Virus record (IMG/VR): IMGVR_UViG_2751185958_000017
Length of the DNA: 23,829 nucleotides
DNA from: a virus
Lineage: Duplodnaviria > Heunggongvirae > Uroviricota > Caudoviricetes
Strand: one strand, 5' to 3'
Positions 1-23,829 of the stretch are shown here, in pieces. How positions within the stretch are numbered: position 1 is the first letter of the stretch; every line of letters begins with the position of its first letter. The translations under genes and the position numbers were made by a program. The notes under the pieces are model-generated. The model saw only the letters and a program-made list of their open reading frames with translations, was not told the origin of the DNA and did not search any database.

Positions 1-285
1 TTCATTTTCCATCGTTTTCTTGCCGAGCAGGCGCTGGAGTTCTTTAATCTGCTTCATGGCGGCAGCAAGTTCAGAGGCAGGAACAACCTGTTCTCCGGCG
101 GCCACAGCAGTAAGACTTCCTTCCTGGTATTGCTTACGCCAGAGAAATAACTGGCTGGCTGCTACACCATGTTGCCGGGCAACGAGGGAGACCGTCATCC
201 CCGGTTCAAAGCTCTGCTGAACAATTGCGATCTTTTCCTGTGTGGTACGCCGTCTGCGTTTCTCCGGCCCTAAGACATCAATCAT
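1..285 (-). CDS. insC: IS2 transposase OrfA (InsC), N-terminal part; 3' end outside window
   Basis: Minus-strand ATG at 283-285; translation [95 protein letters not shown] matches my memory of IS2 InsC. Antisense to the 20..220 ORF in the track. Confidence 0.8.
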
Positions 286-376
286 CTGTACTCCAATGAC
301 TAGTCTAAAAACTAGTATTAAGACTATCACTTATTTAAGTGATACTGGTTGTCTGGAGATTCAGGGGGCCAGTCTA
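1..376 (-). mobile_element. IS2 insertion sequence (IS3 family), left-end portion; terminal inverted repeat ends at 376 and the rest of the element lies beyond the window start
   Basis: Reverse complement of 283-376 reads TAGACTGGCCCCCTGAATCTCCAGACAACC...ACTAGTCATTGGAGTACAGATG, which I recognise as the IS2 left terminus running into orfA. Recognition is from memory, not a search. Confidence 0.85.
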
Positions 377-587
377 GTGCCGATACAAATCATCCTATAT
401 TCTAAGGAGTTTTAAGTTACTCAGCCTGCCAATTACTGGGGCATTTAATTTGTATGATCTGTATCAAAGCTGGGATATAAGTTAAGTGAAGTATATTAGG
501 CACGAATTACCAGCGTCTGCTCTTGGCACAGAGCGGACTGTCAGATTAGACTTTACTCTGTGCTATAGGTATGTCAGCTCATACAAC

Positions 588-1115
588 TTATTGCGGCATT
601 TCCGGCCATTCAGGATTTGCAGGATCCACACGACTGACCAGAACGCTGTAGCGTTCCCATGCTTCCAGTCGGCTGCGCTCCTCATCTGTTGCCATATTCA
701 GCCTGACAGCGCGCTCCAGCGGCAAAATCACGGATTCAGCTTCGGAAAGTAAAGTTGCCTTTTGTGATTCTGCCAGTTGCTGCTGTTCGTCTGCCGTATA
801 AATCCGCTTAATCACGGCACCATCCTTAAACATCCATTTACCTGAGTCATCAGCACGTCGGTTGGCGGTAATATCAGGAACCTCGACAACGCTAAAACCT
901 TCAGGGTTAAGCGTTGAAGCATCTCTGGTGATGCCGACAATTATATTATTCTCGTCGTAAACAATCTTTATCGTGTCTTCCTGAAAATTACTTACTTCCT
1001 CATACCAGTTTTTTCCGTCTTCAGACCATAACCAGATAACATCAAAATTTTTTGTCAGTTGATATTGGGCAACAGTTTTGGGATTACCCGCAGTAATATT
1101 TTTTAAATGCTGCAT
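588..1115 (-). CDS. G: Tail fibre assembly protein (P2 G homolog, Tfa)
   Basis: 175-aa ORF immediately downstream of and nearly abutting the tail fibre gene; size and position match P2 G. Confidence 0.8.
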
Positions 1116-1118
1116 AAA

Positions 1119-3209
1119 TTACACCTGTGCGACGTTATACCATGTGCCATTAATGTATTTTTGTATTGGTCTGAATACTGCCGGATCATCGCCATCAACT
1201 TCGCCGACAATGCCAAGCCCTGTAATTACATGGCCTGATTTCTCATACATCACGCCTTTTTGCATGGTCTGAACAACACGCGTACCCAGGCGAACATCTT
1301 TCACATAGCGGGAATCAAAATTTCCGTAATCTGATGGGTTAACACGTCCAGTAACACTCAGGCCATGCCCCATTGACACTCCGCCATTGGCGTTATTGAT
1401 AGTCAGCGGTCTTAAACCGTTCCATGTTCCAAATTTATCGCCAGAGGCCGTCAGCATTAAATATGTGCTGCCGCCATCATTCCTGATAAAGAATCCATAA
1501 TTGCCATAAGCAATGCGCAGACCATTAGCACTGAGCGATGTAATTTCACCTCTTGAACGAAGACCATAAGCAGAGCTGAGTGATAATTCTTCCTGAGCAT
1601 CAGTATTACCTGTCGCCCAGCGAATTACCCCGCCCTGTACTGTTTCATGCCAGATAGTGTCTCCTTCTCCACCACGAAACTTTCTGAGATATTTTTTGCC
1701 GCCTCTGGTGCCGGAACATAAGGCCGTAGACATATAGGCATTCTGGCTTCCACTATCCTGATTAATAGTTCCAGACATAGAATCGCCGTAACGGTTCCAG
1801 TCACGCCGCCAGCCAGGAGCATAGTTGTCCCCGTGGTTAATATAAGTAAATTGCGCGCTTGTAGCGCCCCCACCGCTTGATGTTGTTGGTGTGGTAATAC
1901 GAATAGTCATTGCAGACTTTATGCCCATTACCTCAATAACAGCGCCAGCAAGATGAATATTGCCACAGCCAGTATCCGTAATGATTTTGTTATTTGCATA
2001 TGACCAGGAGCCTTTGCACATCCAGTACGGATGATTAAATGCACCACGGGAATCCAGCCATTCAATAAACTGAGCGGTTGTCCAGTTTCCGGCTTCAGTG
2101 CTCAAAGCGCCGCTATAAGCACGACAGGCACCGATATTTTTCGTGAAGGTATCCTTTCCCGGAATATCCGCACCGTTCTGATCTTTCTGAAGACGTTTTT
2201 CAGCATTGTCATAGGCAGACTTCACCGCCTTTGGCGTTGCAGCCTGCGTTTCAGAATCACTGTTGGTGGCGCTACTGAGCTGGACAAGACCTTTTCGCGC
2301 CGTGGTGGCATCCTGTGCAGTGTATTTCCCGTTAGCAAGGTCATATGCTGTCTTAACCGCCTTTGGCGTTGCCGCAAGCGTTTCAGAATCGCTGTTGGTG
2401 GCGCTACTGAGCTGAACAAGGCCTTTTCGCGCTGTTGTGGCATCCTGTGCAGTGTATTTCCCGTTAGCAAGGTCATATGCTGCCTTTACCGCTTTCGGCG
2501 TTGCGGCGAGCGTTTCAGACGTGCTGTTAGTCGCACTACTGAGCTGAACAAGGCCTTTTCGCGCGGTGGTAGCGTCCTGTGCGGTATATTTCCCGTTAGC
2601 AAGGTCATATGCGGCCTTAACCGCTTTCGGAGTTGCAGCCAGTGTTTCAGACGTGCTGTTGGTCGCACTGCTTAACTGAGTAAAACCTTTTGCGGTCAGC
2701 GAGGCGTCAGGGTGACGTCGTGACTGTTCATGTTCTGCAATTTTGTCATCAACGTAATCCTGCGTTGCCATCACCGTTGTGGTGTCAATGGTCAGCTCCA
2801 CTGAGGCCACACTGCTGACGATGATGACCATGCGGCAGGTCTGCGAACGCCCTGAGCCTTCGGCAAGGGCTGGCTTATAACTTTCGGCCATGTTCGCCAC
2901 GGCAATTAGCGTTCCCGCATCATCGTACAGGCCAAGTTCACGCATCCAGAAACCGCCCACCTCCGGCGGAATAACCAGCTCTGCGATAATATAATTACTG
3001 TTTCGTTTGTCCTGGCTGATTTTGTTCAGCGCATGTCGCCAGACTTCATGGATAAGCCCGGTCTGTCCGGCATCCGGGACAGGCAATTTACCACCGCCAT
3101 CCCCGACGGCCATCGTGGTAATGTTGACCTTCCGCCCTCCCGGTGCGGTTGCCGCTGCCAGCTTTGCTGCACCGGCAGTGGTGATAACGGTTTTGAATTT
3201 TGTGCTCAT
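1119..3209 (-). CDS. H: Tail fibre protein (P2 H homolog) with internal 44-aa tandem repeats and a lower-GC C-terminal receptor-binding region
   Basis: 696-aa ORF; N-terminus MSTKFKTVITTAGAAKLAAATAPGGRKVNITTMAVGDGGGKLP is typical of P2-type H; followed by about 3.6 copies of a 44-aa repeat; located between I and G. Confidence 0.88.
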   Translation of the reverse strand: MSTKFKTVITTAGAAKLAAATAPGGRKVNITTMAVGDGGGKLPVPDAGQTGLIHEVWRHALNKISQDKRNSNYIIAELVIPPEVGGFWMRELGLYDDAGTLIAVANMAESYKPALAEGSGRSQTCRMVIIVSSVASVELTIDTTTVMATQDYVDDKIAEHEQSRRHPDASLTAKGFTQLSSATNSTSETLAATPKAVKAAYDLANGKYTAQDATTARKGLVQLSSATNSTSETLAATPKAVKAAYDLANGKYTAQDATTARKGLVQLSSATNSDSETLAATPKAVKTAYDLANGKYTAQDATTARKGLVQLSSATNSDSETQAATPKAVKSAYDNAEKRLQKDQNGADIPGKDTFTKNIGACRAYSGALSTEAGNWTTAQFIEWLDSRGAFNHPYWMCKGSWSYANNKIITDTGCGNIHLAGAVIEVMGIKSAMTIRITTPTTSSGGGATSAQFTYINHGDNYAPGWRRDWNRYGDSMSGTINQDSGSQNAYMSTALCSGTRGGKKYLRKFRGGEGDTIWHETVQGGVIRWATGNTDAQEELSLSSAYGLRSRGEITSLSANGLRIAYGNYGFFIRNDGGSTYLMLTASGDKFGTWNGLRPLTINNANGGVSMGHGLSVTGRVNPSDYGNFDSRYVKDVRLGTRVVQTMQKGVMYEKSGHVITGLGIVGEVDGDDPAVFRPIQKYINGTWYNVAQV
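2205..2681. repeat. About 3.6 tandem copies of a 132-bp unit inside the tail fibre gene, encoding 44-aa repeats (phage tail fibre repeat type)
   Basis: Directly visible near-identical 132-bp units (e.g. ...gtatttcccgttagcaaggtcatatgc...gctgttggtggcgctactgagctg...); protein repeat QLSSATNS(T/D)SETLAATPKAVKAAYDLANGKYTAQDATTARKGLV occurs 3 full times plus a partial fourth copy. Boundaries approximate. Confidence 0.85.
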
Positions 3210-3219
3210 TATTCCTCAC

Positions 3220-3750
3220 TTATCCGGGGTAAACCGTAATTACATCGCCGTCGTAAGCCACACCACCGGCGAACAGGTAGCCGGGAATATCCCGGGTAAT
3301 GTTCAGGCCAATAAGATGACGGCTTGCAGGTTTGGCATCAGCAATAAGCCGTTCCATTTCCTGATACATTGCCTCTGTGATGCCGCTTTCCAGTACGCCA
3401 ATATCAAGCCGGAAGGTGCCTGGCGGGTCACTGGTTTCCCACCACTCCGTCACGTTGATGAGATAGCCCAGCGGCTCCACCACACGCCGGATTGCACCTA
3501 TAGTGCCTTTATGACAGTGGATGAAATAGGCATCGCGAATAACGGCGCGTTTGGTCGCTTCCGGCCACTTTTCATCCCGCCTGTCGACCGAAAACGCCCA
3601 CGCCAGCCACGGCAGCAGATTTGCCGGACAGGTATCCGGGTTCCACAGATCACGAATACTGACCGGCGTTTTTTCAATTTCCGCACAGGCTTTTGCGGCG
3701 GCGACTTCAAGCGGTGATGAGCCGGTCGGCAGCAGGCGCGAATCACTCAT
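3220..3750 (-). CDS. I: Baseplate assembly protein I (P2 I homolog)
   Basis: 176-aa ORF, same length as P2 I; sits between J and H; overlaps the J stop by 8 nt. Confidence 0.85.
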   Translation of the reverse strand: MSDSRLLPTGSSPLEVAAAKACAEIEKTPVSIRDLWNPDTCPANLLPWLAWAFSVDRRDEKWPEATKRAVIRDAYFIHCHKGTIGAIRRVVEPLGYLINVTEWWETSDPPGTFRLDIGVLESGITEAMYQEMERLIADAKPASRHLIGLNITRDIPGYLFAGGVAYDGDVITVYPG

Positions 3751-4651
3751 CCGAGCCTCCGGTCACGACGCGGTATTCGGTACAGAAAGACGCCTGCGTA
3801 CTGTTGAGCACAATGTCGGCCAGTGGTGCAGCCAGTTCGACACGCTGCACGCCTTCCACATGCAAAGCGGCATAAATGGCAGACAGACGGATGTCGCGCC
3901 CCAGCCGGTGCTGTGCCGTGATGTACGCTTCCAGTTTTTTCACGGCGGCAGCGCGGATGGGTTCGCTTTCGGGACCAGGGTAAAGGTAAAGCGTGGCGTT
4001 TATCTGGTATTCAACGATGGCGGCAGACTGCACGGTCACGCGGTCGGCTACCGGCCTGACGTCCTCGCCATTAAGGGCGTTACGCACCACCGCCAGCAGG
4101 TCTTCGGATGCGACACCGTTATTTTCACGTGACAGCACAGAGATGGTGACGCAGGCCGGAGAAGGACTGGTGACAGAGATATCTGCGACACGCCCGTCGG
4201 CACTTCGACCATGATACTGATAGGCCCCCACCGACCCGGCGACGCTTAAACCTTCAAACGCCTGCTGAATACGCAGACGATAATCGGTGTCAGATTCCAT
4301 CTCGGCCGGTGTCGGCGGGAGGGTCGAATCATCTGCCGGGGTGATAATCAGGCGCGCGGTGTTGTAATTGGCACCAATCACATCAAGGTCATTACCGGCA
4401 GCACAGGCCAGCATCACCGCCCGTGCGGCCTCATTCACACGCTGACGCCAGATAAGCTCACGATAAGCATTTTCCTCCAGCAGTTTGACGAGAGGCTCAG
4501 ATTCAAGCGTCAGGGTACGGGCGACCGCCTCCTGCTGGTCTTCCGGGTAAAGGGAAATCAGTGTCGCCTTGCGTTCGGCAAGAATGGTTTCAAAGTCCAG
4601 CTCCTCGACCACATCCGGTGCGGGTAGCTGGTTCAGGTCGATAATCGGCAT
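3743..4651 (-). CDS. J: Baseplate assembly protein J (P2 J homolog; T4 gp6-like wedge protein)
   Basis: 302-aa ORF, same length as P2 J; position W-J-I. Confidence 0.88.
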   Translation of the reverse strand: MPIIDLNQLPAPDVVEELDFETILAERKATLISLYPEDQQEAVARTLTLESEPLVKLLEENAYRELIWRQRVNEAARAVMLACAAGNDLDVIGANYNTARLIITPADDSTLPPTPAEMESDTDYRLRIQQAFEGLSVAGSVGAYQYHGRSADGRVADISVTSPSPACVTISVLSRENNGVASEDLLAVVRNALNGEDVRPVADRVTVQSAAIVEYQINATLYLYPGPESEPIRAAAVKKLEAYITAQHRLGRDIRLSAIYAALHVEGVQRVELAAPLADIVLNSTQASFCTEYRVVTGGSDE

Positions 4652-4655
4652 GGTT

Positions 4656-5003
4656 TCAACTCACAGGGATGGTTAACGAAAGTGGCTGGCCGGTGTCGTT
4701 GTGCTGACCGGTTAACGTGACCGTCATTCGCCCGTCAAAACTGCGCGCCGTGGTGACGGATGACAGGGTGACGCGGGGTTCCCATTTCAGCACTGCCATG
4801 TAACAGGCGACCTTAATCTGCAACTCAAGCGCCGGGGTCTGCGGCTGGTCAATCATTGATGCCAGCAACGAGCCGTAATCACGACGCATCACCCGTGAGC
4901 CGACCGGTGTGCGCAGGATATCGCCGATACTCTGGCTGATATGCTCAAGGTCAGTGACCGTCAGGCCATCACTGCGATTCATTCCGAGATAACGCGCTGT
5001 CAT
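4656..5003 (-). CDS. W: Baseplate assembly protein W (P2 W homolog; gp25-like)
   Basis: 115-aa ORF, same length as P2 W; start overlaps the V stop. Confidence 0.85.
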   Translation of the reverse strand: MTARYLGMNRSDGLTVTDLEHISQSIGDILRTPVGSRVMRRDYGSLLASMIDQPQTPALELQIKVACYMAVLKWEPRVTLSSVTTARSFDGRMTVTLTGQHNDTGQPLSLTIPVS

Positions 5004-5629
5004 AGAGGACTCCCGGTTGTGCCGCCGCTGTCGCCGGGGTGTTTATGGGTATGCAGTACCTTCCCGTTTGATGAAAGTTCACCGCCGGTGTGTTCAATGT
5101 TGCCGCGCATCGTCCCGCCCTTCTGCACTTCCAGCGTGCCGGTAATCAGCTTGTTGGTGCAGACCACCTCCGGTGTGTCCAGGGTGACGCGGGTTGATGC
5201 TTTCACCATGACCACCGGCACCGTGGCAGTAACAGAATCAGAAGCCGTCACGCTGGCCGTTTTAATTCCGCTTACCGTGAGTGCACTGGTTTCAGGTTCA
5301 TACTCAATCACCGCCCCGTCAGGGAAACGGATATGCAGGGCATCCGCCGACGCCGACGGCGCGGGGTTATCGCCGGAATAAATCCCCGGCAGAACGAACG
5401 CCGTGTCGAGTTCACCGCCCACGGCCAGAATCAGCACCTGTTCCCCCACGGAAGGTGCCCACCATGTGCGCGAACGACCGGCGCGATGGGTCAGCCACTG
5501 AAGCCAGTCGGTGCACATGCCGCCGGTCTGCACACGGCAGCGACCGGCATTAAGGTCGGTTTCGACGATAATGCCAGTGCGAATCATATTGCGTATAAAG
5601 CGAAGAATTTCATTGTATTGTGCATTCAT
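5000..5629 (-). CDS. V: Baseplate spike/assembly protein V (P2 V homolog)
   Basis: The track ORF 5000..5707 has an internal Met giving MNAQYNEILRFIRNMIRTGIIVETDLNAGRCRVQTGGM..., which matches the P2 V N-terminus as I remember it; start set at the ATG at 5627-5629 rather than the upstream in-frame Met. Confidence 0.82.
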   Translation of the reverse strand: MNAQYNEILRFIRNMIRTGIIVETDLNAGRCRVQTGGMCTDWLQWLTHRAGRSRTWWAPSVGEQVLILAVGGELDTAFVLPGIYSGDNPAPSASADALHIRFPDGAVIEYEPETSALTVSGIKTASVTASDSVTATVPVVMVKASTRVTLDTPEVVCTNKLITGTLEVQKGGTMRGNIEHTGGELSSNGKVLHTHKHPGDSGGTTGSPL

Positions 5630-5647
5630 TCGATAATAATGATTCTG

Positions 5648-5653
5648 TACAAT
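5648..5653 (+). promoter_or_regulatory. Candidate -10 hexamer (TACAAT) for the cargo gene in the V/cargo divergent intergenic region
   Basis: TACAAT about 60 nt upstream of the proposed cargo start; no good -35 found; sequence-only guess. Confidence 0.2.
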
Positions 5654-5715
5654 CTCGAAGTAAATCACACCACGATTTCTGGTGCACAGAACAACAAGGG
5701 ACAACAAAATCCATT

Positions 5716-6852
5716 ATGAGTACTTACTTTTTCTCGTCAGAAACAATGAAAGAATTGTTCAAAGATTATCTGGTCTTTTTGAACACGCTGACTCCCGGCA
5801 CAAACTTTGAATCAAGCAGAAACAAAATAATTGCTCAAGCAATAAACTTCATTTCCGAAAACCCTGAAGATTGGGACAAAAAATCCCAGTACAACATTGC
5901 TATGATTGGCGACACCTTTAAAAGTTTCTTAAGAGAAAAGGGAGAAGATAACAACAGCATCAACCTTATATTCACTTGCTTTTTTAGATTTATCATTGAA
6001 CCAAGCATTCTCTCTCCGGAAATAGAGTCTCACTTTTCACCACTAAGAACCATCAAGGATTTTGCTCTGTATAACTATAATGAATTCGATGAGCGGAGCA
6101 GAGCACAGATAGACTTTTCTCTTAGAGAACTGCCATTAGCAATGGTTAAAGAAGTTTTAAGCTCCAGCAATGTTGACACATATAAAAAATACATTGATAG
6201 TTTAAACGAAGGGCGTCAATTTTTCGAAAAGTGCGACTCCTTCTTAAAGGAGCAACATGCCAAAATAGAGTCAATCAAAGAGTCATTAAAAGGGTATGAG
6301 GTCGCATTTAATTTTGTTGGATTGTTTGAAGGCTTTAATTCACTTGGCAAAAAGAAAGAAAGTGAAATCATGCTATCAAGAATAATTCTTATCATCTTGG
6401 CTATAATCATTCCCTCCCCGCTGATATACTATGGAATGCATAAATTACCAGCTCTCGAAACGACAAATGCTGCCACATATTTTATGTCAGCACTACCTTT
6501 TGCATCAGTTACATTGATTTTCATGTATTACTTTAGAGTTGTACTGCTAAATCATATATCGTTACGAACTCAGATTATGCAAATAGAACTCAGAAAGAGC
6601 CTTTGTCAGTTCATTCAGAGTTATAGCGACTATTCCTCAGAGATAAGGAAAAACAATCCGGAAGCGCTTTCAAAATTCGAAGACGTAGTATTTTCAAACA
6701 TCATGCTATCCGATGATAAGATACCATCTACATTTGATGGCATTGAGCAAATAGCATCGTTAATCAATTCATTAAAAATGGAAAGTAATGATAAAAGGCC
6801 AATAACTGGCCTTTTATTTATTAACATGAAAATTCAAAATAAATTATGCTAA
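5716..6852 (+). CDS. AT-rich cargo gene at the P2 orf30 position: 378-aa predicted membrane protein with two central transmembrane helices; function unknown, candidate superinfection-exclusion or abortive-infection protein
   Basis: Long ORF on the strand opposite the flanking late genes; much lower GC than its neighbours; start chosen at the ATG at 5716 (MSTYFFSSETMKELF...) with a weak aaggga Shine-Dalgarno 14 nt upstream, because the track start at 5620 overlaps the V start; hydrophobic stretches IMLSRIILIILAIIIPSPLIYYGM and YFMSALPFASVTLIFMYYFRVVLL. Confidence 0.7.
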   Translation: MSTYFFSSETMKELFKDYLVFLNTLTPGTNFESSRNKIIAQAINFISENPEDWDKKSQYNIAMIGDTFKSFLREKGEDNNSINLIFTCFFRFIIEPSILSPEIESHFSPLRTIKDFALYNYNEFDERSRAQIDFSLRELPLAMVKEVLSSSNVDTYKKYIDSLNEGRQFFEKCDSFLKEQHAKIESIKESLKGYEVAFNFVGLFEGFNSLGKKKESEIMLSRIILIILAIIIPSPLIYYGMHKLPALETTNAATYFMSALPFASVTLIFMYYFRVVLLNHISLRTQIMQIELRKSLCQFIQSYSDYSSEIRKNNPEALSKFEDVVFSNIMLSDDKIPSTFDGIEQIASLINSLKMESNDKRPITGLLFINMKIQNKLC

Positions 6853-6890
6853 TCAATTGATTTCTATCTTATATTCTCAGATGATTAAAG

Positions 6891-7343
6891 CTAACGATTC
6901 AGGTGAGCCAGGATAATCTCTTCAATCATCTGCACATCCTCACCGGTAAAGCCGAGCAGAGGACGCGCCGGATATTCAATTTTCTTACCGTCTTTCCGGG
7001 TTTCTTCCGACAGACCGAACTGATGCACACTGGCTATTTTCGGTGACTTCCCGCCGTAAAACTCCATTGATGCCTGTTCAGGGCTGGCGCGGATATGCAA
7101 AAAACGACTGGTGATAAGTTTCGCAAACATTTTTCGCTTAACGCGACCGGTCTTTTTTCTGGCGCTCTGCTGCTGGCGTGGTGCGTAGGGTGTGCCGTCC
7201 GGGGCTTTCTGTGCCATCACCCGACGCTGCTGACTCTGACGCAGACGTTTCGCCAGTTCGGCGCTCAGTCGCCGACGCCCTGACGGTGACAGCGACTCAA
7301 TCAGTCCGGTCAGCCTGTCTTCAAAACGCTTAAACTCATTCAT
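6891..7343 (-). CDS. S: Tail completion protein S (P2 S homolog)
   Basis: 150-aa ORF, same length as P2 S; position R-S. Confidence 0.85.
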   Translation of the reverse strand: MNEFKRFEDRLTGLIESLSPSGRRRLSAELAKRLRQSQQRRVMAQKAPDGTPYAPRQQQSARKKTGRVKRKMFAKLITSRFLHIRASPEQASMEFYGGKSPKIASVHQFGLSEETRKDGKKIEYPARPLLGFTGEDVQMIEEIILAHLNR

Positions 7344-7791
7344 CCCACTTACTCACCAGTTCGCCATTGATATAAAGCTCCATCGGGCGGGTGACCGGCT
7401 CCGGCGGCGGAGGTTCCGGGATATTCTTCACATGCAGCGCGCCGTCCACCTCACTGACCAGCGTGCGCTCGGTCAGCATCAGGCTGATGCTGATATCAAA
7501 GCTGCTGTCATTGTTGATGTCTGCATAAAACGTGAAGCCCTTTTTCGTGGTCATGATGTCGGGCTGATTTTCCCGCAGCCACGCCAGCACCGGCACGATG
7601 AGCAGGTCAAAATCACCGGTAAAGTCGGTCACAATGACATTGAGCGTGTAACGCTTTTCGAACGACAGCGACGTCGCCAGTGTGGAGGCAATACTCCCGT
7701 TATCCACGAATATCCGCAGCATATCGGGGTTAGTTTTCAGCACCGTGACGGCATCAGTCAGCGCCCTGCGCAGGCTGTCGGGTTTGAGCAT
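7336..7791 (-). CDS. R: Tail completion protein R (P2 R homolog)
   Basis: 151-aa ORF between the lysis genes and S, overlapping the S start. Confidence 0.85.
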   Translation of the reverse strand: MLKPDSLRRALTDAVTVLKTNPDMLRIFVDNGSIASTLATSLSFEKRYTLNVIVTDFTGDFDLLIVPVLAWLRENQPDIMTTKKGFTFYADINNDSSFDISISLMLTERTLVSEVDGALHVKNIPEPPPPEPVTRPMELYINGELVSKWDE

Positions 7792-8044
7792 CGTTTTCGT
7801 CCTGACAGTGTTTAATCATTTTTACCTGGCTGGCACAGCGTGCCAGCGCGTTCTCAAGCTGCCGGATATCGGCACTTAAATCGCCGTTCTTCTGCGGGTC
7901 ACTGCCCGGCATCGGGCAAAGGCTCACTTTCGGGCAGGCGTTGGCGACAATCACTGGCGTCAGTGCAGGCCGGACGCTGGTGCAACCGGCGCACAGCATC
8001 AGGCAGGTCAGCGCCATACCAGCGGCGGAAATCCTCGTTTTCAT
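7754..8044 (-). CDS. lysC: LysC, outer-membrane lipoprotein spanin (Rz1-like), embedded out of frame in lysB and R
   Basis: Internal start of ORF 7754..8161 at the ATG at 8042-8044 with a gagg Shine-Dalgarno; MKTRISAAGMALTCLMLCAGC has a signal peptide and lipobox (LCAGC); proline-rich mature region; overlaps lysB in another frame. Confidence 0.7.
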   Translation of the reverse strand: MKTRISAAGMALTCLMLCAGCTSVRPALTPVIVANACPKVSLCPMPGSDPQKNGDLSADIRQLENALARCASQVKMIKHCQDENDAQTRQPAQGAD

Positions 8045-8324
8045 TAAGTAACCTCGTGATGGTTTTCTCGCGCAGTGCTTCACGCTTCGCGGCGTTCTCC
8101 AGTTCCTGACGCAGTGCCACCTGCGCCAGCTCGTTTTTGTCTGCCCTGGTGAGTGCAACATGAAGCTGATTTTTCAGCATGGTGATGGTCGTCTGCTGCC
8201 CGCTGGCGACGCTGTTCGCCCTGTCCAGTGAGGTGCGCAGGCTGGCATTTTCATGCTTCACCAGAAACAGCCCCGGCACCGCCAGTGATAACAACACAAC
8301 CAGCACAATCATCAGCTTTGACAT
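7899..8324 (-). CDS. lysB: LysB, inner-membrane spanin (Rz-like)
   Basis: 141-aa ORF, same length as P2 LysB; N-terminal TM helix MSKLMIVLVVLLSLAVPGLFLV followed by a charged helical region. Confidence 0.82.
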   Translation of the reverse strand: MSKLMIVLVVLLSLAVPGLFLVKHENASLRTSLDRANSVASGQQTTITMLKNQLHVALTRADKNELAQVALRQELENAAKREALREKTITRLLNENEDFRRWYGADLPDAVRRLHQRPACTDASDCRQRLPESEPLPDAGQ

Positions 8325-8737
8325 GGTTCCCGCCCCTCAAAACGCTGACGGCAGGCCGTACGTATCAGCCGGAAGAACACCGACGCCACAAGATAAATCA
8401 GCGCGGTAAAAATCCACCCGGCAGCGACCAGCGCGATAAACGTCGCCACCATCACCACCAGAGCCGCCGCCCGTCTGCGCCACGGCACCGGCTGCAAAAA
8501 CAGCGACGTGACAATCTTCACGGCCAGCGATTCCGGCGGCAGCTCCCGCCCGTAGCGTTCCAGCACATACTCAGTGGCATACACCCCGACACCACCGGTA
8601 ACCACACAGATAACCGTCGCCAGAATCGCCCAGGCGGCGACAAAATTGACGGCCACGCTCTGCGGGTAAATCAGGGACAGTGCCAGCATCAGCGCCAGCG
8701 ACACGTTCAGCATCTGTGAAAGGGATAATTTCTTCAT
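8312..8737 (-). CDS. lysA: LysA, lysis-timing membrane protein (P2 LysA homolog)
   Basis: 141-aa multi-TM protein between K and lysB. Confidence 0.78.
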   Translation of the reverse strand: MKKLSLSQMLNVSLALMLALSLIYPQSVAVNFVAAWAILATVICVVTGGVGVYATEYVLERYGRELPPESLAVKIVTSLFLQPVPWRRRAAALVVMVATFIALVAAGWIFTALIYLVASVFFRLIRTACRQRFEGREPCQS

Positions 8738-8751
8738 GGTGTTTACTCCGT

Positions 8752-9249
8752 TTAAGCCGGTACGCCGCCAGCGGTACGCCAGACGGTGACCAGTTTTTCC
8801 AGTGAATGCTCACGCTGACCGTAACCGGCACCCGGCAGGGACGCCCAGATATTGCGACAGCGTGAAATGGCGCGCTCAATACGTCCCGCCCGGATGTCAT
8901 CCAGCGCACCGCGTTCGCGGATCAACTGAATGGCGAGTCTGTCCTGTGACAACGGACTGAAATCCGGCAGGGCAAGCTGTTTGCGGTAATGCGGCCAGAA
9001 CAGGTAAAGCTGCTGATAGCGACCGGAGGCCGTGGATTTTTCACCGCGACGGTTAAACACCTTCGCCGGTCGGCCATGTGCGAACGGGTGGTCACTGTAG
9101 TCGGTGAAAATTTCCGGCTTTCCGTCCAGTCCGGTGACTATCACGTCATAGCCCCGGTTTTTCGTCAGCGGATGGTTCGCCGTCCCTTCGGACACGGCCA
9201 GCATGTCGAGAAAGGCGGCGATATTCTGATGCGTGTTAATAACCGGCAT
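8752..9249 (-). CDS. K: Endolysin (P2 K homolog, lysozyme)
   Basis: 165-aa ORF, same length as P2 K, directly downstream of the holin. Confidence 0.88.
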   Translation of the reverse strand: MPVINTHQNIAAFLDMLAVSEGTANHPLTKNRGYDVIVTGLDGKPEIFTDYSDHPFAHGRPAKVFNRRGEKSTASGRYQQLYLFWPHYRKQLALPDFSPLSQDRLAIQLIRERGALDDIRAGRIERAISRCRNIWASLPGAGYGQREHSLEKLVTVWRTAGGVPA

Positions 9250-9530
9250 TACGGTTTCCCCCTGCCCTTAAAGCGGCGCTGAATGGCAATCTCAATCACC
9301 TGATAACCGGCGATACCCAGCATGGAGCCGATGCCGCACACCGCAGGCAATGACAGGTCAGGAAACTGCACCAGAACAACACCGGCAACCATCGAGACAA
9401 AACCACCGAGCAACATGCGCCCGATAAACAGACGCGGGGTGATGGGTTCACCACCGGCAAGCACCTTGCCGACAACAATCAGCACCCCAATCATGAAAAG
9501 CGACAGGACGCTTTTTTCTTCTGCTGTCAT
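9249..9530 (-). CDS. Y: Holin (P2 Y homolog)
   Basis: 93-aa ORF, same length as P2 Y, with hydrophobic segments (LSLFMIGVLIVVGKVLAGG...). Confidence 0.85.
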   Translation of the reverse strand: MTAEEKSVLSLFMIGVLIVVGKVLAGGEPITPRLFIGRMLLGGFVSMVAGVVLVQFPDLSLPAVCGIGSMLGIAGYQVIEIAIQRRFKGRGKP

Positions 9531-9533
9531 GCG

Positions 9534-9737
9534 TTACTCCCACAGATTGACAGTTTCAGCCACGGGCGCGGTCTGAACGTCGGGCAGTTCGACGGCGGTG
9601 CCGTGCGGCAGCACCGCGCCCAGTTCAGCCAGTCCCGGATTTGCGGCGAGCACGGTCTCAACCACGCCCTCAGTGCGCCCGTAATACCGGACACAAATGG
9701 CGTCGAGCGTGTCGCCCTGTAGCGCAAAGGTCTTCAT
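9534..9737 (-). CDS. X: Tail protein X (P2 X homolog)
   Basis: Internal start of ORF 9534..9806 at MKTFALQGDTLDAICVRYYGRTEG... (67 aa, the P2 X length); start ATG overlaps the L stop (TGATG). Confidence 0.8.
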   Translation of the reverse strand: MKTFALQGDTLDAICVRYYGRTEGVVETVLAANPGLAELGAVLPHGTAVELPDVQTAPVAETVNLWE

Positions 9738-10246
9738 CAGATTTGACTCACGATGCAGCGCGGCTTGTCCTGGATGCGCGCCACCGCCCAGCGCATATCC
9801 CGCCACAGCTCATCAATGGTGCTGTCAATGCTGTCAGCCTTCTTGTCGCCTTTCGCACTGGCATCCACGCCGCGATAACGCTCATACAGCGACGCGGTCG
9901 CCATCGCACACACGGCGCGCTCGTAGTAAAAAACCCTGATGCTTTCACCGTCGATGTCGTCCGCCGGGACGTCCGCCAGACGCGTAAAACCGGCGGCAAT
10001 TTTCTGTTCGCGGTACTCGTACAGCTCCGCATTTGTTTCCGCCATGCCTGACTTGATGGCCTCACGCAGACGGGCGGGGGCGACAGTCTGCTCAAGGCGC
10101 ATACGTTCCCGGACGCGCTTCGGGTCGATATCGGGAAAAAAGAACGTGTTTTTAATCACCGGCTCGTCGCCTGCCGGTTGCGGGATGACCACCGTACCCT
10201 CACCGGACACGGGAGCCTCCTTTCGCGGAATAATCAGCGTCATCAT
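9737..10246 (-). CDS. L: Capsid completion protein L (P2 L homolog)
   Basis: Start set at the MMTLIIPRKEAPVSGEG... Met pair (169 aa, the P2 L length) rather than the upstream in-frame Met of the track ORF. Confidence 0.82.
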   Translation of the reverse strand: MMTLIIPRKEAPVSGEGTVVIPQPAGDEPVIKNTFFFPDIDPKRVRERMRLEQTVAPARLREAIKSGMAETNAELYEYREQKIAAGFTRLADVPADDIDGESIRVFYYERAVCAMATASLYERYRGVDASAKGDKKADSIDSTIDELWRDMRWAVARIQDKPRCIVSQI

Positions 10247-10345
10247 GACTACCTCTGAAAAGTCGGGCGGTGGACGCCGGTGCAGTGTCAGATGATTCAC
10301 CCTCACTGACCGGCGTGCCGCCCTGGCGCGGGGCGCATTCGGTTG

Positions 10346-11095
10346 TTAACTGGCTTTCTTTTTCGGGCGTCCACGTTTTGCCGGTGTCACGCTCCGGGTC
10401 TTACGCGGGGTACGGGTGGCCGCTTTTGGCTGCGGCTGCGGCTCCGGCTTCGGTTTCAGCTCCCGCTCCAGTCGTTCAATCTCTTTTTTGACGCCTGCCT
10501 GACAGTCGAGCTGTGTCGCACGTTGCAGGTGCGCCAGCGCACCGGCGGCATCACCACCGTCACGCAGAAACAGACCGGTGATTTTGTGCAGCTTTGCGCG
10601 CACTTCATCAGGCATGTCAGCAGCGGCAGTCAGTTCAAGGGTCTCCGTCAGCAGGCGGGTATCCACAGACTCACCGGCAGCGTGGGCACGCATGGCCGCA
10701 AGCGCGACCTCCTCGGTGAACATGTACGGCGGGGTGCGGCGGTGTTTACCCGGCATGGTCAGACCGTACTTCAGGGCATAACGGGCAATCTCCAGCGCAC
10801 CGGCAATATCGCCGGTATCCAGACGCCACAGCATGACCGTCATCAGAATGTCATCCTGTGCACCTTTGCCCTGCTCCAGCACGCCGTTCACCCACGGCAA
10901 CCAGAACGGCAGCAGTTCGCGTTTTTTCGCGGCCTTCAGCTCTTTTGAATAAATCGCTTTCAGTGTGCGCTGGTCTGCGGCGAGCTTAACCAGCATCTGC
11001 TCATAGACAGTTGCATGTCGCAGCGGGGCGGCTTCCCGCTGCGCGGTCATCGCTGCCGAGACCCGCATCATGTGGCGCTGTGCGGGACTCGTCAT
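10346..11095 (-). CDS. M: Terminase small (endonuclease) subunit (P2 M homolog)
   Basis: 249-aa ORF downstream of N; basic, proline-rich C-terminal tail (KPKPEPQPQPKAATRTPRKTRSVTPAKRGRPKKKAS). Confidence 0.85.
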   Translation of the reverse strand: MTSPAQRHMMRVSAAMTAQREAAPLRHATVYEQMLVKLAADQRTLKAIYSKELKAAKKRELLPFWLPWVNGVLEQGKGAQDDILMTVMLWRLDTGDIAGALEIARYALKYGLTMPGKHRRTPPYMFTEEVALAAMRAHAAGESVDTRLLTETLELTAAADMPDEVRAKLHKITGLFLRDGGDAAGALAHLQRATQLDCQAGVKKEIERLERELKPKPEPQPQPKAATRTPRKTRSVTPAKRGRPKKKAS

Positions 11096-11098
11096 CGG

Positions 11099-12172
11099 TT
11101 ACGCTCCCGGCTCTGCGGTCGCTTTAGCCGGTGTGGAGAAGTCACCGACCTTGATTTTTTCCACCAGACAACCGGCGGCGTAGTCTTCCACCACGTAATC
11201 AATGTTCATTGACTCGTAGTTCTCCACGCGGTCGAGTTTCGGGTTTTCCACAATCACGCGGCGATGGCTGTCATCCATGTAGTAGATGGACAGGTTTTCC
11301 AGCTTCGTGATGAGCATCGCATCCGCCGGGAAGTACGGGACGCGCACTGCCGGCAGGTTACCGATGCGTTTCTGGCTGATGATGACGTCAGCGGCCAGCA
11401 TCTCGCTGTTGTCCTGCTCCTTGTTGACGATGGGGAAATACTTGTCCGCCAGTAGCTGACGCCCCACAATCACCACAAGGTCAGGGTCTTCCTGATACCA
11501 CGGCTCAATCAGGTTGTTGGTCGCATCCATCACCAGTGCATCGAGGCTGGCATAATCACCGCCCTTACCCACGCGGATGACCTCAGAGGTCGTGTGACCT
11601 TCCTCGTCAGTAACCTTGCTCATCACGCGCGCCGGGGCTTCATTGCGGTATTTCTGCAGCCAGCCGACCGCCACATCCTGCAGCATCTGGTTACTGCTGC
11701 GGTCAGAGGTTTCGGCACGCCTCACGCCGTTAAAACCGGCCATGATTAAATCAAGGGACTGGCGTTTGATAATGGCGTTACGGACACGGAGCTGGAAATC
11801 CTGATAACGCGCCCACAGGTCCAGCGTTTTGTAGCGGATATAAAAATCGAAGTTAATCTGGTCGCATTCGTACTTGTTTGACGCCAGCTTCGAGAAGTCC
11901 TTCGGCTGACGCTCGGTGCCACCGGCGGTGTCGGTGGTGCTGGCGATGGAGCCGGTGACACCAATACCAATTTTTTCCCCTTTCATTTCGCTGACCGGCA
12001 CAATGTTGATGCGGGTCAGAAAGTCAGAGGACTCCTGCATGGTGTTCATCAGGGTCTGGGTGACCGACGGTTCAACGGTGAATTTTTTCGACACATCACC
12101 GGCGTCGATGCCGTTCAGTTCGGCAACACGGGACAGGTAGGCATTAAATTTAAAGCGGGTTTCCTGGCGCAT
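11099..12172 (-). CDS. N: Major capsid protein (P2 N homolog)
   Basis: 357-aa ORF, same length as P2 N; position O-N-M. Confidence 0.9.
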   Translation of the reverse strand: MRQETRFKFNAYLSRVAELNGIDAGDVSKKFTVEPSVTQTLMNTMQESSDFLTRINIVPVSEMKGEKIGIGVTGSIASTTDTAGGTERQPKDFSKLASNKYECDQINFDFYIRYKTLDLWARYQDFQLRVRNAIIKRQSLDLIMAGFNGVRRAETSDRSSNQMLQDVAVGWLQKYRNEAPARVMSKVTDEEGHTTSEVIRVGKGGDYASLDALVMDATNNLIEPWYQEDPDLVVIVGRQLLADKYFPIVNKEQDNSEMLAADVIISQKRIGNLPAVRVPYFPADAMLITKLENLSIYYMDDSHRRVIVENPKLDRVENYESMNIDYVVEDYAAGCLVEKIKVGDFSTPAKATAEPGA

Positions 12173-12230
12173 AGTTTTTCCTGAAATTAAGGGTTAATCG
12201 TGAAGGTTTTCCCGGACTGACTGACGCCGG

Positions 12231-13085
12231 TCAGCAGTTCGTCATCAGGGCGTCACCGCCACCACCGGTGGCCTTGCTGCGGCGCTGCTGGGTCAGACTT
12301 TCGGTGTTGTCGAGACTGTTTTTCAGGCGGCTGAATGCCTGACTGGTTTCATCCGCCCTGTCAGTCACCTCCTGCTTAAGTGCGGAAAAGGCGGTTTCCA
12401 CCTCAGCGAGGCGCTGCTCAGTGGCGCTCAGTTTTTCCTGCACATGTTCAGCAACAGCGGTCACCGCTTCATGCACGTCATTCAGACGGGCGTCATCGCT
12501 GGCCTGTTTGCGGCCAAAAATGGATTTCACCTTTTCGGTCAGGGCGGTGAACACGGTTTCAGGCAGGTCTTCAAATTCCAGCTCAACGGGCGTTGCCACT
12601 GAAATCAGGTTTTCAGGGCTTAATTTGAAGCGGTTCAGGGGGTTGTGTTTTGCCGTGCGGCAGAATTCCAGGTATTCCGTGCCGAGGCTTGCCGGGTCAT
12701 CGGTGACGGCCAGCCCCACCAGATAACATTTGCCGGTGTTGGCAAAGTTCGGCTGAATTTCCATTGAGGTGTAGACCTTCTGCGCGGCCTTGTTCATCGC
12801 GATAAGGTCATCGGTCGGGGTGATTTTCGCAAACAGCGCCCATTTGCCTTTCAGCGCCGAATCGTCATCAATCTTTTCGGCCTTCAGTTCGACCACATCG
12901 CCATAACGTTTAAAAATACCGTCAGGCAGGATGCCGCGCAGATGTTCCAGGTTAATGCGGCAACCGTAGACACGCGGGTCAAAGGTTTCGGCCATTTCCT
13001 GAATATCCTGCGCACTGATGACACGCCCGTCACAGGTGTCACCCTCAACGCCGATACGAAAGAATTTTGAGACTTTTTTTGCCAT
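12231..13085 (-). CDS. O: Capsid scaffolding protein (P2 O homolog)
   Basis: Start set at MAKKVSKFFRIGVEGDT... (ATG at 13083-13085), giving 284 aa, the P2 O length; divergent from P. Confidence 0.85.
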   Translation of the reverse strand: MAKKVSKFFRIGVEGDTCDGRVISAQDIQEMAETFDPRVYGCRINLEHLRGILPDGIFKRYGDVVELKAEKIDDDSALKGKWALFAKITPTDDLIAMNKAAQKVYTSMEIQPNFANTGKCYLVGLAVTDDPASLGTEYLEFCRTAKHNPLNRFKLSPENLISVATPVELEFEDLPETVFTALTEKVKSIFGRKQASDDARLNDVHEAVTAVAEHVQEKLSATEQRLAEVETAFSALKQEVTDRADETSQAFSRLKNSLDNTESLTQQRRSKATGGGGDALMTNC

Positions 13086-13258
13086 TGTCAGGAGTCCTGA
13101 ATAGTGATTAGAGGAGTCACATGTCGGCATCAGTTTCCCGACGATGCGCATCCTCCGCCATCAGTCCCGGATGGCTTATCACTGACACAACAGCACCTTA
13201 GCGAATCGCGGGGCGCGACTCAGTAGCCTTGCCGTGTATTCATCACGGCGAGGTATTC
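13086..13258. promoter_or_regulatory. Divergent intergenic region between O and P, expected to carry the two Ogr-dependent late promoters
   Basis: Position only: in P2 the O and P operons are driven by divergent late promoters in this gap. I could not identify the activator-binding dyad with confidence. Confidence 0.4.
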
Positions 13259-15031
13259 ATGACCATCACCACAGACACCACTCTTTTACACGACCCGCGT
13301 CGTCAGGCGGCGCTGCTGTACTGGCAGGGATTTTCCGTGCCGCAGATTGCCGCCATGTTGCAGATGAAACGCCCGACGGTGCAGAGCTGGAAGCAGCGCG
13401 ACGGCTGGGACAGCGTTGCCCCCATCAGCCGTGTCGAAATGAGTCTGGAAGCGCGGCTGACCCAGCTCATCATCAAACCGCAGAAAACCGGCGGTGACTT
13501 CAAGGAAATTGACCTGCTCGGACGCCAGATTGAACGACTGGCACGGGTCAACCGTTACAGTCAGACCGGCAACGAGGCAGACCTTAATCCGAACGTCGCT
13601 AACCGCAACAAAGGCGGGCGTCGCAAACCGAAAAAGAATTTTTTCAGTGACGAGGCCATCGAAAAGCTGGAGCAGATTTTCTTTGAGCAGTCTTTCGACT
13701 ATCAGTTGCACTGGTATCGCGCCGGGCTTGAGCACCGCATCCGCGATATCCTGAAATCCCGCCAGATTGGCGCGACGTTTTATTTTTCCCGCGAGGCGCT
13801 GCTGCGCGCCCTGAAAACCGGCCATAACCAGATTTTTCTGTCGGCCAGTAAAACGCAGGCGTATGTGTTCCGTGAATACATCATCGCCTTTGCCCGTCTG
13901 GTTGACGTTGACCTTACCGGTGACCCGATTGTCCTGGGCAATAACGGCGCAAAACTGATTTTTCTCGGCACCAACTCCAACACCGCACAGAGCCATAACG
14001 GCGACCTGTACGTCGATGAGATTTTCTGGATCCCGAATTTTCAGGTACTGCGTAAGGTGGCATCAGGTATGGCCTCACAGAGCCACCTGCGCTCGACCTA
14101 TTTCTCCACCCCGTCCACGCTGGCGCACGACGCCTACCCGTTCTGGTCGGGTGAACTGTTCAACCGGGGACGCGCCAGCGCCGCCGAACGCGTGGAAATC
14201 GACGTCAGTCATAACGCCCTTGCCGGAGGTCTTCTCTGTGCGGACGGCCAGTGGCGGCAGATTGTCACCATTGAGGACGCCCTGAAAGGCGGCTGCACGC
14301 TGTTCGACATTGAGCAGCTCAAACGCGAAAACAGCGCCGACGATTTTAAAAACCTGTTCATGTGTGAATTTGTTGACGACAAGGCATCGGTGTTCCCGTT
14401 CGAGGAGCTGCAACGCTGCATGGTCGACACGCTGGAAGAATGGGAAGACTATGCACCCTTTGCCGCCAATCCGTTCGGCTCCCGCCCGGTATGGATTGGT
14501 TACGACCCGTCACACCGTGGCGACAGTGCCGGATGCGTGGTGCTGGCACCGCCGGTGGTGGCCGGTGGCAAATTCAGAATACTTGAGCGTCACCAGTGGA
14601 AAGGCATGGACTTTGCCACCCAGGCTGAATCCATCCGCAAACTCACCGAAAAATATAACGTCGAATACATCGGTATTGATGCCACCGGCCTCGGTGTCGG
14701 CGTGTTCCAGCTCGTGCGCTCGTTCTATCCTGCCGCGCGCGATATCCGCTACACACCGGAAATGAAAACCGCAATGGTGCTCAAGGCAAAAGACGTTATC
14801 CGCCGTGGCTGTCTGGAATATGACGTCAGCGCCACCGACATCACCAGCTCGTTTATGGCTATCCGCAAGACCATGACCAGCAGCGGACGCATCGCCACCT
14901 ATGAGGCCAGCCGCAGCGAGGAAGCCAGCCACGCCGACCTCGCCTGGGCGACCATGCACGCCCTGTTAAATGAGCCACTCACCGCCGGTATCAGCACCCC
15001 GCTGACATCCACCATTCTGGAGTTTTACTGA
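13259..15031 (+). CDS. P: Terminase large (ATPase) subunit (P2 P homolog)
   Basis: Start at MTITTDTTLLHDPRRQAALLYWQGFSVPQIAAM... with a gaggt Shine-Dalgarno; 590 aa, the P2 P length; stop overlaps the Q start (TGATG). Confidence 0.9.
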   Translation: MTITTDTTLLHDPRRQAALLYWQGFSVPQIAAMLQMKRPTVQSWKQRDGWDSVAPISRVEMSLEARLTQLIIKPQKTGGDFKEIDLLGRQIERLARVNRYSQTGNEADLNPNVANRNKGGRRKPKKNFFSDEAIEKLEQIFFEQSFDYQLHWYRAGLEHRIRDILKSRQIGATFYFSREALLRALKTGHNQIFLSASKTQAYVFREYIIAFARLVDVDLTGDPIVLGNNGAKLIFLGTNSNTAQSHNGDLYVDEIFWIPNFQVLRKVASGMASQSHLRSTYFSTPSTLAHDAYPFWSGELFNRGRASAAERVEIDVSHNALAGGLLCADGQWRQIVTIEDALKGGCTLFDIEQLKRENSADDFKNLFMCEFVDDKASVFPFEELQRCMVDTLEEWEDYAPFAANPFGSRPVWIGYDPSHRGDSAGCVVLAPPVVAGGKFRILERHQWKGMDFATQAESIRKLTEKYNVEYIGIDATGLGVGVFQLVRSFYPAARDIRYTPEMKTAMVLKAKDVIRRGCLEYDVSATDITSSFMAIRKTMTSSGRIATYEASRSEEASHADLAWATMHALLNEPLTAGISTPLTSTILEFY

Positions 15032-16065
15032 TGAGCAAGAAAAAAGGGAAAACACCGCAACCTGCGGCAAAAAAAATGACCGCCAGCGCCCCGAAAATGG
15101 AGGCATTCACCTTTGGTGAGCCGGTGCCGGTACTCGACCGCCGTGACATTCTGGATTACGTCGAGTGCATCAGTAACGGCAGATGGTATGAGCCACCGGT
15201 CAGCTTTACCGGTCTGGCAAAAAGTCTGCGTGCTGCCGTGCATCACAGCTCACCGATTTACGTTAAACGCAATATTCTGGCCTCGACATTTATCCCGCAT
15301 CCGTGGCTTTCCCAGCAGGATTTCAGCCGCTTTGTGCTGGATTTTCTGGTGTTCGGTAATGCGTTTCTGGAAAAGCGATACAGCACCACCGGTAAGGTCA
15401 TCAGACTGGAAACCTCACCGGCAAAATATACCCGCCGTGGTGTGGAGGAGGATGTTTACTGGTGGGTACCGTCCTTCAACGAGCCGACACCTTTCACGCC
15501 CGGCTCCGTATTTCACCTGCTGGAGCCCGATATTAATCAGGAGCTGTACGGCCTGCCGGAATATCTCAGCGCCCTTAACTCTGCCTGGCTGAATGAATCG
15601 GCCACGCTGTTCCGCCGCAAGTATTACGAAAACGGCGCACATGCCGGATACATCATGTACGTCACCGATGCCGTGCAGGATCGCAACGATATCGAAATGC
15701 TCCGCGAAAACATGGTGAAGTCGAAAGGCCGCAACAACTTTAAAAACCTGTTTCTCTATGCCCCACAGGGGAAAGCCGACGGCATTAAAATTATCCCGCT
15801 CAGTGAAGTGGCAACGAAGGACGATTTTTTTAATATCAAAAAAGCCAGCGCCGCTGACCTGCTGGACGCGCACCGCATCCCCTTTCAGTTGATGGGCGGC
15901 AAGCCGGAGAACGTCGGGTCGCTGGGCGATATTGAGAAAGTGGCAAAGGTCTTTGTCCGCAATGAGCTTATCCCGCTACAGGACAGGATCCGCGAGATAA
16001 ACGGCTGGCTCGGCCAGGAAGTCATCCGCTTTAAAAACTACTCACTGGACACTGACAACAGCTGA
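15031..16065 (+). CDS. Q: Portal (capsid vertex) protein (P2 Q homolog)
   Basis: 344-aa ORF, same length as P2 Q, adjacent to cos as in P2. Confidence 0.9.
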   Translation: MSKKKGKTPQPAAKKMTASAPKMEAFTFGEPVPVLDRRDILDYVECISNGRWYEPPVSFTGLAKSLRAAVHHSSPIYVKRNILASTFIPHPWLSQQDFSRFVLDFLVFGNAFLEKRYSTTGKVIRLETSPAKYTRRGVEEDVYWWVPSFNEPTPFTPGSVFHLLEPDINQELYGLPEYLSALNSAWLNESATLFRRKYYENGAHAGYIMYVTDAVQDRNDIEMLRENMVKSKGRNNFKNLFLYAPQGKADGIKIIPLSEVATKDDFFNIKKASAADLLDAHRIPFQLMGGKPENVGSLGDIEKVAKVFVRNELIPLQDRIREINGWLGQEVIRFKNYSLDTDNS

Positions 16066-16070
16066 ACATC

Positions 16071-16092
16071 GCCGCCTGCGGGCGGCTTTTTT
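16071..16092 (+). terminator. Rho-independent terminator after Q
   Basis: GCCGCC-TGCG-GGCGGC hairpin followed by TTTTTT, 6 nt after the Q stop. Confidence 0.75.
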
Positions 16093-16235
16093 ACACCCCG
16101 TCATCACGCCCTCATACGCTCACCACCGCACAAAACACCCCGCAGACACACCAACGGCCCCGGCGAACAATCTAAACGCCATCACGACGCGCTCAGACGC
16201 TGAAAAAATAAAATCAGCACCACCGCCAGCGCGCA

Positions 16236-16254
16236 GTGCTTTCCCCGCCTCGCC
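16236..16254. other. cos site: 19-nt cohesive-end sequence of P2-type phages
   Basis: GTGCTTTCCCCGCCTCGCC is the reverse complement of GGCGAGGCGGGGAAAGCAC, which I recall as the P2 cohesive end; location between Q and the A-proximal region fits the P2 map. Confidence 0.8.
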
Positions 16255-16469
16255 CGCCCGCTTTATGGGTCGGTTTTAATGCAGGTGCACGAATACACCG
16301 GAGGCGCGCCGGCACTGGTGGCGCTCAGACGCAACAGGGGAGGAAAACGCATGCAATTGAATGCATTTCTAGGCACACCTAAAAATGAAAAAATGTTATG
16401 ACAATTAATCATTTTAAACACACTGATTAAGGGTAGAATTCTCCTAGTAAAATCATAGAAAAACCGCTA

Positions 16470-17399
16470 TCAAACCAGGCTTTTGCCTTGCTTCATTTTT
16501 TTAGATGAGTCTAAAAATTTGAAATTATCATTAGATGAAAATATTCTTTCTGCGGTATGCCGAATGACTGAAGTATTGAAGACCGCAGCCTGCTCCTCAT
16601 TACAACTGAATACACCCTCATGACCATCAAACTCGCCCGCCAAAAGAAGGTTTTTTGATACTGGGAACAAAACTAAAGTGTCTTTTACACCAAACCCGGG
16701 GGAATAAGGGCCTCGTGCTAATTCAGGATTAGTCCACATTAAGCAAACTGGGTTATCTGAAGTTATAAATGACCCTTGCCCATCAGATATGGTCATAAGT
16801 GACCAGTTGCGTTGATGCAACAACTTGGTGATAACAGGTACACATTTCATTTCCATATCTATCATGAACTCTCTGATTACATTGATTTCGAAATTATCCC
16901 CATCCACAAAATTTTTAATTTTTTCGTAAGCGAGATCATATGGCAAAGACTCACCCATTTCTTTCTCATAAGCTAATTTGCAATCGTCCCAACGCTCAGC
17001 CGAACTAACTGAGGATTTCATGATAAACTTTGCTATTTGTTTCAATGGAGATGATAAATGTTCTCGCTGAGCAGGCGTACGTATTGCCAATAAGGAAATA
17101 AACTCCAGAATAACATCTTTGGTTTCGCCTGAAAACTCGCCCCCCTCCTCAAGTTTTCTTAAATGAGTAGCGACACTGCCTTCAAACTCTGCAAGAGAAC
17201 TCTCGAGATAGTTTGGGTCAACTCCATCCAATTCTAATCGGTTGAAATCTCTAACCCCCCCGACATTGCGAGTATTACTCTCAAAGGTTTTGCGCTCCTT
17301 TAAATCTATTACAGTTAATTTTGATTTTTTCCCCCCATTACTTGTAAACCCTTTCAAATAACATTGGGATAAAAAATGATGATGCCTTGCAACACTCAT
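16470..17399 (-). CDS. AT-rich cargo gene at the P2 tin/old position: 309-aa DUF4238-like protein; candidate phage-exclusion protein
   Basis: Sole gene between cos and A, where P2 carries orf91/tin/old; start at MSVARHHHFLSQCYLKGF... with a ggag Shine-Dalgarno; the N-terminal HHxxxQxYLKxF motif resembles the conserved N-terminus of DUF4238 proteins as I remember it; GC well below the flanking phage genes. Confidence 0.7.
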   Translation of the reverse strand: MSVARHHHFLSQCYLKGFTSNGGKKSKLTVIDLKERKTFESNTRNVGGVRDFNRLELDGVDPNYLESSLAEFEGSVATHLRKLEEGGEFSGETKDVILEFISLLAIRTPAQREHLSSPLKQIAKFIMKSSVSSAERWDDCKLAYEKEMGESLPYDLAYEKIKNFVDGDNFEINVIREFMIDMEMKCVPVITKLLHQRNWSLMTISDGQGSFITSDNPVCLMWTNPELARGPYSPGFGVKDTLVLFPVSKNLLLAGEFDGHEGVFSCNEEQAAVFNTSVIRHTAERIFSSNDNFKFLDSSKKMKQGKSLV

Positions 17400-17502
17400 A
17401 CTCAGCTCCGTTATGGCTATAATCGCATAAATAATAAGCACTTATATTGCAATCATCTAGTTAAATACACAATATTTATGACTCCGAAATTTCATTAAAT
17501 CA

Positions 17503-19674
17503 CTATTGATAGGTTTTACCAATTAGTGCCAGCTCGAAATGGATGCGTGGAATCTGCGAACGTTCAGCCTTTGTCATCCGCCCTGATGGCGCTATCTGGT
17601 ACGGTTTTAATGGTTCGCAGTTTCTTTGTTGCCAATTCGGTCTCGGTGCACCATGTTTTAATGCACTCCTGAGCACCGTCACAACTTCCGGGTCATCCCA
17701 TCCGATAACACCACTATCAACCAGATTTAACACCGCTGCGGCATGCTCAGACGGTGTAGGGTGCATAACCGGAACGTCACCGCCGGTGAACTTTCCACAG
17801 TTATTGACAGGACTCCGAGGCGCGGCGATGCCGCTTTTTAAAGTCAAAGGCTCAACGACCGGCACTTTCGGCACAATGCGCCAGTCCGTCGTTCTGGTGA
17901 TATGAATATGACGCGCGCCGAGATGCGGCGCGTAAATGCCGACCACTCTCTCGACTTCTTCCTCGTACTCGTTAACTTCATCCGACGGGCTACGGGCGAC
18001 CCTGACAGTCTGACAATCGCGCGGGACATTTGCCCCACCCTGCGCGCTGATATACAACGCAAAATCACCACTGTCTGCGGCGGCGCGAGCAGCCTCGACG
18101 CGCTCGTCAAACTCATCAGCAATGCTGACGCCGCGCGGCAATTTGCGTAGTTCACGGTAAGCCCCCATTGTCGGCAGACCAACCGTTTTAAATTGTGGGA
18201 TGCGCCACGTTGACGCCCATGCGGTAACAGCCGCGGCAGTATCTTTAAGCGGCTTACCGGTATCGTTATCGAGCTGACCATCCAGTGCATAGCCGTCGAT
18301 ATTTTTTGAGATGTATTTCGCGATATACCCCGCAGCACCGCCCCGGTTAAGGTGTTTCGCCTGAAAACGGTTTCGCGCAGCTCCTCTTTCGTCGCCATCC
18401 TCTTTGAGCGCATAGCGACGCATGATTTCGATAATCTGGTTACGCTGGCGCGGATTACAAAAAAGCATCATATGCCAGTGCGGCGTTCCGTCGTGGTGTG
18501 GCTCGACGACACGCAAACCGTAGACCTGTAAATCATTATCCTTGAATGCCGTGCGCATCAGGCTCCAGATACGGCAGAGATAACGCTGCGCATCCTTTGG
18601 ATTAAATGCCTCATCGTTCCAGCCGTGATTTAGCTGGACGGTTTTACTTTCGCCTTTTCTGACCTGACGTGTCGGGTGATACTTTGACGGCGCGGTCAGC
18701 GTGATAAACATCCCCACATCACCCTCTGCTGCGGCGTAACGCTCAATACCGGCAATGGTGTTCATCAGCTCCATCCGGCGAATTTCAGGATTAGAAATAC
18801 TGCCCATCACCTTACTGATAAGGTCGATGCGCTCGCCGGTTTCCCTGTTTTCAAGGTCACATGATTTAAGAAATTCCAGATTTGCCTGGCGGCGCGCACG
18901 CACATCACGAATGGCATGTTTACTGGCATAAGGAGAACGGTCTTTATTGACCTCCCCGACAGCTATCAGTAACGCCTCATGCCAGCGCATACGCTGGCCT
19001 TTAAGCTGATGAGTCCACCACTCATCGTTAAACAGGCGGGCAATGGCAGAATATGCCTGCCTCGTGGTCATCTGTCCTTTACGGTATTTTTTCCAGTAGA
19101 GCGGGGAAATATTGAAAGCACGTGCAGCGCCAGCAACATGACCATAAAGGTGAGCCTGCGCCTCATCCGTAAACAGCGATTCTTTTTCGCCATGTGCATC
19201 AACCCAGGCATCGCAGAGTTCCTCATACATCATGAAAAGCTGCGATGAGATACGGGCAGCAAACTTTTTCAGCTCCTTGTCATTCATTCCCGGCAGGCGC
19301 GCATAGTGGTCACGCTCTGCCAGAAACAGCAACGACGCGTCGGTGTTCATTTCATGGCGCTGATTCACACGCTCAATGCGCGGCCATAAACGACGCTGAA
19401 AAGTGGATGTGAGGAAATAAAACCCGTGCACCGGGCTTTTATTGCGCCGGATGTAGTCATAACGTGAAGTAAACAGCGAGCGCAAAAAGTAAGGCAGGCG
19501 GTTAATCGTGGATAAAACACCTTGCACCTGACGCATCTCGTCACGTGTAAGGGGTCTTTCGCGCCCGACAGCCTCGCGTGGCGCGTTCCATGCATAAGCA
19601 CCGGTAAACGTCTTACCGGTGCCTGCGGCAAATGCTGACGGAGGGACAAAACGCCCGGAGGCTTTAACGGCCAT
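17503..19674 (-). CDS. A: Replication initiation protein, rolling-circle endonuclease (P2 A homolog)
   Basis: Start set at MAVKASGRFVPPSAFAAGTGKTF... (the P2 A N-terminus as I recall it) with a gagg Shine-Dalgarno, not the upstream Met of the track ORF; about 723 aa; contains VVEPHHDGTPHWHMMLF, a HUH-type metal-binding motif. Confidence 0.88.
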   Translation of the reverse strand: MAVKASGRFVPPSAFAAGTGKTFTGAYAWNAPREAVGRERPLTRDEMRQVQGVLSTINRLPYFLRSLFTSRYDYIRRNKSPVHGFYFLTSTFQRRLWPRIERVNQRHEMNTDASLLFLAERDHYARLPGMNDKELKKFAARISSQLFMMYEELCDAWVDAHGEKESLFTDEAQAHLYGHVAGAARAFNISPLYWKKYRKGQMTTRQAYSAIARLFNDEWWTHQLKGQRMRWHEALLIAVGEVNKDRSPYASKHAIRDVRARRQANLEFLKSCDLENRETGERIDLISKVMGSISNPEIRRMELMNTIAGIERYAAAEGDVGMFITLTAPSKYHPTRQVRKGESKTVQLNHGWNDEAFNPKDAQRYLCRIWSLMRTAFKDNDLQVYGLRVVEPHHDGTPHWHMMLFCNPRQRNQIIEIMRRYALKEDGDERGAARNRFQAKHLNRGGAAGYIAKYISKNIDGYALDGQLDNDTGKPLKDTAAAVTAWASTWRIPQFKTVGLPTMGAYRELRKLPRGVSIADEFDERVEAARAAADSGDFALYISAQGGANVPRDCQTVRVARSPSDEVNEYEEEVERVVGIYAPHLGARHIHITRTTDWRIVPKVPVVEPLTLKSGIAAPRSPVNNCGKFTGGDVPVMHPTPSEHAAAVLNLVDSGVIGWDDPEVVTVLRSALKHGAPRPNWQQRNCEPLKPYQIAPSGRMTKAERSQIPRIHFELALIGKTYQ

Positions 19675-19939
19675 ATGAGCCAAAAGCCTCTGAACAACGC
19701 CTGCTGAGTTGCTCAACCTGCGCGTTTAAATCAGCAAAAGACTTTGCGCTTCCGGTCAGAATATCGTGATGCATCAGGCCGGAAACGAGCTGGCTTAATT
19801 TCGGGTAATAACCAACCACCGCCAGCCATTCCTGACCGGCGTTTTTACCGCTTTCCGCTCTCTTTTTCTCGTGGAGAATAAACTGAAAGCTGTCACTGGT
19901 AACGACATAACGTTCGCCAATTTCAATACGAATGCTCAT
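19664..19939 (-). CDS. Hypothetical protein (P2 orf83-position small ORF)
   Basis: 91-aa ORF upstream of and overlapping the A start; conserved position in P2-like early operons. Confidence 0.6.
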   Translation of the reverse strand: MSIRIEIGERYVVTSDSFQFILHEKKRAESGKNAGQEWLAVVGYYPKLSQLVSGLMHHDILTGSAKSFADLNAQVEQLSRRCSEAFGSYGR

Positions 19940-20160
19940 GCCATTCTCCGGTAATGTTTGTTTTTTGCTTCAAAGACTGACTGACAGGAAACACAACGCG
20001 TGGCTGACGGATAAGCCGCACGACGGGCAGCAGGTATTGGCGCGTCACACTCTTCGCAAACCAGCGAAGAAACACCGCAATGTTTTACCCTTGCCGCGTT
20101 AATCTGGCGCTCCAGTAATTCAGTCTGTTGTTCCTGAATAAAATCTACGTTGTCCGGCAT
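19936..20160 (-). CDS. TraR/DksA-family C4 zinc-finger protein (P2 orf82-position)
   Basis: 74-aa ORF with CxxC...CxxC (CEECDAPIPAARRAAYPSATRCVSCQ), typical of phage TraR/DksA-like proteins. Confidence 0.75.
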   Translation of the reverse strand: MPDNVDFIQEQQTELLERQINAARVKHCGVSSLVCEECDAPIPAARRAAYPSATRCVSCQSVFEAKNKHYRRMA

Positions 20161-20465
20161 TACCAGTTCCTTTTGTCGTTCAGTTTTTTAAATTCATCAG
20201 CGCAATAGCTGGCAAGTTCTGTCGTTAATTTTGTCAGTTCATCCACTGAGGAAATTTGCTTGTGGAATACAGCGCGTTTAACAAGTAAATTGACCACATC
20301 AGACAGGAGGTTTAATTCGTTCTGATAAATCGCGATAACAGACTCAGTTATTTCGCGTTTTTCTTTATCAAGACCAAGTTGAATAAGAGACAAATCGCCA
20401 TTTTTCATAACGGCGATTTTTAAGGCGTTATTCAGTAATACAACTGAACGAGAACAGGACATCAA
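20160..20465 (-). CDS. Hypothetical protein, AT-rich (P2 orf81-position)
   Basis: 101-aa ORF with lower GC than its neighbours; start overlaps the stop of the upstream ORF. Confidence 0.55.
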
Positions 20466-20686
20466 AGCACCTCCCCGCGAGACAATCCGATATTGTGAAA
20501 TTTTTCCGACTCCTGACTGAGCAGCTCGACTATCTCCACGCGGGATAACTCCGCCTTTGTGATGTGGCGAATCATGGCATCAAGATGAGAAGAAAAGCGC
20601 GTCGCAGCGTCGGCCTGTGCTTCGGTTCTGGCCTGTTGCAGCAGTAATGCGTATTTACCGCACTGATTTTCAGAAACTGTATGCAT
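20462..20686 (-). CDS. Hypothetical protein (P2 orf80-position)
   Basis: 74-aa ORF between B and the downstream small ORFs. Confidence 0.5.
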
Positions 20687-20749
20687 AACTTTCTCCAGGC
20701 AAAAAGAAGCCCCGCACGATTAAGTGCGTTAAAAACTCTGGTTAATTAC

Positions 20750-21250
20750 TTAATGCAGATATTGCTCTGGTTTTACCGACGTCAGAATTGTCGGTGCATA
20801 CTCAAACAGGCTGAATAATTCACGTAATGCACGGAATAAAGCATCACGCCAGTAACATGACTCTTCATTAATTCGCCAGTATGGCTGGTTGAATTCTTTT
20901 TCAGTCAATCCGGCATGCATAAATAAAGTACGACGCTGACTGACTGTTAAAAAACTAATATATGCATACTCACTTGCGCCAACCTGACGGCGTTTTGAGA
21001 ATGCCCCACGCAATTCATCAATTGCACATACCAGTCGTTCACGTTCGACATCATTCATTTCTTCAAAACGCATCGTTGCGTGACGCTGTTTTAACTGCGC
21101 ATGGAAGCAAACCGTTAGCCGTTCACGTTCCATCATCTGATTATAATAATCGCATGTCTCCTGCCAGCGAGGGACGGCCAGATGCTTACCAATTATCCGG
21201 CGCATAGCTGCTGGCTGTTTTTCAACAAGATTGAGCGTCATCACTGTCAT
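20750..21250 (-). CDS. B: Replication protein B (P2 B homolog; helicase-loader-like)
   Basis: 166-aa ORF, same length as P2 B, in the cox - orf78 - B - A order. Confidence 0.85.
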   Translation of the reverse strand: MTVMTLNLVEKQPAAMRRIIGKHLAVPRWQETCDYYNQMMERERLTVCFHAQLKQRHATMRFEEMNDVERERLVCAIDELRGAFSKRRQVGASEYAYISFLTVSQRRTLFMHAGLTEKEFNQPYWRINEESCYWRDALFRALRELFSLFEYAPTILTSVKPEQYLH

Positions 21251-21441
21251 TTCCAGACCCTCCGACTTTTCAGAAAGGTCAGAGCCTTCTTTAACGGACT
21301 CTGTTTTTTGGTGCGGATAATGATTCCCTTGCGTCCCTTACCGTGGGTAATGGTGAAGTCAATCGCCCTGGGGCTTTCGTTACGCAGTAACTGAGCAATA
21401 CAACGAGGCTCATTCATACGGTTCTCCTTAACGTGGTTCAC
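21247..21441 (-). CDS. Hypothetical small protein (P2 orf78-position)
   Basis: 64-aa ORF between cox and B; start uncertain (MNHVKENRMNEPR...). Confidence 0.5.
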   Translation of the reverse strand: MNHVKENRMNEPRCIAQLLRNESPRAIDFTITHGKGRKGIIIRTKKQSPLKKALTFLKSRRVWK

Positions 21442-21703
21442 CGAGACCTAACCACATCAACCAGCCGTCACGAATCTCTTTAGGGCGGCTTTCATAAGCC
21501 AGTTTTAGTCCGTTATTCCATGCCGGAAGGTATACCCAATATTCACCTGCACGACCTGAAGCTGATTGTGGATCGGTCATATCAATTACAGGCAGCTTTC
21601 CTTTATCGATCATCCGACGAACCGCTCCTGTCGATTTTCCTATTAGTTTTGCGAACTCCTGATAAGGAATCGCATCAGTCATGAGTGTTACTTGCTTGCT
21701 CAT
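21428..21703 (-). CDS. cox: Cox: excisionase/recombination directionality factor and repressor of Pc
   Basis: 91-aa ORF, the P2 Cox length; MSKQVTLMTDAIPYQEFAKLIGKSTGAVRRMIDKGKLPVIDM... matches my memory of P2 Cox; divergent from C. Confidence 0.88.
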   Translation of the reverse strand: MSKQVTLMTDAIPYQEFAKLIGKSTGAVRRMIDKGKLPVIDMTDPQSASGRAGEYWVYLPAWNNGLKLAYESRPKEIRDGWLMWLGLGEPR

Positions 21704-21817
21704 GTCGTCCTCCAGCCCTCATGAATTGCGTTTAATGCCTTATAATGCCTTTTAGTGCCCACATCCAAGCACTAAACAATCTACATCTAAACTAAATACT
21801 ATTGAGATCTAAACACT
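21704..21817. promoter_or_regulatory. Lysis/lysogeny switch region: face-to-face Pe and Pc promoters with C-repressor operator half-sites
   Basis: Direct repeats ATCTAAAC at 21785-21792 and 21807-21814 (22 bp centre to centre) just upstream of C, as expected for P2 operators O1/O2 flanking the Pe -10; TATAAT at 21741-21746 and repeated TAATGCCT motifs nearer cox are candidate Pc and Cox-box elements. Confidence 0.65.
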
Positions 21818-22117
21818 ATGTCAAACACGATAAGCGAGAAGATAGTCTTAATGCGAAAATCTGAGTATTTGAGCAGACAACAACTTGCTGATTTAACAGG
21901 GGTTCCGTATGGCACGCTGAGTTACTATGAAAGTGGTCGTTCAACACCTCCAACAGATGTCATGATGAACATCCTGCAGACCCCACAATTCACCAAATAC
22001 ACTTTATGGTTCATGACAAATCAGATCGCTCCTGAGTCCGGGCAAATTGCGCCCGCTCTCGCACACTTTGGGCAAAACGAAACAACGTCGCCCCACTCCG
22101 GTCAAAAGACTGGTTAA
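21818..22117 (+). CDS. C: Immunity repressor C (P2 C homolog)
   Basis: 99-aa ORF, the P2 C length; MSNTISEKIVLMRKSEYLSRQQLADLTGVPYGTLSYYESG... has a helix-turn-helix and matches my memory of P2 C; followed by int. Confidence 0.88.
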   Translation: MSNTISEKIVLMRKSEYLSRQQLADLTGVPYGTLSYYESGRSTPPTDVMMNILQTPQFTKYTLWFMTNQIAPESGQIAPALAHFGQNETTSPHSGQKTG

Positions 22118-22232
22118 CAATTTATCGTGAATATATTCATCACAAGTGCCTACTATTGGTGGCTAAATTTCAGCCACCACGAAAAAAGCGATTAGTAGTA
22201 GCAAAAAAAAGTACCACTCGGAGGGTTTTCTG

Positions 22233-23246
22233 ATGGCAATCAAAAAACTCGATGATGGTCGATATGAAGTGGACATCCGCCCTACTGGACGTAACGGAAA
22301 ACGCATCCGTAGGAAGTTTGATAAGAAAAGCGAAGCTGTCGCTTTCGAAAAATACACGTTGTACAACCACCACAATAAAGAATGGCTATCAAAACCAACA
22401 GACAAACGACGTCTGTCGGAACTGACACAGATCTGGTGGGATTTAAAGGGTAAACACGAAGAGCATGGGAAATCTAATCTTGGAAAAATTGAAATCTTCA
22501 CAAAAATAACGAATGACCCATGCGCATTTCAAATCACGAAATCCCTTATCAGCCAGTACTGCGCCACCCGAAGAAGTCAGGGTATTAAACCTTCGAGTAT
22601 CAATCGTGATTTAACATGTATTAGCGGCATGTTTACAGCCCTGATTGAAGCGGAGTTATTCTTTGGTGAGCACCCTATCAGAGGGACAAAGAGGCTTAAG
22701 GAGGAAAAACCAGAAACAGGCTATCTCACACAGGAAGAAATTGCCTTACTGCTTGCAGCACTTGACGGCGACAATAAAAAGATTGCGATTCTTTGCCTGA
22801 GTACAGGAGCACGTTGGGGAGAAGCAGCTCGTTTGAAAGCAGAAAATATCATCCATAACCGCGTCACGTTTGTTAAAACGAAAACAAACAAACCACGCAC
22901 CGTCCCGATCTCAGAGGCTGTTGCCAAAATGATCGCGGATAACAAACGAGGTTTTTTATTCCCTGATGCTGATTACCCTCGCTTCAGACGAACAATGAAA
23001 GCAATAAAACCGGATTTGCCAACGGGGCAAGCCACACATGCACTAAGGCACAGCTTTGCCACTCATTTCATGATTAATGGAGGAAGTATTATCACGCTAC
23101 AACGGATACTAGGTCACACGCGGATTGAGCAAACTATGGTTTACGCTCATTTTGCGCCAGAGTACCTTCAGGACGCCATTTCTCTTAATCCGCTAAGAGG
23201 TGGTACTGAGGCCGAGAGTGTCCACACAGTGTCCACAGTAGAGTAA
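22233..23246 (+). CDS. int: Integrase, tyrosine recombinase (P2 Int homolog)
   Basis: 337-aa ORF, the P2 Int length; ggaggg Shine-Dalgarno; C-terminal catalytic motifs (R...HALRHSFATH...LGHTRIEQTMVYAHF with the tyrosine nucleophile); adjacent to the att core. Confidence 0.9.
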   Translation: MAIKKLDDGRYEVDIRPTGRNGKRIRRKFDKKSEAVAFEKYTLYNHHNKEWLSKPTDKRRLSELTQIWWDLKGKHEEHGKSNLGKIEIFTKITNDPCAFQITKSLISQYCATRRSQGIKPSSINRDLTCISGMFTALIEAELFFGEHPIRGTKRLKEEKPETGYLTQEEIALLLAALDGDNKKIAILCLSTGARWGEAARLKAENIIHNRVTFVKTKTNKPRTVPISEAVAKMIADNKRGFLFPDADYPRFRRTMKAIKPDLPTGQATHALRHSFATHFMINGGSIITLQRILGHTRIEQTMVYAHFAPEYLQDAISLNPLRGGTEAESVHTVSTVE

Positions 23247-23325
23247 CGTTTAAGGGCTTTCAGTGGTAATTTATGCCGCTCAAACCCGCATTGTACCGTT
23301 GAAAGCCCCTACTGGTGACACCCTA

Positions 23326-23352
23326 AATCTCCCTTACACGGGCTTATTTTTT
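23326..23352. other. Prophage attachment-site core (27 bp), the int-proximal phage/host junction
   Basis: AATCTCCCTTACACGGGCTTATTTTTT is the reverse complement of AAAAAATAAGCCCGTGTAAGGGAGATT, which I recall as the P2 att core; lies 80 bp after the int stop; GC composition changes downstream. Confidence 0.75.
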
Positions 23353-23511
23353 TATGCATAAGCCCTATCTCTGGTAACCGTCTTCCATTGACCACATCGA
23401 TAGAATCCTCCTTCATAGCACGATGCCTTTCACTTATCGGCATCGTGCTCCCACAGGTTCCGGCTACGCACAGCCAGAACGCGCATAGTTGACGCTTACC
23501 AAAAAATATTC

Positions 23512-23829
23512 TCACTCTCCACATTTGAATGTCAGACGAGCGACACCATGTAATCCTACACCTTCTGTCTTCAGCTCAACTATTTGCATTTTTTTGCCCT
23601 GAGTAACACAGAAATGAGTTGCATCATTTTTTACTATATTTTCTGCACCAGATATTCTACCCCTGGCTAAAGAAGCTTCGGCTTCGGTGTAGTATTGGTT
23701 ATCGAGTTTACGCTGAATATTACTTTTATATGCAAGACCAAATTTACCGATACTTGTCTCATCATTATGCACAGCACAACCAGATATAAGAAAAACACTA
23801 GTTAATGATATAGCAGCTATCTTTTTCAT
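23512..23829 (-). CDS. Host-encoded small lipoprotein (105 aa), outside the prophage
   Basis: Complete ORF starting at the last codon of the window; MKKIAAISLTSVFLISGCAV has a signal peptide and lipobox; AT-rich. By synteny with the E. coli P2 attachment locus this could be yegR, but I do not recognise the sequence itself. Confidence 0.6.
   Translation of the reverse strand: MKKIAAISLTSVFLISGCAVHNDETSIGKFGLAYKSNIQRKLDNQYYTEAEASLARGRISGAENIVKNDATHFCVTQGKKMQIVELKTEGVGLHGVARLTFKCGE

Follow-up and report, generated by a model that had tools for sequence, protein, structure and literature searches.

An IS2 element in the Z/fun locus of a P2-like prophage, most likely a simple intergenic insertion

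The window analyzed here, a stretch of 23,829 nucleotides from a member of the Caudoviricetes (IMG/VR record IMGVR_UViG_2751185958_000017), begins inside a copy of the insertion sequence IS2, which lies in the G-FI variable locus of a P2-like prophage and thus at the Z/fun cargo position named in the original prediction. Very probably, this arrangement goes back to a single simple insertion of IS2 into intergenic DNA of the Z/fun locus, with a 5-bp target duplication and intact neighbours. IS2, a member of the IS3 family that transposes by copy-out/paste-in, would have entered only once the AT-rich spacer between tail fibre assembly gene G and a BetU-like transporter gene of the BCCT family, at a point 211 bp after the stop codon of G and 115 bp before the start codon of the transporter gene. 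It would have duplicated the target GGCAC (5 bp) and would now be fixed in a Shigella boydii-type lineage. In the reading direction of G, the proposed order is G, backbone hairpin and hotspot repeat, 138 bp of cassette DNA, IRL, insA and insB, IRR, GGCAC, 110 bp, the BCCT gene, the DUF2254 gene, a 269-aa ORF, pF, and FI. No cargo would have been lost and no gene split, and the sheath operon would retain its own late promoter. The element, the variable locus and the prophage type are all already known, and the insertion is a textbook one. It would represent routine IS expansion in a Shigella-type genome at a prophage spot that tolerates insertions and would matter little, its practical use being that of a lineage marker and of a reason for the short-read contig breaks at this position.

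Positions 1–376 of the window (− strand) are the left end of IS2 (IS2 positions 1–376), and the rest of the element lies beyond the window edge. The annotated IS2A of E. coli K-12 MG1655 (1331 bp), read from position 376 to 1, aligned to these bases with 99.2% identity, three mismatches and no gaps, which bears out the predicted IS2 terminus at 376. Homology to IS2A stops exactly at this position, and the terminal repeat was found at the boundary (IRL tip TAGACTGGCCCC). The IRL tip reads TAGACTGG on the − strand, and window base 376 corresponds to IS2 base 1. In genomes with an empty site, identity to the window begins at 376/377. The 5′ part of insA (insC), codons 1–95, extends from 285 to 1 on the − strand, where it is cut by the window edge, and its translation is identical to residues 1–95 of K-12 InsC1. 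The window thus shows 376 of the 1331 bp of an element that shares its IRL tip and InsA N-terminus with IS2A of K-12. A complete 1331-bp IS2 in another prophage (L007, UYIT01000006.1) is 100% identical to window 1–376 over its first 376 bp and carries ORFs with HTH_Tnp_1 and rve matches; the window itself reaches InsA codon 95. In two draft contigs (L014 and L017), gene calling placed the equivalent insA ORF at the contig end, as an HTH_Tnp_1 fragment of 96 aa. An exact-match scan of the GTDB representative genomes with a 32-mer across the IS2 junction yielded no matches, and a look-up of the mechanically called 57-aa ORF that spans the junction (242–415, + strand) found none on record.

Gene G (588–1115, − strand) encodes a protein of 175 aa that matches Pfam Caudo_TAP (E = 9e-35). 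Its DNA is 90–96% identical to G of L-413C, Wphi and other Peduovirus genomes, and relatives annotate it as tail fiber assembly protein. From 5707 down to 588 on the − strand, V, W, J, I, H, and G follow each other as the baseplate and tail-fibre genes of P2 in P2 order. The DNA between the G stop and IS2 (377–587) comprises 211 bp with a GC content of 40.3%, which falls to 37.0% in 377–514 and compares with 51.2% in the whole window; the anticipated gap of about 210 bp of partly AT-rich non-coding DNA is therefore real. As also predicted, no ORF of at least 60 aa is contained in this stretch. One mechanically called ORF of 88 aa (486–752, + strand) begins there and exits antisense into G, and no gene was called at its position in any relative compared. 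The stretch consists of two parts. Positions 515–587 (− strand) are conserved P2 backbone directly downstream of G, as seen in an alignment with P2, vB_EcoM-12474II, and the GPEC128 prophage, and the homology among these four sequences ends at ~515, beyond which all of them diverge. Positions 377–514 (− strand) are AT-rich cassette DNA and make up the distal portion of the DNA upstream of the BCCT/BetU-like gene, from which they are now separated by IS2. They match the G-BCCT spacer of prophages without IS2 at 100% identity and belong to a 3.7-kb segment common to prophage and plasmids (10575–14274 in the empty-site prophage L003).

Two variable loci have been described in P2-like phages (PMC9122126). 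The annotated order in P2 (NC_001895) is G - fun(Z) - FI - FII - E - T - U - D, in agreement with the gene order from which the original prediction started. The occupied locus corresponds to the G-FI locus in that G, with V-W-J-I-H upstream, stands on one side, FI follows the cargo in the relatives and in the sister genome described below, and conserved backbone with inverted repeats encloses the variable DNA on both sides. Four complete E. coli chromosome records (S10, Res13-Lact-ER01-35, and d1-58, the last with two records) match window 376–1200 with 100% identity and are without IS2. In these records and in several genomes found via the G protein, the uninterrupted prophages continue after G with a 322-bp spacer, a 665-aa BCCT gene, a 425-aa DUF2254 gene, a divergent 269-aa ORF, and FI, FII, E, T, and U. 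The empty site reads ...ATCGGCACTCATTCC... in E. coli S10 and in L003, and in the alignment the IS2 break in the spacer falls between ...ATCGGCAC and TCATTCC.... The locus agrees with Z/fun of P2 in position, in the backbone that follows G and in the type of flanking inverted repeat, whereas its cargo consists of the BCCT gene, the DUF2254 gene and the 269-aa ORF (4.7 kb) plus IS2 instead of fun(Z).

The original prediction had proposed to look for the other end of IS2 and a 5-bp target duplication and to compare the site with an uninterrupted P2-like genome. Both the other end and the duplication (GGCAC) are present in the chromosome of Shigella boydii 600657 (CP049281.1, here also L013), and the E. 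coli empty sites offer the same cargo with the same spacing for comparison. CP049281.1 was the only complete genome returned by the look-up of the I-protein variant; the strain belongs to clade 2, and its genome was closed with PacBio and Illumina data (PMC7545283). It shows no mismatches to window 1–13737 and has the same IS2 junction. Its IS2 copy occupies L013:13375–14701 (1327 bp) and has, like the usual IS2, both ends and a 5-bp target duplication. The junctions read ...ATCGGCAC before IS2 and GGCACTCATTCC... after it, with GGCAC on both sides. The IRR of this copy ends GGGGCAAATCCA, and a simple insertion is expected to join ...GGGGCAAATCCA to GGCACTCATTCCACC..., followed by the BCCT gene. 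The target is a GTCCC-type pentamer, GTGCC (GGCAC on the − strand), at window 377–381, which is single in the empty sites and duplicated in L013. Beyond IS2, 115 bp lead to the BCCT start codon, and the lengths and spacing of the BCCT gene (665 aa), the DUF2254 gene (425 aa), the 269-aa ORF, and the start of FI are as in the empty-site E. coli prophages; FI in CP049281.1 was seen over its first 1090 bp. The possibility that the tail genes simply continue beyond a complete IS2 with a target duplication had been set against the original prediction. Such a simple intergenic insertion with its duplication is what the sister genome contains, but 4.7 kb of cargo and not the tail genes lie directly beyond IS2. 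The far side of IS2 was seen in this sister genome and not in the draft-only sublineage of the window, whose strain probably has the same far side. The S. boydii 600657 copy of IS2 carries a 4-bp frameshift deletion in insA, equivalent to window 158–161. This deletion is absent from the copy in the window, which is probably the ancestral and possibly still active form.

Several consequences that the original prediction had considered were not borne out by this comparison. A cargo gene disrupted or deleted by the insertion was one of them, and in the sister genome the cargo is intact, with no gene split and none deleted. The absence of a split gene follows from the intergenic position of IS2, 115 bp before the BCCT start codon. 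Each P2 late operon has its own Ogr-dependent promoter. In NC_001895, an activator-binding site and a transcription start for pF are annotated just upstream of FI, and in L013 the pF region, 4.7 kb beyond IS2, is largely conserved, the activator-site stretch itself being divergent. Since FI has its own pF promoter, an insertion 4.7 kb upstream should not uncouple the sheath/tube operon (FI to D), contrary to what had been suggested. The effect of the insertion is most likely none or mild; the transporter gene might at most be subject to some polarity or be regulated differently, and any change in expression would probably be small.

The predicted 8-bp inverted repeat between IS2 and G exists, although not at 531–570 with a 24-nt loop as first given; its arms are GCACAGAG at 526–533 and CTCTGTGC at 556–563, separated by a 22-nt loop. 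About 7% of the shuffles of the 211 bp hold an equally good 8-bp inverted repeat, and the RNA fold of the stretch is unremarkable (z = −1.1). The case for a genuine repeat is based on its conservation in P2 and other P2-like phages and not on shuffle statistics, as the 8-bp arms are invariant in the four P2-like sequences aligned (the window, P2, vB_EcoM-12474II, and the GPEC128 prophage). A role as terminator was rejected, because the search for T-run terminators gave no match and the fold does not stand out; the annotated V-operon terminator of P2 is located elsewhere, 365 bp after G (NC_001895). Lying within the P2 backbone, the 8-bp repeat shares bases with the longer, known repeat at the border of the Z/fun variable locus. 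Window 515–550 (− strand) is the G-proximal arm of this inverted repeat of ~36 nt, which was found by a repeat search in L003, where the arms lie at 10566–10601 and 15259–15294 and the inverted partner is just upstream of FI. The arm contains, at 515–538, a 24-nt imperfect palindrome (GTCCGCTCTGTGCCAAGAGCAGAC on the − strand); copies of this motif were likewise seen in P2, 12474II, and GPEC128, and each end of the betU module on plasmids carries one. With the consensus GTCyGCTyTGTGCCAAnAGCrGAC, this palindrome occurs at every cassette boundary of the G-FI variable locus (window 515–538; L003:10578–10601, 14251–14274 and 15259–15282; L023/L024:2344–2367 and 6017–6040). The segment shared by prophage and plasmids, L003:10575–14274, spans the distance from one copy of the motif to the next. 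This motif-to-motif homology of the betU and DUF2254 module suggests that cassettes may be exchanged at the 24-nt motifs between P2-like prophages and plasmids. A passage in PMC8987985 that cites Nilsson et al. (2004) describes fun as flanked by inverted repeats permitting exchange.

More relevant biologically than the insertion itself is the cargo beside it, a BetU-like osmoprotectant transporter gene that lies outside the window and is shared motif to motif with many plasmids, a pattern already described for this locus. The protein encoded next to IS2 belongs to the BCCT family. Its scores exceed the curated cut-offs of NCBIfam NF007399 (BetT subfamily; 751.8 bits, cut-off 695) and TIGR00842 (543.6, cut-off 407.6), and it scores below the cut-off of the glycine-betaine equivalog NF047988 (595.6 versus 650). 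The BCCT and DUF2254 pair is 99.9–100% identical to a module on >1400 plasmid records. In L013, the cargo genes are 100% identical to the plasmid copies and thus not decayed. Holt et al. (PMC3139670) reported that two genes of Tn6062, one of which is betU, confer growth in 0.8 M NaCl. One of their cloning primers finds an approximate match (17/22 bases) that begins 74 bp before the BCCT start codon. Based on this approximate match and on the 100% DNA identity to the plasmid pair, the prophage genes may be the same BCCT and DUF2254 pair as in Tn6062 and the plasmid betU module (carried by many plasmids, among them the IncHI1 PST6 plasmids of S. Typhi), and we refer to the transporter as “BetU-like”. 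The genetic context differs: here the pair is prophage cargo beside a single IS2, whereas Tn6062 is an IS1-bounded composite transposon. The BCCT gene, the DUF2254 gene, the 269-aa ORF and a 357-aa ORF at the orf30 position had no match in PADLOC, and the idea that the cargo is a defence system was rejected with these zero matches. In two records (CP026872.1 and CP026832.1), the same prophage is without IS2 at this site and has its BCCT and DUF2254 genes split over several ORFs, whereas both are intact in the IS2-bearing S. boydii.

A functionally important insertion is rather unlikely. IS2 could change the expression of the BetU-like transporter by severing its upstream DNA or late read-through, or by transcription directed outward from IRR. 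Classical IS2 gene turn-on and the IS2-ampC hybrid promoter are precedents. The conserved 275-bp upstream region of the BCCT gene is split by IS2 into 160 bp and 115 bp, the transposase genes read toward the transporter, and the 115 bp remaining beside the BCCT gene yielded no sigma-70-like site in a consensus scan. Moreover, the empty site has no terminator-like hairpin between G and the transporter gene, so that late transcripts may normally read through. However, the consensus scan also detected no sigma-70-like hexamer pair at the IRR/flank junction or elsewhere in L013:13230–14900, and a hybrid promoter at this junction was rejected as a candidate on that basis. In addition, the primer site of Holt et al. 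lies within the retained 115 bp, and their clone conferred osmotolerance (PMC3139670). The proximal 115-bp region may thus be sufficient for expression, with read-through from the vector as another possibility. It is unlikely that IS2 departs from neutrality, in that by splitting the 275-bp region and reading toward the BetU-like gene it rewires osmoprotectant uptake in the S. boydii clade and could be the start of an IS2-bounded composite transposon mobilising the Z/fun cassette. The idea of a composite transposon derives from another strain that has a same-orientation IS2 at the other end of the cargo.

The simple insertion is also consistent with the way in which assemblies of this lineage are fragmented. 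Draft contig MDGW01000600.1 shares 17,791 bp with the window at 100% identity and extends past window base 1 by only 2 nt. In a base-by-base comparison, window base 3579, in gene I, was common to one draft contig only. The lineage-marking variant of the I protein occurs in 227 collection blocks, and in 169 of these the contigs measure 20–50 kb. All lineage contigs examined (L012, L014, and L015, as well as L017 from a look-up of the R variant) end at or inside IS2. Two independent draft contigs (L014 and L017) contain the same junction, and L012 and L015 break at it. The R-variant look-up, aimed at the far side of IS2, returned draft contigs only, all ending at or inside IS2. These breaks are as expected if IS2 is fixed in the lineage and, as a multicopy element, disrupts short-read assemblies; the window shows the IRL side only because short-read contigs break inside the repeated IS2. 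The R variant itself is a 12-bp in-frame deletion near 7546 in tail completion gene R (7336–7791, − strand), which leaves 151 instead of 155 aa and could affect tail assembly. It is found in 61 collection blocks, all draft assemblies, is absent from all other relatives compared and marks the sublineage of the window. A further 1-bp deletion in the A-run at 6773–6778 is shared with one draft contig (L015) and alters the C-terminus of the 357-aa ORF (5746–6852, + strand), which lies between V and S at the orf30 position of P2 and has no Pfam or PADLOC match.

The termination of the window and of all contigs of its sublineage inside IS2 would also fit a different history, in which the strain of the window lost its cargo and/or tail genes, or had them moved elsewhere, through recombination between two directly oriented IS2 copies (one at this site and one upstream of FI, as in L007) or through an IS2-mediated adjacent deletion or inversion, so that IS2 marks the endpoint of a deletion or rearrangement. 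Shigella genomes are IS-rich and rearranged. The prophage L007 carries a complete same-orientation IS2 at the FI-proximal end of the same cargo, so raw material for such a deletion exists in the population; joining its IRL to window position 377 would give exactly the window, minus 4.6 kb of cargo. Nevertheless, we regard this history, which includes the deletion endpoint raised in the original prediction, as very unlikely. A deletion derivative would be without target duplication, whereas CP049281.1 has the same junction, is free of mismatches for 13.7 kb, and shows the matching 5-bp duplication along with FI and the complete cargo, and L007 is not the parent, as it is without the lineage-specific base at 3579. 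The IS2-adjacent deletion of the 4.6-kb cargo was rejected for the lineage once CP049281.1 had revealed the duplication and the full cargo. The flanks of IS2 in L007 (15365–15370 and 16700–16705) show a 4-bp duplication (CCCG) and an extra T by IRL, not a clean 5-bp duplication. Finally, an assembly artefact at a chimeric contig end could be suspected because the window starts within a multicopy repeat at the end of a draft contig, but the identical junction in the PacBio- and Illumina-closed chromosome CP049281.1 and in the drafts L014 and L017 effectively refutes it.

Other IS2-family insertions in the G-FI interval of P2-like prophages are independent events. An IS2-like element in E. coli GPEC128-620 has the same orientation and lies 540 bp past G, with a different cargo and insertion point. 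The complete IS2 of L007, just upstream of FI, and an IS2 adjoining G in E. coli E275a likewise occupy different insertion points. The other P2 variable locus, between A and Q, encodes in the window a DUF4238 protein (16470–17441, − strand; PADLOC DUF4238-Pers, E = 1.8e-219), and a DUF4238 single-gene system from the A-Q hotspot has been reported to protect against T7 (PMC9122126). Gene H contains, at 2208–2694, tandem internal repeats of ~132 bp with 87% identity, and four stretches matched Phage_fiber_2 (Pfam).

Follow-up and report, generated by a model that had tools for sequence, protein, structure and literature searches.

The slot between the tail genes V and S in the window (the whole 23,829 nt stretch of P2-like prophage DNA that was analysed) contains an AT-rich cargo gene whose product is assigned by profile match to PHROG 9373, a protein family annotated as 'unknown function'. 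The gene is genuine and under purifying selection, and the protein is predicted to be an inner-membrane hairpin with cytoplasmic flanks. With a probability that we place a little below even, it provides single-protein anti-phage defence or exclusion in the lysogen, combining a cytoplasmic sensor with a membrane effector.

The V–S slot and its cargo gene

The features of the locus are as follows.

5000–5629, − strand: gpV, baseplate spike (from the ORF list), which opens the P_V late operon and forms the left flank of the slot
5592–5629, − strand: variant 5′ end of V, about the first 12 codons (MNAQYNEILRFI...), part of the AT-rich exchanged cassette
5630–5715, unstranded: divergent intergenic region of 86 bp, with the inverted repeat CACCAG-N5-GTGGTG at 5666–5686
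5716–6852, + strand: cargo ORF in its window form, 378 aa (ORF list and translation)
6774–6778, + strand: A5 homopolymer (A6 in relatives), the −1 frameshift site at which NGK* becomes a 24-residue tail
6786–6788, + strand: TAA stop native to the family, out of frame in the window
6791–6817, both strands: putative bidirectional intrinsic-terminator hairpin, AAAAGGCCA-ATAA-TGGCCTTTT, with A and T tracts on either side
6891–7343, − strand: gpS (tail completion), which closes the P_O late operon and forms the right flank of the slot

As originally predicted, the cargo gene lies between V and S on the strand opposite to both and is sharply lower in GC than its flanking genes (0.35 over positions 5600–6999 versus 0.55–0.60, or about 0.58, on both sides). 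All three codon positions of the cargo ORF have GC contents of 0.31–0.37, and those of V and S range from 0.44 to 0.64. Its placement within the late tail operon has to be corrected, as in P2 S closes the P_O operon and V opens the P_V operon (PMC3931495), and the slot separates the two. An identical locus in RefSeq contains V as a 630-nt gene annotated 'phage baseplate assembly protein V'. On the right side of the slot, homology to P2 and Wphi is back within ~10 nt of the gpS stop codon. On the left side, alignment with Wphi and P2 reveals that V identity resumes only upstream of ~5592; the V 5′ end is thus part of the exchanged cassette, and the left recombination junction is inside V. The V protein is 209 aa long here, compared to 211 aa in loci that are empty or of the orf30 type. 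That the cargo gene is foreign, AT-rich and horizontally acquired, at the position of P2 orf30, is supported.

The ATG at 5716 is supported as the start codon because F6 of the cargo protein is invariant across the family alignment; the RefSeq start in some genomes is at M11. The intergenic region 5630–5715 presumably must house the P_V late promoter on the − strand as well as the cargo promoter and 5′ UTR on the + strand. No sigma-70-like site was found on the + strand of this region, where the window scores no better than shuffled sequence, and the lack of a convincing upstream sigma-70 promoter was counted against a defence role. The relatives have a recurrent TTGAGT-N16-CATAAT element upstream of the cargo gene, the conservation of which is ambiguous as promoter evidence because it overlaps the V start codon. 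Upstream of V, the cassette contains no exact match to the Ogr-type site TGT-N12-ACA, and an Rfam scan of the whole window identified no RNA family.

The 3′ end of the cargo gene is marked by a short homopolymer. The A-run is A6 in 16 loci with readable A-runs, including the complete Escherichia coli genome L003, and the best among 60 E. coli genome matches are one base longer than the query. Among the copies examined, the only other A5 run is in a 6.7-kb IMG/VR contig, whose sequence matches the window at 100% identity. The last 24 residues encoded in the window (MESNDKRPITG...KLC) are the product of the 1-nt shorter A-run, and the native protein is 357 aa with the C-terminus ...SLKNGK. The predicted 378-aa ORF therefore translates as stated, but its end at 6852 is a frameshift product. 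This C-terminal frameshift was also counted against a defence role for the window copy. Homopolymer indels are frequent assembly errors, and either such an error or an inactive, decaying allele could be supposed, with translation running through the terminator and adding the 24-residue tail. We regard this as very improbable; A5 differs from A6 in every other examined copy except the identical contig, but the frameshift replaces only the last three residues (NGK), which are not conserved, the 354 conserved residues are all unaffected, and the length of the C-terminus varies naturally among aligned family members.

The native stop codon directly precedes the terminator hairpin, whose RNA fold (−16.2 kcal/mol, z = −5.1) was equalled in stability by none of 200 shuffled sequences. 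The hairpin is predicted to terminate transcription in both directions, that of the cargo gene on one strand and that arriving from S on the other. The opposite orientation and the gene's own terminator hairpin agree with the earlier proposal that it is transcribed apart from the late genes.

A family of predicted membrane hairpin proteins

The match to the PHROG 9373 profile spans residues 15–355 of the cargo protein and positions 9–386 of the 388 profile positions (E = 1.1e-132, 443.9 bits). One search recovered 341 homologues at E≤1e-3 and another 923 representative clusters at 50% identity, nearly all of ~355 aa; together with dN/dS values of 0.06–0.37 across all regions, these show that the ORF is a real gene rather than a chance reading frame, and that it is under purifying selection. 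The family extends through Gamma- and Betaproteobacteria, Geobacter and Bacteroidota. Its members are named 'hypothetical protein' in every source and, as had been suspected, the family is undescribed.

The absence of a recognisable catalytic motif was borne out, with no motif or known domain identified in Pfam, NCBIfam, PADLOC or PDB searches. Pfam, NCBIfam and PADLOC gave no match to the cargo protein (for PADLOC-DB v2.0.0 HMMs, 0 families at E≤1). Across 53 family members, Pfam gave nothing consistent and PADLOC only scattered single matches (E≥0.003), likewise with nothing consistent. PDB sequence searches with the protein or profile returned nothing below E = 0.02, the full-length AF2 model had no match in BFVD at E≤0.001, and fold searches gave nothing more specific than generic coiled coils and helical bundles. 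The lack of a match to validated defence proteins is a further observation counted against a defence role. In the literature, WP_000661081 appears in no paper and the accession is absent from the DefensePredictor supplements; orf30, gpV and gpS are nowhere mentioned in Rousset 2022, the 2026 NAR P2/P4 study or the iLund4u preprint.

The cargo protein can be divided into six segments, all encoded on the + strand.

5716–6165, + strand: residues 1–150, variable all-helical bundle, confidently folded and predicted to be cytoplasmic; putative sensor or partner-binding domain
6166–6306, + strand: residues 151–197, long helix or coiled-coil linker (AF2 helix 152–197; mean pairwise identity 0.21)
6307–6366, + strand: residues 198–217, conserved juxtamembrane motif AFNFVGLxxGFxxLxxxKxxE (mean pairwise identity 0.54)
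6367–6435, + strand: residues 218–240, predicted TM helix 1 (Kyte-Doolittle maximum 2.40; family mean 2.21)
6478–6549, + strand: residues 255–278, predicted TM helix 2 (Kyte-Doolittle maximum 1.80; family mean 2.14)
6550–6777, + strand: residues 279–354, most conserved module (QIELRKSLCQFIQSY ... KFEDVIFSNIM ... KIPSTFDGIEQ), predicted to be cytoplasmic (mean pairwise identity 0.51–0.57, with invariant columns)

Both of the hydrophobic helices originally predicted are present (Kyte-Doolittle 2.40 and 1.80). Hydrophobicity was scored in 19-residue windows, which delimit segments at 218–241 and 255–278; no further segment of the protein exceeds 1.5, and both are hydrophobic in 53 family members. 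The soluble regions proposed on either side also exist, with sizes of ~217 aa at the N-terminus and ~79 aa at the native C-terminus instead of ~230 and ~90 aa. The inter-helix loop has a median length of 16 aa, leaving almost nothing in the periplasm, and its identity is 0.09. The family has K+R values of 3.3 on the N-terminal flank versus 1.15 in the loop. From the pair of hydrophobic helices, the short loop between them and the positive-inside charge bias we infer that the protein is an integral inner-membrane hairpin with an N-in/C-in topology.

Conservation is distributed unevenly along the protein. The N-terminal domain has an identity of 0.23 and dN/dS of 0.18–0.37, versus 0.42–0.57 and 0.09–0.15 for the membrane and C-terminal module, a pattern that fits a division into sensor and effector. 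The E. coli and E. albertii alleles are 62% identical in the N-terminal domain. Within the juxtamembrane motif, two alignments show little or no variation at N199, F200, L203, G206, F207 and K214, and P261, S264, Y271, F273 and R274 are conserved in TM helix 2. E95, R293, C297, D341 and G342 are also invariant.

Genomic contexts and candidate functions

The V–S slot holds the cargo gene in 68 of 80 IMG/VR viral contigs, and the position is kept even in those where V is only 54–78% identical and the cargo protein 33–45% identical; Yersinia and Citrobacter phages have the gene in the same slot. Two distant P2-like contigs (L168 and L169) have it co-oriented with the late genes. A distant relative is present in ~223 Klebsiella phage-plasmids (~110 kb), located antisense between the ligase and primase genes. 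The tie of the family to temperate-phage cargo slots is strong.

The slot has few alternative states in E. coli (empty, orf30, the cargo gene or an HNH-like gene) and is usually empty, with the cargo gene present in ~60 of the 1625 genomes that have the V–S region. Across other loci the slot is occupied by HigBA, an 8xMP membrane protein, Orf30 with its three TM segments or an HNH-like protein, and the cargo gene is the main non-orf30 content. Kinship with the 8xMP protein, found in the same slot of one phage, was rejected (hhalign probability 0.15%). Neither P2 nor Wphi has the gene, nor do other Peduovirus isolates. In E. coli the slot is not hypervariable in content as the classic P2 defence hotspots are, which was counted against a defence role. 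The old/tin hotspot of the same prophage contains a known defence gene, DUF4238.

Many genomes with a family member have no phage genes nearby, and in bacterial genomes most of the immediate neighbours are ordinary (hisB, two-component systems, Tex), which was likewise counted against a defence role; an insertion adjoining hisB is the same in five Pasteurellaceae loci. In Enterobacter ludwigii chromosomes the gene sits beside a 61-aa gpS remnant and has been kept after prophage decay. Some neighbours are defence genes, including putAbiC, dGTPase, a DRT reverse transcriptase, AriA, NsnB and PDC candidates. Specific PADLOC matches (dGTPase, DRT, AriA, NsnB, PDC) account for a handful of the 141 nearest neighbours, a raw count with no background rate, and enrichment of the family in defence islands is at most weakly indicated by this figure. 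Comparison of 78 genome loci revealed no gene cluster common to more than 10 of them and none at a fixed position, which argues that the cargo protein works alone. The combination of temperate-phage cargo, no partner gene, variable chromosomal islands, retention after prophage decay and a variable N-terminal domain joined to a conserved membrane module is suggestive of defence.

In the most likely reading, that of a stand-alone defence system, the cargo gene is a self-contained moron in the orf30 slot, antisense to the late genes and with its own terminator, that would be expressed by the lysogen. Its product has a predicted N-in/C-in hairpin preceded by a variable, predicted cytoplasmic helical bundle and coiled-coil linker, with an invariant core formed by the juxtamembrane motif, TM helix 2 and the ~80-aa C-terminal module, also predicted to be cytoplasmic. 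The variable N-terminal domain may sense a phage-derived or phage-perturbed cytoplasmic cue, upon which the membrane and C-terminal module would oligomerise at the inner membrane, causing ion leak or depolarisation and aborting the infection. The gene itself, its architecture, conservation pattern, slot and mobility and the lack of a partner gene are shown, whereas the defence role, expression in the lysogen, topology and membrane permeabilisation are proposed. A bolder form of the same idea, which we think quite improbable, is that the family constitutes a widespread and hitherto unrecognised class of one-protein immune sensors at the inner membrane, in which the fast-evolving helical bundle would recognise a phage component directly and release the hairpin and C-terminal module to oligomerise into a pore. 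By analogy, this could be a membrane-tethered bacterial counterpart of the executioner logic of MLKL and CC-NLR proteins, with P2-like phages and SSU5-like phage-plasmids as its vehicles.

Three other roles were weighed against stand-alone defence. The mostly housekeeping or regulatory neighbours in bacterial genomes, together with the insertions beside hisB, would suit a membrane protein of lysogenic conversion or host fitness with no part in defence (e.g. one that confers tolerance to envelope stress, takes part in signalling or modulates a host membrane complex), as would the failure of any defence model to match and the breadth and age of a family under purifying selection. We nevertheless consider it unlikely: the family is distributed patchily, in island-like fashion, and lacks a conserved context, it is strongly enriched in temperate-phage cargo slots, and its fast-evolving N-terminal domain is of a kind more typical of conflict genes. 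Superinfection exclusion, in which the protein would block entry of the incoming genome at the inner membrane and the cell survives, is distinctly unlikely. Such a protein might interfere with a DNA-translocation channel or host factor in the manner of HK97 gp15, P22 SieA or T4 Imm, and an inner-membrane prophage moron that adjoins tail genes follows a genomic logic like that of HK97 gp15; the absence of a partner gene in the 78 loci and carriage by two unrelated lineages of temperate phages are also in keeping with exclusion. However, the predicted periplasmic part is a poorly conserved loop of ~16 residues (identity 0.09) and the large, conserved parts are predicted to be cytoplasmic, and many members are in non-phage chromosomal contexts across phyla.

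A lytic or induction function of the phage itself (lysis timing, counter-defence, interference with P4-like satellites or late-promoter control) would account for a V–S position that is constant across highly diverged P2-like phages, for the overlap of the cargo 5′ region with the P_V promoter region, and for the co-orientation with late genes in the two distant contigs. It is hard to reconcile with a slot that is mostly empty in E. coli, with a gene that P2, Wphi and further Peduovirus isolates lack, with the many carriers in which no phage genes are near, and with its retention after prophage decay; we therefore hold this role to be highly doubtful.

P2-like prophages have already proved to be a source of new defence systems, and work on these has so far concentrated on the old/tin and Z/fun hotspots. 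Because the family has more than 900 clusters and no Pfam, NCBIfam or PADLOC model, it is invisible to defence annotation from those libraries. If defensive, the cargo protein would represent a compact membrane effector, encoded by a single gene and having a separable sensor domain, and a third P2 locus, as well as the ligase–primase slot of the Klebsiella phage-plasmids, would be open to systematic mining. If not defensive, the family would still be a very common temperate-phage membrane protein family with no assigned role.

Comparison with known systems

P2 orf30 is non-essential and regarded as horizontally acquired (PMC3091744). Like the cargo gene it is in the S–V slot, antisense to the late genes, AT-rich (GC 0.33) and codes for a predicted membrane protein. 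The parallel with orf30 that had been drawn holds for position and strand and fails for the proteins, which are unrelated; homology to Orf30 was rejected, the best BLASTP match having E = 0.89 over 28 residues. Orf30 has 261 aa and three predicted TM segments, whereas the cargo protein has 357 aa and a predicted hairpin. The V 5′ end is intact beside the orf30 cassette but is replaced by the cargo cassette.

A class II holin (~70–100 aa with two TM segments, encoded in the lysis cassette) was rejected as a candidate, the cargo protein having 357 aa with ~300 soluble residues; its gene is also outside the lysis cassette (~7754–9530) and on the opposite strand.

The 2TM SLATT effectors of CBASS-like conflict systems resemble the cargo protein in having a membrane hairpin, cytoplasmic flanks and a long helix from TM2; SLATT domains were reportedly proposed by Burroughs and colleagues in 2015 to act by membrane disruption. 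The cargo protein does not match Pfam SLATT_1–6, and one of 53 family members matches SLATT_5 (E = 0.035). No SMODS-, SLOG- or TIR-type signalling partner or nucleotide-signal synthase is conserved beside the family genes in the 78 loci. The N-terminal bundle and conserved C-terminal module are specific to the cargo-protein family. Four-helix-bundle executioner domains (MLKL 4HB, plant NLR CC domains and HeLo) are also listed as near-analogues.

Lambda RexB, HK97 gp15, P22 SieA and T4 Imm are small-to-medium inner-membrane proteins from prophage morons that protect the lysogen. PADLOC and Pfam searches revealed no homology between these and the cargo protein. RexB requires RexA and has four TM helices, whereas the cargo protein has two, and gp15 and Imm are much smaller, whereas the cargo protein has ~300 cytoplasmic residues.

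The cargo gene differs from old, tin and fun(Z) in occupying another locus with few alternative states and in escaping PADLOC, but like these genes and the hotspot cargo described by Rousset et al. in 2022 it is non-essential, AT-rich cargo of P2-like prophages.

Position and limits of the cargo gene

The window is a P2-like prophage with genes ordered, from left to right, G, H, I, J, W, V, the cargo gene, S, R, lysis genes, head genes, P, Q, a DUF4238 gene, A, cox, C and int. The cargo ORF has a GC content of 0.35 compared with 0.55–0.60 on either side (0.31–0.37 at all three codon positions, versus 0.44–0.64 in V and S), and the only strongly hydrophobic segments in its product are residues 218–241 (Kyte-Doolittle maximum 2.40) and 255–278 (1.80). 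The length, coordinates, low GC, opposite orientation and two hydrophobic helices of the original prediction are thus all recovered. The ORF is not a chance one, because one search returned 341 homologues of its product, which falls in a family of 923 clusters, and because dN/dS against diverged alleles is 0.06–0.37 in all regions. The features of the region are:

5000..5629, − strand: gpV, left neighbour
5592..5629, − strand: variant 5′ end of gpV, first ~12 codons, divergent and AT-rich (MNAQYNEILRFI...) relative to P2 and Wphi
5666..5686: inverted repeat CACCAG-N5-GTGGTG within the spacer between V and the cargo gene, where their divergent promoters would lie
5716..6852, + strand: cargo ORF as in the window, 378 aa on translation, antisense to V and S
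6791–6817: hairpin AAAAGGCCA-ATAA-TGGCCTTTT, directly 3′ of the native stop, flanked by an A-tract and, on the opposite side, a T-tract
6891..7343, − strand: gpS, right neighbour

The gene had been placed inside the late tail operon, but the late genes of P2 form four operons (PQ, ONMLKRS, VWJIHG and FI-FII-E-T-U-D; PMC3931495), and since S closes one and V opens the next the slot is not within an operon. The AT-rich cassette that was exchanged extends a little beyond the cargo gene. At the right edge, homology to P2 and Wphi returns no more than ~10 nt from the stop codon of S; at the left edge it returns only at ~5592, within V, so that the first ~12 V codons and the entire PV promoter region move with the cargo. 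The gpV protein is 209 aa in the window rather than 211 aa. These edges imply that P2-like phages exchanged the cassette by recombination in V and S, and the divergent V 5′ end places the cassette's recombination junction inside an essential baseplate gene.

The 3′ end of the ORF in the window is not native. The A-run at 6774–6778 is A5 in the window and A6 in the 16 loci with readable runs (the complete E. coli genome L003 and 15 IMG/VR copies), and the best matches among 60 complete E. coli genomes are one base longer than the query. The predicted 378-aa ORF is present, but the native family protein is 357 aa long, with the C-terminus ...SLKNGK and a stop at 6786–6788; the frameshift replaces the last three residues with 24 unrelated ones and extends translation through the terminator to 6852. 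Among the other copies examined, A5 occurs only in a 6.7-kb IMG/VR contig (L103), whose cassette is 100% identical and which may therefore derive from the same strain. A5 represents either an uncommon allele or an error in sequencing the homopolymer. The hairpin beyond the native stop folds at −16.2 kcal/mol (z = −5.1; 0/200 shuffles equally stable) and a scan grades it terminator-like on the − strand; with its flanking A- and T-tracts it could stop both the cargo transcript and transcription from S.

At the 5′ end, invariance of F6 in the family supports ATG 5716 as the start, with RefSeq calling M11 in some cases. A start at GTG 5620 is backed by no homologue and would create an overlap with V. 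The 86-bp V–cargo spacer has no good match to a sigma-70 promoter on the cargo strand. The sequence TTGAGT-N16-CATAAT recurs in diverged relatives 72–83 nt upstream of the start, although its conservation proves nothing because it overlaps the V start codon. There is no exact Ogr-type TGT-N12-ACA site in the spacer or upstream of V in the cassette; the inverted repeat at 5666–5686 may be a regulator binding site.

A broad family with a predicted membrane hairpin

PHROG 9373 ('unknown function') gives a full-length match to the cargo protein (E=1e-132), which every source annotates as hypothetical, in keeping with the suggestion of an undescribed family. The proposed profile searches of Pfam and PADLOC return nothing for the protein and nothing consistent across 53 diverse members; NCBIfam has no match for the protein, and PDB sequences none for protein or profile. 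The 923 clusters (50% identity, exhaustive profile search) are nearly all of 340–400 aa and span Enterobacterales, Vibrio, Aeromonas, Pseudomonas, Pasteurellaceae and Neisseriaceae, as well as many Betaproteobacteria, Geobacter/Desulfobacterota and some Bacteroidota.

AlphaFold2 predicts an all-helical protein (mean pLDDT 79).

Predicted architecture of the cargo protein (AlphaFold2) and mean pairwise identity over 53 members
Residues 1–150: compact N-terminal bundle (modelled alone, pLDDT 94, pTM 0.89); N-domain identity 0.23
Residues 152–197: long helix; linker helix identity 0.21
Amphipathic stretch running into TM1, then a short loop: juxtamembrane motif AFNFVGLxxGFxxLxxxKxxE, 0.54; TM1, 0.24; loop, 0.09
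Residues 252–313: 62-residue helix comprising TM2 and a cytoplasmic extension; TM2, 0.42; post-TM2 helix (QIELRKSLCQFIQSY), 0.57
Two further helices, then a low-confidence tail; C-terminal module (KFEDVIFSNIM...KIPSTFDGIEQ), 0.51

The N-domain also has a higher dN/dS (0.18–0.37) than the membrane and C-terminal part (0.09–0.15). The TM1–TM2 loop is short (median 16 residues) and K+R residues number 3.3 on the N-flank versus 1.15 in the loop, which fits a predicted N-in/C-in hairpin that leaves practically all of the soluble parts cytoplasmic.

Across 78 loci from different species the family has no conserved neighbour, the commonest neighbour cluster occurring in 10 of them at varying positions, which suggests that the protein acts alone or with universal host components. 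The nearest neighbours are mixed, and include hisB (in five Pasteurellaceae), two-component systems, gpV, integrases, SMC-like ATPases and Tex. Defence models among them (dGTPase, DRT reverse transcriptase, AriA, NsnB and PDC candidates) appear once each, and putAbiC lies two genes downstream of a family member in one MAG island; as raw counts, these are a suggestive but weak pointer to defence.

Slot occupants and temperate-phage associations

Several genes occupy the V–S slot, which as orf30 is one of three P2-like phage regions that accumulate foreign genes (PMC3091744):

L005:620-1405: P2 Orf30, 261 aa
L012:1058-1798, − strand: a third alternative, a 246-aa HNH-like protein, in E. coli 20AR1039 and similar genomes
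L146:7041-7868: HigB/HigA toxin-antitoxin pair
L140:6100-6729: ORF6N-domain protein
L126:6192-6857: 8xMP, 'octameric membrane protein' (PF24838, E=2.9e-37)
L141:4503-5270: 256-aa multi-TM protein

P2 Orf30 shares the slot, as anticipated, as well as the antisense orientation, and has a GC content of 0.33, but it has three predicted TM segments (residues 6–31, 106–132 and 220–241), and alignment shows the two sequences to be unrelated; it has no match in Pfam or PADLOC. The slot is empty in Wphi, fiAA91-ss and many others (gap ~70 bp). Among 1625 E. coli genomes with the W–R region, 59–60 carry the cargo gene; in sampled loci most slots are empty, many hold orf30 and a few the soluble 246-aa protein. 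The latter has a GC content of 0.36, a weak HNH-like motif (Pfam HNH_5, E=0.009) and the same strand as the late genes. The last four occupants listed are second cargos sharing the slot with a family member, each in one of four other P2-like viral contigs; duplicated V and S fragments flank the 256-aa protein. In two distant P2-like IMG/VR contigs (L168 and L169; V ~38% identical) a family member lies between S and V on the late-gene strand. The recent papers on defence hotspots that were read mention neither orf30, gpV nor gpS, naming their P2 defence loci by other landmarks.

Association with temperate phages is the strongest contextual signal. The gene is in the V–S slot of a P2-like phage in 68 of 80 IMG/VR loci, including phages with V just 54–78% identical and cargo 33–45% identical to the window, and isolated Yersinia Peduoviridae and one Citrobacter prophage share the arrangement. 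A distant relative is present on ~223 Klebsiella plasmids of ~110 kb that are SSU5-like phage-plasmids, with 26–30% identity over the coiled coil, TM and C-terminal part and an unalignable N-domain; the alignable extent differs among plasmids. In the related Klebsiella phage pJN2-26 (L002:4572-5738) it is again antisense, flanked by the DNA ligase and primase genes. In Enterobacter ludwigii (L006:6001-7065, L007:1124-2376) a 43%-identical chromosomal member adjoins a 61-aa gpS remnant, with a chemoreceptor gene on one side, unrelated genes on the other and no other phage genes nearby; the cargo was therefore retained while the prophage decayed. This arrangement is indexed in 84 collection blocks. 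The window also carries a recognised P2-hotspot defence gene at the old/tin hotspot:

15031..16065: portal gene Q
16470..17441, − strand: DUF4238 gene, 323 aa (Pfam 5e-39; PADLOC DUF4238-Pers 1.8e-219)
17503..19716: gpA

Possible roles of the cargo protein

The evidence agrees with a cargo gene that works by itself to the advantage of the lysogen. Its product combines a predicted cytoplasmic domain that varies with a membrane and C-terminal core that is conserved; the gene lacks a partner, occurs in phage cargo slots and scattered islands, and is retained after prophage decay, all as expected where one protein provides defence. Defence or exclusion of the cytoplasm-sensing type is a serious candidate, at slightly under an even chance; the variable N-domain would sense, and the hairpin module would act on the membrane in the style of abortive infection. 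Any specific pore or depolarisation mechanism is less probable still. Superinfection exclusion proper, at the point of DNA entry, is disfavoured by the near absence of predicted periplasmic exposure.

The main rival to defence is a membrane role in host physiology, with which the mostly ordinary chromosomal neighbours and the absence of matches to defence models agree, and against which stand the phage cargo slots. A part in the phage's own cycle is disfavoured, as the gene is absent from most P2-like phages and many copies have no phage nearby. For the window copy alone, the frameshift may have caused inactivation, although 354/354 conserved residues are intact despite it.

The candidate gene is easy to test. 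E. coli alone is predicted to contain thousands of similar candidates that are uncharacterised (PMC13092281), and the type is already familiar: a candidate for defence that is an AT-rich moron, carried by a prophage in a known P2 slot for horizontal transfer, with a membrane protein as its product. What is new is the family, which is described in none of the libraries queried and is large, taxonomically broad, uniform in architecture and tied to two temperate-phage lineages.

Follow-up and report, generated by a model that had tools for sequence, protein, structure and literature searches.

An intact allele of the single-gene anti-phage system Rst_DUF4238 in the A–cos hotspot of a P2-like prophage

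In P2-like prophages, the region between gpA and gpQ is a hotspot for anti-phage systems, according to Rousset, Depardieu et al. (2022); it also hosts non-defence cargo, for example, partition systems and cytolethal distending toxin (PMC9122126). [quoted passage not shown] In Table S5 of the same paper, the protein WP_001515549 is entered as "DUF4238" cargo of the P2 hotspot (PMC9122126).

The DNA analyzed here is a stretch of 23,829 nucleotides (IMG/VR virus record IMGVR_UViG_2751185958_000017), hereafter the window, with an ORF located at 16470..17399 on the minus strand. According to the annotation of 100%-identical DNA in the genome of E. coli NZ_CP062901.1, the protein encoded by this ORF is WP_001515549.1. 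Comparison of the window protein with the protein of pFR101 showed 284 identical residues of 309 (92%) without gaps, both proteins being 309 aa long. All 25 differences lie outside the conserved columns of the family alignment, and most of them are conservative. The window gene is an already known defence gene, a 92%-identical allele of which was validated against T7 in 2022. An earlier examination of the same DNA made from the letters alone (the sequence-only reading) had called the gene a strong single-gene defence candidate, which understated the case, given the strong protection against T7 provided by the 92%-identical hotspot allele (PMC9122126).

The window represents a P2-like prophage that shows 96.7% identity to P2 across 80% of the window length. 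The genes around the hotspot follow the order terminase P (13229..15031, plus strand), portal Q (15031..16065, plus strand), cos, the DUF4238 gene, and gene A (17503..~19674, minus strand). The portal gene, recognized by its ORF and by the annotation of identical loci, flanks the hotspot beyond cos. The right-hand hotspot boundary is marked by the P2 cos 19-mer GGCGAGGCGGGGAAAGCAC, found as a single exact match at 16236..16254 (minus strand) and assigned with the help of the P2 cosR annotation; the chance expectation for such a match in the window is 0. Gene A, which encodes the replication endonuclease, was identified as an ORF corresponding to the 2172-nt gene annotated in phage pro483 and in E. 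coli, and is 93.6% identical to P2 A in the BLASTN program. The DUF4238 gene lies downstream of gene A on the same strand and is separated from it by a spacer of 103 bp.

Comparison with the right end of P2 (28500-33593) in the BLASTN program showed that P2 homology ends at the window position 17541 and returns at 16283. The cassette between these points (16284..17540, 1,257 bp, GC 0.39) has no P2 homology and stands for P2 positions 30168..33545 (3,378 bp), a segment that, according to the P2 annotation, contains the 3′ end of A together with orf91, tin, and old. The sequence-only reading had placed the gene in the tin/old hotspot next to cos and had counted a single gene there. Both points were borne out, as the cassette takes the place of orf91-tin-old in the segment from A to cos and the DUF4238 gene is its sole substantial ORF. 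The repeats detected in the cassette were just short two-copy chance matches, and a search of the Rfam database over the whole window gave no match. The recombination junction of the hotspot falls within gene A: the swapped cassette takes in positions 17503..17540 and thereby supplies the final ~13 codons of the window A, and about 150 nt of the 3′ end of P2 A have been exchanged.

In addition, a second AT-rich cargo gene was observed in the window. It is a 378-aa ORF located at 5716..6852 (plus strand, GC 0.35–0.39) between the baseplate gene V (5000..5707, minus strand) and the tail-completion gene S (6891..7343, minus strand), in the orientation opposite to both. This ORF occupies the site of the non-essential P2 Orf30, to which it has no detectable homology. 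The encoded protein has two predicted transmembrane segments (residues of about 218–240 and 259–280) and matches phrog_9373 (unknown function), with no PADLOC match and no significant Pfam match. Among 5,426 complete E. coli genomes, 60 contain this ORF; homologues with an identity of 36–38% occur in P2-like Yersinia phages. As an uncharacterised gene and a candidate for either a moron or a defence function, it arguably offers more novelty than the DUF4238 gene. Another ORF, 23512..23829 (minus strand), is situated beyond the integrase gene (22233..23246, plus strand) and runs off the window end. Its product carries a lipoprotein-type signal MKKIAAISLTSVFLISGCAV, and the ORF probably belongs to the host DNA that flanks the prophage, immediately beyond the attachment site.

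The DUF4238 gene consists of 309 codons and a stop codon, extends from ATG to TGA without internal stops, and encodes a protein with the N-terminus MSVARHHHFLSQCYLKGF. The length, the position, and the N-terminus are as had been read from the sequence, and the uninterrupted ORF gives no sign of a frameshift or a pseudogene. The AT-richness remarked on earlier was also evident: the GC content of the gene is 0.391 and its GC3 is 0.358, compared with 0.53 and 0.54 for gene A and 0.51 for the whole window. An alternative GTG start at 17441 would give a protein of 323 aa. The sequence data support the ATG at 17399 as the start, since the Shine-Dalgarno motif GGAG (17406..17409, minus strand) precedes it by 6 nt and the homologues in the alignment all begin at the same Met, with the pattern M-x-x-A/S-R-H-H-H. 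According to the pairwise alignment, the Shine-Dalgarno stretch TAACGGAGCTGAGTATG is identical in the pFR101 clone. No transmembrane segment was predicted in the protein (the highest 19-residue hydropathy is 1.09), which is probably soluble and cytoplasmic.

As for the upstream region, pairwise alignment with pFR101 revealed a 31-nt block TCATAAATATTGTGTATTTAACTAGATGATT at 17451..17481 (minus strand) that is identical to that of the functional clone, and the intergenic sequences flanking it diverge. A scan of the 103-bp spacer between A and the DUF4238 gene for consensus sigma-70 promoters gave no site on the strand of the gene. The block may serve the DUF4238 transcription unit as an operator or as a promoter of non-canonical type, since pFR101 is active under its native promoter. 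The gene points in the same direction as the early operon, which is repressed; its expression in the lysogen would be driven from a promoter in the spacer, because the homologous upstream region sufficed in pFR101.

According to the search in the Pfam database, the window protein matches the DUF4238 family (PF14022) with 135.1 bits and an E-value of 4.2e-39 at a gathering threshold of 27 bits; residues 7–291 align with positions 2–280 of the 281 in the model, and no other Pfam family was matched at E up to 1. The PADLOC defence profile PDLC03000 ("DUF4238-Pers") gave an E-value of 1.5e-219 and 725.5 bits, with residues 1–309 aligned with positions 1–309 of 309. Both profiles confirm the resemblance to DUF4238 proteins noticed in the translated sequence. 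The protein was also assigned to phrog_29785 (function unknown), and the search with it in NCBIfam matched no model. In DefenseFinder the system is named Rst_DUF4238, and "Pers" denotes a custom profile. The name Rst_DUF4238 is confirmed in a 2024 preprint, which states that the system is not assignable to any known domain family.

A relationship with Tin, which the sequence-only reading had left possible, was ruled out: the best BLASTP segment between the window protein and Tin (253 aa, Table S2 copy) scored 17 bits with an E-value of 0.37. Ruled out, too, was an Old-type ATPase/TOPRIM nuclease, in agreement with the earlier view, as a regular-expression search found no Walker A or Walker B motif and no ATPase or TOPRIM family was matched in Pfam.

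A tblastn search showed that the window protein is 100% identical to gp11 (YP_009211908.1) of Escherichia phage pro483. The DUF4238 locus is present in 14 of 5,426 complete E. coli genomes at a nucleotide identity of at least 99.7%, and at least 1,000 contigs, originating from several Enterobacteriaceae, encode exactly the same protein. The gene at 16470..17399, as defined by its ORF, the PF14022, PDLC03000, and phrog_29785 matches, and the tblastn match to pro483, is with high confidence an intact allele of Rst_DUF4238 (PADLOC "DUF4238-Pers"), a known anti-phage system consisting of a single gene. By analogy with pFR101, it can be expected, again with high confidence, to protect the lysogen against T7-type phages as accessory prophage cargo. 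The 25 substitutions relative to pFR101 could alter the specificity of the window allele.

The family to which the protein belongs is large. A profile search among 1.84 billion representatives found 7,906 DUF4238 proteins with E-values of 1e-3 or lower, of which 855 had E-values of 1e-30 or lower, with family representatives counted at 50% identity. Nearly all of them are single-domain proteins of 300–335 aa. Gene neighbourhoods were surveyed in 46 loci, namely, eight contexts examined directly, with homologues showing 44–51% identity, and 38 loci taken from one genome per species, for which the two nearest ORFs on each side yielded 143 neighbour proteins. No conserved partner gene was found across the 46 loci, and the commonest flanking Pfam family occurred in just 3 of the 143 neighbours. 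In many cases the adjacent genes were those of other defence systems or of mobile elements.

The directly examined homologues were found in varied surroundings. In a Vibrio prophage, the homologue adjoins a KAP NTPase and HicAB; in an E. coli integrative element, it is accompanied by serine recombinases, RadC, a DUF927 primase, and type I RM/GmrSD; in Pseudomonas, it stands beside a Gabija-like pair of OLD-TOPRIM and UvrD; in an E. coli prophage, it occurs with YafO, and in Vreelandella, near Mrr_cat. In a Bathymodiolus symbiont (L013, 4862..5934), the AbiJ_NTD5 and Abi_C genes immediately precede the DUF4238 gene and share its strand, and in Citrobacter (L014, 4478..5824) putAbiC takes the equivalent upstream position, with a NOV_C protein adjacent. 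The DUF4238 gene could be paired facultatively with Abi genes in some lineages. In the 38-locus set, PARIS AriAB, Thoeris ThsA/ThsB, DRT, Dpd, Uzume, and other defence proteins were found at single loci, and many of the genes flanking distant homologues are housekeeping genes. Since no Pfam family recurs in more than 3 of the 143 neighbours, the DUF4238 gene is a self-contained unit that circulates among mobile elements and defence islands and has no fixed partner.

The structure of the window protein was modeled using the AlphaFold2 program on the basis of 40 homologues (pLDDT 89.7, pTM 0.86). The model is a confident one and comprises a short N-terminal segment with a hairpin, a helical bundle (residues 64–195), and a beta-rich C-terminal half (residues 198–304). 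Comparison of the model with the PDB in the Foldseek program found no solved relative (best E-value 0.18), so that no known nuclease or hydrolase fold was recognized, and both sequence and profile searches of the PDB with the protein were empty.

Conservation was scored on 72 sequences with an identity of 27–42% to the window protein, in which secondary Pfam signals amounted to noise alone. Residues H8, Y14, F18, R112, W199, G235, G255, and N275 are invariant in all 72 members. At least 90% conservation was observed for H7, L15, F52, E66, E73, R107, P109, E183, L194, R197, F211, D215, P217, L220, T241, and P246. Eleven polar residues are invariant or conserved at this level (H7, H8, Y14, E66, E73, R107, R112, E183, R197, D215, and N275), and they are distributed over all three parts of the chain. 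Known nuclease and related motifs were sought in the alignment by eye and rejected: for HEPN (Rx4-6H), the spacing R107..H114 fits, but H114 is not conserved; for PD-(D/E)xK, D215 is conserved, but a conserved ExK is lacking and K249 is variable; for HNH and HUH, the N-terminal HHH lies outside a beta-beta-alpha or H-hydrophobic-H context.

A literature search found no mechanistic study of the DUF4238 system, including on abortive versus direct action. We tentatively propose, at less than even odds, that the protein is a latent self-contained cytoplasmic enzyme, probably metal-dependent, which is triggered by T7; this model is suggested because the eleven conserved polar residues, spread over the three chain parts, suit a catalytic centre at a domain interface. 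A single DUF4238 polypeptide would both sense and act, and the eleven residues would form one catalytic centre, probably metal-dependent. The enzyme would be harmless in uninfected cells; pFR101 was maintained in MG1655, which indicates that DUF4238 is not constitutively toxic. A T7-specific product or state would then activate the protein, and the activated form would destroy or modify a nucleic acid or nucleotide substrate, halting the infection, probably at the cost of the infected cell (abortive outcome).

It is possible, though short of probable, that such proteins constitute a new class of defence enzymes with an unsolved fold, a centre composed of His-His/Tyr, Glu/Glu/Glu/Asp, and Arg residues, and a T7 cue, and that the same module is reused in a TIR system as a recognition or co-effector part. 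If this is true, the window allele and the tested allele, being 92% identical, make a ready pair for mapping the determinants of specificity.

Among the alternatives, an unlikely one is a non-catalytic blocker of the Tin type, which would stoichiometrically bind and poison a T7-specific protein or complex, such as T7 RNA polymerase or the machinery for replication or packaging, with the conserved residues upholding a binding groove and not chemistry. The P2 tin gene, which the DUF4238 cassette replaces, acts by direct interference. A blocker would also agree with the failure to detect a catalytic fold or motif in DUF4238 and with the narrow protection by pFR101, which covers T7 only among eight phages. 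However, the eleven near-invariant polar and charged residues persist over ~7,900 representatives from many phyla, which would be unusual for a surface tracking one fast-evolving phage protein, and the hosts of most DUF4238 homologues are not hosts of T7.

The protein could also be a sensor only that signals to a host-encoded or co-resident effector, which appears rather improbable. A validated E. coli TIR system is reported to have a DUF4238 domain, and the TIR catalytic residues are required there (PMC11350192). DUF4238 placed beside a TIR effector fits the role of a sensor at least as well as that of an effector. On the other hand, pFR101 works as a single gene in K-12 MG1655, and no partner is conserved in the 46 loci; the effector would therefore need to be a universal housekeeping protein.

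Still less probable is an inactive window allele, or one with another target range, that is, cargo without anti-T7 activity. The 25 amino-acid differences from pFR101 would allow this, as would the only partly conserved upstream region, with its different far-upstream sequence. Against it, the ORF is intact, no conserved column is altered and the changes are mostly conservative, the sequence is kept at a nucleotide identity of at least 99.7% in the 14 complete E. coli genomes, and the protein recurs on at least 1,000 Enterobacteriaceae contigs and in phage pro483. Finally, a lysogenic-conversion or phage-physiology gene with the T7 phenotype as a side effect might be imagined from the partition systems and cytolethal distending toxin in the P2 hotspot and from the housekeeping genes that often flank distant homologues, but it is very improbable, as homologues repeatedly adjoin Abi, Gabija, Thoeris, PARIS, and DRT genes in prophages and integrative elements, and P2 lacks the DUF4238 gene, which is dispensable for the phage.

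With a protective Rst_DUF4238 gene retained as the best explanation, the correct recognition of both the defence gene and the hotspot from raw sequence makes this locus a positive control. The biological addition is small and consists of one more natural Rst_DUF4238 allele in a P2-like prophage. The large family, the lack of a conserved partner, and the lack of a solved structural relative support the status of a self-contained system, and the list of conserved residues supplies concrete targets for mutagenesis.

Among other described systems, the TIR and DUF4238 system (Nat Commun 2024, PMC11350192), which shares the DUF4238 domain, needs the TIR NADase, whereas the window gene has neither a TIR domain nor a TIR neighbour. 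The sole viral structure match found in the Foldseek program (E-value 6e-11) was gp44 of Smp131, a P2-like Stenotrophomonas phage (Peduoviridae). This very distant protein, annotated as DUF4238 (L015, 30939..31835), has 14% identity to the window protein in the structural alignment and comes from a phage of a different host; its gene lies in the accessory region between the integrase and the portal side. Since gp44 is located in an accessory region of Smp131, DUF4238 cargo recurs in Peduoviridae that infect different hosts. The gp44 gene adjoins that of an SOS-response-associated peptidase.

The old and tin genes of P2 share with the window DUF4238 gene the hotspot and the role of a prophage gene excluding unrelated phages, and no homology exists between the window protein and either Tin or Old. 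Transcription of the P2 genes starts at a promoter near cos and proceeds towards A, in contrast to the window gene, which is read in the same direction as A. The targets also differ, being lambda and T-even phages for old and tin and T7 for DUF4238 (pFR101).

In phage pro483, gp11 is placed, like the window gene, between A (gp10) and portal (gp13). Because the second cargo ORF, located at the Orf30 site of the window, is missing from pro483, the window belongs to a P2-like prophage other than pro483. The prophage of NZ_CP062901.1 has both cargo genes, the DUF4238 gene and that of the Orf30 site, about 10.6 kb apart, and is one candidate for the prophage of the window. The closest functional counterpart is Rst_DUF4238 of pFR101, which, like the window gene, is a single gene encoding 309 aa in the A–cos hotspot of a P2-like prophage, a setting that belongs to the founding member and is not obligatory for the family; the ribosome-binding site and the 31-nt upstream block are identical in both, and the sequence farther upstream differs.
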